The notes under the pieces are model-generated. The model saw only the letters and a program-made list of their open reading frames with translations. It searched no databases and was not told the DNA's origin. A DNA stretch of 64,000 bases, taken from an uncultured Mycoplasmatota bacterium. GTDB lineage: Bacteria > Bacillota_I > Bacilli_A > RF39 > UBA660. The stretch is taken from the NCBI GenBank assembly GCA_900554315.1, contig USGP01000004.1:4174-68173 (forward strand). Direction: 5' to 3'. Positions within the stretch are counted from its first letter, which is position 1. Each line of letters begins with the position of its first letter. Made by a program: the position numbers and the translations under genes. This document shows positions 1 through 64,000 of the stretch, piece after piece.

Positions 1-270
1 ATATTCTCTAAATAATAATCCAAAAGATGAATATTTTATGCCATTTTCTCTTACCTCAGCATCTTCTTGATGATGATCATATTTTCCTCGGCCAATATCG
101 TATACTATAGCATCTTTTCTAATTTTATCTTCTTCTACGTGTGGTACTCTCATTAATATTACATCATGTTTATATAAATCTAAAAATGCAGTTGCAAATA
201 CTTCATCTGCATGCATGGTACCACTGTGAGTGATATACTTTGCTTGTTTTAAATCTGTAACTAATTTCAT
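1..270 (-). CDS. MYG1/UPF0160-family metal-dependent hydrolase, N-terminal part only (gene runs off the window edge)
   Basis: Own translation of the minus strand from ATG at 268-270: MKLVTDLKQAKYITHSGTMHADEVFATAFLDLYKHDVILMRV... The THSGxxHxDE motif is typical of the MYG1 family. Absent from the ORF track because it is truncated. Confidence 0.55.
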   Translation of the reverse strand, partial: MKLVTDLKQAKYITHSGTMHADEVFATAFLDLYKHDVILMRVPHVEEDKIRKDAIVYDIGRGKYDHHQEDAEVRENGIKYSSFGLLFREY

Positions 271-311
271 ATTTTCCTCTCATTTCTGTTGCTATTATAT
301 CATATTTTTGT

Positions 312-342
312 AAAAAAAAAGAACAGATCTCTGTTCTTTTTT
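312..342 (-). terminator. Rho-independent terminator after the giant gene
   Basis: GAACAG-atct-CTGTTC hairpin (321-336) flanked by an A9 run and a T6 run; overlaps the stop codon at 341-343. Confidence 0.7.
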
Positions 343-3300
343 ATGCGGATTTTTGCATAGATACTTCTTCTTGAGCTTCTTGTTCTGCTACAAAGTCGCT
401 TACCATTTCTGTTAATTCATTTCCATATTTATTTGATTTTCTTGGACTATATTGACTATCCATTGCTGATGCAACTTTGCTTGCTAAAACTACAGCAGAA
501 GCAGAACCTAATAATGTTGTTGCCATATCGCTTGGCATACCTTGTAATGCTTGTACTTGTTCTACTGTTAAGCCTGCTAATTCGTCTCCAAGATTTGTAA
601 CATCTACCATTCCTTGATTCATCTTATCGATAGCATCAGGGTGTTGTGCAATATATTCTAATGCAGAACCTAAACCATCCAAAGTAAATTGTGGATGAGA
701 TGGTGCATATTGATTAAAGATTGGTAATGCTTGAGCAACCAAATCATTAAATTGTTGTTGTGTTTGACTTGAAACCTCGCTAATTTTCTGTAAAGCTTCA
801 GCTTGTGTAAGTGCTCCTGTTGCATATTGTGAACCAATATCTGTTAATTGGCTATGAGCTTGGTCATATGTATTTTGTGTTATTTCATGCCATAAATCGT
901 CTCCTTGTTGATATGTATCACTACTTAGTGCCCAACCTCCATGCTCTAAAGCTGAATTATCTAAGTTCATCCTTTCATGGGTATTACCAATATTATTGAT
1001 ATCTTGGTAAGCTTGAGCTTGCATTCCTTCAGCAAAATCTCCACGTTTTGCACTAATATCTTGACCAATTTGATGTGCTCTATCCATAGATGCTTGATTT
1101 GCGGCATTGACATCTTGAACATGTTGATTATGAGCATCTACAGCCTTTGGAGTTTCTAGCATATGAGTTCTAATCGCATTGGCTGCAGCAAGTGAAGAAA
1201 CAGCTATTGAGACTGATGTAAATAATTTTTTTACAAATGGGTCATCTCTATAATCAAGTTCTCCAACTAATGGAGAATATTGTAGTCTACCTACAGAACG
1301 TTCTCCCATAAGTCCTTTTTTGATTTCTGTTTCTTTACTCTTAAGAGTTTCCATACCAATGAAGGCTTCTAGTGCTTCTTCATCTTTTCCAGCTGCACAA
1401 GCTGTTTTTTCAGCGGTATCTAATTTACCAAGGCTGTCTAATATTGCAGCCTGTTTTTCATCAAATCCATAATCTTTGGCAAATCTTAATCCTTGTAGGT
1501 TCATTTTAGATCCAGCAGCTTTTACATCTGATGAGAATCCTTGTAATCCATTTGAGTATAGTGCATCTCCTTCATTACGAATCTCTCTAGTTTCTTTTAC
1601 TAAAGCAGCACTTCCTTTTAGAGCTTCTTGTCTTGCTATTGTAATTCTATCCTTTTCTTCTTCTGAAATATTAGGATCTGCTAATTGTTTATCATATTGT
1701 TGAACTGTTCTATATGTTGCGAATAATGTTTGATAATTCGTACTAATTCTTTTATTAATCTCTGTTACTTTCTTTTCTGTGTCAGGTCTTACAATAGTAT
1801 CTAATATTGCATCATTTAATGGTGCAAATCCTTGATCTTTTAGTTCTACTATTCTTCCTGCTTTATATTCTTGTAAAATTACTTCTTTATCTTCTGGAGG
1901 TAATTTTTCTAGATTTTTTCTAATAATCTTTCCTATATCTTCTTGACCAGTAAACTTTAAGGCAATCTTAGAAATTAATTTATATCCAGCTTTAAATGGG
2001 ACACTCAAAATACCTGGTAATGCACTTACTATTGTATATAGCTTATTTCCCATTTTTAGGTCAGCCATAAAAGATTGTCCAACTTTAATATTAGCAGCTT
2101 TTAATCTCTTTCCGGTCTTTTTGTTGATTTCTAAAGGTTTTCCATCTTTATCTTTTAGAACATCACTTAGTATTGCATATAATGCTCTACCTTGTTTTTG
2201 TTCTTCTTTAATTGGCTCATCATCGTTTCCTCCACCAGAAGGGCCGTTACCATCATCATCTCCGCCACCTGAAGGACCATTTCCACCGCCTGGTGAATCT
2301 GGTTTTTTATCTTTTTCATATGGTATGATTTCTTTCTTTTTATCATCATATGGTACAATTTCTTTTTTGCTATCATCCACTACTGCTGGAACTTGTTTTT
2401 CACCTTTATCTTTTTTATCTTCATCGTTTGTTGAAGGCTTTTTGGTTCCTTCATATGGAATAATCTCTTTCTTACTACCATCTACTACTGCTGGAACTTT
2501 TTTGTCTCCTTTATCTTTTTTATCTTCAGCATTTGTTTGATGCTCTTTAATTCCTTCTGATGGTACGATTTCTTTTTTACTACTATCATATGGTACGATT
2601 TCTTTCTTTCCTGGAGTAGTCTCTTTTAATTTTTCTTGAGCTTCACTAAGCTTTTTACCTTCGTTTCTCAAATGATCAATAATATTTTGACGTTCTCTTT
2701 GATACTCTTCTTCTGAAAGATTATTTCTAGCTTCTTCTAGTTGTCTCATTTCGTCATCTAGATGTTTAATTTCTTCTTGCGCTTGTCTTACTGCGACTTC
2801 TTCAGGTGTTTCATTTTCAGTTTGTTGTCTTATTTCTTGCTGATCAGGATTAAAGTTTCCATAGTTTTGATTTGAAACATATGCTCCTTCTTGTAAGGTT
2901 GGACCATATTCGTTTGTTAAAAAGTCATTATATTGTTCAGAGGTTTCTCCAACTCTTTGTAATCTTGGCTGTGGAATATTCGTATTTGGATAATGCAATA
3001 CTTTTCCATCCTCATCTGTTAAGAATGCTGGATTATGTTCCTCAGATAATGATCTAACATCTTCTCCTTCTCTAACATATCCCTGTTGTTCCAGTGCTGG
3101 TCTATATTCATTGTCTAAAAAGTTTTGATACTCTTCTGCTGTTTCATTTGCACCTCTAGGTCTTGGTTGTGGGAATGTTGTATCTGGATAATAGATAACA
3201 TTACCATCTCTATTACGTCTATAGTTAGGATTTGTTCTTTCATCTCTTCTTCTAACTAGAGCTCCGGAATACATATCATCAATTCTTCTTAATACATCAG

Positions 3301-5245
3301 GTTCATTTTCATGAGCATTCCTAGTATCTCTATATAAGCTTTGAAAATCGAAAAATGGCATTGCATGCGGATTGAAATCTGGTGATAACATATCATCTTG
3401 AGTTTCTACAGTACCATCTGTTGTTCCTTCTGATCCAGTATCATCTGTTTGAGTATTTTGTTCTCCTACTGGTACGATTTCTCTTCCTGGGGTTACTGCT
3501 ACCCTTGTTTCTTCTTGAGCATCTGTAGTACCGGCTGTTCCAGTATTACCTGTTTGAGTATTTTGTTCTCCTACTGGTACAATTTCTCTTCCCGGAGTTA
3601 CCGCTACTCTTGTTTCTTCTGGTGATGTGGCTTGTACTTCTCTTAAGGTATTATTTGCTTCTTGTAATCTGTTTCCTTCTGCACGCATATATTGTAAAAT
3701 ATTTTGTCTTTCGTTGTTATATTCTTCTTCTGTCATAGTATTTCTTGCTGCTTCTAATTGTCTCATCATATCATTCAAGTGTGCTAGTTCTTCTTGAGAA
3801 GTTCTAACAGCAGCTTCTTCTGGTGTTTCTTCGTTTGTTTGTTGTCTTACTTCTTGTTGGTCTGGATTAAAGTTTCCATAGTTTTGATTTGAAATATATG
3901 CACCTTCTTGTAGAGTTGGACCGTAGACATTTGTTAGAAATTCATTATATTGTTCTGGAGTTTCTCCAACTCTTTGTAATCTTGGTTGTGGTATATTCGT
4001 ATTTGGATAATGTAATACATTTCCCGAATTATCTGTTAAGAATGCAGGGTTTTTACTTTCTGCTAAAGCTCTTACATCTTGTCCTTCTTGAATATAACCT
4101 TCTCTTCTTAATGCTGGTTCATATTCTGTTTCTAGGTACCTTTGATAATCATCAAAAGATTCACTTGCACCTCTTGTTCTTGGTTGTGGGAATGTCGTTT
4201 CCGGATAGTACATTACGTTACCGTTTCTATCTCTTCTATAACTTTGTTCTGATCTTTCTCTTCCTCTTCTAACTAATACATCAGAATATATATTATCGAT
4301 TGTTCTTAAAGCTTCTGGTTCGTTTTCGTGAGCTGCTCTTGTATCTTGATATAGGCTTTGGAAATCGAAAAATGGCATTGTGTGTGGGTTGAAATCTGGT
4401 GATAACATATCAGTTGTGGATGATGATACTACATTTTCATTACTTTCATTACGAACTTCTTGTTGTTCGTTCAGGTCTCTTGATAATTGTTCTAACTGGC
4501 TCTCTGTAAGGAATCCTCTGTATGTTTTTGCTTCCTCTTCTAATCTTTCTAGCTCTTCTGAATCCATTCCTGTAGTTTCAGCTTCTTGAAATGCTCTGGT
4601 ACTTGATAAGGCTCTATCGTAAGCAGTTTGTCTATATTCAGCAAGTTGTGTTTGATATTGTGCTAGTTCTAGTTCTAAAGCATTACGTCTAGTTTCATAT
4701 TCTTCATCCGTCATTGTGTAGCCATTGATTTCTAATGTTCTAAGATCATCTGTAACCCTTGATATATTTCCTTGGGCGTCACTAATTTGGTTGGCTAAGG
4801 TTCTTTCTTCTCCAGTTACAGATAAAGCAGGACGTGGAGTTGGGCCCGGCAATCCTACAGGTGTTGTTCTTATGCTTTCTTCTACTTTTTGTCTTGCTCT
4901 TGCTATTTGGGCTTGGATTCTTACGTTTATTGGAAGCTGTTCAATACGGGCATCAATGTCACTAAATAGATTTTCTCTTTGTGCTTCAATTTCTTCAGCA
5001 GTCTGATTTTCTGAAGGAACCTCTTGGCTTAATCTTTCTACTTCTCTATAATCGTTTACGATTGTATTAGCATTTTCTAATTCTCTATTTAGTCCAGCTA
5101 TTCTTTGTTCTATTGAAAACCTTCTATTATTTATCGTATCATCTGTTTCTGTTATTCCTTCTAGTCCTCTTAACTCTCTTTGCAATTGCCCAATTTGACT
5201 TTGATATGATGCAATCAAATTTGTATATATACTTAAATCATTCAT
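341..5245 (-). CDS. Giant (1634 aa) leaderless repeat protein of unknown function: coiled-coil-like head, two ~339-aa repeats, EIVP mini-repeats, Gly-rich spacer, ~600-aa C-terminal region with weakly hydrophobic Ala/Ser-rich segments and an acidic tail
   Basis: Uninterrupted 4.9-kb ORF. AAGGAG Shine-Dalgarno 8 nt upstream of ATG 5243-5245. No signal peptide. Internal repeats are visible in both protein and DNA. No catalytic motif recognised. Confidence 0.85.
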   Translation of the reverse strand: MNDLSIYTNLIASYQSQIGQLQRELRGLEGITETDDTINNRRFSIEQRIAGLNRELENANTIVNDYREVERLSQEVPSENQTAEEIEAQRENLFSDIDARIEQLPINVRIQAQIARARQKVEESIRTTPVGLPGPTPRPALSVTGEERTLANQISDAQGNISRVTDDLRTLEINGYTMTDEEYETRRNALELELAQYQTQLAEYRQTAYDRALSSTRAFQEAETTGMDSEELERLEEEAKTYRGFLTESQLEQLSRDLNEQQEVRNESNENVVSSSTTDMLSPDFNPHTMPFFDFQSLYQDTRAAHENEPEALRTIDNIYSDVLVRRGRERSEQSYRRDRNGNVMYYPETTFPQPRTRGASESFDDYQRYLETEYEPALRREGYIQEGQDVRALAESKNPAFLTDNSGNVLHYPNTNIPQPRLQRVGETPEQYNEFLTNVYGPTLQEGAYISNQNYGNFNPDQQEVRQQTNEETPEEAAVRTSQEELAHLNDMMRQLEAARNTMTEEEYNNERQNILQYMRAEGNRLQEANNTLREVQATSPEETRVAVTPGREIVPVGEQNTQTGNTGTAGTTDAQEETRVAVTPGREIVPVGEQNTQTDDTGSEGTTDGTVETQDDMLSPDFNPHAMPFFDFQSLYRDTRNAHENEPDVLRRIDDMYSGALVRRRDERTNPNYRRNRDGNVIYYPDTTFPQPRPRGANETAEEYQNFLDNEYRPALEQQGYVREGEDVRSLSEEHNPAFLTDEDGKVLHYPNTNIPQPRLQRVGETSEQYNDFLTNEYGPTLQEGAYVSNQNYGNFNPDQQEIRQQTENETPEEVAVRQAQEEIKHLDDEMRQLEEARNNLSEEEYQRERQNIIDHLRNEGKKLSEAQEKLKETTPGKKEIVPYDSSKKEIVPSEGIKEHQTNAEDKKDKGDKKVPAVVDGSKKEIIPYEGTKKPSTNDEDKKDKGEKQVPAVVDDSKKEIVPYDDKKKEIIPYEKDKKPDSPGGGNGPSGGGDDDGNGPSGGGNDDEPIKEEQKQGRALYAILSDVLKDKDGKPLEINKKTGKRLKAANIKVGQSFMADLKMGNKLYTIVSALPGILSVPFKAGYKLISKIALKFTGQEDIGKIIRKNLEKLPPEDKEVILQEYKAGRIVELKDQGFAPLNDAILDTIVRPDTEKKVTEINKRISTNYQTLFATYRTVQQYDKQLADPNISEEEKDRITIARQEALKGSAALVKETREIRNEGDALYSNGLQGFSSDVKAAGSKMNLQGLRFAKDYGFDEKQAAILDSLGKLDTAEKTACAAGKDEEALEAFIGMETLKSKETEIKKGLMGERSVGRLQYSPLVGELDYRDDPFVKKLFTSVSIAVSSLAAANAIRTHMLETPKAVDAHNQHVQDVNAANQASMDRAHQIGQDISAKRGDFAEGMQAQAYQDINNIGNTHERMNLDNSALEHGGWALSSDTYQQGDDLWHEITQNTYDQAHSQLTDIGSQYATGALTQAEALQKISEVSSQTQQQFNDLVAQALPIFNQYAPSHPQFTLDGLGSALEYIAQHPDAIDKMNQGMVDVTNLGDELAGLTVEQVQALQGMPSDMATTLLGSASAVVLASKVASAMDSQYSPRKSNKYGNELTEMVSDFVAEQEAQEEVSMQKSA
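2219..2290 (-). repeat. Gly-rich repeat GGGNGPSGGGDDD / GNGPSGGGNDD
   Basis: Translation residues ~986-1009. Confidence 0.8.
2306..2614 (-). repeat. Lys-rich mini-repeats: KKEI(V/I)P x6, nested in a 35-aa unit (KKEIxPxEGxK...DKKDKGxKxVPAVVDxS) x2
   Basis: Read from translation residues ~878-980; the DNA shows the matching recurring tggtacgatttctttctt strings. Confidence 0.85.
2612..4408 (-). repeat. In-frame tandem duplication, period 1017 nt (339 aa), copies starting at codons 280 and 619
   Basis: Both copies start MLSPDFNPH(T/A)MPFFDFQSLY (ATG at 4406-4408 and 3389-3391). DNA identity is about 85% by eye (e.g. 2860-3030 vs 3877-4050). Each copy holds two GNVxYYPxTxFPQPR...Y..FL...Y.P.L...GY modules. 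Confidence 0.9.
3410..3619 (-). repeat. Two near-identical 105-nt (35-aa) tandem units encoding EETRVAVTPGREIVPVGEQNTQT
   Basis: tgtttgagtattttgttctcctactggtac... begins at both 3446 and 3551. Only a few, mostly synonymous, differences. Confidence 0.9.
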
Positions 5246-5258
5246 TTGTTATCACTCC

Positions 5259-5528
5259 TTAAGCTTGTTTTGCAATTTCTTCTAACACGTCATGGACCAT
5301 ATCCAGTTCTTCTTGTGTCTGTATTTCTTTTAATTCTTTTTTCTCAGCATTCATATTGTAATATGCTATATATATTACTTCTCTATTATTTTGATCTATA
5401 CTGTGATCTGTGTAACCAACATATGTTCTTTGTAATTCTTCATTGTCAAATGTGAAAAGAATATCACACTCTACTTCTTTTCCATCTTTGGCAATGACAA
5501 TTTTTCCTAATTCATCAACTATATCCAT
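5259..5528 (-). CDS. DUF1292/UPF0473-like small protein
   Basis: 89 aa; GGAGGA Shine-Dalgarno. The pattern (short acidic protein with ...ECDILFTFDNEE...YVGYTD) resembles the YrzB/DUF1292 family. Confidence 0.6.
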   Translation of the reverse strand: MDIVDELGKIVIAKDGKEVECDILFTFDNEELQRTYVGYTDHSIDQNNREVIYIAYYNMNAEKKELKEIQTQEELDMVHDVLEEIAKQA

Positions 5529-5542
5529 TTTGTCCTCCTGTT

Positions 5543-6145
5543 TTATTTTTCTTTTGTAAATTCTACTTCTACATAATCATCTTCACTTGGCTCTTGTTTT
5601 TGTGTAAGTTTGAATGTATATGTTACTTGTTGTTTTTTATCTTTTCTTAAATGTAGATCTGTTATTTTCTTTTTACCTTGTAATAATTCAAAGTTTTCTT
5701 TTGAACTATATACTTCTACAGCAATATCACTACCTCTACTTGTAGTTACTTTCATTTGATAATTCATAGTTTTTGTATTAATATTATCATCATCAATATA
5801 ATTCTTTGCTAAAATACGATATTCTTTACTTTGATTTTTTTCTACATCATCCATAGCGATTTTTATATTTACTCCGTCTGATAATTCTTCTTCTGTAATT
5901 GGTACTTGAATGTCATATTTTGTTTTTTCATTGTTACCATTTTCTGTAATCATAACTGTTGCTAAAACAAATACTACTACACATAATACTAAGAATATTA
6001 CTAATAAGATTTTTGTTGCTAAGTCTTTTTCTTGCTTTTTACCTTTCTTTGTTTTGGTTGACTTTTTTACTGTTTTCTTTTTTGGTTCTTCCTTTGTTGT
6101 TACCGCTTTTTTCTTTTTTGTATCTTTTGATTTTGTGTTTGCCAT
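5543..6145 (-). CDS. Membrane-anchored protein: Lys-rich cytoplasmic N-terminus, one TM, ~130-aa external domain
   Basis: AGGAGG Shine-Dalgarno; TM ILLVIFLVLCVVVFVLATVMI preceded by about 25 Lys; no known motif. Confidence 0.7.
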   Translation of the reverse strand: MANTKSKDTKKKKAVTTKEEPKKKTVKKSTKTKKGKKQEKDLATKILLVIFLVLCVVVFVLATVMITENGNNEKTKYDIQVPITEEELSDGVNIKIAMDDVEKNQSKEYRILAKNYIDDDNINTKTMNYQMKVTTSRGSDIAVEVYSSKENFELLQGKKKITDLHLRKDKKQQVTYTFKLTQKQEPSEDDYVEVEFTKEK

Positions 6146-6156
6146 TTTTATTCCTC

Positions 6157-6603
6157 CTAATACCTTTCACCATTATAATTTATAAACAAATCTTTACAAG
6201 ATTTATTTTCCATTTGTTCTTCATCTAAAATCTTATTGTTGCCTTTTAAAAATTCATATATATCATCATCTTTAAAACCAATTTCTCTAGCGTCTTTTCG
6301 TGTACTACTATAATAGACTTTTTTTATATTTGCCCAGATGATAGCAGATAAGCACATTGGACAAGGTTCACAAGTACTGTATAGTGTATATTTGCTCAAA
6401 TCTTTGGTCTGTAACTTTTGACAAGCCATACGGATTGCATTTATCTCTGCATGAGCTGTTGGATCGTTACTTTTTAACACTTCATTATGAGCCAGTGCAA
6501 CGATGTTTCCTTGTTCATCTACGATTACCGCTCCAAAAGGACCACCTTCTTGATTCTGTATTCCTTTTTTTGCTTCTTCAGCCGCCTCTTCTAAGTAATT
6601 CAC
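6157..6603 (-). CDS. guaD: CDA-fold nucleoside/nucleobase deaminase, guanine deaminase (GuaD)-like
   Basis: GTG start with GGGGAGG Shine-Dalgarno. Motifs GGPFGAVIV, DPTAHAE and STCEPCPMC are close to B. subtilis GuaD as I recall it; TadA is the alternative. Confidence 0.7.
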   Translation of the reverse strand: MNYLEEAAEEAKKGIQNQEGGPFGAVIVDEQGNIVALAHNEVLKSNDPTAHAEINAIRMACQKLQTKDLSKYTLYSTCEPCPMCLSAIIWANIKKVYYSSTRKDAREIGFKDDDIYEFLKGNNKILDEEQMENKSCKDLFINYNGERY

Positions 6604-6616
6604 GTTTTTTCCTCCC

Positions 6617-7942
6617 CTAACTCATTAACTGTGTTAAAACAGTTGTTATTTTTTGATTTAATAATTCTTGCTGTGTTCCATCTATAGAACTTGCTAATAC
6701 TGATGTTGAGGTATCTTCTGTTATTTTAGTATCGTTTGTGACTTTAGCATCTAAAGTAATGGTTCCATTTATTATATTTGTATTTTGTGATGTAACATTA
6801 AGTGTAATACTAGATTGTTTATCATAAGATTTCCCTTTTTTAAGATTTGTTTTTTGTGAATTGTATCCAAAATCTATTGTTGTAGAATCAGATTGTATTT
6901 TGGCTACAATATCATAGTTGGTACTTGTTTTACTTATAGAGATGTTTCCCAGATTATTTCCTTCTTCATCTGTTATATCAATCACTGTTTTATCTTTTTC
7001 TGTCGTGATTGTTAAAATTGTTGTACTTTCTTCTGACTTTATTTCCACTGTTTTCTTATTGTTTGTGTCTGTATATGTGATAGAATTATCATTTTCATCT
7101 TCTAATATATATTTTTCATTTTTTAATGTTAACTTATTAGAATAAATATGAAGTTTTATTGTTCCTTGTCCTTTTACGTCTTCTGCTGTTAATTTTACTT
7201 TATCAAATTCTGGATCATATCCTAATAATATTTGGTGAGCTTTGTCATCTTTTTTTAAGTCTTTTAGTACGGCATTTCCTAATGTGACTGAATCTTTTTC
7301 TGTTAGTGTTAAAGTAATGACTTTATAGTTGTCTTGATAGGTTGTTGTTAAATAGTCATCTTTTATATTGTTACCTATAGATTCCATTACTTTTTCAATT
7401 ACATACTTTAAATTTTCTTTGGTTGTCGTTGTTGAATTTAGTGATTCAAAATAATTATTATTTCCGTTATTAATATAAGTGGATGTTACTCCATCAATAT
7501 AATAATAGGCAGTGGCATTTTCTATTAAGAATTTCGTATTAAATAAGTTTTGATTGTTTAATTTACTATCGTAATTTACAAATAGTCTTTTATTGTCTTT
7601 ATCATGAATAACTTGAAAATTATTCTGAGTATTGGTTAAGTTTGTGAGTAACTTGGCGGTGGTAGCATAGTCGGGATTGGTTGTAGATAGTCCTTGGTAA
7701 TAATCGCTTTGTAAGTTTATCTTTAATGTCCCACTCATTTGATAATTGTCTTCTAGACCGGTTGATTCATCATTACTAAGCCATTTTGTAAGTGATGTTC
7801 CTGTCTCTTTTAATACAGTAGATGCTACATATTTAGGAGATGTTAGATATGTTAAAACTCCACCTGCTGCTAGTAATAGAATACTAATAAAAAGTAAAAA
7901 AACACCAAACTTGTTTTTCTTTTCCTTTTGTACTTTCGCCAT
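6617..7942 (-). CDS. Signal-anchored S/T/N-rich extracytoplasmic protein, unknown function
   Basis: GGAG Shine-Dalgarno; N-terminal TM FGVFLLFISILLLAAGGVLTY; 441 aa with no catalytic motif. Confidence 0.7.
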   Translation of the reverse strand: MAKVQKEKKNKFGVFLLFISILLLAAGGVLTYLTSPKYVASTVLKETGTSLTKWLSNDESTGLEDNYQMSGTLKINLQSDYYQGLSTTNPDYATTAKLLTNLTNTQNNFQVIHDKDNKRLFVNYDSKLNNQNLFNTKFLIENATAYYYIDGVTSTYINNGNNNYFESLNSTTTTKENLKYVIEKVMESIGNNIKDDYLTTTYQDNYKVITLTLTEKDSVTLGNAVLKDLKKDDKAHQILLGYDPEFDKVKLTAEDVKGQGTIKLHIYSNKLTLKNEKYILEDENDNSITYTDTNNKKTVEIKSEESTTILTITTEKDKTVIDITDEEGNNLGNISISKTSTNYDIVAKIQSDSTTIDFGYNSQKTNLKKGKSYDKQSSITLNVTSQNTNIINGTITLDAKVTNDTKITEDTSTSVLASSIDGTQQELLNQKITTVLTQLMS

Positions 7943-8033
7943 TTTTACCCACTCCTATTATATTTATTATAGCAAAGATGTCTTTTATTGTCGATAAAAA
8001 TCATTTTTTTTGTTAGATATGTTTCTTTTTTTA

Positions 8034-8060
8034 CAAAAAAAAGCTCTAATGTGAGCTTTA
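8034..8060 (-). terminator. Rho-independent terminator
   Basis: AAAGCTC-taatgt-GAGCTTT hairpin followed by a T8 run on the minus strand; overlaps the stop codon at 8058-8060. Confidence 0.6.
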
Positions 8061-8588
8061 TTCTATGCATGAAGATAGTATACTGATTTGATATGGTACG
8101 GTTTTGTTCATTGGTTGACCACTGCTTGCAAATTCTGCTGTTACTGTTAGTTTTATTTCTTCTCCGGGATTTAATTCTTGATTGGTAATATCATTATGAT
8201 TAATCATTACTGGTAAAATAGAGTTTGCTTGATTATTGTCCTCTGTATAATTGGGGCTTTCTGCTAAACCATCTATTTTTGCTTTTAAATTCCCATTGTT
8301 TTTAATGGTAATGATATAGGTCAAAGAATCCTTTGGAGTTGACATTTCAAATGTGAAGTCTGCCGTTTTACCATTGTCTATAATATCTGTAGAAGCTGTT
8401 GGCAAAATGGTACCTCCTCTAATTGCAGTTCCTTCTTGAATATCTACAATTTCTACATCGTACATTTTTCCTTCTGCATTTTTTTCCTCTAATTTTATCG
8501 ATATTAGTGTGAAACCAATGCTTAGTAAAATAATTGTTAAGCATAGTACCATAATAATTAGGTTTTTATTATTTATTATTTTTTTCAT
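8058..8588 (-). CDS. Signal-anchored small protein with a beta-rich external domain
   Basis: ATG 8586-8588 overlaps the upstream TGA (ATGA coupling); the ORF-track start at 8594 is a TTG. TM LIIMVLCLTIILLSIGFTLI. Confidence 0.7.
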   Translation of the reverse strand: MKKIINNKNLIIMVLCLTIILLSIGFTLISIKLEEKNAEGKMYDVEIVDIQEGTAIRGGTILPTASTDIIDNGKTADFTFEMSTPKDSLTYIITIKNNGNLKAKIDGLAESPNYTEDNNQANSILPVMINHNDITNQELNPGEEIKLTVTAEFASSGQPMNKTVPYQISILSSCIE

Positions 8589-9466
8589 GAACAAATCCCC
8601 TCTTTTCTATCTTCGTTTGATCCATTATAACAAAATGTATATCTATAATTTGATGATGCTAATGTAATTTCTGCATATACTTTATAGTCTTGTATATAAT
8701 ACCAACTATCTGATGATGCATATATGGTATTGTTATTATCTGCTGGAATATATTGAATTGGCATATTTAAGGCATTTTTTTCTTGGTTTTCGACGTTAGC
8801 ATTAATCATGTAAGTTGTAAGTTTAGCATAAATACTATCCGCATATTGTATCGCTTGGTCTTTACTTATTATTGTAGTATCTGTATTGGTAGTAATCGTA
8901 GAGTCCATATTATCTATTATGTCTGCTGACTGTAAATACAAGGACCAGATAATTTCATCTTCTTTATCTTCGTTTATTCCTAGTTCTTGTGCTTTTTGTT
9001 TCCAAGTTGAACTTTCTTCTATGACTTGAGATGACATATTATTTTCTAATAAAATATTTTTTACCAATTCTACTATTTGATGGTAGATTGTATTCTCACC
9101 ATAATTAATTAATACTATGTTTTTATTGTTTATTTTTTGGTTATCAATTAATATTTGAAAAATATCGTTGATAGCTTCTTGTATTTTTTTTCCTTCAATA
9201 TTTTTATTGATAATTGGTGAGGATTCTTCATTTTCTACTAAAATACTCATTACTTTATCTTTTTTATCTAGTAAGATGAAGAATTCAGGCCCTGTTGGAA
9301 TTTTTACTTCTACTGCAGTTTGAAAGTCATTCATATTGAATAATTTTTCACTACTTCCTACACTTTCTTGATATTCTGGTAATACTTTTGTTATTCCCAA
9401 ATAGATACAAGCTCCTACAATTACTAATACTTCTATTATATATATCCAGATTTTTTGTTTTCCCAT
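8585..9466 (-). CDS. Signal-anchored protein, unknown function
   Basis: AGGTGA Shine-Dalgarno; TM IWIYIIEVLVIVGACIYLGI; 293 aa. Confidence 0.7.
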   Translation of the reverse strand: MGKQKIWIYIIEVLVIVGACIYLGITKVLPEYQESVGSSEKLFNMNDFQTAVEVKIPTGPEFFILLDKKDKVMSILVENEESSPIINKNIEGKKIQEAINDIFQILIDNQKINNKNIVLINYGENTIYHQIVELVKNILLENNMSSQVIEESSTWKQKAQELGINEDKEDEIIWSLYLQSADIIDNMDSTITTNTDTTIISKDQAIQYADSIYAKLTTYMINANVENQEKNALNMPIQYIPADNNNTIYASSDSWYYIQDYKVYAEITLASSNYRYTFCYNGSNEDRKEGICS

Positions 9467-9474
9467 ACTATCAC

Positions 9475-11643
9475 CTATCCAGAAAATTTAGGGTTTAATG
9501 TTAACGTTACTTCCAGTCCATCTGTAATAGCAGTTCCTTCCGCTACACTCTGTGCGGTAACATATCCAACACCATCTAATTTTACTTTTACTCCTAACAG
9601 TTGTAGTAAATTATTAGCAACTTTGGAAGATAAGCCTACGACATTTGGTATCGTTATATTGGTATCATTTGTAATTAGATATACTGTATCTTTATTGGTA
9701 ATTTTATCTGTTTGTTCAGGATATTGTTTTACCACTTTATTACCATTTCCAAGTATTTGATATGTCATTTGATTAGAATTTAATGTTGTTTTTACAGATT
9801 CAATATCTTGATTTAAAAAGCTTGGTAATTCATATTCTGTTACTTCTACTTCTGGTGTTTGAGTATCATCGTTTCCATAATATTTAGATGCGTTATTTAC
9901 AATTTCTTTAATGGCATTCGATAATGGTTTTTGACTACCACCAGATGGTCTTTTTACAGATGCATATATAATTAACTTTGGATCACTTTTTGGATAAATT
10001 CCAGCAAAAGATGAAATAATATCTTCTTTACCACTTAAATATCCTCCACCGTTTTCAGCTGCAATTTGAGCAGTACCTGTTTTCCCTATTAATTCTCCAC
10101 TTGGAATTCTAAAACCACTTCCGGTGTTTCCAATACCATTTACACAATCGTCCATTAATTGGAGCATCTTTTGTACTGTTTCTGTAGATGCTACTCTTTC
10201 AATTTCTGTTCTTTTATTTTTTAATATTGTTTCATTGGTATCTGGATCCACTATCTTTTTTACTACAAATGGTTCTAGTAACATACCATCATTAGTTAAT
10301 GATGTCATAGCTTTTACATTTTGGATTGGCGTTGTAGTGATACCTTGTCCAAAACCAGCATTATAAATTTCTGTTTCATATTTAAAGTTCAAGCTACCAG
10401 CCTCTTCATTGGGAAGAGAAATTCCTGTTTTTCTACCAAATCCTAATTTTTTAAAATATTCTCTTAACATGGCACTATTCATATGTCTATTGATTAGGTT
10501 GATAACTCCAACATTACTACTCATTGCATACCCTTTATCAAAGGTAATAGTACCCCAACCATTTCTATCCCAGTCACCAATTTGTGTACCGTCTGTCGTG
10601 GTATATACTCCAGATAGATAAGTTTCTTGTCCGTTGTACACACCATTTTCCATTGCTGCCATATAAGTAAAGGTCTTCATGGTTGATCCTGGTTCGTATG
10701 GAGACGATACTGTTGGATCTAGATAATTTGTAATATTTCTAATGTTTGGGTCAAATGATGGAGATGTTGCGGTAGCAAGGAGTGCCCCAGTTTTAGCATC
10801 CATAATGGTGATATTAAACCATTCCCAGTCATAATCGATATCTGCATTATTAATTGCTTGCTCTACAAAGAATTGAATTTGACTATCTAGTGTTAAATAA
10901 ATATCTTTTCCTTGTGATGCTTCTTTTCTTCTTTCTGGAGTATCCGCAATTCTATATCCTTGTAGGTCTTTTTGATATTGGACGTAACCATCTTCTCCTT
11001 TTAGAATTTTATTATAGTATTTTTCTATTCCCATTTCTCCTACTATGTTTTCTTCTCCAGTTTCTTCGTCTGTTTCTGTTTTAGCATAACCTACTGTATA
11101 AGAAGCAAAATCTCCTTTTGGATAATATCTTTTATAGCTTTCTATAAAGTCAAGCCCAGGTAAGTCTAAGGCTTCTATTTTATTTTTCGTTATTTCTGAT
11201 AACCCTTTTCCTTTAGAACCAAATTCGGTCTGATAAACATCTTCTTTAGATAAATACTTTAATATTTCTTCTTTTGTCATACCTAATATTGGCGCTAGTT
11301 TTTCGGCTGTTTCTTCTTTATTGACTACATGTTGTGGATTATCTTTATCGGTTGTTCTTTTAGGATCTAAGTACGCTATTAATTTATAGGAAGCTATATT
11401 TTGAGCAAGTGCTTCTCCATCTTTCGTGTATATGCTCCCACGTTCTGCAGATAATGTTTCCATAGCTGTTGTTCTCTTACTAGCTAATTCTTTTAAGTTA
11501 ATGCCATCTACTTCTGGAGAAAGTCCTAGTTGAATTACTCTTCCTATCATTGCAGCAAACAAAAAAAGAGAAGTAAAAATTACTATCTTAGAATATCTGA
11601 TATTATTTTTCTTTCTCTTTTTTGCTTTTGCCAATTTACTCAC
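9475..11643 (-). CDS. pbpB: Class B penicillin-binding protein (PBP2B/FtsI type) with two C-terminal PASTA domains
   Basis: Motifs STMK (EPGSTMKTF), SSN (AMSSNVG) and KTG (GKTGTAQ); dcw-cluster position after ftsL; GTG start. Confidence 0.9.
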   Translation of the reverse strand: MSKLAKAKKRKKNNIRYSKIVIFTSLFLFAAMIGRVIQLGLSPEVDGINLKELASKRTTAMETLSAERGSIYTKDGEALAQNIASYKLIAYLDPKRTTDKDNPQHVVNKEETAEKLAPILGMTKEEILKYLSKEDVYQTEFGSKGKGLSEITKNKIEALDLPGLDFIESYKRYYPKGDFASYTVGYAKTETDEETGEENIVGEMGIEKYYNKILKGEDGYVQYQKDLQGYRIADTPERRKEASQGKDIYLTLDSQIQFFVEQAINNADIDYDWEWFNITIMDAKTGALLATATSPSFDPNIRNITNYLDPTVSSPYEPGSTMKTFTYMAAMENGVYNGQETYLSGVYTTTDGTQIGDWDRNGWGTITFDKGYAMSSNVGVINLINRHMNSAMLREYFKKLGFGRKTGISLPNEEAGSLNFKYETEIYNAGFGQGITTTPIQNVKAMTSLTNDGMLLEPFVVKKIVDPDTNETILKNKRTEIERVASTETVQKMLQLMDDCVNGIGNTGSGFRIPSGELIGKTGTAQIAAENGGGYLSGKEDIISSFAGIYPKSDPKLIIYASVKRPSGGSQKPLSNAIKEIVNNASKYYGNDDTQTPEVEVTEYELPSFLNQDIESVKTTLNSNQMTYQILGNGNKVVKQYPEQTDKITNKDTVYLITNDTNITIPNVVGLSSKVANNLLQLLGVKVKLDGVGYVTAQSVAEGTAITDGLEVTLTLNPKFSG

Positions 11644-11646
11644 ATC

Positions 11647-11946
11647 CTATTTATCTTCCGTTACAGTCTTTATGTTATTATTATTATAGCTTAATCCTTG
11701 TTCTTCTGCAACTTCTTGAATTTTTGTAAGGGACGCTAATTCATTAATTGTCATTGCTAAACTTTCATTTGTTTTTTGTTGTTCTTCTATTTTTTGCTTT
11801 TGTTTTTCCACTTCATAGTTAACATTTGCTAGTGTTGCTTTAGAAAACACAATAGAAATCGGAGAAATTACAAGTAAAAATAAAGCTAGTGTATATAATA
11901 ATTTTTCAAACTTAGACATCTTAAGTCTTTTCTTTATTTTTCTCAT
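11647..11946 (-). CDS. ftsL: Cell division protein FtsL
   Basis: 99 aa, single TM plus coiled coil, located between rsmH and pbpB; the start could be the internal MSKFEK. Confidence 0.75.
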   Translation of the reverse strand: MRKIKKRLKMSKFEKLLYTLALFLLVISPISIVFSKATLANVNYEVEKQKQKIEEQQKTNESLAMTINELASLTKIQEVAEEQGLSYNNNNIKTVTEDK

Positions 11947-11965
11947 ATATATCCTCCTCTTTATT

Positions 11966-12895
11966 CTATTTTATTCTTTCAATTACACGTAGTTTAGCAC
12001 TTCTAGAACGATTGTTTTGTTCTAATTCTTCTGCACTTGGAAGAATTGCTTTATTTACTACTAATTTAAAATCAGGTAAATACTCATCGGGTATGTTTGG
12101 TAGTCCCTTTACTTTATCATCTATTTTACATTTTTCCTTGAATATTCTTTTTACTGTTCTATCTTCTAATGAATGGAAGGTAATAACTGCAACTCTGCCA
12201 CCTACTTTAATCAATGATAGTGCCTGTTCTAAAGCAGGTTCTAACACATCCAATTCATGATTCACTTCAATTCTAATTGCCTGGAAAATCTGACGTGCAG
12301 GATGTTTTTCTTTTCTAAATTTCATTGGTACTGCACTTTTTATAATTTCTACTAATTCTAATGTTGTTTCAATTGGCTTTTGTTCTCTATATTCTACAAT
12401 TTTCTTAGCAATGTTTCTTGAAAATTTATCTTCTCCATATTTATAAAAAATATCTGCTAGTTTTTCTTTGCTATATGTATTTACTACCTCATAAGCAGAT
12501 AGCTGATTGTCTTTATCCATTCTCATATCTAATTTTGCATCTTCATGAAAGGAAAATCCACGTGATGCATCATCTAATTGAGGAGAAGATACCCCTAAGT
12601 CAAATAATATTCCATCTACTTCTGTTATTCCTTGCTTTTCTAATTCACTTTTTAAATTTACAAAATTACTTTTAATAATAGTGAAGTTAGTACCAATCGC
12701 ACTTAGGCGATTAGTACTATGCCGAATTGCTTCACTATCTTGGTCAAAGGCGAATAAAAACCCCTTTTTTATTCGTTGCAAGATGTAACTACTGTGTCCT
12801 CCATAACCTAGTGTGCAGTCTACGATTATGCTGTCTTCTTTTAGATTTAGGGCAGCTATCGATTCTTTTAATAGTACGCTAAAATGTTTTTCCAT
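11966..12895 (-). CDS. rsmH: 16S rRNA (cytosine1402-N4)-methyltransferase RsmH
   Basis: HxSVLLxE start, DCTLGYGGHS, DLGVSSPQLD and SFHSLEDR-type motifs; position after mraZ. Confidence 0.95.
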   Translation of the reverse strand: MEKHFSVLLKESIAALNLKEDSIIVDCTLGYGGHSSYILQRIKKGFLFAFDQDSEAIRHSTNRLSAIGTNFTIIKSNFVNLKSELEKQGITEVDGILFDLGVSSPQLDDASRGFSFHEDAKLDMRMDKDNQLSAYEVVNTYSKEKLADIFYKYGEDKFSRNIAKKIVEYREQKPIETTLELVEIIKSAVPMKFRKEKHPARQIFQAIRIEVNHELDVLEPALEQALSLIKVGGRVAVITFHSLEDRTVKRIFKEKCKIDDKVKGLPNIPDEYLPDFKLVVNKAILPSAEELEQNNRSRSAKLRVIERIK

Positions 12896-13332
12896 TATAA
12901 ATTCACACTTTCATCAAATAGATTTTCGGCTATATCAGACATGTTGATGGAAGCAGAATCGAAAAAGTTATCCCAAGCTTCTTTGGCCCATATTTCAAGC
13001 CTATCTCCGGTACCGATAATGACGCATTCCTTATCGATTCCTGCATAGGTAATTAGTGGGGAGGTAATATTAATACGGCCTTGCTTGTCAAATTCTGCTA
13101 CAGTAGCACCGGATAAGAAGAAACGGGTAAAATTTCTTGCATCCTTCTTGGTAAATGGTAAGGATTCTAGTTTATGAACGATTTGTTCCCATCTGTCTTC
13201 AGGATAGACAAATAAACAATTTTCGATTCCTCGAGTAATAATAAATTTGTCTTTTAGTTCTGTTCTAAATTTTGAAGGAATAATTAGCCTTCCTTTGTCA
13301 TCAATTGAATGATGATATTCACCCATAAACAT
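12895..13332 (-). CDS. mraZ: Transcriptional regulator MraZ
   Basis: MFMGEYHHSIDDKGRLIIP and a second DxQGR motif. Start trimmed to ATG 13330-13332, which has a GGGGGA Shine-Dalgarno. Confidence 0.95.
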   Translation of the reverse strand: MFMGEYHHSIDDKGRLIIPSKFRTELKDKFIITRGIENCLFVYPEDRWEQIVHKLESLPFTKKDARNFTRFFLSGATVAEFDKQGRINITSPLITYAGIDKECVIIGTGDRLEIWAKEAWDNFFDSASINMSDIAENLFDESVNL

Positions 13333-13340
13333 AAAAATCC

Positions 13341-13365
13341 CCCACTTTTCACCACCAGTTACCAC
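13341..13365 (-). promoter_or_regulatory. Putative MraZ operator: GTGGT-N5-GTGGT-N5-GTGGG direct repeats with 10-bp phasing
   Basis: Plus strand reads CCCAC (13341-45), ACCAC (13351-55) and ACCAC (13361-65). This lies immediately upstream of the mraZ start and overlaps its Shine-Dalgarno. Confidence 0.6.
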
Positions 13366-13450
13366 TGATTAATTATATATTAAACTAATTTATAGTGATT
13401 TGTAAATATGAGAAAAAATTTTTTCTTACCTATTTACACATTTTTGACAC

Positions 13451-13475
13451 AAAAAAAGTACGATAGTTATCGTAC
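13451..13475 (-). terminator. Rho-independent terminator
   Basis: GTACGATA-ac-TATCGTAC hairpin followed by a T7 run on the minus strand; overlaps the stop at 13467-69. Confidence 0.7.
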
Positions 13476-14333
13476 CATTTGTTTTACTTTTGGTGCTTTC
13501 AAAAGTGATCCATTATACCCTATACTACTTAAGTATTGTTGATATAAGGCTACTTTAAACGCTTCATAAAATTCTGGATTTATTCTTGCTTGATTGTCTG
13601 TAATGATCGCATCACGCATAAAGCCCTGTGATTGATTTGTGTAGATTGGTTGTGGTTCTTCTAGATGGTAGAAATCATCTGTTGGAAATACGCTTCTTAG
13701 TGTCAGGTCTATCACTTTTTCTTTCTCTTTGGTTAAGGAATAAGCGTGATAAAATGATTCTTTAAAAATTCCTTTGCATAAGGCTACTTGAAGATAATTT
13801 TCTTGGTAAGTTCTTGCTAAAAACTCTGCATGTTGAAAGCAACGATTGGCAAGTCGATTTGTATACATATAAGCCATCACTTTGTCATCATCTTGAAAAA
13901 AGTATTCTGCTAATTGAAAATCTGTTTGTCCACATTGCTTGCTGAAGATAGAAAAGTTTCCTTCTCCATGATAACTAATATCTTGAATGGTTGGTAAATA
14001 TAAAAGTCTATGGATTAATTTGCTATTCTTATTTGGATCTTTTAAATTGCCTAAGTATTTAATAGTATCTTTTATTTCCGCTTTTTCATTGTAACCATAG
14101 TGACTTAAGATAGAATATAATGTAGGAATATAACTTGGATATAACAAAAGTATTTCTCTTAATTCGTCGAAGCAGGCACATGGGTTATTCTCTACTTCTT
14201 CTGGTGTTGCTATTGAATATGGAAATATTGTTCTAAATTGGTCAATTACTAATTTACATTTCGTTTCTACTTGTTTTAGTCCTTCTATTTCTATTGTATT
14301 GTAAATTTTTTCACATGGATTAATATCAATCAC
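13467..14333 (-). CDS. Hypothetical cytoplasmic protein (288 aa)
   Basis: Long ORF between thrS and mraZ. GTG start sits directly after AAGGAA, so the exact start is uncertain. No motif recognised. Confidence 0.6.
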   Translation of the reverse strand: MIDINPCEKIYNTIEIEGLKQVETKCKLVIDQFRTIFPYSIATPEEVENNPCACFDELREILLLYPSYIPTLYSILSHYGYNEKAEIKDTIKYLGNLKDPNKNSKLIHRLLYLPTIQDISYHGEGNFSIFSKQCGQTDFQLAEYFFQDDDKVMAYMYTNRLANRCFQHAEFLARTYQENYLQVALCKGIFKESFYHAYSLTKEKEKVIDLTLRSVFPTDDFYHLEEPQPIYTNQSQGFMRDAIITDNQARINPEFYEAFKVALYQQYLSSIGYNGSLLKAPKVKQMVR

Positions 14334-14361
14334 TTCCTTAAAGGTTATTGTATTTTACTAT

Positions 14362-14392
14362 GAAAGAAAAGAAATAGCAAGAATCTTGCTAT
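14362..14392 (-). terminator. Probable terminator after thrS
   Basis: ATAGCAAG-att-CTTGCTAT hairpin followed by a T-rich tract on the minus strand. Confidence 0.5.
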
Positions 14393-16149
14393 CTCATTGT
14401 CTTATTCTTTATTTCCTCTTTGATTAATTTTATGAATTCTTCTTGTGATACTGTTGTGGTATCTTTTTCTCCATGTAGTCGGTAGCTAATGGTACTGTCT
14501 TGTTTTTCTTTATCTCCAAGAATTAATGTATATGGAACTTTCTTTGTTTGGGCTTCTCTTAGACGATATCCTAATTTTTCATTTCTATCATCAAGTTCTG
14601 CTCGAATACCTTCTACTTTTAGTTTTTCTGTTACAATACTTGCATAATCTCCTTGAAATTCAGATGATACAGGAATTACTTCTACTTGTGTTGGAGAAAG
14701 CCATGTAGGGAAGGCTCCTTTTGTCTCTTCTATTAAGAAGGCAGTAAAGCGATCAAAAGTTCCAAATATTGCTCTATGAATTACTACTGGAGTTTGTTTT
14801 TCTCCATTTGAGTCTACATAAGTTAGTTCAAATCTTCTTGGTAATAGGAAGTCTAGCTGACAAGTAGAAAGAGTTACTTCTGGTCCTACTGCTGGTTTTA
14901 CTTCTACATCTAATTTTGGCCCATAAAATGCAGCTTCTCCCTCAGCTTCAAAATAATCTACTCCCATATCGTTTAATACTTCACGTAATTTATTTTCTGC
15001 ATTTTCCCACATTTCATCATCGTCAAAATATTTTTCTTTGTCATTTTTGTCTCTTAAAGATAATCTAAATTTGTAATCTTTAATTCCAAAGTCTTTATAA
15101 ACATCTAAGATTAGACTTACTACTCGTTTAAATTCATCTCCTATTTGATCTGGTCTTACAAATAAGTGAGCATCATTTTGACACATGCAACGAACTCTTT
15201 CTAGTCCTTTTACTGCTCCACTTGCTTCATATCTGAAATCTGTTGCAAATTCTCCAATACGAACTGGTAGGTCTCTATAAGAGTGCATCTTATTTTTATA
15301 TACTAGCATATGATGTGGACAGTTCATTGGACGAAGAACAAATTCTTCATCATCCACTTTCATCATTGGAAACATATTTTCTTTGTAATGATCCCAGTGG
15401 CCTGATGTTTTATATAAGTTAACGGTACCAACGCATGGTGTATATACATGATTGTATCCCATTACTTCTTCTTTTTGGTAAATATAATTTTCAAGTTCGT
15501 GGCGAATAAGAGCTCCATTTGGTAACCATAATGGCATTCCTGAACCTACTAATTCGTGAGTCATAAATAATTCTTGTTCTTTTCCAATTTTTCTATGATC
15601 TCTTTCTTTTGCTTCTTCTAATTCTTGTAGGTAATTGTCTAAATCTTCTTGATTTTCAAAACATACACCATAAATTCTTTGAAGCATTTTGTTTTTAGCG
15701 TCACCTTTCCAGTAAGCACCGCTATGTTTAATTAATTTGAAATATTTTAGTTTCTTTACTGTATCTACGTGTGGACCGCGACATAGATCTGTAAAGTCTC
15801 CTTGTGTATAGCAAGAAATTGTTACCTCATTTTCATCCATTCTAGATATTAAATCCATTTTATATGGATCATCTTTAAACATTTCTAGAGCTTCATCTTT
15901 AGATAATTCATGGCGAACGATTCTTTTTCCATCTTTGGCAATTTTTTTCATTTCACGTTCAATTTTTGGAAGGTCTTCATCAGTTAATGTTTTATCTCCT
16001 AAATCGATATCATAGTAGAATCCTTCTTCAATAACTGGTCCTACCCAGAATTTTGCATCTGGATATAAATGTTTTACTGCTTGTGCTAAAAGATGGGCAC
16101 ATGAATGATTTAATACACTTAATTTTTCATCTTCTTTAATGTTTATCAT
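14389..16149 (-). CDS. thrS: Threonine--tRNA ligase lacking the N-terminal TGS domain
   Basis: 586 aa. Starts at the editing-domain HxxxH segment ([12 protein letters not shown]); class II motifs ([27 protein letters not shown]). AAGGAG Shine-Dalgarno overlaps the stop of the upstream ORF. Confidence 0.95.
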
Positions 16150-16153
16150 AATA

Positions 16154-16519
16154 TCACTCCTTATTTTTTGTTTTGTATTGTTTTTGTAATACTTTTGGTA
16201 AATCTGCTGGCATATTTTCTTCTAACCAGTTTTTTGGTTGTCTGTGTGGATTTCTGTAAGGAACTAATGGTGCTTTTTTGCGGCGCCTGCTTCCCTCACT
16301 TCTAACTAAAATGAAATCTCCTCGTAAGATAGCTTCTTTGCTGATAAAATCAAGATTGACTCTTGGTGGCATAGCATGTCCTTGTTCTAAGACAAATTCT
16401 TCCATTCTATCGTGTCCAATATACCCATGTAGTGAACATTCCATATCTAGAAAATTTTCGATAAATTCTCTTGTTGTAACAATATACTTTGCACTGATTT
16501 GTGTCGCTTTTTTACTCAT
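16154..16519 (-). CDS. Unknown 121-aa protein with a basic C-terminal tail; first gene of the T-box/thrS operon
   Basis: AGGAGA Shine-Dalgarno 8 nt before ATG 16517-19; stop lies 4 nt before the thrS ATG; tail [20 protein letters not shown]. Confidence 0.7.
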
Positions 16520-16547
16520 AAATAATTCTCCTATTTTTATTATTTAT

Positions 16548-16763
16548 CTATAAAAAAACACTCCTGTTTTTTAGGAGTGTAATTGTTACACGGTACCATC
16601 CTTGGTTTTACTTAATTTAGATAACGGCTTGACCGGAATTATTTTTTATAATTCTACTCGAAAGGGAGTAATAAATTAATCTTTTCTTCGTTCTCACCTA
16701 CCACGAAGTCTCTTAAAAAAGTATTTAATTTATCGTATCCTTTGTCCTTGTATTTCTCACTAC
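16548..16763 (-). promoter_or_regulatory. T-box riboswitch leader (tRNA-Thr expected)
   Basis: Minus strand shows AGAGA plus a stem I apex loop GGUAGGUGAGA (16692-16702) and the T-box sequence GGAUGGUACCGUG (16589-16601). An antiterminator GUGUAA-caa-UUACAC competes with the terminator ACACUCCU-N7-AGGAGUGU plus U run (16551-16580). Candidate specifier is ACU at 16667-16669. Confidence 0.85.
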
Positions 16764-16769
16764 ACGTTC

Positions 16770-16798
16770 ATCATAGCACTTTTTTGTTTATGGTTCAA
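16770..16798 (-). promoter_or_regulatory. Sigma-A-type promoter for the T-box/thrS operon
   Basis: TTGAAC (16793-98) - 17 nt - TATGAT (16770-75) on the minus strand. Confidence 0.55.
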
Positions 16799-16805
16799 GA
16801 CTTTT

Positions 16806-17597
16806 TTAACGACTTGTCCAACTAGATGGAACATTTATTACAGATTGAAGTCCATTGAATCCTTGATAGTATCTTTGTCTTCCATAAGTAAAGAAACTAT
16901 TTAGGTTTGGACAATTGCCATTGGGATCTGTATAACTACAATCTACTACAGCAATGTGTAAGTGAACTCCTGTTGCAATTCCTGTTGCTCCCATGAAACC
17001 TAAATAATCATTTATGGTAACTGGTTTTCCAACATATAAATCTGGTGCATAACTGGATAAGTGTACATATTGAGAGGTATAGTTTACTCCATCAATGTTA
17101 TGATTTACTGTTACAATTTTGGCTCCTGCTGAATCTCTATATATACTAGAAATTACACCATTTGCGATAGGATAGATAGCTTCTCCTGTTCCCCTAGGGC
17201 TCGTAATATCAAAAGCAAAATGAGATGCAGATGGGTAGCTTGTAATCGTTCCCATTTCTGTTGGCAAATACCAGACTCTTTTTGGGGCTTCTAAGGTTGC
17301 AACTGTATTAGATTTGGCTGGTAGGGAAACGGCAACTGGAGATTCTTGTTGTTCATAAGTTCCATTTTTCATTTCTTTATAAATTGCAAATACGCTATTA
17401 CTTTTTTCTTTGGAAGAGGTTTTCTTCTTTTCTGGTACTGCTACCATGGCCATATCCTTGGTATTAATTAGTTCATAATCTAGGCTAAATTCTTCTTGTT
17501 TTAAATTATACTGATAATAAACCAAGGTAAAAGATATCAATAAAAGAAAAATTGATATTTTTTTTACAACTTCTTTATTAGCCAAGATCTTTCCCAT
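16806..17597 (-). CDS. M23 (LytM-type) peptidoglycan endopeptidase, membrane-anchored
   Basis: N-terminal TM. The C-terminal HxxxD-type region and GATGIATGVHLHIAV motif are typical of peptidase M23. Confidence 0.85.
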   Translation of the reverse strand: MGKILANKEVVKKISIFLLLISFTLVYYQYNLKQEEFSLDYELINTKDMAMVAVPEKKKTSSKEKSNSVFAIYKEMKNGTYEQQESPVAVSLPAKSNTVATLEAPKRVWYLPTEMGTITSYPSASHFAFDITSPRGTGEAIYPIANGVISSIYRDSAGAKIVTVNHNIDGVNYTSQYVHLSSYAPDLYVGKPVTINDYLGFMGATGIATGVHLHIAVVDCSYTDPNGNCPNLNSFFTYGRQRYYQGFNGLQSVINVPSSWTSR

Positions 17598-17653
17598 CTT
17601 ATTTTCCCCCTCGAAAGTGAGTTTATTTTACCACTTTTTTATTATAATGTAAA

Positions 17654-17682
17654 GAAAAAAAGTAGAGATTTAATTTCTCTAC
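17654..17682 (-). terminator. Rho-independent terminator after the dnaI operon
   Basis: GTAGAGA-N7-TCTCTAC hairpin followed by a T8 run on the minus strand. Confidence 0.7.
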
Positions 17683-17695
17683 TTTGACTATTTTA

Positions 17696-18076
17696 TTATG
17701 CAATTTTCTGATGAGATTCTTTTTGACTTCTTAGTTCTGCACTTCTTTCAAATGTTTCTCTTAATCCATCAATTATTTGTGTTGAAAACAAATGAGAATC
17801 AGCTTGTGCTTTCATAACATTATTTAGTAATGTAAATTCTTCTTGATTTAATGTTAATCCATTCCAATTAACTCCTCCGCTTGGATTATGGTCAAAATGC
17901 ATTTCACTAAATAACATTCCTTGTATCGCTCCATTTTCATCTACTACTTTTGTATTTGGAAGGTCATCTGTTCCGTACATATTTCTTATAAATGTCTTTC
18001 TTTTCATATTGCTATCGTCATATAGACCTACCCATATTAAATCTCCATGAATCTCTTCGTTTACCATTTTTGGCAT
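17696..18076 (-). CDS. Hypothetical protein (126 aa)
   Basis: GGGGGA Shine-Dalgarno; no motif recognised. Confidence 0.65.
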   Translation of the reverse strand: MPKMVNEEIHGDLIWVGLYDDSNMKRKTFIRNMYGTDDLPNTKVVDENGAIQGMLFSEMHFDHNPSGGVNWNGLTLNQEEFTLLNNVMKAQADSHLFSTQIIDGLRETFERSAELRSQKESHQKIA

Positions 18077-18142
18077 TATAAATTCCCCCTTTTTTATTCA
18101 CGCTGCTTATTACAGCACACTTTTAATGTTATGTCTACTTTT

Positions 18143-19051
18143 TTAGTTTCTTCTGTTTTTACCAATTAGCTCCATTGGAATGGTTAATTGTTTAATTCTT
18201 TCTATAATTCTTCTAGCTTTTACTTTGTCTACTCCTGATGATGTTGTTGCAAGAGATGTTTCTAACTCTTCTAGTGTTAAGTTTGAAGTAAAAAAAGTTG
18301 GTAAGTGATTTTGCATTCTATATTGTAATATTGGTCCTAGCACTTCATCTCTTGACCAATTACTTTCATTTTCTGCTCCAATATCATCTAGTAATAGGAC
18401 GGGGGAATTTTTAATGTAGTCAAATTTTTCACTATAATCTGTTTGAAAAGAGGCTTTTAGGCTTCTTAAAAATTCTGGATAATATACAAGGACACAAGAG
18501 ACATTCTTCTTTGCCATTTCATTTAGTAATGCTGCAATTAAATAGGTTTTGCCACTACCAAAAGAACCTGTTAAATAAATTCCTTTAGGGCTTTCCTTTT
18601 TTTGATATTGATCTCTAAATTCTTTAAAATATCGAATGATCGGTAGTCTTGCTTTATCATCTGTATATACGTCTTTTAAAGAAGCGTCTTTGATATCTTT
18701 TGGCATATCAAATAATTCTAGATTTTCTTTATAAGCATTTTCTTTTAGGGCTTTTTGTTCCCATTTACAGGCAACATAAGAAAACTGAATGATATCTTTT
18801 TCTTTAGAAGGGGTATAACAGTACCCTTTTACTTCATTTTTACAATATGCTCTACCTTTACACTTTTTACAATTTTTATATTCTTGAAAAGCATCTTCTA
18901 GGTTAGAAGTATATTTCATTAATGTTTCTTCTTCTATTGGAAGTGATTCTAAATAATCTTTAAATTCAGAATCATTTTTTGCTTCTTGATAATTGTTGAT
19001 TAATTCAATATCATTTTTTTCATCTTTTAATATGGTATTTATGTTTTTCAT
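18143..19051 (-). CDS. dnaI: Primosomal helicase loader DnaI (AAA+), with Cys-rich N-terminal zinc module
   Basis: Walker A GSFGSGKT, Walker B LLLDDIGAE, FTSN box, N-terminal CKKCKG...C...C. Confidence 0.85.
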   Translation of the reverse strand: MKNINTILKDEKNDIELINNYQEAKNDSEFKDYLESLPIEEETLMKYTSNLEDAFQEYKNCKKCKGRAYCKNEVKGYCYTPSKEKDIIQFSYVACKWEQKALKENAYKENLELFDMPKDIKDASLKDVYTDDKARLPIIRYFKEFRDQYQKKESPKGIYLTGSFGSGKTYLIAALLNEMAKKNVSCVLVYYPEFLRSLKASFQTDYSEKFDYIKNSPVLLLDDIGAENESNWSRDEVLGPILQYRMQNHLPTFFTSNLTLEELETSLATTSSGVDKVKARRIIERIKQLTIPMELIGKNRRN

Positions 19052-19100
19052 AAAATCTCCTTCACTTCTTTTTTATTTTATCTTTTTTTTGAACAATTGT

Positions 19101-21137
19101 CTATCTTTCTTTTTTGTCTTCTGTTACTTCTTTTGTCTTGGGATAAATAGTAATTGTTCCAGAGTTTTTTGTTTGAAGTGTTGGTATTCTTAATGTTTTT
19201 AGTCTATTCATTACTTCTTTACTAGGATGATGATAGCGATTTTCTTTTCCAACTGAAATAATTGCTAGTTTTAAAGAAGTGTGAGTCAAAAACTTTTTAC
19301 TGGAACTAGTATTAGAACCATGGTGCCCAAGTTTTATTACATCTGCCTTTACTTGGTAAGTTTTCATTAGATATGCCTCTGTCTCTGTTGTTGCATCTCC
19401 CATTAGTAGCATCGTTAAATTCGGATGATAAACATAATATACTGAACTACTTGTATTTTCTTCTTTCCAATTTTTATTTAATTGTTGAAGGGTAAAATCT
19501 CCTACTGATATTATTTTTTCTTTTGTACTGATTTGATAACTTGGATAGTTGCTTTTGATTTCTTTTTCTAAATACGAGGTTTGTCCTAAATTTAAATAGA
19601 CGTTTTTTATTTTAAAGTGATTATTTAAATAGAAAAATTCTCCTATATGATCCATATCTCCATGAGTTAAAATTAGATGGTTTATTTGCTTTATTCCTTC
19701 ACTTTTTAATAACGGTATTGTTGTATATTTAGAAATGGTTTCTGATTTTGTCCCATCATATTTTACAATTCCACCTGTATCTATCAAAGCTGTTTTTCCT
19801 TTGGAAAATATTAAAATAGCATCTCCTTGTCCAACATCTATTACTTTTATATAGTCTGGTTTTACATAAAAAGAAAAATAATGCAAGAAAAATATTATAA
19901 TCATTACCATCATTACTTTCTTCTTTTTGGTTTTGTAATAATAAATAATTATTATTAATTCTAAGATATAGACTAGAATAGGTAGACGTGGAAAAGTTAA
20001 ATTTAGAAACGTAATATTTTTTAGAAAAAGGGATGTTTCTTCTAGTATTAAAATTAATAATTGATATATAGGAGATAGTATCGGTAATACCAGTGTCAAT
20101 ATGGACATAGGAAAAATGACGTAGTTGATATAAGGAATATAAAATAGATTATAAATCATACTTAAGGGATTTATTTCATAAAAATAATATAGGCTAATGG
20201 GAATACTAAAGATAAAAGCTAGAATAGAAGAAGTTATAAGGCTTTTTAGATAAGAGAAATTGGCTTTAGAAAAGTAAAGTAGTGCAATACTAATAGTAAA
20301 AGAATACCAAAAAGCAGCTTCTGTTATAAAGTATGGATTTATGAGTATCGTTAAAAGAATGGCATAAAGAATACATCGTCTTTTAGAAATTTCTAGTTTC
20401 CATACTCTATTTACGGAAAAAAAGATAAAAAATAGTAAACCTCTAATGATAGATGGTGTTATTCCTAATAGCAGTAAATATAAAAATAAAAAGCAATAAA
20501 TTATTTTATAAGCTGTTTTTTCTTTTACTTTTACTCTTTTTAGTCCTTTCATCATGATAGTTGCTAATAAATAGAACTGCATTCCACTAATAGCAAATAA
20601 GTGACTAATTCCATTTACTTGATAACTATCTTTTACTTCTTCTTTTATCTTATCATCTTGTCCTAATAGGAAGGCTTTTATATAAGGATCTGTTATTTTT
20701 TGATTTAGAGTTTGTTTTATTTTGTTTCTTAGAGATGTATTTTTTTCTTGTACTATAATTTTTTCTATTTGTATTGTGTGGTAAATATTTTGTTTTTTTA
20801 AATAAAAAGCATAGTCAAATAAATATTTTGTGGTAGGTGATTCTGGTTCTTCTATTTTTCCTATTACTTTTACTTTATCCCCTATTTCTAATTTGATTGG
20901 TTTTTGGTGTTCTCGATAAAAATAAGTGCCTTTTACTTTTTCTTTTCCTTGGATAATTAAAGATAAATACTCTTTATCCTCTTCTATTCTTAAAATGGTT
21001 CCTGTTATGAATGTTGTTTTTGTTGAGTATTTTGGTGTGGGTTTTATAGCTATTCTTATGATTGTGGATAGAATTGTTAGGATAAGCAGTATTATTAAAA
21101 GATAGTTAGACTGTAATATTGTTTTTAATTTCTTCAT
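19101..21137 (-). CDS. comEC: DNA internalisation competence protein ComEC/Rec2 with C-terminal metallo-beta-lactamase domain
   Basis: Multi-TM core plus HLILTHGDMDHIG and LGHHGS motifs. Start is ambiguous (TTG 21152, GTG 21149 or ATG 21137); overlaps the comEA 3' end. Confidence 0.85.
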   Translation of the reverse strand: MKKLKTILQSNYLLIILLILTILSTIIRIAIKPTPKYSTKTTFITGTILRIEEDKEYLSLIIQGKEKVKGTYFYREHQKPIKLEIGDKVKVIGKIEEPESPTTKYLFDYAFYLKKQNIYHTIQIEKIIVQEKNTSLRNKIKQTLNQKITDPYIKAFLLGQDDKIKEEVKDSYQVNGISHLFAISGMQFYLLATIMMKGLKRVKVKEKTAYKIIYCFLFLYLLLLGITPSIIRGLLFFIFFSVNRVWKLEISKRRCILYAILLTILINPYFITEAAFWYSFTISIALLYFSKANFSYLKSLITSSILAFIFSIPISLYYFYEINPLSMIYNLFYIPYINYVIFPMSILTLVLPILSPIYQLLILILEETSLFLKNITFLNLTFPRLPILVYILELIIIIYYYKTKKKKVMMVMIIIFFLHYFSFYVKPDYIKVIDVGQGDAILIFSKGKTALIDTGGIVKYDGTKSETISKYTTIPLLKSEGIKQINHLILTHGDMDHIGEFFYLNNHFKIKNVYLNLGQTSYLEKEIKSNYPSYQISTKEKIISVGDFTLQQLNKNWKEENTSSSVYYVYHPNLTMLLMGDATTETEAYLMKTYQVKADVIKLGHHGSNTSSSKKFLTHTSLKLAIISVGKENRYHHPSKEVMNRLKTLRIPTLQTKNSGTITIYPKTKEVTEDKKER

Positions 21138-21789
21138 AGGTGCTATCACCAATACCAGATACGTTTTTAATATCTTCTATTGTTTGAAATGGTGTTTTTT
21201 GTCTGTAGGCGATAATTGCATCAGCTTTTGTTTCTCCAATCCCAGATAAAGTCATTAATTCTTCTTTTGTCGCAGTATTAATATTTACTGTTGTTGATAT
21301 TTGTTTTTCTTCCGGCATATTTTCTTCTATACAAGCATCATTTGGTGTCTGCTCTTTTTCTCTACTAATACATTTTTCTTGAAGATAGGATTCTTGTTCT
21401 TTTGTCTCTAACCAATTTTCTACTTCTTTTTTACTATAAATGATAATTACCATTTCATCTGTTATCTTTTTGCTTAAGTTGATTACACTAGTATCTGCAG
21501 ATTCTGTTAGTCCTCCAGCCTCATTAATTACATCAATGATTCTAGAATCTTTTTCTAATTCATAGATCCCTGGTGTTATTACTTCTCCTTTAATATCTAC
21601 CATATATGTTTTTTTCACATCTTCTTCTGTTTCTGATTGCTCTTTTTTCTTTTTTACCTTAATTGTATTTATTGTCTTTTTTTTCGGTGGCTCATAGAAA
21701 TAAATAAAAGCAGAGATGGAACTGATTATCATTATTACTATTACTGATATTATAATAATTTGTTTTCGATATCTATAATGGAATGTCAT
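21106..21789 (-). CDS. comEA: ComEA: membrane-anchored SLBB plus helix-hairpin-helix DNA receptor
   Basis: N-terminal TM; GEVITPGIYEL (SLBB); C-terminal INTATKEELMTLSGIGETKADAII and IKNVSGIGDSTYEEI HhH motifs. Confidence 0.85.
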   Translation of the reverse strand: MTFHYRYRKQIIIISVIVIMIISSISAFIYFYEPPKKKTINTIKVKKKKEQSETEEDVKKTYMVDIKGEVITPGIYELEKDSRIIDVINEAGGLTESADTSVINLSKKITDEMVIIIYSKKEVENWLETKEQESYLQEKCISREKEQTPNDACIEENMPEEKQISTTVNINTATKEELMTLSGIGETKADAIIAYRQKTPFQTIEDIKNVSGIGDSTYEEIKNNITV

Positions 21790-21841
21790 ATTACCTCCTC
21801 TATTATATTTTTCGAAAAAAAAAGATAAATTGTTTAAAAAT

Positions 21842-23038
21842 TTATCTTTTGGGTTTTTGTATTTTTCTTACTAAGACAACAGGTTCTTCTGCCTCTTCTT
21901 TGGTTTCTGGTACATCTTCAATTGCCATTTCTAATACAGCATCCATTAAAAATTTTTCTACTGAAAAAATATCTGATGTTGTTACTCTACCTCCGGCATT
22001 TTGTTTATTACCCCCACCACTTCTAGTTATGGTATAAGATGTGTTACTAGATATTAGTGGAAAATCTACGTATTGGAGCTTTCCTAAAATATTTCCCACA
22101 TCCATATCGCCTCTACTTCGAGCAGAGATTCCTACATCTGTATCACTTACATATCCCATAACAAAACTAACATCTGCGTACTTTAACATTTTATCTGCTG
22201 TTTTGGCAAGTTCCACTTGCTTATATTTTTCCATTGGATTCATTCTGTTCAACGTAAAGGATACGGTAGGATTTCCTAATAATTGGCTATATGCCTGTAC
22301 TTGGGTATTTCTTATTTCTACTGCTTGTTCTTGTCCATCTTTTTCTTCTATGGCACTTTTCTTTCCAAATATTAAACTGTAAATTTTATCATCTTCTAGG
22401 AAATTGGATATAAATAAGCGGTTAACAGCATCATAGTCTGCTCCTTTTCTACACAGCTTTTCTACTGTATCAAAGGTATTAGGCTTGGCATTTTTTTGAA
22501 ATCTTTTCGTATCTAGTAAAATTCCTGCTAGTAGATAATTGGCAAGTTGAGCAGAAATAGGAATTTTTTTCGCTAATAAAATTTGTGTTACGATTTCGCA
22601 AGCACTTGAGGCATCAACTTCTATCAATTGATTGTTAGCTGGTACACTAAAAGAATCTTCCTCATGGTGATCAATTACCATTATTTTACCTGGCTTGTCT
22701 AAATCATTTTGAACAGAAATTAAATATTTTTTATTTACATCGGTTATTAATAATAAAGAATCTCTATCTACTAGCCCTTGAAAATGTGCTAATGTTATAT
22801 AGGCATAATCTTGACTGGTAGCATCTAAAATATTTTTGATACCCGAATCTATTTCTGCTTGTAAATCATTTATAATTATATAAGACTTTTTCCCCAAAGC
22901 TTTCGTAAGTGTTGCTAAAGCTAGGGATGAGCCTATTGAATCATAGTCTGGATTATTATGTCCAACAATAAATACTTGAGATGCGTTGCTTATACTTTTG
23001 ATAAGGTCGTCTCTAAATCTTCTTAATTTATTGCTCAT
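21842..23038 (-). CDS. DHH/DHHA1-family phosphoesterase (NrnA/GdpP-like catalytic core)
   Basis: HNNPDYDSIGS, DHH (VIDHHE) and GGGNKQNAGG (DHHA1 GGGH-like) motifs; 398 aa with an acidic/basic C-terminal extension. Confidence 0.75.
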   Translation of the reverse strand: MSNKLRRFRDDLIKSISNASQVFIVGHNNPDYDSIGSSLALATLTKALGKKSYIIINDLQAEIDSGIKNILDATSQDYAYITLAHFQGLVDRDSLLLITDVNKKYLISVQNDLDKPGKIMVIDHHEEDSFSVPANNQLIEVDASSACEIVTQILLAKKIPISAQLANYLLAGILLDTKRFQKNAKPNTFDTVEKLCRKGADYDAVNRLFISNFLEDDKIYSLIFGKKSAIEEKDGQEQAVEIRNTQVQAYSQLLGNPTVSFTLNRMNPMEKYKQVELAKTADKMLKYADVSFVMGYVSDTDVGISARSRGDMDVGNILGKLQYVDFPLISSNTSYTITRSGGGNKQNAGGRVTTSDIFSVEKFLMDAVLEMAIEDVPETKEEAEEPVVLVRKIQKPKR

Positions 23039-23073
23039 GTTTCCTTACTCCCTTTAATGAGCTATATTTTAAC

Positions 23074-23113
23074 AAAAAAACCTGAAAAAGTCAATCTATT
23101 TGTCTTTTTCAGG
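23074..23113 (-). terminator. Rho-independent terminator after the SEDS gene
   Basis: 10-bp stem CCTGAAAAAG/CTTTTTCAGG followed by a T7 run on the minus strand; the hairpin covers the last codons. Confidence 0.75.
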
Positions 23114-24247
23114 CTTCTCTTTGGCTAGTCCATTTTCTACACTAACACGTTGTACAATGGTTAATGCAGCAATTAAACAAATTGTAAAACTTCCTCCATA
23201 ACTCATAAATGGTAATGGTACACCAGTCATTGGCATCATTCCAAAGATTCCCATTAAATTAATTACTATATGAAGGAAAATATAAACTGCTACTCCATAA
23301 CATAGGAGTGCTCCTCGATTCGTTGGACTATCACGTCCTATTTTTAATATTCTATATAGTAAAAACATATATAAAAGTATAATTCCAACACCAGATATTA
23401 CACCTAATTCTTCTACTATAATAGCGAAGATAAAATCTGTATATGGTTCTGGTAAATATAGATACTTTTGTGTAGAGTTTCCTAACCCCACTCCTGTTAG
23501 TCCACCATTATTAATTGCGATATAACAATTGCAGACTTGGTTTCCTGTTGTCAGTAATTTATCACAGGGATTTGAAAAATCAAAACGTTCTAATTGTCTA
23601 GATTGTAATAAAGACTTTCCTGCTCCTAAGAAAATAATTCCAGCAAATATAATGAGTCCTAAGACTCCAAAAATTGTTTTTACTTTTATTTCTTTTAAGA
23701 CAGGAGATGCTAAAAACATAACTCCTACAATTACTGTATATATAATAGCTGTTCCTAAGTCTGGTTGAACAAATATTAATAATGCAATAATGGCACAAAT
23801 TCCTAATGGAAATAAACTTTTTCCATAACCTGTAATTTTTTTATTCTTTTCATAGTATCTTGCGAGCCATACGATAGTAATTACTTTTGCAAATTCACTG
23901 GGCTGGATACTGATAACTCCTAAATCATACCAAGAAATGGCCTGGTTTTTTGCTTGTCCTATAATTAATAAACATAATAAACTGATTATAATAATGATTA
24001 AAAATCCCCAGGAGAATACTCCGTATGCTTTGGTTGTAAATTTAATCATTATGAGGGACATGACTAGTCCAGCCAGTAAGAAGGCTGCTTGTTTTAAAAA
24101 GTAGTTATAGGGACTTACAGCATGTGACATGTATGCTGTTACATTAGAGGCAGAAAACACCATAATAAGTCCTATGATAAAAAGCAAGACAGAAACTATC
24201 AATAGTGGCTTGTCTACATATTTGATGATTTTTTTCGTCTCTATCAC
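23096..24247 (-). CDS. SEDS-family peptidoglycan glycosyltransferase (FtsW/RodA/SpoVE)
   Basis: About 10 TM; conserved QPSEFAK, PDLGT and LPFMSYGGS motifs; GTG start. Confidence 0.9.
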   Translation of the reverse strand: MIETKKIIKYVDKPLLIVSVLLFIIGLIMVFSASNVTAYMSHAVSPYNYFLKQAAFLLAGLVMSLIMIKFTTKAYGVFSWGFLIIIIISLLCLLIIGQAKNQAISWYDLGVISIQPSEFAKVITIVWLARYYEKNKKITGYGKSLFPLGICAIIALLIFVQPDLGTAIIYTVIVGVMFLASPVLKEIKVKTIFGVLGLIIFAGIIFLGAGKSLLQSRQLERFDFSNPCDKLLTTGNQVCNCYIAINNGGLTGVGLGNSTQKYLYLPEPYTDFIFAIIVEELGVISGVGIILLYMFLLYRILKIGRDSPTNRGALLCYGVAVYIFLHIVINLMGIFGMMPMTGVPLPFMSYGGSFTICLIAALTIVQRVSVENGLAKEKPEKDK

Positions 24248-24379
24248 TCCCCATCCTATAATATATAATATATCATATTTTTCTTTGTTTTGCTAATTTA
24301 ACTTTTTCCTGGTTTCTTTTTATGAACAAATTTTGTCAATTTACATAACTTATATTAGATTATGTAAAGGAGGCTATCT

Positions 24380-24535
24380 ATGTATTCTTATGGAATGAAT
24401 GGTAGTGGTTGCTACCAATATAATCAAATGCCATATTATCCTTATTATGGAACAAATAACAATTCTAATTATGCTATTATATTGGTGTTATTTATTTTAT
24501 TAGTTATTGTTATTGGTTCTCGTTTTACAGCTTAA
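24380..24535 (+). CDS. 51-aa Tyr/Asn/Pro-rich peptide with a hydrophobic tail, YjcZ-like (small sporulation protein family)
   Basis: Not in the ORF track (too short). AAGGAGG Shine-Dalgarno 7 nt before ATG 24380. Sequence MYSYGMNGSGCYQYNQMPYYPYYGTNNNSNYAILLVLFILLVIVIGSRFTA; the tail resembles the FALIVVLFILLIIVG hallmark of YjcZ-type peptides. Followed by a terminator. Confidence 0.6.
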   Translation: MYSYGMNGSGCYQYNQMPYYPYYGTNNNSNYAIILVLFILLVIVIGSRFTA

Positions 24536-24543
24536 GTATTGTA

Positions 24544-24578
24544 AAAACGTATAATTTTATACGTTTTTATTTTTTTTC
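24544..24578 (+). terminator. Rho-independent terminator
   Basis: AAAACGTATA-attt-TATACGTTTT hairpin plus a T-rich run. Confidence 0.75.
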
Positions 24579-24631
24579 TTTATTTTTCAAGCTTTTTCTG
24601 ATAAACTATACTTGCATAAAGAGGTGGTAAC

Positions 24632-25180
24632 ATGCTTAAAACAAAAGATATTTTAGATGAGAAAGATAAGCGTTTAAGAATGATTAGTAAAGATGTAGAA
24701 TTTCCTCTTACGAAAAAAGATAAAGATTTAATTCATACAATGATACAATATTTACATGATTCTCAAATTGAAGAATTATCTGAAAAATATGACTTACGAC
24801 CTGGTATGGGAATGTCTGCTATTCAGTTAGGTGTTCCTAAAAGAATGTTTGTTGTTGTCAATGAAATTGATGAGGGTGAATTTGAAACTTACGTTTTAAT
24901 TAATCCTAAAATTATTAGTAATTCTGTTGAGAAAATTTATGTTGAAATGGGTGAAGGTTGTCTATCTGTTAATCGTGAGGTAGAAGGAATTGTTCCAAGA
25001 TATGCAAGAGTTACTATGGAAGCTTATGATATGGAAGGAAGAAAAGTGCATATTAGAGCACGTGAAGAACTTGCTATTTGTTTCCAACATGAGCTTGATC
25101 ATTTAAATGGAATCTTATTTTTCGATCATATTGATAAAAAAGATCCTTTCAAAGGAAAGGATCAATATAGAGCTATTTAA
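24632..25180 (+). CDS. def: Peptide deformylase
   Basis: GMGMSAIQLG, EGCLSV and QHELDHLNG motifs. Confidence 0.95.
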   Translation: MLKTKDILDEKDKRLRMISKDVEFPLTKKDKDLIHTMIQYLHDSQIEELSEKYDLRPGMGMSAIQLGVPKRMFVVVNEIDEGEFETYVLINPKIISNSVEKIYVEMGEGCLSVNREVEGIVPRYARVTMEAYDMEGRKVHIRAREELAICFQHELDHLNGILFFDHIDKKDPFKGKDQYRAI

Positions 25181-25193
25181 GCTCCTTTTTTTT
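25170..25193 (+). terminator. Probable def terminator embedded in the 3' end of the convergent gene
   Basis: GAGCT-attta-AGCTC hairpin followed by a T8 run. Confidence 0.5.
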
Positions 25194-26630
25194 GATGTTA
25201 TTTTCTGGTTTTGCTTTTAGAGATAATTCCTGTAATACTTCTTCTGTTGTCATGTCACATACTCGTGGACAAATAGAGAGCATGGTTGAAGTTACATCTT
25301 CTCTTTCTCTTAAATCCAATGTATATTTATTTCCTACAATATAAGGACAGGTTGTATACAAAATGTTTGGTTTTGTTAATAAAGTAACGGTATCCATATC
25401 AATATAGGAACTCGCTATTTCTTCTATTGATTTATGGCATTCCTTTTCAAAAGAAAAATCAGGATTCTTTCTCTTCATTTTTCTTTCTAAATCTTGTACC
25501 TCTTCTATTTCTTTTTCTAGTGTTACTTCTTCCCCTTTTAGTCTTTTTTCTATTCTTTCTACAATACTTTCTATATCCATGCAATATTTGCTAGTTTCTG
25601 ATAAGCGCATGGTTATTCGCTTTTTAATTTCTTCTTCGGAATAATTTTTTTCTTTTAAAAAGTCACACATAGCATACTCAAAAAAGATACTTGGTAGCTC
25701 AGTTAAAATAGATGGTGTTTTTCCAGATGGCTCTTTATTTTTTAAACACATATAATGAACAAATTCATGAATAAAATTTACACTATCTGCTAAAGTATAT
25801 TCCCATGGTGTATATATGTACCAATCACCATTAGTATTAAATGTTTGCCAATTTAATTCCTTTTTGTTTCTCAGTCTTTTATCATTTTTATCTTCTATTA
25901 TTTTATTATCTTTTTGTAAAGTTAGGAATTCTTGATACCAGGTTAATGTTGGATCTATTTTTATTAAAAATTCTGAAATTAAAGAAAAACTCTTTTCTTT
26001 AGAAATATATTGGTTTAACGCTTCTAAATTTGTTATTTCTTCTCTCTTACTCTCTTCATCTATTATGTTATTTAACCATGTTATCAAGGATAAAATATTA
26101 GTACTGTTATCTTCTTGTTGCAGTCTTTGTATTTGAATATCTAATAATAAATTTAATAAGTCTTCTCGATAAGTTTTTTGATACCAATCAAAAATTTTAT
26201 CTTCTATTTCTTTTCTTTCTCCATGCGTATATTTATAATAGCCTGCAAAGTCTTTTGTTTTCTTAACGTAAGTCCAAACAGATAAAGTATGTAACATTTT
26301 TCTGTCAAAAGGAAAATCATATATATCTTTTAGCAATCTTTCTTTCCATAAATATAAAAGAATAAATTTTTGATCTTCTTCATTTATAGGTGAAGAATTT
26401 AAAAACTCTTGAGCGTTATCTATTGATATATCTTTTAAATGTTCTAATAGGTCTTCCGGAGCTTTTATAAACATTTCACATTTTTTATCAGTTAAACTAA
26501 TTTTATTTCCGTTTAAAAAGAAAGAAAAAAAGTCTTTGTTATCTTCTAGATATTCTTTTAAATAAAATGCTAATTTTTCTGTTGATTGATCATATTCAAT
26601 CGGTATTACTTGTGTTTTGAGGATAGACAT
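25173..26630 (-). CDS. M3-like zinc metallopeptidase paralogue 3 (HEFVH...TELPSIFFE), truncated relative to PepF
   Basis: 485 aa. HExxH plus a downstream Glu in an ExxSxxxE-like context, as in oligoendopeptidase F (M3B). No signal peptide. AGGAGG Shine-Dalgarno. Confidence 0.65.
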   Translation of the reverse strand: MSILKTQVIPIEYDQSTEKLAFYLKEYLEDNKDFFSFFLNGNKISLTDKKCEMFIKAPEDLLEHLKDISIDNAQEFLNSSPINEEDQKFILLYLWKERLLKDIYDFPFDRKMLHTLSVWTYVKKTKDFAGYYKYTHGERKEIEDKIFDWYQKTYREDLLNLLLDIQIQRLQQEDNSTNILSLITWLNNIIDEESKREEITNLEALNQYISKEKSFSLISEFLIKIDPTLTWYQEFLTLQKDNKIIEDKNDKRLRNKKELNWQTFNTNGDWYIYTPWEYTLADSVNFIHEFVHYMCLKNKEPSGKTPSILTELPSIFFEYAMCDFLKEKNYSEEEIKKRITMRLSETSKYCMDIESIVERIEKRLKGEEVTLEKEIEEVQDLERKMKRKNPDFSFEKECHKSIEEIASSYIDMDTVTLLTKPNILYTTCPYIVGNKYTLDLREREDVTSTMLSICPRVCDMTTEEVLQELSLKAKPENNIKKKELK

Positions 26631-28068
26631 CTTTTATTCCTCCTAATTTCTTTTCTTTGCCTTGTTCTCTTTCAAAAATAGCTGTTTCGATTTCTTCTGG
26701 GGTTAATATTTCTATATTTTTACTAAGTTCTATCATCATAGGAATTATATTTTCTCCTTGATAGTATCTATCTAAAGCTTCTTTACAGTAATAGATTCCT
26801 AATACATATTTTAAACTATCCGTATAATGAAACGGCTCTTCTATTATCAGTTGATTTCGTTCATCACAATTTTCATTTGCCAGCATTTTTTTTAGATTTT
26901 CAGAATCATCTTCTGATAGATCTCCAGCTTCCAATAACATATTAATTTCTTGTTCCTGGCTAATTGGTTCTTGTTTTGATAATACTTCTATTAAATACAT
27001 GATATCTTGAATATCATAAGCAAGGGCTGAAGATGAGTTTAGGCGATTTCTTTTTATTTTGTCTACTTCTTCTTTTGGATAGTTTTTGGATATTAAAAAG
27101 TCACACATTAGAGTTTCAAAAAAGATAGGAACTATTTCTGTTAAAATATTTCCTTTTTCATTATCATAAATGCATTTCTCTTCTTTTTCCATATAATGAA
27201 AAAACTCGTGAATTAAAGCAACCGCATCGTTAATTGTGTTAGTCCAAGGCATATAAATATACTTACTACCATCATTGGCTGTAATTGTTTGTGGAATATT
27301 TTCATCTTTGTTGTTTTCTACTATTTTTTTATTACTTATAATACGATTTTCTTTTTGGAGTTGGAAAAAGTCTTGTAATAAGTTTAAAGAAGGATCAATT
27401 CTTTGAAGAAATTCTTGACATAAAGCAATTGATTCATTAGGTGTCATAGGAAAAGTTATGTTTATTTCTTCTTCTATTCCTTCTCCTAATCTTGTAACAT
27501 CTTCTGCAATAAAGTAAGTTTGGTCTATTACATTTCCTATTTCTTGATTAAAATATTGAAAATAATAATTATTTAATTGCATTACAATTTCTAATAATAG
27601 GTAATTCGTTAATTGATAGCGATATGTTTCCATTAACCAGTTTTGAATATTTTCTTTTGTTGCGGTTGATGGATGATTCAAATACTCTTTTAGTCCTTGA
27701 TAATCTTTTTTATGGTGAAAATAATCATAAACTCCTGCTACTTCTCTAATTCTACTATATTTAAAATCTTCTGTTTCTCTGCTATTCCAATAATAAGTGA
27801 CTTCTGGTTGTTCCTCTTCACTTAGATAATTTTCTCTTAAAAATCCAGTAGCATCATAAGCACTAATTCCATCTAAGTACTTTAGAATTGTTTTTCCTGC
27901 TGCTACATAAATAGGAGCACTTTCATCGATTAGACTGATTTTATCTCCTTTTAGAAACACACGAAAGAATTCTGGATTTTTATCTAGCATTTTTTCTATT
28001 TTTTGAGCTTTTCTTTTGGTCTTTTCATCATATTCTATTGGTACTACCTTTGTTGTTAAAATTGACAT
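26596..28068 (-). CDS. M3-like zinc metallopeptidase paralogue 2 (HEFFH...TEIVPIFFE)
   Basis: 490 aa. Shares the N-terminus MSILxTxVxPIEYD with its neighbours. The 3' end overlaps the next gene by 35 nt. Confidence 0.65.
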   Translation of the reverse strand: MSILTTKVVPIEYDEKTKRKAQKIEKMLDKNPEFFRVFLKGDKISLIDESAPIYVAAGKTILKYLDGISAYDATGFLRENYLSEEEQPEVTYYWNSRETEDFKYSRIREVAGVYDYFHHKKDYQGLKEYLNHPSTATKENIQNWLMETYRYQLTNYLLLEIVMQLNNYYFQYFNQEIGNVIDQTYFIAEDVTRLGEGIEEEINITFPMTPNESIALCQEFLQRIDPSLNLLQDFFQLQKENRIISNKKIVENNKDENIPQTITANDGSKYIYMPWTNTINDAVALIHEFFHYMEKEEKCIYDNEKGNILTEIVPIFFETLMCDFLISKNYPKEEVDKIKRNRLNSSSALAYDIQDIMYLIEVLSKQEPISQEQEINMLLEAGDLSEDDSENLKKMLANENCDERNQLIIEEPFHYTDSLKYVLGIYYCKEALDRYYQGENIIPMMIELSKNIEILTPEEIETAIFEREQGKEKKLGGIKDVYPQNTSNTD

Positions 28069-28081
28069 AAAATCCTTCTTT

Positions 28082-29512
28082 CTACTCTTTTATTTTTTCT
28101 TTGGGTGTGGAAAAAGGCTGAACATTTAGTTTTTGTAAACTTTCTTCTAAACTCCAATTTCCTGCCTCTCTAGCAAAATTTAACATGCTTGATATTTCAT
28201 CTTTGTCTTCTGCTGCTCTATCTAATAATATTTCTGATATTTTTTGTCCTATTACATAGGGAAAAATAAAGGCTATATACTCTGGATCTTGTATATACTT
28301 TTTATTTCTTTCATCACAGTTAAATTTTAAAATTGTTTGTATTTCTTCTTCTGAATAAACTTCTGGTAATTCTTGTCCAAATAATGTTAGTTCGTCCTGT
28401 GGTGTAATTTCTCCCTTTTCTAAAATTGTTTTTTCTAGGAGTATAGCATCATATATATCTTGAGCATTTTTAGCAATAGTTACCCTTCTATTAAACATTA
28501 AACTTCCTACCACTTCATTTGGATATTTTTTAGCAAGTAAATAATAGTAGAATAACTCTTCAAAAAAGATTGGTGCTAATTCTGTTAAAGGATATGTATA
28601 TTGCTCTTTTGTTGTATGCATTTTTGTATAATAATGAAAGAACTCATGGACAGAGGTTGCAGCATCATCTATGGTATTGGTCCAAGGCATATAGATAAAT
28701 GGTGGATCAGCATTGATTAAACCTGGACTTCCTGTTATATCTTCTTCACTTAATCTTTCATCATTGGAATCTGATACCCAGACATCATCTTTTTCCATTT
28801 GTTCAGCAAAAGAAAGAAGATTTCTTTTTGGGTCCAAACAATATAGAAAATTTTTAAATAAAGAAATAGATTCTTCTTTTGACATTGGATAGGTAATTGG
28901 GATTTCTTCTAAATATGAATTTTCTATTTCTTTTATTTCACTTGCTAGTTGAAGAATTTGCTCTAGAAGCCTTTCGTCTTCTTCTACCTTAGACTCTGGA
29001 AACTGTTCTATTAATAGACTACTAATGTTATCACTGATGGTTATAGTACTAATGACATATCGATACTCTTTTTTTATCCAAGAAAAAATATCTTTTTCTG
29101 TTACTTGCGAAGTTTTATGCAGGTAATTATATAAATCTTGCCAAGTTCCATTGTTCCTAAAATAGTCTACAATACCAAATTCGTATAAATGTTCGTTGGG
29201 CTCAAATTCATATTTTCCATCATATATTTTTGTATACCAATATAGAGCAGTTGCTTCTTTTAATTCGTCTGTCATACCATCATTCATCATAGTACTTGCT
29301 ACAGAAGGAGAAATTCCATCCAAGTGATCAAAAACATCTTTACTCTCTTCTAAATATAATGAGGATTTTTTATCGATAAAACTAATTTTATTAACTTTTA
29401 GAAACACTCGAAAAAAATCACTATTTTGATTGATTATTTTTTGTAATTCTTCTGCTTGTTCTTTATGTTCTTCATCATATTCTATTGGTACTATTTTTGT
29501 TTGCAATAACAC
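28082..29512 (-). CDS. M3-like zinc metallopeptidase paralogue 1 (HEFFH...TELAPIFFE)
   Basis: 476 aa; GTG start with GGGGGA Shine-Dalgarno. Confidence 0.65.
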   Translation of the reverse strand: MLLQTKIVPIEYDEEHKEQAEELQKIINQNSDFFRVFLKVNKISFIDKKSSLYLEESKDVFDHLDGISPSVASTMMNDGMTDELKEATALYWYTKIYDGKYEFEPNEHLYEFGIVDYFRNNGTWQDLYNYLHKTSQVTEKDIFSWIKKEYRYVISTITISDNISSLLIEQFPESKVEEDERLLEQILQLASEIKEIENSYLEEIPITYPMSKEESISLFKNFLYCLDPKRNLLSFAEQMEKDDVWVSDSNDERLSEEDITGSPGLINADPPFIYMPWTNTIDDAATSVHEFFHYYTKMHTTKEQYTYPLTELAPIFFEELFYYYLLAKKYPNEVVGSLMFNRRVTIAKNAQDIYDAILLEKTILEKGEITPQDELTLFGQELPEVYSEEEIQTILKFNCDERNKKYIQDPEYIAFIFPYVIGQKISEILLDRAAEDKDEISSMLNFAREAGNWSLEESLQKLNVQPFSTPKEKIKE

Positions 29513-29576
29513 GGAATATTCCCCCTATGTTTTTATTATTCTAAGACTATTTTAATTTTTCGTCAATAAAAAGAGA

Positions 29577-29598
29577 GTTCTCACTCTCTATAATGTTT
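29577..29598 (-). terminator. Terminator after smc
   Basis: GAGAGT-gaga-ACTCTC hairpin followed by TTTTTAT on the minus strand. Confidence 0.6.
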
Positions 29599-32545
29599 CG
29601 ATTGCATCATTTAATTTAACACTTACTAATTTAGAAACTCCAGACTCTTGCATCGTAATTCCATATAAAGTGTTGGCATACTCCATTGTCTTCTTTTTAT
29701 GGGTAATAATTAAGAATTGTGTTTTATTTTTATAGTGGTCTAGATATTTTCCAAATTGAGCAACGTTTGCTTCATCTAGGGCTGCTTCTACTTCATCAAA
29801 TAAACAGAATGGGACTGTTCTAACATTTAATATCGCAAATAATAGTGATATTGCTGTTAGAGTTTTTTCTCCACCTGATAGTAAAGAAATAGTTGTTAAT
29901 TTTTTTCCTGGTGGAGATGCGACAATTTCTACTCCTGTTGTTAATAAATTATCTGGTTCTGTCAATTTTAAATCTGCATTTCCTCCACCAAATAATTCTT
30001 TAAAGACTTGTTTGAACTCTTTGGTAATCTGTTCAAATGTCGTTTGAAATTCTTCCTTCATGACATCGTCCATCTCATTCATAATTTCCAATAATGTATC
30101 TTCTGCTTTTAATAAGTCTTCTCTTTGATTGGTTAAAAATACATATCTTGTATTTACTCTTTCATATTCTTCTATGGCTGCTAGATTTACCATACCAATT
30201 CTTTTAATATTAGCTCGATAGACACTTACTTTACTTCTTGCCTCTTCTGGTTCTACATCTAGATGATATTTTTCTTTGGCTTTTTCGAAGGTCAATTCAT
30301 ATTCTGTATTTAAAGTCTCTAACATGGTATCCATTTTTATTTCAATTCGATTTAAATAAACTTCTTTTTCGTGTAATGTTTTTTCTAAATTTCTAAGATT
30401 GGCATTTTTTACTTTATCTTGAGCTATTCTTTCTTCTGATTCTCTTTTGATTTCTTCTATATCATTTTTTACTTGTTCTATTCTTACTTGGATAGATGCT
30501 TTTTCAGCATTTAATGTGTGATATTGTTCAATTAATTCTTGTTCTTTATCACTTAATGCATTGTTAGATATGGCATTTAAAGCCTGCCACTTTTTTTCTA
30601 TTTCTTCTAAATAATTTCTTTGTTCTTTGATTTCTGTTGCTTTGGTATCATATTTTTCTTTTATCGTTACTTTATTTTTAGAATCTGTAAATTCTTCTTC
30701 TTCTATAGCTCTTTTTTCTTCTTCTACTTCATCTAATTCTTTTTTGATTTCTTCTAGTTCTTGATTCATTAATGATACTTGTTCTAACTGACGCTTTAAT
30801 TCTTGTTTTAATACGATGATACTTTTTGTTTGATGAATCACAGATCCTCCGGTTAGGCTTCCTCCTACATTCACTACATCTCCATCTAGGCTTACTACTT
30901 TGTAACGTCTATTTGTCTTTTGACTAAGTCTAGTTGCAGAATCTAAATCTTTCGATACAATTACCATACCTAGTTGATTTTCTACTATATTTTGATAGGC
31001 TTTATCATATTCCACTAAATCACTTAGCACTCCGATAAAATCTTCATCTTTTTCTAATACTTTTAAAGAATCTTTATCTATATATCTTGATTTAATAACT
31101 GTTAATGGGAAGAAAGTTCCTCTTCCTAAGTGATTATCCTTTAAGAAGTTAATGGCTTTTTTGGCAGATAGTTCATCTGATGTAATGATAAAGTTCTTGT
31201 TAGCAGCTATTGCAATATTTAAAGCTTTTACATATTCATCTTTGGTATTTAGAATATTACCAATCGTATTATGTATTCCCGTCAAAGAAGAAGTTTCTAA
31301 AACTTTTCTAATTCCGTTTGGTAAATCTCCACCCTCTTCAATTTCTCGTCTTAAACTATTTATTTTATGATTTAGACTAATAATATTTCTTTCATGGGTT
31401 GAATAATCACTTGTTAACATATTTTTCTTGCTGTTTACTTTTTGAAGTTTCTGAGTGCTTGATTGCTCTTTACTATCTACTTTTTTGCCATCTTCAATAA
31501 TAACATCTAATTCTGTTTTTAATTTTTGGATAGTTGCTTCTACTTTTGCTTTTTCTTCTAGTGTTTTTCTTAGTTCTTCTTCTACTTGTTCTTTATCTTG
31601 ATTTTGTTTATTTCTTTCTTGGAGTAAGTTTTTTTCTCCATTTACTTTTTCTACCATTTCGGTTACTTCTAGAAGTCTTCTTTGTAAACTAGATTGTTCT
31701 TTTTCTAGTTTTTCTAATTTATTTGCTTGCTCTAAGTCTAGGGCGTCATTTTTAGAAGATTCATTGGATAATTCCATAACTTCTTTTTCTAATTTTTCTT
31801 TTTCTGTCTTTACTCGTTCTAATTCAATACTGGCATTTTCTATATCATATGCTAGTAAAGCAACTTCATAGTTGTCTAACCCTTTTTTATTTTCTAAATA
31901 CATTTGGGCTTTTTCACTTTGTTCTTTTAGAGGTGCGACTTGGTTTTCTAACTCACTAATAATATCATTTACTCTATCAATATTATTATGTGTTCTGTCT
32001 AATTTACGTAATGCTTCTTCTTTTCTCTTTTTATATTTTAATATTCCAGCGGCTTCTTCAAAGATCGTTCTTCTATCGGTTGGAGAGTCACTTAATATTT
32101 TCTCTACCTCGCCTTGAGAAATAATATTAAAAGATTCTTTTCCCATTCCGGTATCTAATAATAAATTATTAATATCTTTTAATCTACATTTTTCACCATT
32201 TAAATAATATTCGTTTTCTCCGCTACGATAAACTCTTCTTTTGATTGATAATTCTGTATAAGGAACGTTTAAAAAATGGTCAGAGTTGTCAAATACTAGT
32301 TCTACTGACGCTACATTTAAAGGATTTCTACTTTTACTTCCAGAAAAAATAACTTCACTCATAGAGCCTTCTCCACGAAGGGATTTTACAGATTGTTCTC
32401 CAAGGACCCATCTAACGGCATCTACAACATTACTTTTTCCTGAACCATTTGGTCCTACTATACAAGTTATTTTGTCATCTAATTTAATATCTAGTTTATC
32501 GGCAAAGGATTTAAACCCACTTGCTACTATTTCTTTTAAGTACAT
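29588..32545 (-). CDS. smc: Chromosome partition protein SMC (short, ~985 aa)
   Basis: Walker A GPNGSGKSN, hinge, signature LSGGEKTL, Walker B LFDEVEAALD. Start trimmed to MYLKEI (ATG 32543-45). Confidence 0.95.
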   Translation of the reverse strand: MYLKEIVASGFKSFADKLDIKLDDKITCIVGPNGSGKSNVVDAVRWVLGEQSVKSLRGEGSMSEVIFSGSKSRNPLNVASVELVFDNSDHFLNVPYTELSIKRRVYRSGENEYYLNGEKCRLKDINNLLLDTGMGKESFNIISQGEVEKILSDSPTDRRTIFEEAAGILKYKKRKEEALRKLDRTHNNIDRVNDIISELENQVAPLKEQSEKAQMYLENKKGLDNYEVALLAYDIENASIELERVKTEKEKLEKEVMELSNESSKNDALDLEQANKLEKLEKEQSSLQRRLLEVTEMVEKVNGEKNLLQERNKQNQDKEQVEEELRKTLEEKAKVEATIQKLKTELDVIIEDGKKVDSKEQSSTQKLQKVNSKKNMLTSDYSTHERNIISLNHKINSLRREIEEGGDLPNGIRKVLETSSLTGIHNTIGNILNTKDEYVKALNIAIAANKNFIITSDELSAKKAINFLKDNHLGRGTFFPLTVIKSRYIDKDSLKVLEKDEDFIGVLSDLVEYDKAYQNIVENQLGMVIVSKDLDSATRLSQKTNRRYKVVSLDGDVVNVGGSLTGGSVIHQTKSIIVLKQELKRQLEQVSLMNQELEEIKKELDEVEEEKRAIEEEEFTDSKNKVTIKEKYDTKATEIKEQRNYLEEIEKKWQALNAISNNALSDKEQELIEQYHTLNAEKASIQVRIEQVKNDIEEIKRESEERIAQDKVKNANLRNLEKTLHEKEVYLNRIEIKMDTMLETLNTEYELTFEKAKEKYHLDVEPEEARSKVSVYRANIKRIGMVNLAAIEEYERVNTRYVFLTNQREDLLKAEDTLLEIMNEMDDVMKEEFQTTFEQITKEFKQVFKELFGGGNADLKLTEPDNLLTTGVEIVASPPGKKLTTISLLSGGEKTLTAISLLFAILNVRTVPFCLFDEVEAALDEANVAQFGKYLDHYKNKTQFLIITHKKKTMEYANTLYGITMQESGVSKLVSVKLNDAIETL

Positions 32546-32655
32546 ACTCTTCACCCTGTAATTAAGTATACTATAATTTTCAAGGTAAAACAATGAAAAG
32601 TCTTGTTTCTTCTTGTTTTAACATAAAAAAATCATTCTTTCGAATGATTTTATTT

Positions 32656-34206
32656 TTATCTAGGAACATAAACTTTTCCAGTTGATTCTAGGTCTTTTAA
32701 AACAGCACTAGTATCTCCTGTTTTTGGAGCATTAATTTCTTCTTGAACTCTACTTTGCCAGTTTCCGGCATGAACGATACGTCTACAAGCAGGATTTTCT
32801 ATTAATTCACTTTTTGGTAAAATGGATAATCTTACAAAATCAGTAAAGTCCATTGTATAAATTGCTTGTCCATCAGCAACTCTACCAGTTTCAGCATTTT
32901 CAAAGAATTTATCTAAAATTACTTTACCATTTGGATAAATGTATCCTATGTATCCGTTAAATGTATTTTCTCCCTTAATACGGAAAAATGGATCTGTTTG
33001 TTCATAGAATTCTTTCTTTTCCATAAATAAGTCTAGTAAACGTTCTTGTTTTCTTCTTTTTTCTTCTTCTGTTCTGTGTTCTGCCCCAATTTGTTTTCCT
33101 GTTGCTACTGCTATTTGATCTAATTCTGACTTTGGTAAGAACTTCCAGTTAGCTTGAATGTCTTCTAGTCTTGTTCTTACAAATTCTTCTGCTTCTTTTA
33201 ATGTTAGTCCATCTAATTCATGTTCTCCAAAAGATAGAAGTTGAATTTCTGGATGACTTACTACAAATTCCTTGTATTGATTGTAAACATCTTTTGGTGT
33301 AATTGTAACGCCTTGTTCCTTGCGGCCTAATTCTACATTGTTTACATTACCAACTGTAATTTGTAATTTATCATCTTGCTTCTTATCCGGATTTTCTTTA
33401 AAGTAATTAGCAACAAAGATTAGGTAACGTTGTGGGTCGTCACTTCCATAAGTTTTGGCTGCTTTTATAAATTCAGAAGCCAAATATAAATCTAATTTTT
33501 CTTTGTTTCTTGGTGATAGGCTTTCAAAATTAATTGGATGTTGCTCCATGAATGCTATAATTTCTGGAACGTGATCTACAATGTTTTGTAGTGCCTTAGC
33601 ACAATCTCTAGAGAATTTATTAACACTTGTTGGTTTACTATGAACAAAATCCGGTATATTAGTAACACCAAATTGTTTAAGGTTTTGTTTAATAAACATT
33701 CTTTCTATTGCCGAAAATCTTGATAAATTTTGAGCACATAATTTTAATTGTCTTTCTGCTTCTAATCTTTTTTCATATTTTAAATATAAAGATGGAAAGT
33801 TTCTTTGTAATTCTTTTGCTGTTTGCATCCTTTGTAATTTAGAAAGATATGGTTTGGTCTCTTGTTGTGCCCATTTCAGAAATTCTTTGTTAGTTAGCCC
33901 ATTTGAAAAATTAACAACTGGCATGTTTAAGTTCATAACTAATGTACTCATTATTGCAGATGGAGAAAAAATAATGCTTTTTTCTAGTGTGTTTTCGTCT
34001 GTTTTTACTTGCATTGTTTGGAAAAATTCAATATCTTCAGTTGGCCCTAGCGATGCAATATAATCCATTAATTTGCCTTGAGCAGCTGTAATAATTTTTT
34101 CAGTTTGTTTTGGATTTTCAAATAATGATATGATGTCTGCAGCTCGTAAAATAACTGGTGTTTCAATTGGTACACCTCTTTGAATATTTTGTGTCAATAC
34201 CGACAT
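32656..34206 (-). CDS. Hypothetical cytoplasmic protein (516 aa), orphan
   Basis: Start trimmed to ATG 34204-06, which has a GGGGGA Shine-Dalgarno. No motif recognised. Confidence 0.7.
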   Translation of the reverse strand: MSVLTQNIQRGVPIETPVILRAADIISLFENPKQTEKIITAAQGKLMDYIASLGPTEDIEFFQTMQVKTDENTLEKSIIFSPSAIMSTLVMNLNMPVVNFSNGLTNKEFLKWAQQETKPYLSKLQRMQTAKELQRNFPSLYLKYEKRLEAERQLKLCAQNLSRFSAIERMFIKQNLKQFGVTNIPDFVHSKPTSVNKFSRDCAKALQNIVDHVPEIIAFMEQHPINFESLSPRNKEKLDLYLASEFIKAAKTYGSDDPQRYLIFVANYFKENPDKKQDDKLQITVGNVNNVELGRKEQGVTITPKDVYNQYKEFVVSHPEIQLLSFGEHELDGLTLKEAEEFVRTRLEDIQANWKFLPKSELDQIAVATGKQIGAEHRTEEEKRRKQERLLDLFMEKKEFYEQTDPFFRIKGENTFNGYIGYIYPNGKVILDKFFENAETGRVADGQAIYTMDFTDFVRLSILPKSELIENPACRRIVHAGNWQSRVQEEINAPKTGDTSAVLKDLESTGKVYVPR

Positions 34207-34272
34207 ATTAATCCCCCTTTTCATTGTTGATATATTATACCACAAAAAAGCAAAAGTGTCAACTTGACACTT

Positions 34273-34551
34273 CTATTTTTTCTTTGTTAATACTTTGTTT
34301 TTATCCTTGTGTTCTTTTTTCTTTTTACCTGATAAATATCCTACTCCAAAAGCTGCTACTCCAATAGGAACAACTTTAATCCAAGGATTGTCTTCTCTTG
34401 ATTGTTCTTCTTGTACTTCTACTTTTGGTGGGTCAATCGTAATCTCTTTAGCTTGAACAGTAGTTGGTAAAAAGATATTTCCCATTAATAAAACTGAACA
34501 TAATATTATAGCTGTTTTGGTTACTTTGATATTAGTAGGTAGTAATTTCAT
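34273..34551 (-). CDS. Small exported protein with a C-terminal TM anchor and Lys-rich tail
   Basis: Signal peptide ending VQA-KE; GVAAFGVGYLSG helix followed by KKKKEHKDK. Confidence 0.6.
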   Translation of the reverse strand: MKLLPTNIKVTKTAIILCSVLLMGNIFLPTTVQAKEITIDPPKVEVQEEQSREDNPWIKVVPIGVAAFGVGYLSGKKKKEHKDKNKVLTKKK

Positions 34552-34552
34552 A

Positions 34553-35413
34553 TTATTTGCTTTTTCCCTTCTCTATTATATCTTTTTCTTTTACTTCTGA
34601 TGTCATTAGTTCATTTCCTAGTATTGTCTTTTTTGCTTTTACTCCAGAATAGCAACTTATTTTAATTAAATCTAATGACTCGGAAACATCTTTCATTGTA
34701 TCATCAAATGATGGATTTGACTCAGATTGCATGTCATATATTTTATAAATCATATCTCCATATATAGAATGGTTATCTACTTTTACGTCTACTACTTTAC
34801 CACTGATTGGATCGGATACTGATAGTAGTAAATCTGCACTATCGGATTTTTGTCCTAAGATAGTTACAGAAGAAAAATATTCTGCTTCTAACCCTACATA
34901 TTCACAAGCAGCACCTTTTACACTTCTAAATAAACCATCTAAAACGATTTTCCTTCCATCTTTATCAATCTTTCCAGCAGCATAAGTTTTTAAATATGAT
35001 AGGTTTTGTTCTACTCTAGCTCTTTCTATTTCTGTTAAATTGTCTGAATCTAGGCTTTCCACTAATAACTTAATGTCTTCTAAACTTAATTCTTGTAATT
35101 CTTCTTTTGATTCCTGGGCTAATTCTTTGTAGTCATCACCTAAATCCAAATCATCTAATAATTTATAGATATTTACTTGTTCTTCTAGCGTAGATAAGTT
35201 TTCTAATGTGCCTTCATCGTTTTCTTCGGCATCCATGGATAATACATAATCCATATTAGAATTTTCTTTGTTAGCAGATACTGATGTTTCTATTGGTTCT
35301 TTTATAGCTGGATCATCTGATGCACAACTATATAATCCTCCTGATAATAATATAATGGACAAAATAGCTGCTGCTTTTCTTGTTGCTTTAATATTTTTTC
35401 CTTTTAATTTCAT
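34553..35413 (-). CDS. Putative lipoprotein (286 aa), acidic
   Basis: LLSGGLYSC lipobox-like signal; GGGGGA Shine-Dalgarno. Confidence 0.65.
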   Translation of the reverse strand: MKLKGKNIKATRKAAAILSIILLSGGLYSCASDDPAIKEPIETSVSANKENSNMDYVLSMDAEENDEGTLENLSTLEEQVNIYKLLDDLDLGDDYKELAQESKEELQELSLEDIKLLVESLDSDNLTEIERARVEQNLSYLKTYAAGKIDKDGRKIVLDGLFRSVKGAACEYVGLEAEYFSSVTILGQKSDSADLLLSVSDPISGKVVDVKVDNHSIYGDMIYKIYDMQSESNPSFDDTMKDVSESLDLIKISCYSGVKAKKTILGNELMTSEVKEKDIIEKGKSK

Positions 35414-35536
35414 AGGAAATCCCCCTTCTCAACTGTGCTTGATTATAACACATTTGTTTTAGTTTGTCAATTTACAATCAATCTTTGCATTATGCTCTTT
35501 TTCGTAGTACGATATAGTTATAAAGGAGGGAGAATT

Positions 35537-36037
35537 ATGAATTTTCCTTATTCTGATGAAGCAAAGTCTTTTCGAGCCATTCTTGATAACCCAGCTTTAC
35601 TATCTACTTTGCCAACTTGCTTAAAATATGATACGGAATTTTTAGATATTTTCTATATTGTTTTAGGTGACGAAATTGCTCCATACATTCCTTATCAAAT
35701 TTTTGAAAAGCTAAAGTATGGCGACAGACAAAAAGCTTCTTCTGGTTTACAGGTTGAAAATGCTCCTAAGACTATGTTAGGAGATGAAGAAGATGTTATC
35801 CATCAATTATTTTCTGATCCTTCTTCTTTATCTTTATTGTCTACAGATGACAAGTACGATGACTCCTTGTTAGAAATTATGTACTTGTTGTGGGGTGATG
35901 AGATTTCTCCCTATATTCCTGATGAGATGTATCAACAATTAGTTGTGGAAGAGTCTATGCGTACCTATCATCTTCAATATGAAAGAGAATGTGAAGACTG
36001 GGCCAAAAACTTTCCGGGGTCTAAAAAGAAAAAATAA
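35537..36037 (+). CDS. Hypothetical protein with an internal ~60-aa duplication
   Basis: Start trimmed to ATG 35537, which has an AAAGGAGGGAG Shine-Dalgarno. Repeat motif LLST...KYD..LL.I.Y...GDEI.PYIP occurs twice. Confidence 0.7.
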   Translation: MNFPYSDEAKSFRAILDNPALLSTLPTCLKYDTEFLDIFYIVLGDEIAPYIPYQIFEKLKYGDRQKASSGLQVENAPKTMLGDEEDVIHQLFSDPSSLSLLSTDDKYDDSLLEIMYLLWGDEISPYIPDEMYQQLVVEESMRTYHLQYERECEDWAKNFPGSKKKK

Positions 36038-36066
36038 ATGTTATCGGTTGATAACATTTATTTTTC
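36032..36066. terminator. Bidirectional terminator between convergent genes
   Basis: 14-bp palindrome AAATAAATGTTATC-ggtt-GATAACATTTATTT spanning both stop codons. Confidence 0.75.
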
Positions 36067-36912
36067 ATATTCTTCGCTTAATAATGTTTGTAGAGTTACT
36101 AACTGATATCCTCTTGATTTAATATAATTAATAATCGTTGGCAATTCTGTTTCTACAATACTATTTATTGGTAAAGAGATAATCGCTCCATTTTGTAATT
36201 TATCTTTTATCTCTTGAAAAGGGCTATTAGTTATCTTTATTGTTGGTGTTACTGTATGTAGCTTCAGTTTACTACATAGTTCTATTACTTCTTTATTGTC
36301 ATAGTCAGCATAACAGTACCGGGCAGCATTACCTGTTATATTTTTTAAATACTGAATTGCAGATTGAAAATAGATTTCTTCATAGTGATGATTGTAATTT
36401 AAAATTTCTAGCTCGTGATTTTTTATATTTTTTACTGTTGCTAGATTATTTTCTAACCATAGGCCATCTAGAAAAAAAGTTGCGGGAATATTTTCTTGAT
36501 TTATAATTCTTATTATTTCTTCTGGATTAGATTGGTTTTCGATTGGAAACAATAAAGCTACTTCTCTATTTTCTCCATTTCCTCCTATTACAAATTTATC
36601 ATATGTATCCTCTATGGAAACGGTTGGGGTCGTTTCTTTGAACACTGTTAACATTTCATTATAGGCACCATATTGCTTCATTTTTTGATATGTTTTATCA
36701 ATATCTACCGTTTGTCCATTCTTTCCAGATTTTATCTTATTTCCGTCTGTTTTAGCATCCATTGCTTCTATTTCTTTTTTCTTGCTTTCTTCTTTGATTT
36801 GTTTCATTAGTGGATCTGTTTGTCTAATTAGATTTATAGTTTTATCTGTGTAATAAAAACTAAATAATACTAGGGCTATTACTGATATCATTTGTAATAG
36901 TTTTTTTATCAT
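36058..36912 (-). CDS. Polysaccharide deacetylase (NodB-homology)-like membrane-anchored protein, possibly degenerate
   Basis: N-terminal TM; VALLFP...ATFFLDGLWLENN resembles the NodB TFFxxG region, but no clear DD/HxxxxH metal motifs were seen. ATG 36910-12 has an AGGTGA Shine-Dalgarno. Confidence 0.5.
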   Translation of the reverse strand: MIKKLLQMISVIALVLFSFYYTDKTINLIRQTDPLMKQIKEESKKKEIEAMDAKTDGNKIKSGKNGQTVDIDKTYQKMKQYGAYNEMLTVFKETTPTVSIEDTYDKFVIGGNGENREVALLFPIENQSNPEEIIRIINQENIPATFFLDGLWLENNLATVKNIKNHELEILNYNHHYEEIYFQSAIQYLKNITGNAARYCYADYDNKEVIELCSKLKLHTVTPTIKITNSPFQEIKDKLQNGAIISLPINSIVETELPTIINYIKSRGYQLVTLQTLLSEEYEK

Positions 36913-36935
36913 TATTATCACCTAGAATAATATAT

Positions 36936-36965
36936 GAAAAAAAAGTTCATTTCTGAACTTTTTAA
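36936..36965 (-). terminator. Terminator after pnp
   Basis: AGTTCA-gaaa-TGAACT hairpin followed by a T8 run on the minus strand. Confidence 0.7.
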
Positions 36966-39127
36966 TTTGACTCTTTATCTTCTTTTTTCTTTTGTTTTGG
37001 AAGAGCATCTTTTCTTGAGAAATTTTGTCTTCCTTTTTTATCTGGTCCAAGAGCTTTTACTATAATCGTATCTCCTACTTTTACTACGTCTTCTACTTTG
37101 TTTACTCTTTCGTGTGCTAGTTGAGAGATGTGAACTAATCCTTCGCATCCTGGCCATAGTTGGACAAAACATCCAAAGTCTTCAATCTTTACAACTTTTG
37201 CTTCGTAGATTTTACCTACTTCTACTTCTCTTACTACTTCTTCAATCATCTTTCTTGTCTTGTTGATAATTTCTCTATCACTATGATAAATGATAACTCT
37301 ACCATCATCTTCTAAATCAACTTTAACAGCATTGATATTGTTGACGTCTGTTACATTAGAGGCGTCACAAATGATTTTTGTAATCATTTCTCCACCTTTT
37401 CCTATAACGTCTTTAATTTTAGCTGGATCAATAGTAAATGTTTCCATCTTTGGTGCGTATTGAGATACGTCTGGTCTTGGCTTACTAATTTGTTTTTCCA
37501 TTACATCTAGTACTTGCATACGGGCTTTCTTAGCTTGTTCTAAGGCTTCTTGTAGGATTTGTTTGGTGATTCCTTTTATTTTGATGTCCATTTGTAAGGC
37601 ACATACACCTTTTCTTGTACCAGCTACTTTAAAGTCCATATCTCCTAGATGATCTTCCATTCCTTGAATGTCTGTTAAAATTGTGTAGTCATCTCCATGT
37701 GTAATTAATCCCATAGCAATACCAGCAACAGGAGCTTTGATTGGAACTCCTGCAGCCATTAGAGACATACAACCAGCACAAATACTTGCTTGTGATGAAG
37801 AACCGTTAGACTCTAATATTTCTGATACTACACGAATTGTATATGGGAATTCTTCTTCACTTGGTATTACTTGAAGTAAAGCTTTTTCTCCCAAAGCACC
37901 ATGTCCGATTTCTCTTCTACCTGGTGCTCCATATCTTCCAGTTTCTCCTACTGAAAATTGAGGAAAGTTGTAGTGTAACATAAAACGTTTTTGATCTTCT
38001 AGACCAAGTCCATCTAGTATTTGATGTTCTCCTAAGGCACCTAGTGTTGTTACTGAAAGGGCTTGTGTTTCTCCACGAGTAAATAAAGCTGAACCATGTG
38101 TTCTTGGTAATAAATCAATATCCGTAGATAGTGGTCTAATTTCATCCATCTGTCTACCATCTGATCTGATATGTTCTTTTACGACGATACTTCTAAATAA
38201 ATTATATTCAATATCAGATACTACCATATTGGCTTTTACTAATATTTCTTTTAATTCTTCTTCTTTTACTTTATCTTCATATTCAGATCTATATAATTCT
38301 TCTACTTCTTCTTTTATAGCATCGATTGCGGCATATTTTTCTAATTTTTCTTTGATACGAAGTGCTTTATCCATTTTGTCTGAAATTAAATCTGTAATTC
38401 TTTTTCTCATTTCTTCGTCTATTTCAAGGCGTTCATATTCCATTTTTTCTTCGCCAATTTCAGAAATAATTTCTTCTTCAAAAGCAATTAATTTCTTTAC
38501 TGCTTCATGTCCAAACATCAATGCTTCCAACATGATATCTTCTGGTACTTCTTTAGCACTAGATTCTACCATATTAATAGCATCTTTTGTTCCTGCTACA
38601 GTTAAATCTAACTCTGATTGTTCTAACTCTTCTGGTGTTGGATTAATTACAAATTCACCATTTACTCTTCCTACTTTTACTCCAGCAATTGGTCCATTAA
38701 ATGGTATCTTAGAAATAGATACGGCTAAAGAAGAACCTAACATGGCTGTTAATTCAGGGGAACAATCTTGATCTACTGATAAAACAGTAGATATAATTTG
38801 TACTTCATTTTTAAATCCTTCTGGAAATAATGGCCTCATTGGACGGTCAATCATTCTAGCTGCAAGAGTAGCATTTTCGCTTGGACGTCCTTCACGTTTG
38901 ATGAATCCTCCTGGGATTTTACCTACAGAATATAATTTTTCTTGATAATTTACTGTTAATGGAAAAAAGTCAGATAATAGGTTTACTGTTTTTGATACTA
39001 CTGCTGCTGTTAAAACAACAGTGTCATTATAACGTACTAAAACAGCTCCATCGGCTTGCTTAGCAAGTTCTCCATGTTCTACTATAATCTTTCTTCCATA
39101 AAAATCTAATTCAAATGTCTTTTTCAT
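36962..39127 (-). CDS. pnp: Polyribonucleotide nucleotidyltransferase (PNPase)
   Basis: Two RNase PH domains, KH and S1 domains ([20 protein letters not shown]). Start trimmed to MKKTFEL, which has a GGAGGA Shine-Dalgarno. Confidence 0.95.
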
Positions 39128-39186
39128 ACTTCCTCCATACATGTTCCATTACTAGAATATCAAAAAATTAAAGAAATTTCTACATT

Positions 39187-39621
39187 TTATTGGATTTCTT
39201 TCCTTTTTGCTGGTGAAGATATTCTATTAAAAAACTCCTTTATTTGTTGTTCTGATATGCTTATTGCTGGTATTCGTTGATGGTTAGAAAAGTCCATCCC
39301 TTCTATTAATGTCATCTCACTCATTCTGTCATAACTTGGTATTTGGTATCTTAGTAATGCTTTATCATTATATCGTATTATTTCATTTTCTTTACTATAA
39401 AATATTTTTTCATCTGTTGTCTCTCCATCAGATATCCCTATTACTTGACATAAAAAAGCATAATCTCTTCTTACATTTATACCATTTATTTTTTCTATCC
39501 AAGATATTTGTAAATACTCTTTTCCTTGTTCATCTTTTATTCTAGATATTAGTGTATTATCATTGGCTAAAAATGTTGATAGTATCTGAGAAGCCAATTC
39601 TTCTCTCATAGTATTTTTCAT
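39187..39621 (-). CDS. Hypothetical protein (144 aa) inserted between rpsO and pnp
   Basis: AAGGAG Shine-Dalgarno; no motif recognised. Confidence 0.65.
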   Translation of the reverse strand: MKNTMREELASQILSTFLANDNTLISRIKDEQGKEYLQISWIEKINGINVRRDYAFLCQVIGISDGETTDEKIFYSKENEIIRYNDKALLRYQIPSYDRMSEMTLIEGMDFSNHQRIPAISISEQQIKEFFNRISSPAKRKEIQ

Positions 39622-39631
39622 AAATCTCCTT

Positions 39632-39655
39632 AAAAAAAACAGTGCCTAAGCACTA
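39632..39655 (-). terminator. Terminator after rpsO
   Basis: AGTGC-ttag-GCACT hairpin followed by a T8 run on the minus strand. Confidence 0.65.
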
Positions 39656-39922
39656 TTTTCTTAATCCTAATTTTTTGATTACTTCACGATAACTTTGGAT
39701 ATCTTTCTTTGCTAAGTATCCTAACATATTACGACGTTGTCCAACTTTCTTTAAAAGTCCTCTACGTGAATGATAATCGTGAATATGTGTTTTTAAATGT
39801 TCTGTTAAATCGTTGATTTCTTTTGTAAGAATTGCGATTTGTACTTCTGCAGAACCAGTATCTTTTTCGTTCTTTGCAAAATCTTTAATGATCTTTGCTT
39901 TTTCTTCTTTTGTTAAAGCCAT
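39653..39922 (-). CDS. rpsO: 30S ribosomal protein S15
   Basis: [12 protein letters not shown]...[13 protein letters not shown]...[17 protein letters not shown]; 89 aa from the second ATG. Confidence 0.95.
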
Positions 39923-40004
39923 CATTACACTTCCTTTCTTATAGATTCACCAAAACTAAGTAAAAAGTCGGAAATTCTTTAGACTGAGTATTGGCAGCAC
40001 ATAT

Positions 40005-40033
40005 AATATACTATACTTTTTCATTTTTGGCAA
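40005..40033 (-). promoter_or_regulatory. Sigma-A-type promoter for rpsO, followed by a ~75-nt leader
   Basis: TTGCCA (40028-33) - 17 nt - TATATT (40005-10) on the minus strand. Confidence 0.55.
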
Positions 40034-40036
40034 GTA

Positions 40037-40990
40037 TTATCCAAATATTAAATAGGCATAATAGGCAATAAATATTGTTAACATTAAAATTCCTTCTTTT
40101 TTGGATACCTTTTTTTCACTTCTGGCAAAAAGATATAATAACAATGATGTTAAAAATACTGTGATGATATCGATTAGATTAAAGTTTTCTAATACTAAGT
40201 CTCCATACAATACAATGGGTAGTCCTAACACAATACAGATATTAAAAATATTAGTACCTATAATATTTCCTATGGCCATATCAAATTCTTTTTTTCTAGC
40301 GCTTGTTACTGTCATTACCATTTCTGGAAGAGATGTTCCTATTACAATTAAAACCATGGTAATTAGTTTTTCACTGATATTTAATTTTTCTGCTAAAATC
40401 GTTGCATTATTTACGATGACATCACTACTTAATGTAATACAGATTAAAGATGTGATTAGTAGAAAGATGATTAAAAAGATATTCTTGTATACTGGTTCTA
40501 CTTTTTCTTTTTCTTCATCTTTCTTTTTTAATAATTGTACAATGTAGGAAACAAACATACAGAAAAGTAAAATTAAGATAATTCCATCTGCTCTAGAAAA
40601 AGTATTGGGCGTTAATGGATTAAAAACACTGTCCAACATTAAGACTACAAAGCCTGTTGTTATAATTAGTAGAATTGGTAATTCTTTTTTTATGGTAGCA
40701 TGTTTTACTCTAATCGGTCGAACGAGTGCCGCTAGTCCAATTATCAAAAAAGTATTTACAATACAACTTCCTACGACATTGGCAAAAGCTATCGTTCCGT
40801 TTCCATCTGCTACACTTTGAAAAGAAATCGCTACTTCCGGTGCACACGTTCCAAAGGCTACAATAGTTAAAGCTATTAACATTTTAGGAACATGACAGCG
40901 AAGAGCAAGTGAAGAAGCACAGTCTACTAAAATATCACTGGATTTTATAATGATAACAAAACCTAAAAATAAAAATATCACTTCTAACAT
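40037..40990 (-). CDS. CaCA-family sodium/calcium exchanger (YrbG-like)
   Basis: About 10 TM with two alpha-repeats: GTCAPEVAIS and GTSLPE...GNIIGTNIFNI. Confidence 0.85.
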   Translation of the reverse strand: MLEVIFLFLGFVIIIKSSDILVDCASSLALRCHVPKMLIALTIVAFGTCAPEVAISFQSVADGNGTIAFANVVGSCIVNTFLIIGLAALVRPIRVKHATIKKELPILLIITTGFVVLMLDSVFNPLTPNTFSRADGIILILLFCMFVSYIVQLLKKKDEEKEKVEPVYKNIFLIIFLLITSLICITLSSDVIVNNATILAEKLNISEKLITMVLIVIGTSLPEMVMTVTSARKKEFDMAIGNIIGTNIFNICIVLGLPIVLYGDLVLENFNLIDIITVFLTSLLLYLFARSEKKVSKKEGILMLTIFIAYYAYLIFG

Positions 40991-41067
40991 GCTAACCCCT
41001 ACTTTCCATTTTATTATACTATAGACGCTTCTTACTTTTCTAGGGTATATTATTACTTTACAGTAAA

Positions 41068-41092
41068 GAAAAAAAGAACTTTTAAAAGTTCT
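41068..41092 (-). terminator. Terminator after the truB fusion gene
   Basis: AGAACTTTT/AAAAGTTCT palindrome followed by a T7 run on the minus strand. Confidence 0.65.
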
Positions 41093-42479
41093 TCCATACT
41101 TTTAGCATGTCCTTTTCTACTTTATAAATACCTAAAATTTGATTTTTTTGATTTTTAAAAATTACTTTTGTTGATACTTGGTAGTTATTCGGTAATTTTC
41201 TACCATTTTTAATTTTTCTTTCTGTCTCTTCATCTACGATGATTGTTGGATAATCTAGTACTTCATCAATACTGTGTAGTTTGGCTGTTCCTTGCTCTAT
41301 TTGTTTTAACGTATTCGTATCTTTAATATCTATTTTTCCTTGCTTGGTTCTTGTTAGTGTTGTCATTGTGGCATAAGTATCTAAGCTTCTTCCAATATCT
41401 CTAATTAAACTTCTGATATAGCAGCCCTTGGTTACTAATGCTTTTATCATAAATGTATCATTGTCACTTGATAACAATTTTATTTTTTTGATGGTTACTT
41501 CTTTTTTCGGTAGTTCCACTTCTTGATTTTTTCTTGCATATTCATAAAGCTTTTTTCCATTTACTTTGATAGCTGAATACTTTGGTACTTCTTGTTGATA
41601 GGTCTTTTGGTAACTATTTACTACTTGTTCTAAATCTTTAGATAAGTCGATAGGTTTGTTTTTTACTACTGTACCTGTAATATCTAAGGTATCTGTTTCT
41701 ATCCCCAATAAGACTCCAGCTATATACTCCTTATCTTCTGCTGTTAGTAGTTCAGAAATTTTTGTTGCTTGTCCTAGTGTAACAATTAAAACTCCTTCCG
41801 CTAATGGATCTAGGGTACCTGTATGGCCTACTTTTTTTATGCCAAAAATATTACTTATTTTATTTACTACATCAAAAGATGTCATGCCAGCTTCTTTATT
41901 AACATATAAAACGGCCCCAAACTTTGTTAAATACTCTTCTAGAGTCCAATGATTTTTCATGATAATTTCAGCTGGAATTTTTCCTACATAACGAAAATGC
42001 CATGGTTCATACTGATATCCTGTAATTTCTTCTTTTCCTTTTGGATATCTCAAAATAAAGCCGAATTTAGCTAAATATAAATGTATTTTTTGATAAAGTT
42101 GTTCTCTTTTTACAGTATCTTTTTCATCTTCTTCATAAGAATCATTTATCTTTATGGCTATATCAAAGGCTAATCCGGTATGATGTTCACTAGTTCCTGG
42201 AAGTGCTACACGATAGCTTACATCAACTTGTCCTAATTTTTTTTGAAATCTTTCATATAATTCTTGTTGATACTCTATACTTCGGTAACCACCATCTAAA
42301 CCAATTTCAATTCCTTTTTTCTTTAAAAATAATTTTAATTTTTTATACGAGTCTAGGGTTTGTTCTTCTAGATAGTCTTCTTCTCCATTATAGTCTTTTA
42401 CTGGTAATAGATTTATATATTTATGAAATGATGGTTTTATTTTATTTTGTTTATTGATTAAAACTGTATATTTATTCAT
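41082..42479 (-). CDS. truB: Fusion protein: N-terminal VanY-like M15B D-Ala-D-Ala carboxypeptidase domain plus C-terminal tRNA pseudouridine55 synthase TruB
   Basis: Residues ~1-185 carry LPGTSEHHTGLAFDI and YEPWHFRYVG (VanY motifs) with no signal peptide. Residues ~188-465 carry VNKEAGMTSFDVV and GHTGTLDPLAEGVL (TruB). Single frame, with no ATG/GTG/TTG at the junction. Confidence 0.85.
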   Translation of the reverse strand: MNKYTVLINKQNKIKPSFHKYINLLPVKDYNGEEDYLEEQTLDSYKKLKLFLKKKGIEIGLDGGYRSIEYQQELYERFQKKLGQVDVSYRVALPGTSEHHTGLAFDIAIKINDSYEEDEKDTVKREQLYQKIHLYLAKFGFILRYPKGKEEITGYQYEPWHFRYVGKIPAEIIMKNHWTLEEYLTKFGAVLYVNKEAGMTSFDVVNKISNIFGIKKVGHTGTLDPLAEGVLIVTLGQATKISELLTAEDKEYIAGVLLGIETDTLDITGTVVKNKPIDLSKDLEQVVNSYQKTYQQEVPKYSAIKVNGKKLYEYARKNQEVELPKKEVTIKKIKLLSSDNDTFMIKALVTKGCYIRSLIRDIGRSLDTYATMTTLTRTKQGKIDIKDTNTLKQIEQGTAKLHSIDEVLDYPTIIVDEETERKIKNGRKLPNNYQVSTKVIFKNQKNQILGIYKVEKDMLKVWKNF

Positions 42480-42528
42480 ATTATCCCTCGGTCTTATTAT
42501 ACAAAAAATAAAAAGGTATTTCTACCTT

Positions 42529-43725
42529 TTATTTTGTTTTTGAATATTGATATGGCTCAAATGTTGGTACTGCCAAAGTATCAGATATTACAGCATATTC
42601 ATTTCCAGTATCAATAATACTTTCTTCATTTAGTTTTATTAATGATTCTTTATCTGTGTTGTAGCTAGCAGCATATTCGTCTAAGTTTTCTCCATTATAA
42701 ATAGCTGATTCTGTATATGAAGAAATTTCATCTTCTGGAATATGATATGGAATCTCAATATCTGTATCAAATCTTAATATTCCATCATAGATTACATCTT
42801 GATTATAATTTTTTATATCAGCTTGTGTACAGTTTGCATCCTCTGCTAATTCTGATAAAGTATCGCCTGCTTTAACAGTGTAATGTCTTATTACTATCAT
42901 TTCTGGTTCTTCTTCAGTTGTGTTTGCTGTACTAATTTCTGTTGTCTGTGGTTGTTCTGCTTGTGAAGAAGACATTCCTGGTACGACATTAGTCATACAT
43001 AAAAAGGCTGCTAAAGTTGCTGCTACTACTTTTCCTCTATTACGAGCAATAAATGTATAACCGTTATCTCCTCTTTGTGGAATGATTCTTCCAACAAAAG
43101 AGACAAATTCTGGAAAGACAACTAATTTTCCTATATTAGGAATATTTACTCTGGTTGCGGATAAATCCTTTTTGTATTGACGAACACGTTCTATAAAGTT
43201 TGGATATCTTCTTCTATCTTGACGATATGCTGCTCCAAATTTGCTGGCAATATCTGATGCTTTATCTTTGATACCATATAAAATATCTTCTATTATTTCA
43301 GCAACTCTATCACTATAAGAGTCTTCATATTCTTCATCATCATAACCATATTCTTCATACTCATCATCATAGCCATATGTTTGTTGTTGATATCTATTTT
43401 GATTTTGATTGTAGTATTGTTCTTGTCTTCCTGTCTGACTTCTTTCATAATATCCTTGTTCTTTTCTTCTTTGTTCTTCTTTATGTGCTCTATATTTTTG
43501 ATCGTATTTTTCTCTTTTTTCCGGATTTGTCAATATGTCCTTTGCATCATTTAACTGAGCTAATATATTTTCATGGAAAGCACGTTCTTCTGGTGTCCAT
43601 TCTGCGTGGACATCTGGATGATTTTCTTTAGCCACTTTACGATAAGCTTTTTTTATTTCTTCAAATGTTGCGTTTTCTGATACGCCTAACAAACTATAAT
43701 AATCTATAAATTCTTCTTTTGTCAT
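42529..43725 (-). CDS. J-domain / TM / LysM membrane protein
   Basis: N-terminal DYYSLLGV...HPD J-domain, Q/Y/E-rich linker, TM VVAATLAAFLCMTNVVPGM, external YTVKAGDTLSELA LysM and a second LysM-like segment. Confidence 0.8.
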   Translation of the reverse strand: MTKEEFIDYYSLLGVSENATFEEIKKAYRKVAKENHPDVHAEWTPEERAFHENILAQLNDAKDILTNPEKREKYDQKYRAHKEEQRRKEQGYYERSQTGRQEQYYNQNQNRYQQQTYGYDDEYEEYGYDDEEYEDSYSDRVAEIIEDILYGIKDKASDIASKFGAAYRQDRRRYPNFIERVRQYKKDLSATRVNIPNIGKLVVFPEFVSFVGRIIPQRGDNGYTFIARNRGKVVAATLAAFLCMTNVVPGMSSSQAEQPQTTEISTANTTEEEPEMIVIRHYTVKAGDTLSELAEDANCTQADIKNYNQDVIYDGILRFDTDIEIPYHIPEDEISSYTESAIYNGENLDEYAASYNTDKESLIKLNEESIIDTGNEYAVISDTLAVPTFEPYQYSKTK

Positions 43726-43747
43726 ATAAACTCCCCCTAAATTCTTT

Positions 43748-44524
43748 TTATTTGGTTAATTGTTTGCTTCCCATTTGCATTTGTTCAAATTGACTTTTTG
43801 TAATCTCTGGAATAATACGATATTCTTCGGCAACCATATAAATTCCATCCGTTAATATATCTGGGTCTTTGCTCACTAATTGGTGAAGTGATGTTGCAGT
43901 AAAGTCTTGTCCAATATATGGAGTGACATCTTTACCAAAAATATCTTGATAGTTTCCTGCTTTTACACTTTCTTTATTATATCCTGATACGAGCATATGA
44001 GTATCACCAAATGATACCACTGTTAAATCCTCTAATGGATAGTACTCTGTTTCTTCATCTGCAGTTGGTTCATCGGATTGATGAATCGCAATATATTGTC
44101 TTTGTTCTTCTTGAGCTTTTGCTAAATATTTATCTTGTTTTCCTAAATCATAACCAGAACTAAATAGAGTACTTTGGGCATAGTCTGGATTTTTTTGTTT
44201 AGCCTCGCTTTTAGATTCATATCTTGTAGCAGCTTCATAACCGTATGCAAAATAACTGGCAACATATAAGCTATTATCCTCTTCTTCTGTAGTTGCGATG
44301 ATAGATTGATCAATATTTGTTAATTCCTCTTCTGTTATTTTGTCCCACTCTAATTGTCTTTCTCCATCGTTATATATTGTCATATAGATGGCATCATAAT
44401 TCGTCTCTTCTGGTTCTACATCATTACTTTTAGCACAACCTCCCATTAATGTTATTGCTAACGTAAGTGCTACAGTTGATGCAAGTTTTTCCATATTTTT
44501 GAAAAAACGGATATTTTTTACCAT
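43748..44524 (-). CDS. Putative lipoprotein (258 aa)
   Basis: Start trimmed to ATG 44522-24, which has an AAGGGGGA Shine-Dalgarno; lipobox LMGGC. Confidence 0.7.
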   Translation of the reverse strand: MVKNIRFFKNMEKLASTVALTLAITLMGGCAKSNDVEPEETNYDAIYMTIYNDGERQLEWDKITEEELTNIDQSIIATTEEEDNSLYVASYFAYGYEAATRYESKSEAKQKNPDYAQSTLFSSGYDLGKQDKYLAKAQEEQRQYIAIHQSDEPTADEETEYYPLEDLTVVSFGDTHMLVSGYNKESVKAGNYQDIFGKDVTPYIGQDFTATSLHQLVSKDPDILTDGIYMVAEEYRIIPEITKSQFEQMQMGSKQLTK

Positions 44525-44613
44525 ATTAGTTTCCCCCTTAAAAGCAGACATATTATATCATGTTTACTTTATTTTGTCAACTTACGCAAGAAAAAAGAAG
44601 GCTTGTGCTTCTT

Positions 44614-47600
44614 TTAAAATAAAGATAATTGATTAGAGTCTGGTAAATCTTTTAATATTCCCATACTTTCCATTTTATCAATTAATGTCTTAGAAACTTT
44701 TCCACGTTTTTGTACATCTTCAATGCTAATAAAAGGTTGCTTTTCACGTTCTGCTACAATTGCTTTCGCAACAGTATCACCTAATCCTTCAATAGCATTG
44801 AATGGTGGATAAATTTCTGTATCGTTTTTTGCTACCCAGACTGTTGCATCACTCTTATATAAATCTACATTTAAAAACTTAATTCCTCTAGCTGTTGCTT
44901 CTAGTGCAACCTTTAGACTTTCAGCTTGACCATTTTCTTTATTGGTTGCTTCATATCCTTTTACTTGAATATCTTCTAGTCTTGCTTTAATGGCATTGTA
45001 ACCTTTAGTCATGGCATCTAGGTCTACATCTGTTGCTTTTGATGAATACCATGATGAATAGAAATATACTGGCATATGAACTTTATACCAAGCAATTCTA
45101 AATGCACTAATAACATAAGCTGCGGCATGGGCTTTTGGGAACATGTATTTTATTTTTTCACAAGAATTAATAAACCAATCTGGAATTTTAGCATCTTCCA
45201 TGGTCTTTTTATGTTGTTTCCAAGTTTCTGGATCTTTTGATGCTTTTCCTTTACGAACAAACTCCATAATTTTGAAAGCTTTAATTGGTTCTAGTCCATA
45301 ATACATTAGGTTAACCATGATATCATCACGACAGCCAATAACATCTTTGAATGGAACTACGTTATTGGCAATTAATTCTTGCGCATTTCCTAACCAAACG
45401 TCGGTACCATGAGAAAGTCCTGATATTTTTATTAGTTCGGCAAAAGTTTTGGGCTTGGTATCTTCTACCAATTTAATAGTAAATGGTGTACCAAATTCTG
45501 GTATTCCTAATGTTCCAGTATTACACATAATTTGTTCTTTGGTAACGCCTAATGCTTCTGTTGATGTGAAGATACTCATCGTTTTTTTATCATCTAGTGG
45601 AACTTTCATAATATCTGTTCCTGACTGCAATTGAATTAATCGTAGTTGAGTCGGATCAGAGTGTCCTAAGATATCTAGCTTCAATACATCTTGGTCAATA
45701 GCATGGTAATCAAAGTGTGTGGTTCGCCATTCGGCATTTACATCATCAGCTGGATATTGATATGGAGTGAAGTCATATACATCCATATAATCTGGTATAA
45801 CAACAATACCACCAGGATGTTGTCCAGTTGTTCTTTTTACTCCTGTACATCCCATAGCAAGTCGTTCTACTTCTGCTGTTCTCATATCTTCTAAGCCTTT
45901 TTCTTCACAGTATCCTTTTACATATCCAAAAGCTGTTTTTTCTGCTACAGTACCAATCGTTCCTGCTCGGAATACATTGTTTTCTCCAAATAATACTTTT
46001 GTATAAGCATGAGCACTTGCTTGGTTCAAATCCGAGAAGTTTAAGTCGATATCAGGAACCTTATCTGCATTAAATCCTAAGAATGTTGCAAATGGCATAT
46101 CTTGACCATCTTTAATCATTGGAATATGACAGTTTGGACATTCTTTGTCTGGTAAATCGAATCCTGATGAATAAGTAGCTCCTAATGGATTTCCTTCATC
46201 ATCTTCAAAAATACTTAATTTACATTTACTACAACGATAATGTGCAGCTAATGGATTTACTTCAGTAATTCCCATTAAGGTAGCAACAAAGCTGGAACCA
46301 ACGGAACCACGGGATCCAACTAAGTATCCCTCATCATTGGAATGCTTTACTAGACGTTGGGCAATTAAGTAGATAGGATCAAATCCTCCACCGATAACTC
46401 CACCTAATGATTTGTCTAATTTTTTCTCTAGTTCTTCTTCCGATAACTCTTCTTCTGATTCATCTTTAATATGTTGCCTAACTAGAGCTTTTACATTGTC
46501 TACTCCTTTTATAATTTCATCATGTAAACGTTTATGTACTTCTTTTTCAAATTCATCTTCCGATAAGTTTTCTTTTTCTAATTGTTCTTTTACTGTTTTA
46601 AAAACGATATCACCATATAATTCAGTTGAAATACGCTCTTCAATAGAATATGGTAGAGGGTCTCCATACCACTCTTTCGCTTTATCATATACTAAATCTG
46701 TTACTACTCTTGGACAGTCTAGATAACTTTTACCATCATCACTTTTTACACGTGGAGAAAATGGAATTCCACCTGTATCAATGATTACTTCTACGATTTC
46801 TACCATATCTGCAATTTTATTGGTGTTATCTATTACAATTTTCGCAGCAGTTTCTTCTCCTAAAAATTTAAAGTCATCTAACATTTCTTCTGTCGTTCTA
46901 AAATGATTAGATGGAATCTCTGTTATATTGTTTCTAGCTAATGGATGGCGTCCTCCACCTGGTACTTTTTGATTGACAATAATTTCACGGTAGATTTTAT
47001 CATCTCTTGTTAAATGGTGTACATCTCCAGTAGCAACAATGATTTTTCCGGCTTCTTCTGTTACTCTAACAATTTTTTCAATATGCGCAGCTAGTTCTAC
47101 TTCTGTTCCAAATTCTCCTGTTTGAACTAAGTGATTATAACATTCTAATGGTTGTACTTCTACATAATCATAAAATCTAATAATGTTAGATAACTCATCC
47201 TCACTTTTTGATTTTGCTAATGTAAATACTTCACTTTCATAGCAACCACTTCCTACTAGTAATCCTTCACGGTGTTTTTCAATTTCACTACGTAGTATTC
47301 TTGGGGTTTTATATAAGTAAGTGGTATTCGCTAAGGAAATAATTTTAAATAAATTTTTCAAACCAGTTTTATTTTTTACTAATAAATTCACATGATAAGC
47401 ACGACCATATTTATGAATTTCATCTTTACTAACTAAAGTATCTAATTGATCCATAGTTTCAATATTACGATTAGATAATTTCTTTAGCATTTTATGAAAT
47501 ACAAGAGCAGTTCCTTCCGCATCATAGTCACCTCTATGATGTGCACTTTCATCCCATGGTACTTCATATCTTTTTACTAAAGCAGATAATGAATGTCTAG

Positions 47601-49227
47601 CATAAGTATTGTCCATTGTTCTTGATAGTTCTAGGGTATCGATAACTGGATTGGTAAATGTTCCAAGATTGTACTTTTTATAAGCCATTTCTAGGAAAGA
47701 TACATCGAATTTTGCATTGTGGGCAACCATCGGACAGTCACCAAACCATTCGATAAATCTTTTTACAGCGTTTTCTTCGTTGTCTTTTCCTTCCAACATT
47801 TCATCTGTGATGTTTGTTACATCAATGATTTTTTGTGGAAGTGGACGTCCTGGGTTGATTAATTCATCATATCTTTCTAATATTTCACCATCTTTTATTT
47901 TAACAGCACCAATTTCAATAATAGAGTCAGCACCACCGGCGTTAAATCCTGTTGTTTCAAAGTCGAAAACAACATATGTCTGATCTAACATTACTTTGTC
48001 ATTTGGTCTTACAACTATATTTACAGTATCGTCAATTAACGTTAACTCTGCTCCATAAATAGCTTTAAATGGTTCTTCTCCCTCTTTTAGTTTTTTGTTA
48101 TAACTTGTTACAAAGTTAAAAACATGAGGAAAGGCTTGTACTCCATTGTGATCCGTAATAGCAATTGCTTTATGTCCCCATTTAATTGCTTGTTTTAATA
48201 GGGCTTCATCATCTACTACACCATCCATCTGACTCATTTTGGTATGACAATGTAGTTCTACTCTCTTTCTAGGAGCGTTGTCCATTACTATTTCTTGTTC
48301 TTTTTCTATTTTTATAATATCTCTAGCATTTAATACTAATTCTTTAGCAAATTGATCTTCTTTTGTATAACCTCTAATTTTAAACCAAGAACCTGCTTTT
48401 AGTTCTTTACATAACCTTTTATATTCATCATTATCTCTTACAAAGACTTTACAATAAATACTATCTGAATAGTCTGTAATTTTTAATGTAATGATTTTAA
48501 AATCTGTTTTACTTGATTCAAAGTAATCCGTACCAAATACATATCCTTCTACCACAACATTATTGTCTTCTCCAATTAAAGTTTTAATTTTTATTGGGTC
48601 TTCTTTGATACCTCGTCCAATAATACTATTCGGATCTTTTGGCTCTTTTCGATATTTTTTTTCTTTAGGTTGGCTAGGTTTTTCTTCTTCTTTTTTATGT
48701 TCTGGTACTTTGACTTTTACGACTAGATCTTGTTTGATTTCTTCTAAAATATTGTCTTCATGTCGCAATACTACTTCTATATTAAATTTATAACCTAGAT
48801 GTTTATATATTTCATTTATTTTATCTAATACATGTTCTAGTTTTTCTTTTTCTACTTCTGATGTTGCTACTAAAACTAAAAATCCATCCTCTATTCTTAA
48901 GGCGTCTGTATATATTTCTAATACTTTTAGTTCATCTTTTACTTGATTTAGTACATATGGGTAATATGTTAAATAAGTATTTACATCAATTGTTTCAATA
49001 TCCCAAATAATCGTAATTTCACTAGCTTTTTCATCTAATAGATGTTTTTTCTCTTCTAACTCTTCTATTACTTCTAATGGAAGTGCTGTAGGACTTGATA
49101 TAAATACTTCCCATGATTTTGTCTGTGAATGGATTCTGATTCTTGTTAATTTGGCATTAGAAAAATATGGATATTTTTCTTTATCCATATTTATTTTGTT
49201 TAACAAGATTTCCATTTTATCATTCAT
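44614..49227 (-). CDS. polC: DNA polymerase III PolC-type alpha subunit
   Basis: PHP motif (VELHCHTKMSQMDG), exonuclease motif (VVFDFETTG), pol core. Start taken at the second ATG, 8 nt after AGGGGG. Confidence 0.95.
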   Translation of the reverse strand: MNDKMEILLNKINMDKEKYPYFSNAKLTRIRIHSQTKSWEVFISSPTALPLEVIEELEEKKHLLDEKASEITIIWDIETIDVNTYLTYYPYVLNQVKDELKVLEIYTDALRIEDGFLVLVATSEVEKEKLEHVLDKINEIYKHLGYKFNIEVVLRHEDNILEEIKQDLVVKVKVPEHKKEEEKPSQPKEKKYRKEPKDPNSIIGRGIKEDPIKIKTLIGEDNNVVVEGYVFGTDYFESSKTDFKIITLKITDYSDSIYCKVFVRDNDEYKRLCKELKAGSWFKIRGYTKEDQFAKELVLNARDIIKIEKEQEIVMDNAPRKRVELHCHTKMSQMDGVVDDEALLKQAIKWGHKAIAITDHNGVQAFPHVFNFVTSYNKKLKEGEEPFKAIYGAELTLIDDTVNIVVRPNDKVMLDQTYVVFDFETTGFNAGGADSIIEIGAVKIKDGEILERYDELINPGRPLPQKIIDVTNITDEMLEGKDNEENAVKRFIEWFGDCPMVAHNAKFDVSFLEMAYKKYNLGTFTNPVIDTLELSRTMDNTYARHSLSALVKRYEVPWDESAHHRGDYDAEGTALVFHKMLKKLSNRNIETMDQLDTLVSKDEIHKYGRAYHVNLLVKNKTGLKNLFKIISLANTTYLYKTPRILRSEIEKHREGLLVGSGCYESEVFTLAKSKSEDELSNIIRFYDYVEVQPLECYNHLVQTGEFGTEVELAAHIEKIVRVTEEAGKIIVATGDVHHLTRDDKIYREIIVNQKVPGGGRHPLARNNITEIPSNHFRTTEEMLDDFKFLGEETAAKIVIDNTNKIADMVEIVEVIIDTGGIPFSPRVKSDDGKSYLDCPRVVTDLVYDKAKEWYGDPLPYSIEERISTELYGDIVFKTVKEQLEKENLSEDEFEKEVHKRLHDEIIKGVDNVKALVRQHIKDESEEELSEEELEKKLDKSLGGVIGGGFDPIYLIAQRLVKHSNDEGYLVGSRGSVGSSFVATLMGITEVNPLAAHYRCSKCKLSIFEDDEGNPLGATYSSGFDLPDKECPNCHIPMIKDGQDMPFATFLGFNADKVPDIDLNFSDLNQASAHAYTKVLFGENNVFRAGTIGTVAEKTAFGYVKGYCEEKGLEDMRTAEVERLAMGCTGVKRTTGQHPGGIVVIPDYMDVYDFTPYQYPADDVNAEWRTTHFDYHAIDQDVLKLDILGHSDPTQLRLIQLQSGTDIMKVPLDDKKTMSIFTSTEALGVTKEQIMCNTGTLGIPEFGTPFTIKLVEDTKPKTFAELIKISGLSHGTDVWLGNAQELIANNVVPFKDVIGCRDDIMVNLMYYGLEPIKAFKIMEFVRKGKASKDPETWKQHKKTMEDAKIPDWFINSCEKIKYMFPKAHAAAYVISAFRIAWYKVHMPVYFYSSWYSSKATDVDLDAMTKGYNAIKARLEDIQVKGYEATNKENGQAESLKVALEATARGIKFLNVDLYKSDATVWVAKNDTEIYPPFNAIEGLGDTVAKAIVAEREKQPFISIEDVQKRGKVSKTLIDKMESMGILKDLPDSNQLSLF

Positions 49228-49248
49228 ATTCATAGCCCCCTAACAGCA

Positions 49249-50088
49249 TTATATAATTTCTAGTTCATGTATTTTTACAATATATTTTTGATTCCTAATA
49301 CAAAAATCAATAAATTCTAATAAGTCCTTTTTCTTTAATTCTTTTTCATAAGGATATTTATCAATATCAAAAGCAATCTTATCTCTCATCATTAGATTCA
49401 TCATTTCTTCTTTATCGGTTCCTAAGTACATTAACCAGTAAGGATAAATTTGTCTTTTTAAATAGTTAAGTGTTGGATCTCCAGTTAAGTAATGACTCCT
49501 TCCTGTCAATCTTGTTGGATATTCATTTAAGATTGCTAGTTCAATTACAGCATCAACAATTTCTTTATATTCTACTTTGTAATCTTGTAGTTCTTTTTTT
49601 AAGATTCTAAAGATTAATTCTACTAGTAGTTTTAATGAAGTGTCAACAGTTACTTTTTTTCCTAATACAATTGTATTTATTTTAGCATCTTTTGGTGTTG
49701 TGGTATCCATAATATCTAATTGATCAGATACTACTAATACTTCATATGGTTTCCAATCTATTTTGGTAATTGCTTTTAATATTTTATTTGTTTCTTTTTT
49801 ATTATCATCCCATATTTTTAATACTTGATTACGATATTTTTCTGTATTTTTTTTGATTCTATCATATTCTTTTGTCTCTAACATAATATTATATATTCCA
49901 TCGTCATTTGGGATAAAGTTTTTAGGGTCTTTTAACATTACTTCTTTATCACGATATGTTGCGTTATATTCTTGTTTATAATTAATCCATAATTTTTGCT
50001 TTAATTTATGGATACTCTCATTTATTGAAGCTTGAAACAATAAGTTCCAGATTAATACATAATCATTTACTACAAACTTTAGATTCAC
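49249..50088 (-). CDS. Hypothetical protein (279 aa)
   Basis: GTG start with AGGAGG Shine-Dalgarno; no motif recognised. Confidence 0.65.
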   Translation of the reverse strand: MNLKFVVNDYVLIWNLLFQASINESIHKLKQKLWINYKQEYNATYRDKEVMLKDPKNFIPNDDGIYNIMLETKEYDRIKKNTEKYRNQVLKIWDDNKKETNKILKAITKIDWKPYEVLVVSDQLDIMDTTTPKDAKINTIVLGKKVTVDTSLKLLVELIFRILKKELQDYKVEYKEIVDAVIELAILNEYPTRLTGRSHYLTGDPTLNYLKRQIYPYWLMYLGTDKEEMMNLMMRDKIAFDIDKYPYEKELKKKDLLEFIDFCIRNQKYIVKIHELEII

Positions 50089-50182
50089 AGCTATTCCTCC
50101 TACATCCTATACCTATTAATATATCACAAAATAGGAAATGTTGGGAATAGTTCCAGTAAAAAAATACTCAAAAATTTGAGTA

Positions 50183-51136
50183 TTAAAATAAATTCTTATA
50201 TATGAAAAATCCTGCTACTACAATAACGGCAATAATTAATATTATTAATGCTATTTTTAAAGCTACTGGCATAGACTTTTCTTTGAACTCATCATCCATT
50301 TCAAAATCTTTGTCTGATAAATCCATACTTCTTGTATAAAAGTCAGTATCTGATTCATCCATAATACTTCCGGTCTTCTTTTCTTCTTTTAATTGATTTA
50401 CTTTTTCAATTTGCTCTTTGTCTAATATTTCTTTAGATAAAGATAATCTTTCTTCTGTGTCATCATCACTAAAGGTATCATCCATGTTATCTTCATCTGG
50501 AATATCATCATCTTCTTCTGGTTCTTTTGGTTTTTCATCTGGTTCTGGTTTTTCTACTCGATCCATTATGTTTGTTGCCATTAAGTCACTAAGTAAATCA
50601 ACACTTGTTGCTTGATCGATTTCTCCAGCTAAAGTTTTAGAAGTAATTGTATCAATTAAATCTCTAAGTTCTCCTTCATCTGGTTTTGTTCTTTCTACTT
50701 TTTCTTTTCTATATTTTTCTAACTCTTCTGGGTTTAGGCTAGCTAGTATATTATAATTTGTATTTTTTAGTTTTCTTTTGGCTTCTAATTCATCTTTTTG
50801 TACTCTGTTCTTTTTGGCTTCAGCAATTACGCTATTAATGTCATAGATTTTATTTTCATGGTCTTGATATAAATAATTAAAATTATCTAATTCTTTTTTT
50901 ACTTTTGGTTCTTGAATGAAGGTATCACTATATTCTTTCATCTGATGATATCCTTCTCGAGTACGATAGTTTTTTTGAGCAGTACCTAAATCGATGGCAT
51001 TGGCATTGGTTACATCTGTAAAGTTTGTATATTTGGTATTACGTCCTATATTTTCATACAACTCTTGATTTTTATTAGATCTACGTGCCATTTCTTGTCC
51101 TTCTCTTTGTTGATAGCGTTCCATTCTGCTTCTCAT
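50183..51136 (-). CDS. Hypothetical acidic protein with a C-terminal TM anchor
   Basis: Start trimmed to ATG 51134-36, after AGGAAGGTGA; C-terminal TM ALKIALIILIIAVIVVAGFFIY. Confidence 0.65.
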   Translation of the reverse strand: MRSRMERYQQREGQEMARRSNKNQELYENIGRNTKYTNFTDVTNANAIDLGTAQKNYRTREGYHQMKEYSDTFIQEPKVKKELDNFNYLYQDHENKIYDINSVIAEAKKNRVQKDELEAKRKLKNTNYNILASLNPEELEKYRKEKVERTKPDEGELRDLIDTITSKTLAGEIDQATSVDLLSDLMATNIMDRVEKPEPDEKPKEPEEDDDIPDEDNMDDTFSDDDTEERLSLSKEILDKEQIEKVNQLKEEKKTGSIMDESDTDFYTRSMDLSDKDFEMDDEFKEKSMPVALKIALIILIIAVIVVAGFFIYKNLF

Positions 51137-51251
51137 ACCGCTCACCTTCCTATACTTAAGTTTATCACACCTTAGTTAAAAACAAAAGAACTAATTAGTC
51201 CTTTACGTCAAACAATTTTTCTTGTATAATTAGGTGGAAGGAGAGATTAAA

Positions 51252-51443
51252 ATGAAAGTAAAAGTAAATAGAGATAGTTGCATCGGATGTGGTGCTTGTG
51301 CAGCAATTTGTGATGATGTTTTTGAAATAGATGATGAAGGACTTTCTACTGTAAAAAAAGAAGAAGTAGAAGATGACAAAAAGCAAGAAGTTCAAGATGC
51401 TGCTGATAGTTGTCCTACTGGTGCTATTGAAGTAGACGAATAA
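51252..51443 (+). CDS. Small single-cluster ferredoxin
   Basis: CIGCGACAAIC ... DSCPTGAI; start trimmed to MKVKVNRDSC. Confidence 0.85.
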   Translation: MKVKVNRDSCIGCGACAAICDDVFEIDDEGLSTVKKEEVEDDKKQEVQDAADSCPTGAIEVDE

Positions 51444-51461
51444 TTTTATTCGTCTTTTTTT
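51435..51461 (+). terminator. Terminator after the ferredoxin gene
   Basis: GACGAATA-attt-TATTCGTC hairpin followed by a T7 run. Confidence 0.75.
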
Positions 51462-51501
51462 ATGCTCTATTCTCTGCTATACTTATACTAGAGGTGGGAG
51501 T

Positions 51502-52053
51502 ATGAAGTGTCCAAGATGTGGAAAAAAAATGTCCAAAGATAGTAGTCATACCTTCTGTACCCATTGTGGGTATTTAGACGATGGAAAACAGATTCATGGT
51601 TATGGAGATGAAAAAGCTAGCGACTTAGAGATTTATTTAGGAAAAGACTTTGATAAGATTTGGAGGAATGAAAACTGGTTTACTAGTCTTGTTTTAGGTC
51701 CTTTATATTTATGCTACCGTGGTTTTATTTTCTTAGGGCTTTTTTTCATGCCTTTGGAATGGTTATTTTGGGCATTGATGTATAGTTCATTTTCTCATTT
51801 TCGTTATGTTTTGTTGGTTATTGCTATTATATTATCTAGAGCATTCTTTATGGGAATCAATAATATGATTTGTATCTATTTTTATAATAGACAAATTCAA
51901 AAAATTAAAAAGAAATATCCAGATACTTACCTAGAAGAGCTTAGGAAAAACAATGGTCATATCAATCATTATATGTCATTTTTTATAGCTGTATTACTTT
52001 TTGCCCTTTTTGTTATTTCTTTTATTCTTATCTATAATTATTTATGGGGATAA
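51502..52053 (+). CDS. Zinc-ribbon membrane protein, paralogue A
   Basis: MKCPRCGKKM...FCTHCGY, then about 4 TM; GGTGGGAG Shine-Dalgarno. Confidence 0.7.
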   Translation: MKCPRCGKKMSKDSSHTFCTHCGYLDDGKQIHGYGDEKASDLEIYLGKDFDKIWRNENWFTSLVLGPLYLCYRGFIFLGLFFMPLEWLFWALMYSSFSHFRYVLLVIAIILSRAFFMGINNMICIYFYNRQIQKIKKKYPDTYLEELRKNNGHINHYMSFFIAVLLFALFVISFILIYNYLWG

Positions 52054-52080
52054 TTATTTTTTATAAGTAGGAGGTACCTT

Positions 52081-52620
52081 ATGAGATGTCCTAGATGTGG
52101 AAAAGATATGTCAACTTCTAAAAGTCATGTATTTTGTACGCGTTGTGGCTATTTAGATAACGGAGAACAAATTCATGGTTATGAAGAATATCAAGCTAGT
52201 GATTTAGAAATTTATTTAGGGAACGATTATGATAGTATTGTTCGGAATAATAATGCAAAGTCGTGCTTTTTCTTAGGACCACTTTATTTTTTAGTACGGG
52301 GTTTTCTTCTTTTAGGAACTCTTTTGCAAGCTTTAGAAATCTATATTTGGTACCTTATTGTTCAATTTGGAGAAAATATTATTTTAGTTTTTCTTGGGAT
52401 ATTAATTACTAGAACGATAGCTATGATTAGTTATAATCCATTATGCGTCTTTTTATATCGTATAAAGATTAAAGCATTAAAAAAGAAGTATCCTGCTTCT
52501 TATTTGGAGTATTTAAGAAAAAATACTCATAACTCTATTAGCGGTCTTGGTATTTTGTTAATTTTACTTTTCTTTATTACACTTATTGTTTGTTTTTATA
52601 TTCTTTATTCATCCATGTAA
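52081..52620 (+). CDS. Zinc-ribbon membrane protein, paralogue B
   Basis: MRCPRCGKDM...FCTRCGY, with the same layout as the upstream gene (QIHGY..(E/Q)ASDLEIYLG shared). Confidence 0.7.
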   Translation: MRCPRCGKDMSTSKSHVFCTRCGYLDNGEQIHGYEEYQASDLEIYLGNDYDSIVRNNNAKSCFFLGPLYFLVRGFLLLGTLLQALEIYIWYLIVQFGENIILVFLGILITRTIAMISYNPLCVFLYRIKIKALKKKYPASYLEYLRKNTHNSISGLGILLILLFFITLIVCFYILYSSM

Positions 52621-52650
52621 AAAATTCCCTTAATGGGAATTTTCTTTTTG
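52619..52650. terminator. Bidirectional terminator between convergent genes
   Basis: AATTCCC-ttaat-GGGAATT hairpin with flanking A and T runs. Confidence 0.65.
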
Positions 52651-53358
52651 TTCTAAGGCATATACTTTTGCTACTTCTTTTGGAGTTAATTTTCTATATT
52701 CTCCTGATTGTAAATTTTTTAAATCAAAAAATGCTTCTTTTTCTCTTTTTAACTTTTCTACTTGGAATCCTACTGCTTCAAACATTTTCTTTACTTGATG
52801 ATTTTTTCCTTCATGAATCGTTATTTGTACCATACAAGTATTTGATTTGTCATTTACTTTTTTTAATTTTACACGAGATGCTTTCAATGTTTCTCCATCT
52901 ACTTCTACTCCATCTTTTAATTTGTTAATTTGCTCGCCTTTGATAATTCCATTTAATTTTGCCATATATACTTTATCTACTTTTTCACTTGGATGCATTA
53001 AAATATTAGCAAATTCTCCATCGTTAGTTAATAAAAGTACTCCAGTTGTATCATAATCTAGTCTTCCTACTGGGTAGATTCTAGCATTGGTAGGAATTAA
53101 GTCTACTACAGTTTTTCTATGATGTTCATCACTTGTTGAGGTGACCACTCCTCTTGGTTTATTTAATAAATAATATTCTTTGGGCTCTTTTTCGATGGGT
53201 TTTCCATTTACTTCTACTCTATCTTTATGAGATACTTTTGTACCTAGTTCTGTTATTACTTCTCCATTCACTTTTACTTTTCCGGCTGTGATTAATTCTT
53301 CGGCTTTTCTTCTTGATGTAATTCCTGCTTCTGCAATTACTTTTTGTAGTCTTTCCAT
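52630..53358 (-). CDS. rluB: RsuA/RluB-family rRNA pseudouridine synthase with S4 domain
   Basis: RLQKVIAEAGITSRRKAEELI (S4) and GRLDYDTTGVLLLTNDG catalytic motif. Confidence 0.85.
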   Translation of the reverse strand: MERLQKVIAEAGITSRRKAEELITAGKVKVNGEVITELGTKVSHKDRVEVNGKPIEKEPKEYYLLNKPRGVVTSTSDEHHRKTVVDLIPTNARIYPVGRLDYDTTGVLLLTNDGEFANILMHPSEKVDKVYMAKLNGIIKGEQINKLKDGVEVDGETLKASRVKLKKVNDKSNTCMVQITIHEGKNHQVKKMFEAVGFQVEKLKREKEAFFDLKNLQSGEYRKLTPKEVAKVYALEQKENSH

Positions 53359-53520
53359 AGTATCACCTATTCTTTCTTCTGCTTTTTCTTGAAATTACGG
53401 GCTATATATTATCATACTATTTTTGAATTTACTAGTATTTTCTAGTCCTTGTATGTATTATATCATAATTCTTACACGGATTTTTTCTTTTTACATACAT
53501 TATCATAAAGGAGTGTTAAT

Positions 53521-53793
53521 ATGATGTATTCTACTAATAATTATGGAGTACCCACTACTTATGAGACTCGTGTATATGAAGGTATGCCTTATTCTACAGC
53601 TGTTCCTACAGAAGGAATTTCTCCTGATGGAGAAAGATTTTTCTTAGCCCCATTTTTAGTTGGTGGTCTTGCTGGTACAGCACTAGGATATGGCATCGCT
53701 AATAACAATCAAATCAACCGTCCTCCTATGATGTTTCCTCCAATAATGTATCCTACTCCATATCCAGTTTATACAACCAATTATTATTACTAA
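53521..53793 (+). CDS. 90-aa Tyr/Pro-rich protein with one central TM
   Basis: AAAGGAG Shine-Dalgarno; FFLAPFLVGGLAGTALGYGIA helix; C-terminus PPMMFPPIMYPTPYPVYTTNYYY. Confidence 0.6.
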   Translation: MMYSTNNYGVPTTYETRVYEGMPYSTAVPTEGISPDGERFFLAPFLVGGLAGTALGYGIANNNQINRPPMMFPPIMYPTPYPVYTTNYYY

Positions 53794-53817
53794 AGCTTCG
53801 GCTTTAGTTTTCTTTTA
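53792..53817 (+). terminator. Probable terminator
   Basis: AAAGC-ttcg-GCTTT hairpin followed by a T-rich tract; overlaps the 3' end of the convergent kinase gene. Confidence 0.45.
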
Positions 53818-55045
53818 ATGGTAAAAGTATGGTGACTTTGGTACCTTTTCCCACTTGAGATTGATAATTTATAGTTCCATGATGTTGCTCAATAATTTCC
53901 TTTGATAACGCTACTCCAATACCAGTACCATGTTCTTTTGTAGTATAAAACACTTTATAAATCTTATCTAAATTTTCTTTTGAAATTCCTGTTCCTGTAT
54001 CTTCAATTTTAATTTGAATTTCATCTTTTAACTTCTTTACTGTCGTTATTATTTTTAGTTTTCTTTTATCATCTTTGGCTTCTATAGAATTTTTTATTAA
54101 ATTTACAATTACTTGTTTCATTCTATTATAGTCTAATTTGGTATATAATTCTTCCTCTTTTATATTAAAAGATGATTCCACTTCTTTTTCTTTTAATAAT
54201 GGTGCTAGAGTTTCTTCTATATCCTCTAATAAAACTGCCATATCTACTTCTTCTTTTTCTATTTTTAATTTTCCATAATCAGAAAAATCATTAATGATTA
54301 ATAATGTCCTATCTATTTCTTCTTTGATAATTGGTAAATATTTCTTTAATTTTTCTTTGTTTTTGATATTTAACATTTCTAAATATCCTTTACAAACAGC
54401 TATTGGATTTTTTATTTCATGAGTCAATTTAAATAAAGCCATCTTTAGTTCTTTTTCTTTTTCTAGTTTTTGATAAGCTTTATTCTTTTCTATAATTTCT
54501 TCTCCTTCTTTTAAGAGCCATAAAATACTACTCATTGTTAATATTAATAAAAAAATAACAAAAATTAAATATAGAAGAGTTTGCGTTTTTGGATAACTAT
54601 TTGTATTTTTTAAGCAAATACAACAAGCGATTAGAAAAGATTTTATACCAATAAAACTATTTAATAGGATATTGTTTTTGGAGTGTTTTTTTAATAGAAT
54701 TAAATAAATTATTAAGTAGATACTATATTCTATTACTTCATACATAATAGGAATGTTTAATACTAGATAATAATAGTATATCGTAACGATTGATAAAAAG
54801 ATAATTAGTAAAGTTCTTCTTTTCATATAAGCAATCAATAATGGGAAATTAATTAAAATTAAACTAGCTACAGATTCTTCTTCTCCTGTATATCGAATCA
54901 TTAAAAACATAGAAGAAAAAATAGCTAAATCTAGTACTATTTTTTCTTCCTTGGTATTATTTTTATAGCTCATATAAATTGCATATAATAAAAATGGAAA
55001 TAGTAAAAAAATTAAATTTGTAATTAAAGATTCAAAAATCGACAT
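53804..55045 (-). CDS. Orphan sensor histidine kinase (multi-TM sensor, HisKA plus HATPase)
   Basis: About 6 TM; H-box LTHEIKNPIAV; N-box VIVNLIKNSIEA; G-boxes EDTGTGI and GTGIGVALS. No response regulator is adjacent. Confidence 0.85.
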   Translation of the reverse strand: MSIFESLITNLIFLLFPFLLYAIYMSYKNNTKEEKIVLDLAIFSSMFLMIRYTGEEESVASLILINFPLLIAYMKRRTLLIIFLSIVTIYYYYLVLNIPIMYEVIEYSIYLIIYLILLKKHSKNNILLNSFIGIKSFLIACCICLKNTNSYPKTQTLLYLIFVIFLLILTMSSILWLLKEGEEIIEKNKAYQKLEKEKELKMALFKLTHEIKNPIAVCKGYLEMLNIKNKEKLKKYLPIIKEEIDRTLLIINDFSDYGKLKIEKEEVDMAVLLEDIEETLAPLLKEKEVESSFNIKEEELYTKLDYNRMKQVIVNLIKNSIEAKDDKRKLKIITTVKKLKDEIQIKIEDTGTGISKENLDKIYKVFYTTKEHGTGIGVALSKEIIEQHHGTINYQSQVGKGTKVTILLPLKEN

Positions 55046-55076
55046 AATATCACCTTTTTTTATTTTATCTTATAGC

Positions 55077-55093
55077 TTTGTCGAATTTTGTCG
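55077..55093 (+). promoter_or_regulatory. Tandem TTTGTCG repeats with 10-bp phasing; the first contains a perfect Spo0A-box heptamer TGTCGAA
   Basis: ctTTGTCGAAtTTTGTCGTT lies in the divergent kinase/XRE intergenic region. Confidence 0.35.
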
Positions 55094-55179
55094 TTTTTTG
55101 AAATCTTATTTTCTTTGTTTACCGCCTGTTTACATACTATTTTTTTACTTTGTTTCATAATGATGTTATGGTGATTGCA

Positions 55180-55428
55180 ATGTATGAAGTTAATATTTAT
55201 GAACAAGTTTCTAGAAATATTAAGAAGTACAGAAAAGAAGCAGGTATGACGCAAGCTCAATTAGCAGAAGCTATTGGAGTATCTCATGAATTTATTCGTA
55301 GAATTGAATCTAAAAAAGGTAAAAAAACATTTTCTTTTCAAACACTTTGGAATATTTCTAATGTATTACATATTAGTCTAGATCAATTAGCTGAAATTGA
55401 CCTTGAAGAGTTAAAACAAAAACATTAA
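55180..55428 (+). CDS. XRE-family helix-turn-helix transcriptional regulator
   Basis: MTQAQLAEAIGVSHEFIRRIE HTH motif. Start chosen at ATG 55180, 5 nt after GGTGA (the ORF-track start is a TTG). Confidence 0.75.
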   Translation: MYEVNIYEQVSRNIKKYRKEAGMTQAQLAEAIGVSHEFIRRIESKKGKKTFSFQTLWNISNVLHISLDQLAEIDLEELKQKH

Positions 55429-55441
55429 CTCTTTTTTTTTG

Positions 55442-55470
55442 CAAAAAAAAAATGGATTATTTCAATCCAT
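55442..55470 (-). terminator. Rho-independent terminator ending the cargo operon
   Basis: ATGGATT-gaaat-AATCCAT hairpin followed by a T10 run on the minus strand. Confidence 0.75.
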
Positions 55471-55777
55471 CTATATATTTCTTTAATTGTTTTGACTCTG
55501 GTCCTAAAATAATTTTTAATTGGTTATCTATTTCTACAATTCCTTTAGCACCTAATTTTTGAATTCCTTCCTTATTGGCTTTGCTAACATCTTTTAATGT
55601 TACTTTAAAGCGGGATAAGTTGGTTTCTGTATCAATTATATTATCCTTTCCACCTAATAGTTCTACTAATTTATTGAAATCTAAATTAGCGTCTTTTTTG
55701 GTTGCTTTTAATATTGCTAATAAAATAATTATTAGAACAACAGCAATAATTAAATATTGTATTATATTCATATTCAT
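55457..55777 (-). CDS. Membrane-tethered PTS EIIB(Glc)-like domain lacking the phospho-cysteine
   Basis: N-terminal TM, then LLGGKDNIIDTETNLSRFKVTLKD, which aligns without gaps to the EIIB consensus NIxxxxHCxTRLRxxxxD with Cys replaced by Asn. Confidence 0.7.
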   Translation of the reverse strand: MNMNIIQYLIIAVVLIIILLAILKATKKDANLDFNKLVELLGGKDNIIDTETNLSRFKVTLKDVSKANKEGIQKLGAKGIVEIDNQLKIILGPESKQLKKYIDGLK

Positions 55778-55831
55778 AATTCTTTCACCATCTTTATTAT
55801 ACTATATTATTTTAGAAAAGAAAACTATTAA

Positions 55832-56779
55832 TTAGTTATCATAATTGACTTTTACAATATTCGTAAAATAGTTTTGACCAACTCGATTGGCTTCTGGATT
55901 CCAGTCTTCTGTTACTTTTCCTGTTGTGGTATCCATTTTGGTAATATTCATACCGCCTGTACCAGAACAGTGACTGACTGTGATTTCATTGCCATCTACA
56001 CCAATTACCATACCAACATGTCCATCCATAGAGGCTAAATCTCCTACTTCTACTTTATTGGTAGCACTAGTTAAGGGAATATTTTCACCTAGACTTTCTA
56101 GTTCATCTACAACCATTGGTTGGTTGATGTCATAGCCACCATTTTTTAAAGCCCAGGATACATATCCAGAACAATCAAAACTATTAGGTTGAACGGTACC
56201 TGTTTGACTTCCTCCTGGAGCTGTTACTGTTTTACTTTGTCCCCAGGTAGGATCTAGTCCCTCTGTCAGATTGATATGACCTCCACCCCAGAAGTAATTC
56301 ATATGTGGGAAAGAAGTTACTAAAAACATAGCAGCTGCTGCTGATTTTGCTCTTTCACCAGAGGCATTAGATAGAGATTTTTCAAATAAATTTTCATAAT
56401 AATCGTAATCATAACCGGCTAATTTTTGATTAAATGTATTTTCATAAAGTTCTTTTAAAGTTTTATCGTCTAAGATCATACTATCTAAGCCAGTTAAACT
56501 TAAAGTAAGATTTAGTCCACCTTCTGATTTTGCAAATGCTACAACAGCAGCATAAATATCAGAAGAAAATTCTTTGGATTTTTGAATTATATTATTAAGT
56601 TCATATTCTACATCATCTGATACCGAAGAAAAACAATCATCATGATCTTTCCCTAGATTGATAATTTGTTCTCTTTTTTCTTCTAAATCATTGGGAGTAT
56701 TATAAATTTCACTTAGGACCATATCTATATCTTGTTTTGATCTTAAAACTTTCATATAATCTACTTTAGTTTCTGCCAT
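55832..56779 (-). CDS. Leaderless NlpC/P60 (C40) peptidoglycan hydrolase with a ~100-aa helical N-terminal module
   Basis: YFWGGGH, FDCSGYVSW (Cys203), GHVGMVIG (His254), VSHCSG (His270). No signal peptide. AGGTGA Shine-Dalgarno. Confidence 0.85.
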   Translation of the reverse strand: MAETKVDYMKVLRSKQDIDMVLSEIYNTPNDLEEKREQIINLGKDHDDCFSSVSDDVEYELNNIIQKSKEFSSDIYAAVVAFAKSEGGLNLTLSLTGLDSMILDDKTLKELYENTFNQKLAGYDYDYYENLFEKSLSNASGERAKSAAAAMFLVTSFPHMNYFWGGGHINLTEGLDPTWGQSKTVTAPGGSQTGTVQPNSFDCSGYVSWALKNGGYDINQPMVVDELESLGENIPLTSATNKVEVGDLASMDGHVGMVIGVDGNEITVSHCSGTGGMNITKMDTTTGKVTEDWNPEANRVGQNYFTNIVKVNYDN

Positions 56780-56787
56780 TTGATCAC

Positions 56788-57258
56788 CTATTTCATTTTA
56801 CAAAGCGTATCATACTTTTCTTGATATGCCTGTAGACTTTGATTTAAACTTTCTCTTTTGTTTTTTAAATCTTCACTATTAAATATTGCTATTTGAATAT
56901 TTAACCAAAACATCTCACCATTAATTTCATCTATTTTGGCTTTTACTTTTGTTTTTAATTCTTCAATCTCTTCTGTTCTTTTTTCCTCGGCTTTTGCTAT
57001 TATATTGTCTTTCCAACTATTAATAGTATCTTCTAAAGTCTCTGCTTGTGTTATTAGTTCATTGCTTTTATCTTTTAAAACAGTAGCTCCATCTACTGTA
57101 AAACTTTCTTCACCCAATCCACTTTGCTGAGCTTGTTTTATGGCTTGAGTAAAATTTTTTTTGGCTTCTTTTGCGGTAGTAGCATAGGCATTTGTTAATT
57201 TTTTTACTTCATCTAAATCTAAAATAGCTTTAATTGGTGTGTCACAAGTTATTGTCAT
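56788..57258 (-). CDS. 156-aa helical protein, candidate effector helper
   Basis: ATGA overlap with the upstream gene; predicted coiled coil; segment K..II.KAEE.R.EE resembles the 181-aa protein at 59388-59933. Confidence 0.65.
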   Translation of the reverse strand: MTITCDTPIKAILDLDEVKKLTNAYATTAKEAKKNFTQAIKQAQQSGLGEESFTVDGATVLKDKSNELITQAETLEDTINSWKDNIIAKAEEKRTEEIEELKTKVKAKIDEINGEMFWLNIQIAIFNSEDLKNKRESLNQSLQAYQEKYDTLCKMK

Positions 57259-57581
57259 TCTGTTTCTAAAGTCTCCAATGGAAGTGGTTGTTGATTAGAC
57301 GATGGTGTTTGCTCCTCTTTTATTTTTTCTTCTATTTTTGTAATAAAGCTATTAGATTCTTCATTTTTATAGCCAGAGAAAAATATTTGATCAATTTGTT
57401 CATGGTTAAAGACACAGGTGATATCGGAACGAAGAACTCCTTCTGGGAATACACATCCACAATAATCATAAATTTGATTTGGTCTTTCTTGTGTCCTCAT
57501 ACGATATCCTATAATCATGATTTTTTTTCTTCCACCTTTTAATAATACTACACTACCTAATGGTAAAATTTCTTGTTCCAT
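57255..57581 (-). CDS. DUF4176-like protein (copy 1)
   Basis: ILPLGSVVLLKGGRKKIMIIGY ... YDYCGCVFPEGV ... FNHEQIDQIFFSGY matches my recollection of the DUF4176 signature. Confidence 0.7.
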   Translation of the reverse strand: MEQEILPLGSVVLLKGGRKKIMIIGYRMRTQERPNQIYDYCGCVFPEGVLRSDITCVFNHEQIDQIFFSGYKNEESNSFITKIEEKIKEEQTPSSNQQPLPLETLETE

Positions 57582-57599
57582 ATGTTTCCCCTCTTTTCC

Positions 57600-59375
57600 T
57601 TATTCAAGTTCTCCGTTATTATCTGTTGAGCTTTGTTCATCTATCCATCTTCTTGGGTCAAACTTTAAATCTTCCTCTGATTCTTCTTCTAACGGTTCTG
57701 ATTCTTGGAATTCATCTTCTACTTCTTCCGTTTGTTCATTCATAAAAGCAAAGGAATTGTGTTTATGTTTGTAAGCACTTACTACTTTTGGTCCACCTAT
57801 TCCAGCTGCTGCTGCCATACCAGCAGCTCCTACTCCTAAAGCGATTGGAGCAGCAGATGACTTTGTTTCTATTGTTGTTGGTGTTGAAGTTTCTTTGTCT
57901 AACGTTACTACGTCAACTGGTTTCATACCGGATGAATTATTATTCGTTATTGTATTCTCTAACGTTCCATTTGGACCCAATTCAGTATTTGGATTTGCGT
58001 CTGGTAAATCTGGTAATGGAGCTACACCATTATTAGATGCATTGGCAATACTAGCAATACTTCCAGCTGCTGTTGCAGTTGATGTACCAGTTGGAGTTGA
58101 TGCATGATTTGTTACAATATTTGAAATATTTCCAGCAACTCCTTCTGGAGTCGTTGGTGCTGGTGTTTCTATTGTTGGTGGAGTTGTATTGGTTGTAGGT
58201 GTTTGCACAGATACTTCAGGTGTTGGATTCGTAGGTGTAATTGTTGCAGTATTACCTTGACTTACATTTTCTTGTGGAGTTACTATTTCTTCAATTACCG
58301 GTTCATTGTTTGTTGTAACCGTTGGTGTTTCTACTGATAAAGTAGATGCAATTGGCGTTGTTGCAGCCACGGTTGTAGCTCCTGTTGCAGACGTGATTGA
58401 ATTTACTCTTGCACCTGTACTCGTAGTGCTTGTATAGCTTCCACCTGAACCACCAGATGGAGGATTTGATGGTTGAGAAGCTGTATTAGTTGCAGTAAAC
58501 TCCGCTTTTTTGGCATTTAAAATATTTAATGCTTCCGTATCTGTTCCCACTGCCCAGTTATCACTAGTTGTCTCTACCAAATCTACAGCATCATAGTATT
58601 TCTGCTCTAGTGATGCAAGTTCTTGCGCTTGTTCTTGTGTATATCCTTCATTTAGATATTTATTTACTAAATCGTCCATGTTGGCTGGTTCTAATCCACT
58701 TCTTAAATCTGTTACTGTACTTGCAGTTAGCCCAGATACAACGGTTCCACCAGTTTCAGCCATTTCAGCTTCAGCCATTTCCAATCTAGCTAGTCTTTGA
58801 GCTTCTTCTTCGCTGTAGCCTCTTCCTATATATTTTTCAACTAAAGCATTATACCAACTAGCTCTATTTCTGTATTCTAGTGATGGGTAATAATCAGATA
58901 CACTAGACTCCATCATCTCTTCTATAATCGTTGCTTTTGTTTCTTCTAATATTCTTCTTTCATCATCCGTCATATGTTCAGTAAAGGAATCTTTTGTATA
59001 ATAGAAATTAAAAGTTTCACTTTTCATGTTTTCTCTTTCTTCTTCTGATAGAAGAGGAGATGTTGATATAAAGTTTTTCCATTTTTCTTGATCTACTGTA
59101 TAACTACCATCTTCTGCTTTTGTAAAGCATGAAATGGCTGTTGACATGGTATCGGCAATAGTTGCTACTGATGCAAAGGCTTTGGTTATGTTTTCTTTTT
59201 CATCAACCACAGCAGAAATACCTGAGTCAAGACAATTATCATGAGATTTACTAGTGCTACTTAAATCATCTACAGTATCAATTGCAGCCAACATTGGCTC
59301 TTGATAATCAGTAATTGTGTTTACTGAATCTAATGCATTTTGTAAATCTTCTATTAATACTGATGTGTTTGCCAT
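57600..59375 (-). CDS. 591-aa leaderless modular protein: helical head, duplicated KYxxxGYxxExAQxLAxLE motif, T/S/P/N-rich spacer, glycine-zipper TM, acidic tail
   Basis: AAGGAG Shine-Dalgarno; TM APIALGVGAAGMAAAAGIGGP (57789-57851); tail ends GELE. Confidence 0.8.
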   Translation of the reverse strand: MANTSVLIEDLQNALDSVNTITDYQEPMLAAIDTVDDLSSTSKSHDNCLDSGISAVVDEKENITKAFASVATIADTMSTAISCFTKAEDGSYTVDQEKWKNFISTSPLLSEEERENMKSETFNFYYTKDSFTEHMTDDERRILEETKATIIEEMMESSVSDYYPSLEYRNRASWYNALVEKYIGRGYSEEEAQRLARLEMAEAEMAETGGTVVSGLTASTVTDLRSGLEPANMDDLVNKYLNEGYTQEQAQELASLEQKYYDAVDLVETTSDNWAVGTDTEALNILNAKKAEFTATNTASQPSNPPSGGSGGSYTSTTSTGARVNSITSATGATTVAATTPIASTLSVETPTVTTNNEPVIEEIVTPQENVSQGNTATITPTNPTPEVSVQTPTTNTTPPTIETPAPTTPEGVAGNISNIVTNHASTPTGTSTATAAGSIASIANASNNGVAPLPDLPDANPNTELGPNGTLENTITNNNSSGMKPVDVVTLDKETSTPTTIETKSSAAPIALGVGAAGMAAAAGIGGPKVVSAYKHKHNSFAFMNEQTEEVEDEFQESEPLEEESEEDLKFDPRRWIDEQSSTDNNGELE

Positions 59376-59387
59376 AATTACTCCTTT

Positions 59388-59933
59388 CTATCCTCTGAAA
59401 TATTCATCTTGTTCCACTGTTGTTTTTCTTGCCCTATATGTTTCTAGTATTCCTTCTAAGCTATCAATTTCATTTTGTATCTGTGTTGCATTCATACCTG
59501 AAGTGTCGGCAACATAAGACTGGTATTGACTAGGTACATTGCTCGTTCCATTTAGTGCAGCTTCATATTGGCTTTTCTCACTTTCTAGTGCAGCAATTTT
59601 TGTTTCTAGTTTGCTATAAATAGTTGATAATTCTTCTTTTCTATGTTCTTCAGCAGCTCTTATGATTGCTTCCTTTTGTTCCTCTAGAGAATCAAAAACT
59701 TGTTGTAATTCTAATATTGTTTTTTGTGTTTTTTCATAAAGAATAGGTTGTCCTCCTACATTTAATGAATATTCATCTAATCCTCCACCAGAATTCATAT
59801 GTCTTCCTAAAACATCTACTGTTTCAGCTGTAAATGTTTTTAAATCTATTCCATTCAATGTTTCTGTTATTTTTCCAACATCAAGAAAAGTTTTAGGATC
59901 TGTATCTTCTGTTATTTCTGATATTTTAGGCAT
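59388..59933 (-). CDS. 181-aa helical protein, candidate effector helper
   Basis: AAGGAGGAG Shine-Dalgarno; coiled-coil C-terminal half; sits 12 nt upstream of the 591-aa gene. Confidence 0.7.
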   Translation of the reverse strand: MPKISEITEDTDPKTFLDVGKITETLNGIDLKTFTAETVDVLGRHMNSGGGLDEYSLNVGGQPILYEKTQKTILELQQVFDSLEEQKEAIIRAAEEHRKEELSTIYSKLETKIAALESEKSQYEAALNGTSNVPSQYQSYVADTSGMNATQIQNEIDSLEGILETYRARKTTVEQDEYFRG

Positions 59934-59960
59934 ATTACTCCTCCTTACTGATGCAATACA

Positions 59961-60012
59961 TTGTAAAGAAAAAAAGTTTTTTTCTCTTTACAACACACTG
60001 CATGTGCAGTGT
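59961..60012 (-). other. Two consecutive stem-loops in the 84-nt spacer after the WXG100 gene
   Basis: ACACTGCA-ca-TGCAGTGT (59995-60012) and a long imperfect A/T-rich palindrome TTGTAAAGAGAAAAAAA-c-TTTTTTTCTTTACAA (59961-59993). Confidence 0.5.
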
Positions 60013-60017
60013 ATTTT

Positions 60018-60290
60018 TTAATTTTCTTCGGATCTACCCCAACTAGTGATGGCAGCCATAACATTATCAATTTCTTTGTTAAACATACTTTTATATTGTG
60101 GAAACTTTTCATCTGTAAATTCATTCCACTTTGTTTTGAAATCAGCAGAAGATGCACCATACCAAACTTCTTGGTTGTTAACATTTTCATCTACTAATGC
60201 TGTAAATTGATTAAATAATGAAGTTAATTCATCTAAATTTGAACTAATTTCACCTTTAATTCTTGTTAGTTCACTATAATTTAAAGCCAT
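60018..60290 (-). CDS. WXG100-family protein (EsxA-like)
   Basis: 90 aa, predicted helix-turn-helix, with W-Y-G (VWYGASS) at the centre. AGGAGG Shine-Dalgarno. Confidence 0.8.
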   Translation of the reverse strand: MALNYSELTRIKGEISSNLDELTSLFNQFTALVDENVNNQEVWYGASSADFKTKWNEFTDEKFPQYKSMFNKEIDNVMAAITSWGRSEEN

Positions 60291-60302
60291 CTATAATTCC
60301 TC

Positions 60303-60617
60303 CTATCCATTAATTGCATTCATTGCTTGTTGTTCAGCATCTGTATATCTGTCAACTTGTCTTAATACTTGTTGTTCAAAAGCTGTCATAGTATCATATC
60401 CTTCTTGCATACTTGATTTGAAAGTATTAAATTGTGTTAATAATTGTTGATATACTGCTTCTGCTGCTGGATCTTCAACCCAATAATTATGCATTTCTGT
60501 AATTTTACTTTCTAATAAACCTACTAATTCGTTATATTTTTCCTTATCTCTTCTAATATCTTCTGATAATACTTCCATCTTTTCTTTATTGTAGTTTGTT
60601 GTGTCTGAATAACTCAT
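60303..60617 (-). CDS. WXG100-like partner protein (EsxB-like; no canonical WXG)
   Basis: 104 aa from ATG 60615-17 (the ORF-track GTG lies inside the AGGAGGTGA Shine-Dalgarno). Central YWVEDP turn; C-terminal RYTDAE fits YxxxD/E. Confidence 0.65.
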   Translation of the reverse strand: MSYSDTTNYNKEKMEVLSEDIRRDKEKYNELVGLLESKITEMHNYWVEDPAAEAVYQQLLTQFNTFKSSMQEGYDTMTAFEQQVLRQVDRYTDAEQQAMNAING

Positions 60618-60671
60618 ATCTTTCACCTCCTATATTATAGTAAGAATAACCCTTCCTACTCTTATAATTTC

Positions 60672-60701
60672 ATTATAGTTTGTTTTACCCTTTATAGTCA
60701 A
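60672..60701 (-). promoter_or_regulatory. Strong sigma-A-type promoter of the WXG100 operon, with an inverted repeat over the -35
   Basis: TTGACT (60696-701) - 18 nt - TATAAT (60672-77) on the minus strand. TGTCAA-cttcc-TTGACt inverted repeat at 60696-60712. Confidence 0.6.
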
Positions 60702-60730
60702 GGAAGTTGACAGTCTTTCAATTTTATTTA

Positions 60731-60762
60731 CAAAAAAAACTTCAGATTATTCTGAAGTTTTG
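60731..60762 (-). terminator. Rho-independent terminator separating the two cargo operons
   Basis: AAAACTTCAGA-ataa-TCTGAAGTTTT hairpin followed by a T run on the minus strand; overlaps the stop at 60747-49. Confidence 0.75.
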
Positions 60763-61124
60763 TTTTCTTGTGCATTTGTATTATTAGAATCTGCCTGCAT
60801 ATTTTCCTTAAACTTTTCTATTCCGGCTTTCATGTCATCAGAAAATTTCTTTTGTTCATCTGTTTGGTAACCCATGTAGCAGACTTTTTCAATATTTTCA
60901 TGGTTAAAAGCTATTGTTCTATCACTTTGTAAAATTCCTTCTGGGTAAAAGCAAGCTCCATAGTCAATAATCTTTTTTGTGTTTTCTACTTTTCCATTTT
61001 TATCATATACTTCTCCTGTTGCTACTACGCATGTTGATGTAATCATAACTGGTTTCTTTCCATTTTTTAATAATACAACTGTACCTATTGGTAAAAACTT
61101 TTCTGGTATTTTTTGTTCTTCCAT
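60747..61124 (-). CDS. DUF4176-like protein (copy 2)
   Basis: FLPIGTVVLLKNGKKPVMITS ... IDYGACFYPEGI ... FNHENIEKVCYMGY has the same signature as 57255-57581. Confidence 0.7.
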   Translation of the reverse strand: MEEQKIPEKFLPIGTVVLLKNGKKPVMITSTCVVATGEVYDKNGKVENTKKIIDYGACFYPEGILQSDRTIAFNHENIEKVCYMGYQTDEQKKFSDDMKAGIEKFKENMQADSNNTNAQENKTSE

Positions 61125-61136
61125 TTATTTCTCCTC

Positions 61137-63818
61137 CTATTCTAATTCTTCTTTTTGAGGAGCAATAATGTCGTTGTCATCGATTGTTACGTCTGCTCCA
61201 TCATCTAATGATAATTCATTCATTGTTCCTGCTCTATATTTTTCTGGCTCCGGTTCTTGTTGAGAATTATCGTACTCACCAATTGTATCAATATTTTGTG
61301 CGTTATAATTTCCGCCTAGGAAACTATTTTGAGTATCATTTGATGAATCTTCTTCATCTTCATAATATTCATCATCTTTTCCATTTTTCTTCTGAATATA
61401 ATGAATTCCTGCTACTCCTGCAGCTCCTGCGGCTCCTACACCTAATACTGCTGGTATTGCAGATCCTGCACTACTAGTATCTACATTTGGTGTTGTTGTA
61501 TCATTCTTATCTATACTAATTACATCTAGTGTATTGTCTTTTCCAGGTTTTACAGCGGAAATTGTTCCGTTTTCTATTTCAGAATTATCACCAGCTATAT
61601 TGGCAATATTATCTTCTGGATTAAGTTGTGCTTCTGGACCAATTGGTGTATTTTGTGATTGACTATTAAATCCACCAACAACTGATCCACTATAATTTCC
61701 ACCTGTTGAAGTACTTGGTGTTCCTGTATTTGAACCTGCATTATTAATAATATTTCCTGCTACTCCACCTGGGGTTCCTGCATCTGGTGTACTTGTTGAT
61801 GGAGTTTCAGGTACTTGTTCTTCTCCTGTACTTATATCTCCACTCATGTCTCCATTTGTTCCTGTATCAGGAGTTTCAGTGCTTGGCGTTCCTCCTGTTG
61901 AAGGTGTTTCAGTACTTGGAGTGTTTGTTGATGGAGTTTCGACTTCTGGTGCATTTACTGTTGGTGTTGTATTACTTGATGTTCCTCCTGTATTTCCAGA
62001 AGGTGTTGTGCTGCTATCTATTCTAAATTGAGTAGATGCGCTTCCGCCTCCACCGCCATTTCCACCTGAATTTCCATTACCATTGCCACCAGTTGGAGAA
62101 GAACCACCACCTGATGTATTATTTGAAGTATCTTGTGGGGTCGTATCTTGAGGTGTTGCATCTTGTGGAATTGGTTGTCCTGTTGCTGCTTCTAAAGATG
62201 CAGTTTCTGGAGCATCTAATGTTACTTCACTTGCAAATTGAGCTGCTGCATTATCTCCAGCACTTCCTACTAAGCTTCTTCCTGCTGCATTTAATGCCGC
62301 AACGGTTTGTGCTGGGTTATTTTTTACTACGCTTATACCAGCACCAGCTACTTTTTTCGCTGCGTTTAATGGAACTGTAACTGGTGATGTTACTACCTTA
62401 CCGACCGTTTTTATAGGATGCTCTTTTAGAGATGTTTTGGCTGCATTGAATACTTCTCCTGCTTTTTGTGTTACTGCATTTTTGGCATTTCCTGCCGCTG
62501 TTGTAACTGATGTTTTTGCATTTCCTGCTGCGGTACTTATTTTATTTGGCAAATCTTTTACTGTATTTGGTAGATTAGTAACTGCATCCCCTGCTTTTTG
62601 TAGTCCACTACCTGCCGCTTTTAATCCATTACCAGCGCTTGTTGCTAGCGTTGTTCCGGCAGCAGATGCTGTTGCAAGTGGATGGGCTGCAGCATGGGCA
62701 AATGTATCGCCGGCCTTTTGTCCAGCCTTTGTAATTCGATCTGTATAACCTTGATAGTTAAAATTCTTAGCATTATTCAAATTTATTTGTGCTGTTTCAC
62801 GAGCTGTAAGTGCATCATCTAAATTTTGCTTTAGAACAGAATCAGGTACCATATCGTTTGCTGGATTTCCCTTGATTGCATTTGCAGCATCATCGACTTG
62901 TTGTTGAGCGGTTTTAAGTTGTTCTTGTGCTGATTTAACCGCACTGGATTTTTGGGCATGCTCACTCCATTTACCGCCAGCATAAGCCAAGCCTCCTTGG
63001 ACAAGCCCCTGTTGAATTCCTCCATTTGCTACTGCTTCGTTTAAAGTCATACCTTGTTTAAGATTAGATTCAGTACCACTTCCAACTCCTGATAAGAAAG
63101 CGGTTGCAGTATTCGTTCTTGTAGTAGAACTCAAGAATGTTCCTGCGGCTTTTACAAATTTTCCTGCTTTTGTACTATTAGCAGCAACTGCCCCTGCTCC
63201 TGATAGGAATCCACCAACAGCTAAGTATCCTGCCGTGTTACCTACCAGTTCAAGTCCTCCAGCAATGGCGCTGTCCTCTGTAAAGGCACTAGCTTTTGCC
63301 AGGTCACTTTCATAATAGAAATTAAAGGCATCATGAGACCAATCTGCTTCAATAGCATTCTCAATTCCTGTAGTATCAAATCCAAGACCACCTGCGGCAA
63401 ATCCTATAAGTGATAAACCACCGTCACCAATGTCTTCAAGGACACCTAAAGCTCCTTCTCCAACCTTTGAAAGTCCCATCAGAATTGTACTACCTGCCTT
63501 TTCATACCAAGGTGCTTCTTCGTATGCTTTAATGTCCTCTGCTGCAGAAGTGATTGACTTTCCAATTTCACTGATTGCTGTTGATACTGTATCTAGTGTT
63601 GAATCAAATGTATTTTCTGGTAAACTTCCTACGTATTGTTGAAATCCGTTTACATTATTTAATTCTTGAACAGCTGCTCGTATTGCTTCTTTAGCATCAT
63701 CGACATCATTCTTTGCAATTTTATTTATTCTATCTGTTACATCCGCAACTCTATCATAGTCTGCATAAACATCTGCTGCTTTCGGGTCACGTCCGGTAAG
63801 CCATTCTACAAAACCCAT
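61137..63818 (-). CDS. 893-aa leaderless modular protein: helical head, Gly/Ala-rich region, long T/S/P/G/N low-complexity spacer, glycine-zipper TM, acidic tail
   Basis: GGGGAAAG Shine-Dalgarno; TM AIPAVLGVGAAGAAGVAGI (61404-61460); tail ends EELE; segment DTVSTAISEIGK resembles DTMSTAISCFTK of the 591-aa protein. Confidence 0.8.
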   Translation of the reverse strand: MGFVEWLTGRDPKAADVYADYDRVADVTDRINKIAKNDVDDAKEAIRAAVQELNNVNGFQQYVGSLPENTFDSTLDTVSTAISEIGKSITSAAEDIKAYEEAPWYEKAGSTILMGLSKVGEGALGVLEDIGDGGLSLIGFAAGGLGFDTTGIENAIEADWSHDAFNFYYESDLAKASAFTEDSAIAGGLELVGNTAGYLAVGGFLSGAGAVAANSTKAGKFVKAAGTFLSSTTRTNTATAFLSGVGSGTESNLKQGMTLNEAVANGGIQQGLVQGGLAYAGGKWSEHAQKSSAVKSAQEQLKTAQQQVDDAANAIKGNPANDMVPDSVLKQNLDDALTARETAQINLNNAKNFNYQGYTDRITKAGQKAGDTFAHAAAHPLATASAAGTTLATSAGNGLKAAGSGLQKAGDAVTNLPNTVKDLPNKISTAAGNAKTSVTTAAGNAKNAVTQKAGEVFNAAKTSLKEHPIKTVGKVVTSPVTVPLNAAKKVAGAGISVVKNNPAQTVAALNAAGRSLVGSAGDNAAAQFASEVTLDAPETASLEAATGQPIPQDATPQDTTPQDTSNNTSGGGSSPTGGNGNGNSGGNGGGGGSASTQFRIDSSTTPSGNTGGTSSNTTPTVNAPEVETPSTNTPSTETPSTGGTPSTETPDTGTNGDMSGDISTGEEQVPETPSTSTPDAGTPGGVAGNIINNAGSNTGTPSTSTGGNYSGSVVGGFNSQSQNTPIGPEAQLNPEDNIANIAGDNSEIENGTISAVKPGKDNTLDVISIDKNDTTTPNVDTSSAGSAIPAVLGVGAAGAAGVAGIHYIQKKNGKDDEYYEDEEDSSNDTQNSFLGGNYNAQNIDTIGEYDNSQQEPEPEKYRAGTMNELSLDDGADVTIDDNDIIAPQKEELE

Positions 63819-63839
63819 TTCTTCTTTCCCCTTTCTATT

Positions 63840-64000: not shown

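Follow-up and report, generated by a model that had tools for sequence, protein, structure and literature searches.

The window, a stretch of 64,000 nucleotides from an uncultured Mycoplasmatota bacterium, contains an island of minus-strand genes at the positions given by the first-pass annotation. Read in the direction of transcription, it begins with two small WXG100-like proteins, one of 107 aa (60303-60626) with a C-terminal Y-T-D-A-E (YxxxE) and one of 90 aa (60018-60290) with a W-Y-G motif. They are followed by a helper protein of 181 aa (59388-59933), a protein of 591 aa (57600-59375), a small DUF4176 protein of 108 aa directly downstream of the latter (57255-57581), a second helper of 156 aa (56788-57258) and a protein of 315 aa (55832-56779). 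The 181-aa helper lies 12 bp upstream of the 591-aa gene; the start of the 156-aa helper gene and the end of the DUF4176 gene share 4 bp, and 8 bp separate the stop of this helper from the 315-aa start downstream. Consensus scans place a terminator-like hairpin at 60736-60761 and, after it, the best promoter-like site of the region (11/12 matches) at 60672-60701, both on the minus strand. Because the genes are tightly spaced and there is one promoter-like and one terminator-like element, this suggests that the genes from the 107-aa to the 315-aa protein form one transcription unit, apart from the neighbouring module. The latter (60747-63818, minus strand) has a different head and comprises an 893-aa protein with a TM tail (61137-63818) and its own small DUF4176 protein (60747-61124), while its WXG-like pair and its 133/152-aa helper, unrelated to the helpers described here, lie past the window end. 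The 893-aa protein had been noted to share only a short DT(V/M)STAIS segment with the head of the 315-aa and 591-aa proteins; its N-terminus is not significantly related to this head (E=0.017-0.19).

The 591-aa and 315-aa proteins were proposed to share a head of ~95 residues. A single BLASTP comparison of the first 110 residues gives 17 identities in 52 positions (E=0.001), a marginal likeness, and an exhaustive phmmer search of 1.84 billion representative proteins with the 315-aa head did not recover the 591-aa protein at E<=1e-3. These two results are what one would expect if the resemblance reflected chance or the composition of two amphipathic helical N-termini. The profile-profile comparisons by hhalign, in which orthologues were added, refute this explanation: the E-values are 7.7e-7 (5 versus 2 sequences, 54 columns), 3.5e-7 (6 versus 4 sequences, 89 columns) and 1.3e-10 (5 versus 3 sequences, 96.9% probability, residues 1-89 and 1-92), against a best value of 0.025 in the controls (20 column shuffles and reversed targets). 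The two heads align colinearly over ~90 residues, the motifs are conserved in 27 distinct proteins, and each head has a homologous helper upstream, which leaves chance similarity with practically no credibility. Judged by these profiles, the two N-termini of ~90 residues belong to a single domain family, and the proposed common head is borne out. It covers residues 1-92 of both proteins (56504-56779 in the 315-aa gene and 59100-59375 in the 591-aa gene, minus strand).

The pattern originally described for the heads, K-x-HD-x-C-(L/F)-x-S ... NI ... F-x-K-x-E-x-G, stands in a reduced form. The turn pattern matches 25 of the 27 distinct head-bearing proteins (that of locus L020 carries H-N-C-F), and [FY]xx[AST]E is kept in all 27. 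AF2 predicts a helix-turn-helix hairpin for both heads, with H-D-x-C-[FL] at the turn and [FY]-x-x-A-E at the end of helix 2. In the 315-aa protein, the helices span residues 8-41 and 47-85, the turn is G43-K-D-H46-D47-D-C49-F50 and the end is F82-A-K-S-E86; the invariant residues are G43, K44, H46, D47, C49, F82 and E86. This model is of low confidence (mean pLDDT 46, about 54 in the hairpin). In the 591-aa protein, helices at 2-44 and 50-87 flank the turn H45-D-N-C48-L and end in F84-T-K-A-E88 (mean pLDDT 71, 77-87 in the hairpin). The two models have the same topology with the motif in the turn, but they are not independent, since the alignment behind the 591-aa head took in sequences of the 315-aa family. 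MAFFT alignments show a second common motif, [YF]x[YF]Y..[LS]F, at about residues 121-133. In the 315-aa protein it falls within the linker (residues 93-149; 56333-56503, minus strand) as Y-D-Y-D-Y-Y-E-N-L-F at residues 123-132.

The idea of a cognate helper gained from the comparison of the upstream proteins. The 156-aa and 181-aa helpers are homologous by BLASTP (E=7e-10) and by hhalign (E=6e-16), and the hhalign values between helper families range from E=6e-16 to 4e-20; the 156-aa helper has no sequence match in Pfam or the PDB. The first ~118 residues of the 181-aa helper match the first ~118 of helpers of 465-660 aa in distant loci (E=4.5e-10). In every locus read gene by gene, one member of this family lies directly upstream of an HDxC-type head, and other types of heads come with unrelated helpers, such that helper type co-varies with head type.

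The two heads precede different cargoes. That of the 315-aa protein (residues ~150-315; 55832-56332, minus strand) had been read as an NlpC/P60 hydrolase, and PF00877 agrees just above its cut-off (E=4.5e-5, 23.8 bits against 23), with a further match to CHAP (E=1.4e-4). The domain has the sequence NYFWGGGH, and its catalytic Cys and His lie in D-C203-S-G and G-H254-V-G; both residues align with those of the DL-endopeptidase CwlO (E=0.0055). This module has a helper only, without a WXG100-like pair of its own. The 591-aa protein was said to run from the head into a spacer and a glycine-zipper helix. The spacer, an S/T/P/N-rich low-complexity stalk at about residues 295-505, and a Gly/Ala-rich TM helix (residues 509-532; 57780-57851) are indeed there, but a conserved middle domain of ~110 residues intervenes (residues ~160-270; 58566-58898, minus strand), with two KY..GY[ST]E[EQ].A..LA..E repeats at 174-205 and 233-263. 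The C-terminal part (57600-58493, minus strand), whose acidic tail ends in GELE, resembles the 893-aa protein (E=3e-8) and has homologues of the same architecture. All such TM-tail effectors, those with unrelated heads included, conserve the middle domain, and each is followed by a DUF4176 gene. By analogy with the middle domains of TelA and TelB (PMC12478183), it is a candidate DUF4176-binding region.

A search for further head-bearing proteins and a survey of their C-termini yielded the 27 distinct proteins and a third class of cargo. In related MAG and metagenome loci, the same head is carried by a beta-rich protein of 423-425 aa followed by a 153-aa lipoprotein. It was found with a profile that excluded its own family (hmmsearch E=1e-9 to 5e-8; hhalign 94%, E=1.2e-7). 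The lipoprotein after the 423-aa cargo looks like an immunity protein. The polymorphic-effector design suggested for the island thus keeps its constant head, variable cargo and cognate helper, though with only three cargo classes the polymorphism is modest. Modular variation also runs in reverse: from species to species, the TM-tail cargo retains the same body but is combined with a different head, helper and WXG pair. There is no obvious immunity gene adjacent to the NlpC/P60 or TM-tail cargoes, which is unusual for antibacterial toxins. The island is closed by a 106-aa protein with a TM segment and a PTS_EIIB-like region (55457-55777, minus strand; PF00367, E=1.2e-7). It occurs whatever modules a locus has, including locus L002, which has no NlpC/P60 module, and is therefore probably not a dedicated immunity protein.

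With its WXG100-like pairs and small DUF4176 genes, the neighbourhood is T7SSb-like. The 107-aa protein matches PF06013 (E=2.2e-4) and TIGR03930 (E=2.4e-5), and the 90-aa protein matches PF06013 (E=0.0057) and DUF5344 (E=0.039) below their cut-offs. DUF4176 (PF13780), a family of T7SSb chaperones (PMC12478183), is matched in the window at E=1.9e-27, by the 108-aa protein, and at 8.6e-24. From the function of the family, the 108-aa protein is a candidate cognate chaperone. The 64-kb window and the 2.9 kb upstream flank of the MAG contig contain no gene for EssC, EsaA, EssA or EssB.

The heads match no Pfam or NCBIfam model of LXG or WXG100, even at E<=1, and neither head model has a Foldseek match at E<=1e-3. 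The best local Foldseek matches of the 315-aa hairpin are to B. anthracis EsxB (probability 0.8-0.9, target TM-score 0.62-0.67, rmsd 3.3 A), and CFP10-ESAT6 is among the matches of the 591-aa head. The head HMM matches small proteins over their full length (E=8.5e-7 to 2e-5, values that refer to 1,583 local ORFs rich in helical proteins), and these are themselves PF06013-positive (E=2.6e-11 to 1.2e-5); one is encoded beside an EssC-like FHA+FtsK ATPase. In hhalign, heads and these WXG100 proteins align over 85 columns at E=1.4e-4 (probability 53%; shuffles E>=0.32), with the W-x-G turn on the HDxC turn, and the head HMM weakly matches the 107-aa protein (E=0.005-0.02). This profile link is modest; with it, the head appears related, at some distance, to the small type VII secretion proteins of the WXG100 family. 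The proposal of an undescribed targeting module needs qualification accordingly in novelty: in size and in predicted shape, the head corresponds to a WXG100 hairpin, and a WXG100-like N-terminal domain fused to a payload, with a small helical partner, has been described in B. anthracis EsxW (PMC3297441) and in the PEST cassettes of mycobacteriophages (PMC10654092). As had been noted, the head has about half the length of an LXG domain: ~90 residues against residues 1-224 in TelA, where nine helices form two sub-domains with one Lap bound to each (PMC10801868).

We favour, with somewhat more confidence than doubt, the interpretation that a composite signal, formed by a WXG100-superfamily head together with its cognate helper, directs modular effectors to T7SSb export; both their export and their toxicity we infer. 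The head hairpin, with [FY]-x-x-A-E ending helix 2 and H-D-x-C-[FL] replacing W-x-G, would take the WXG100 form and pair with the conserved N-terminal domain of ~120 residues of the helper in a helical bundle, which the co-transcribed 107-aa (YxxxE) and 90-aa (WxG) proteins may join in the case of the 591-aa protein. The bundle would be the signal read by an ATPase of type VIIb secretion whose gene lies in another part of the genome, and the cargo would travel behind the head. The cargoes would be a peptidoglycan peptidase (NlpC/P60), a TelE/TspA-like membrane-acting or membrane-anchored protein (stalk, Gly/Ala-rich TM helix and acidic tail) and, among relatives, a beta-rich domain of 423 aa accompanied by a lipoprotein as candidate immunity protein. 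The small DUF4176 protein downstream of the TM-tail effector probably stabilises the middle domain before export, presumably by binding it.

Two other accounts were weighed. The head could be a very divergent, shortened LXG domain, with the helper and small proteins as divergent Lap targeting factors, and the proteins thus ordinary LXG toxins missed by the models. Pfam places LXG in the WXG superfamily, a WXG100 protein of a related locus matches both PF06013 (E=1.2e-5) and PF04740 (E=0.0025), the 90-aa protein faintly matches DUF5344, the Lap4 family, and the order of small helical proteins, effector and DUF4176 is like that of tel loci (PMC10801868, PMC12478183). We nevertheless think this quite improbable: PF04740 and NCBIfam LXG models match none of 10 or more head-bearing proteins at E<=1, a single hairpin with an HDxC turn replaces the nine helices and L-x-G of the TelA type (PMC10801868), and the helper, at 153-660 aa, has no match among Lap families. 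Somewhat less remote, yet still unlikely in our view, is that the head serves in docking or assembly instead of toxin delivery, the TM-tail proteins being membrane-anchored, wall-spanning stalks of the producer and the NlpC/P60 protein their dedicated, EssH-like peptidoglycan hydrolase, recruited to the same site by the shared head and helper. The lack of adjacent immunity genes would fit, as would the Thr/Pro-rich repeats before a single C-terminal TM helix with a conserved acidic, cytoplasmic-type tail, and the fact that all loci keep the TM-tail protein as their constant element and exchange its head cassette; in S. aureus, T7SSb function and the assembly of EsaA depend on the CHAP hydrolase EssH (PMC13059805). 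Against it, the 423-aa cargo and lipoprotein resemble a toxin-immunity pair, small DUF4176 genes typically go with the membrane-depolarising toxins TspA and TelD (PMC12478183), and Gly-zipper C-termini are reported to be toxic in TelE (bioRxiv 10.64898/2026.03.12.711312). It also needs export, and differs from the composite-signal interpretation in the function of the cargo, not in the role of the head.

Under the composite-signal interpretation, the HDxC-headed effectors are comparable to LXG toxins, EsxW and the PEST cassettes. LXG toxins (TelA, TelB, TelC, TelD, TelE, TspA, YxiD) also combine an N-terminal helical targeting domain with C-terminal cargo that varies, and their small helical partners of WXG100-like type (the Lap factors, which bind LXG domains; PMC10801868) are encoded upstream. 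They share, too, the link between a DUF4176 (Ltc) gene and effectors that possess a middle domain, the Gly-rich membrane segment at the C-terminus (in TelE), and a location away from the core machinery. The heads here differ in matching no LXG model, in being one ~90-residue hairpin instead of ~220 residues with two Lap-binding sub-domains, and in their HDxC turn in place of LxG. Their obligatory partner, a helper of 153-660 aa, belongs to an unannotated family and not to Lap1-4, DUF4176 is of the small type and downstream of the effector, and two of the three cargoes have no immunity gene. EsxW and the PEST cassettes likewise fuse a WXG100-size head to variable cargo, with a separately encoded helical partner (the pairing here being predicted) and a cassette-like arrangement in which at least one cargo has an immunity gene. 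Their heads, however, are recognisable WXG100 domains pairing with ~100-aa WXG100 proteins, whereas here HDxC replaces W-x-G, PF06013 misses the head, the adjacent partner is larger and of a different family, and the proteins occur in uncultured Bacilli of the gut (Ca. Faecimonas and its relatives) instead of in Bacillus or mycobacteria. The proposed bundle of cargo hairpin and partner with a composite signal recalls PE-PPE and EsxA-EsxB of T7SSa, including YxxxE on the small partner (here the 107-aa protein), but in a different phylum and machinery; the sequence kinship is limited to the WXG100 superfamily link, and we identified no EspG-like chaperone. EssH of the S. aureus T7SSb offers a further parallel (PMC13059805). 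It too is a peptidoglycan hydrolase of the papain-like class (NlpC/P60 or CHAP) with genetic ties to a T7SSb locus, and its N-terminal domain is necessary for its T7-related role, as the head here would be. EssH has its own route to the envelope and is encoded with the core genes, whereas the 315-aa protein has a T7-substrate-like head and a helper and lies in an effector island.

The genes of interest form a series on the minus strand, with intergenic spacing that ranges from 4-bp overlaps to 120 bp. Read in the direction of transcription, the series starts with an 893-aa protein (61137-63818), followed by a small DUF4176 protein of 125 aa (60747-61124; PF13780, E=8.6e-24, 83.8 bits for a cut-off of 25), two WXG100-like proteins of 107 aa (60303-60626; PF06013, E=2e-4; TIGR03930, E=2.4e-5; C-terminal Y-T-D-A-E) and 90 aa (60018-60290; W-Y-G motif and a faint DUF5344 match, E=0.039), a 181-aa protein (59388-59933), and a 591-aa protein (57600-59375). 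It continues with a second small DUF4176 protein, of 108 aa (57255-57581; PF13780, E=1.9e-27, 95.5 bits, cut-off 25), a 156-aa protein (56788-57258), a 315-aa protein with an NlpC/P60 domain (55832-56779; E=4.5e-5), and a 106-aa protein with a TM helix and a PTS EIIB-like domain (55457-55777; PF00367, E=1.2e-7). The 893-aa and 591-aa proteins have no Pfam domain, and the 181-aa and 156-aa proteins, hereafter called helpers, match no family. The sole intergenic terminator-like hairpin on the minus strand of the series (60736-60761) and the best-scoring promoter-like site (60672-60701) both separate the first DUF4176 gene from the gene for the 107-aa protein; from these sequence signals, the 107-aa gene and those after it, through the 315-aa gene, look like one transcription unit. 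One contig of the human-gut MAG GCA_900753785.1 matches the window; upstream of the 893-aa gene it carries a small helical pair, a 133/152-aa protein, and then two divergent CotZ genes.

The EIIB-like protein, with its N-terminal TM helix, ends the island in every Ca. Faecimonas-clade locus, and an EIIB domain standing alone behind a TM helix is unusual. We rejected it as a candidate immunity protein for the NlpC/P60 protein because L002, one of the related MAG and metagenome loci used for comparison (L numbers), has the EIIB-like gene and no NlpC/P60 module. Both this module and its helper are wholly missing from L002, where the EIIB-like gene directly follows the DUF4176 gene, indicating that they were gained or lost as a unit.

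The first-pass annotation had aligned the N-termini of the 315-aa and 591-aa proteins by eye. Compared as a pair, the two sequences are only marginally similar (17/52 identities and E=0.001, a single-comparison value), but the homology of this N-terminal head, a unit of about 90 residues, becomes firm once orthologues are added. These were taken from the encoding contigs, from four species-level genomes (L007-L010), and from 61 metagenome loci retrieved through the neighbouring DUF4176 gene. The heads of both types with their orthologues align by hhalign at E=7.7e-7 over 54 columns, and a further alignment of both types gives E=3.5e-7 over 89 columns. Five 315-type heads compared with three 591-type heads align colinearly over residues 1-89 and 1-92, with a probability of 96.9% (E=1.3e-10); in controls with reversed targets and 20 column shuffles, E was never better than 0.025. 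All these hhalign values refer to single comparisons and are calibrated by the shuffles alone. Of the 27 distinct proteins that carry the head, every one has [FY]xx[AST]E, and the turn pattern H-[DGQN]-x-C/V/K-[FLYI], here abbreviated HDxC, is present in 25-26; downstream of the head, at about residues 121-133, there is also the motif [YF]x[YF]Y..[LS]F. Direct searches retrieve little beyond close relatives. An exhaustive phmmer search of 1.84 billion representatives with the 315-aa head found four 315-aa orthologues, and neither a 591-aa protein nor any other architecture. Word-indexed searches returned no matches for this head (residues 1-125) and, for the 591-aa N-terminus, one orthologue with a miscalled or frameshifted start; a merged head profile returned orthologue fragments only.

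The N-terminus of the 893-aa protein was dropped as a candidate member of the head family, as no comparison was significant and its helper is unrelated too. The DT(V/M)STAIS and (T/A)FNFYY strings that it has in common with the heads are an unproven link. Past the hairpin end, at a distance of 25-60 residues, a short aromatic motif ([TA]FNFYY or YDYDYY) is present in the 893-aa (63312-63329), 591-aa (58998-59015), and 315-aa (56384-56413) proteins, all on the minus strand; despite it, the 893-aa head is otherwise unrelated. Some orthologues on low-coverage metagenome contigs are broken by frameshifts or stops: the head of the 591-type gene is frameshifted in L002 (300-600), and the NlpC/P60 protein is encoded in two pieces, of 96+181 aa in L003 (7550-8488) and 174+120 aa in L005 (1740-2678). 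These may be assembly errors rather than decay, because the genes are intact in the MAGs L007-L010.

Structure prediction of the heads alone by AF2 gives both the same topology, in which short helices of low confidence come after one long hairpin, although the two predictions are not independent since the alignment used for the 591-aa head included 315-family sequences. The hairpin is predicted at helix 8-41, turn 42-46, and helix 47-85 in the 315-aa head (whole-model pLDDT 46, about 54 in the hairpin) and at helix 2-44, turn 45-49 (H-D-N-C-L), and helix 50-87 in the 591-aa head (mean pLDDT 71, 77-87 in the hairpin), i.e., with moderate to low confidence overall. Both models thus have the helix-turn-helix hairpin of about 100 residues typical of WXG100 proteins (PF06013), with HDxC in place of the Trp-x-Gly of the turn. 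The best local Foldseek match of the 315-aa hairpin is B. anthracis EsxB (probability 0.8-0.9, target TM-score 0.62-0.67, rmsd 3.3 Å, E~1.6), and CFP10-ESAT6 is among the matches of the 591-aa head; these matches say little more than "hairpin of WXG100 dimensions". Neither model matches anything in the PDB at E<=1e-3, which decides nothing, hairpin folds being too generic and the 315-aa model being of low confidence.

Profile comparisons give better evidence. The head HMM was searched against a local set of 1,583 ORFs, rich in helical proteins of T7SS type, and matches, over their full length, several proteins of about 100 aa from related loci (E=8.5e-7 to 3e-5, and up to 3e-4 over all searches). 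These are genuine WXG100 proteins (PF06013, E=4.8e-9 to 1.2e-5), and one matched WXG100 protein (PF06013, E=2.6e-11) adjoins an EssC-like gene with FHA and FtsK/SpoIIIE domains. A profile built without two head sub-families still matches WXG100 proteins (E=2e-5 and 7e-5 in the same local set). In hhalign, 14 heads align with four WXG100 proteins at E=1.4e-4 over 85 columns (probability 53%; shuffles, E>=0.32), and the W-K-G of the genuine WXG100 proteins falls at the HDNC turn of the heads. PF06013, PF04740, and their NCBIfam equivalents do not match the heads at E<=1, and Pfam/NCBIfam scans of heads and helpers returned noise only (AIP3, FtsZ-like, coiled-coil). With moderate confidence, we assign the head to the WXG100 superfamily, as a divergent hairpin whose turn motif is new.

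A survey of the C-terminal domains behind the head bore out that it occurs on unrelated ones and added a class to the two of the window. The first class comprises NlpC/P60 proteins of 312-315 aa. The PF00877 match of the window protein exceeds the cut-off by a narrow margin (23.8 bits against 23), and its domain has the catalytic Cys and His, with D-C-S-G and G-H-V-G aligning with CwlO. The second class comprises TM-tail proteins of 451-683 aa, in which the head is followed by a conserved middle domain, an S/T/P/N-rich stalk, a Gly/Ala-rich TM helix, and an acidic tail; they resemble the Gly-zipper design of TelE. The third, found in L005, L007, L009, L012, and L015-L017, comprises proteins of 423-425 aa whose beta-rich C-terminus is not matched by any Pfam family. 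A profile trained without this class retrieved it (hmmsearch, E=1e-9 to 5e-8 in the local ORF set, HMM positions 4-96), and in hhalign the comparison gives a probability of 94% and E=1.2e-7. A 153-aa lipoprotein encoded after it is the only immunity candidate, and no adjacent immunity gene is evident for the NlpC/P60 or TM-tail cargoes. The polymorphic-effector logic proposed in the first-pass annotation is partly upheld: the head is constant across three cargoes, but the variation also runs opposite to the classical logic of polymorphic toxins, since the middle domain, stalk, TM helix, and tail, together with DUF4176, stay constant across head types. The acidic cytoplasmic-type tails (window 57600-57779 and 61137-61394, minus strand; L003, L006, L020-L026) end in conserved strings, ...KY[RK]AGS.N.L......EELE or ...EKYGARNNEELADLQ, a conservation that suggests that the extreme C-terminus is an interaction site.

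T7SS substrates are helical hairpins that partner with helical proteins to form a composite signal. A helical helper is encoded directly upstream of the head gene in every locus read (window, L003, L005-L010, L020-L023, L026), in agreement with what had been noticed in the window. All the helpers upstream of HDxC-type heads belong to one family: the 156-type matches the 181-type (E=6e-16), which in turn matches the 185-type (E=4e-20) and the first ~120 residues of helpers of 465-660 aa (E=4.5e-10). The latter are found in the distant loci L020-L026 (e.g., L023:6735-8531); only these first ~120 residues are common to the window helpers, and Pfam gives no match for the long C-terminal parts that follow. 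The TM-tail proteins of L008 and L009, which occupy the same syntenic position, have a different head, as does the 893-aa protein, and in all three cases the upstream helper is unrelated to the HDxC-head helper family. Relative to 57600-60626 of the window, head and helper are thus exchanged as a block (L008:6067-9134, L009:85-2406), and the WXG100-like pair differs too in L008, where the upstream genes are on the contig. This co-variation of head and helper types is the signature of a cognate pair and, with their strict adjacency, leads us to infer that the two would pair into a four-helix bundle.

Both DUF4176 proteins of the window score above the gathering threshold of PF13780, lie beside a putative T7SSb effector, and belong to the "small" size class, whose genes are typically tied to membrane-acting toxins, e.g., TspA and TelD (PMC12478183). 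Proteins of this family stabilise the disordered middle domain of the cognate toxin and stay in the cytoplasm (PMC12478183). Pfam scans of eight large ORFs of the window revealed no FtsK/SpoIIIE ATPase or other T7SS core gene; the only EssC-like genes encountered are in distant DUF4176 loci.

The closest known design is that of the LXG toxins, which likewise combine a trafficking head, a variable cargo, an upstream helical partner, and a chaperone. The LXG domain of TelA spans residues 1-224 and has two helical sub-domains, each binding one Lap, and LXG toxins require these partners (PMC10801868). Against its ~200-220 residues, the head has ~90 and a single hairpin (in models of moderate to low confidence), i.e., about half the length, as had been estimated, which its identity as a WXG100-superfamily hairpin would explain. 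The Leu-x-Gly motif of LXG contrasts with the H-D-x-C-[FL]-type turn. LXG profiles (PF04740, NCBIfam) give nothing at E<=1 for the 315-, 591-, and 893-aa proteins, nor for eight further effectors from related loci, seven of them with an HDxC-type head. As for the Lap1-4 genes that lie upstream in LXG loci (DUF3130, DUF3958, DUF5082, DUF5344), the candidates upstream of the 591-aa module are two WXG100-like proteins with faint matches only (DUF5344, E=0.039; PF06013, E=2e-4), and the 315-aa module has only its helper, which matches no Lap family. Every testable defining feature of LXG is lacking: profile match, length and sub-domain structure, and LxG motif. Both B. anthracis EsxW (PMC3297441) and the PEST cassettes of mycobacteriophages (PMC10654092) are known cases of payloads carried on a WXG100-like N-terminal domain. 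What appears to be new is the sequence family itself, which has an HDxC turn and escapes the LXG and WXG100 models of Pfam and NCBIfam, a helper family (153-660 aa) dedicated to it, an NlpC/P60 cargo with neither WXG pair nor immunity gene, and the swapping of head, helper, and WXG pair as a cassette while the TM-tail body stays constant. The distribution is narrow: 315-type heads occur in four species-level genomes (Ca. Faecimonas intestinavium, two "uncultured Bacilli" MAGs, and one Mycoplasmatota-labelled MAG), and heads on TM-tail proteins also in more distant metagenome loci.

In the mechanism that we propose, the bundle of head and helper would be the signal for a T7SSb encoded elsewhere, to which the 107-aa (YxxxE) and 90-aa (WxG) proteins would contribute in the case of the 591-aa protein. 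DUF4176 would bind the conserved KY..GY[ST]EE.A..LA..E repeats of the middle domain, and the cargo would pass through the machinery behind the head. Because the NlpC/P60 and TM-tail cargoes have no adjacent immunity gene, we also considered that they act on the envelope of the producer itself, which is possible by analogy with EssH (PMC13059805). Taken to its full extent, this would make HDxC head and helper a self-sufficient two-part T7SS signal, and the locus a builder of a producer-side envelope structure instead of a toxin-delivery system, which we consider improbable. The NlpC/P60 module lacks its own WXG pair, which would set such a two-part signal apart from the LXG-Lap-Lap trimers. The TM-tail protein, which is always present, would then be exported with its N-terminus leading and remain anchored through its C-terminal helix, forming a Thr/Pro-rich stalk across the wall, the NlpC/P60 protein with the same head would be its dedicated wall-cutting enzyme, and the interspecies swap of head, helper, and WXG cassettes would tune recognition by EssC variants.

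T7SSb effectors are now located in genomes mainly via the LXG model. Since Pfam and NCBIfam are blind to both head and helper, effectors of this kind are overlooked when gut metagenomes are annotated, at least those of the Ca. Faecimonas clade and of the more distant relatives in our set. One WXG100-like hairpin on the cargo and one helper make a compact natural test case for a minimal T7SSb signal, with the H-D-x-C turn as a clear mutational target. The constant cargo body with swapped head/helper/WXG cassettes bears on the evolution of EssC substrate specificity, and a T7-type head on an NlpC/P60 hydrolase lacking an immunity gene touches on how T7SSb substrates cross the Gram-positive wall.

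Elsewhere in the window, a 1634-aa ORF (341-5245, minus strand) without Pfam family has an N-terminal coiled coil, two internal repeats of ~340 residues (DMLSPDFNPH.MPFFDFQSLY...), and short K/E-rich repeats (SKKEI[VI]PY). Two adjacent genes on the plus strand (51502-52053 and 52081-52620) encode paralogous membrane proteins that both start with a zinc-ribbon (MKCPRCGK...C..CGY).
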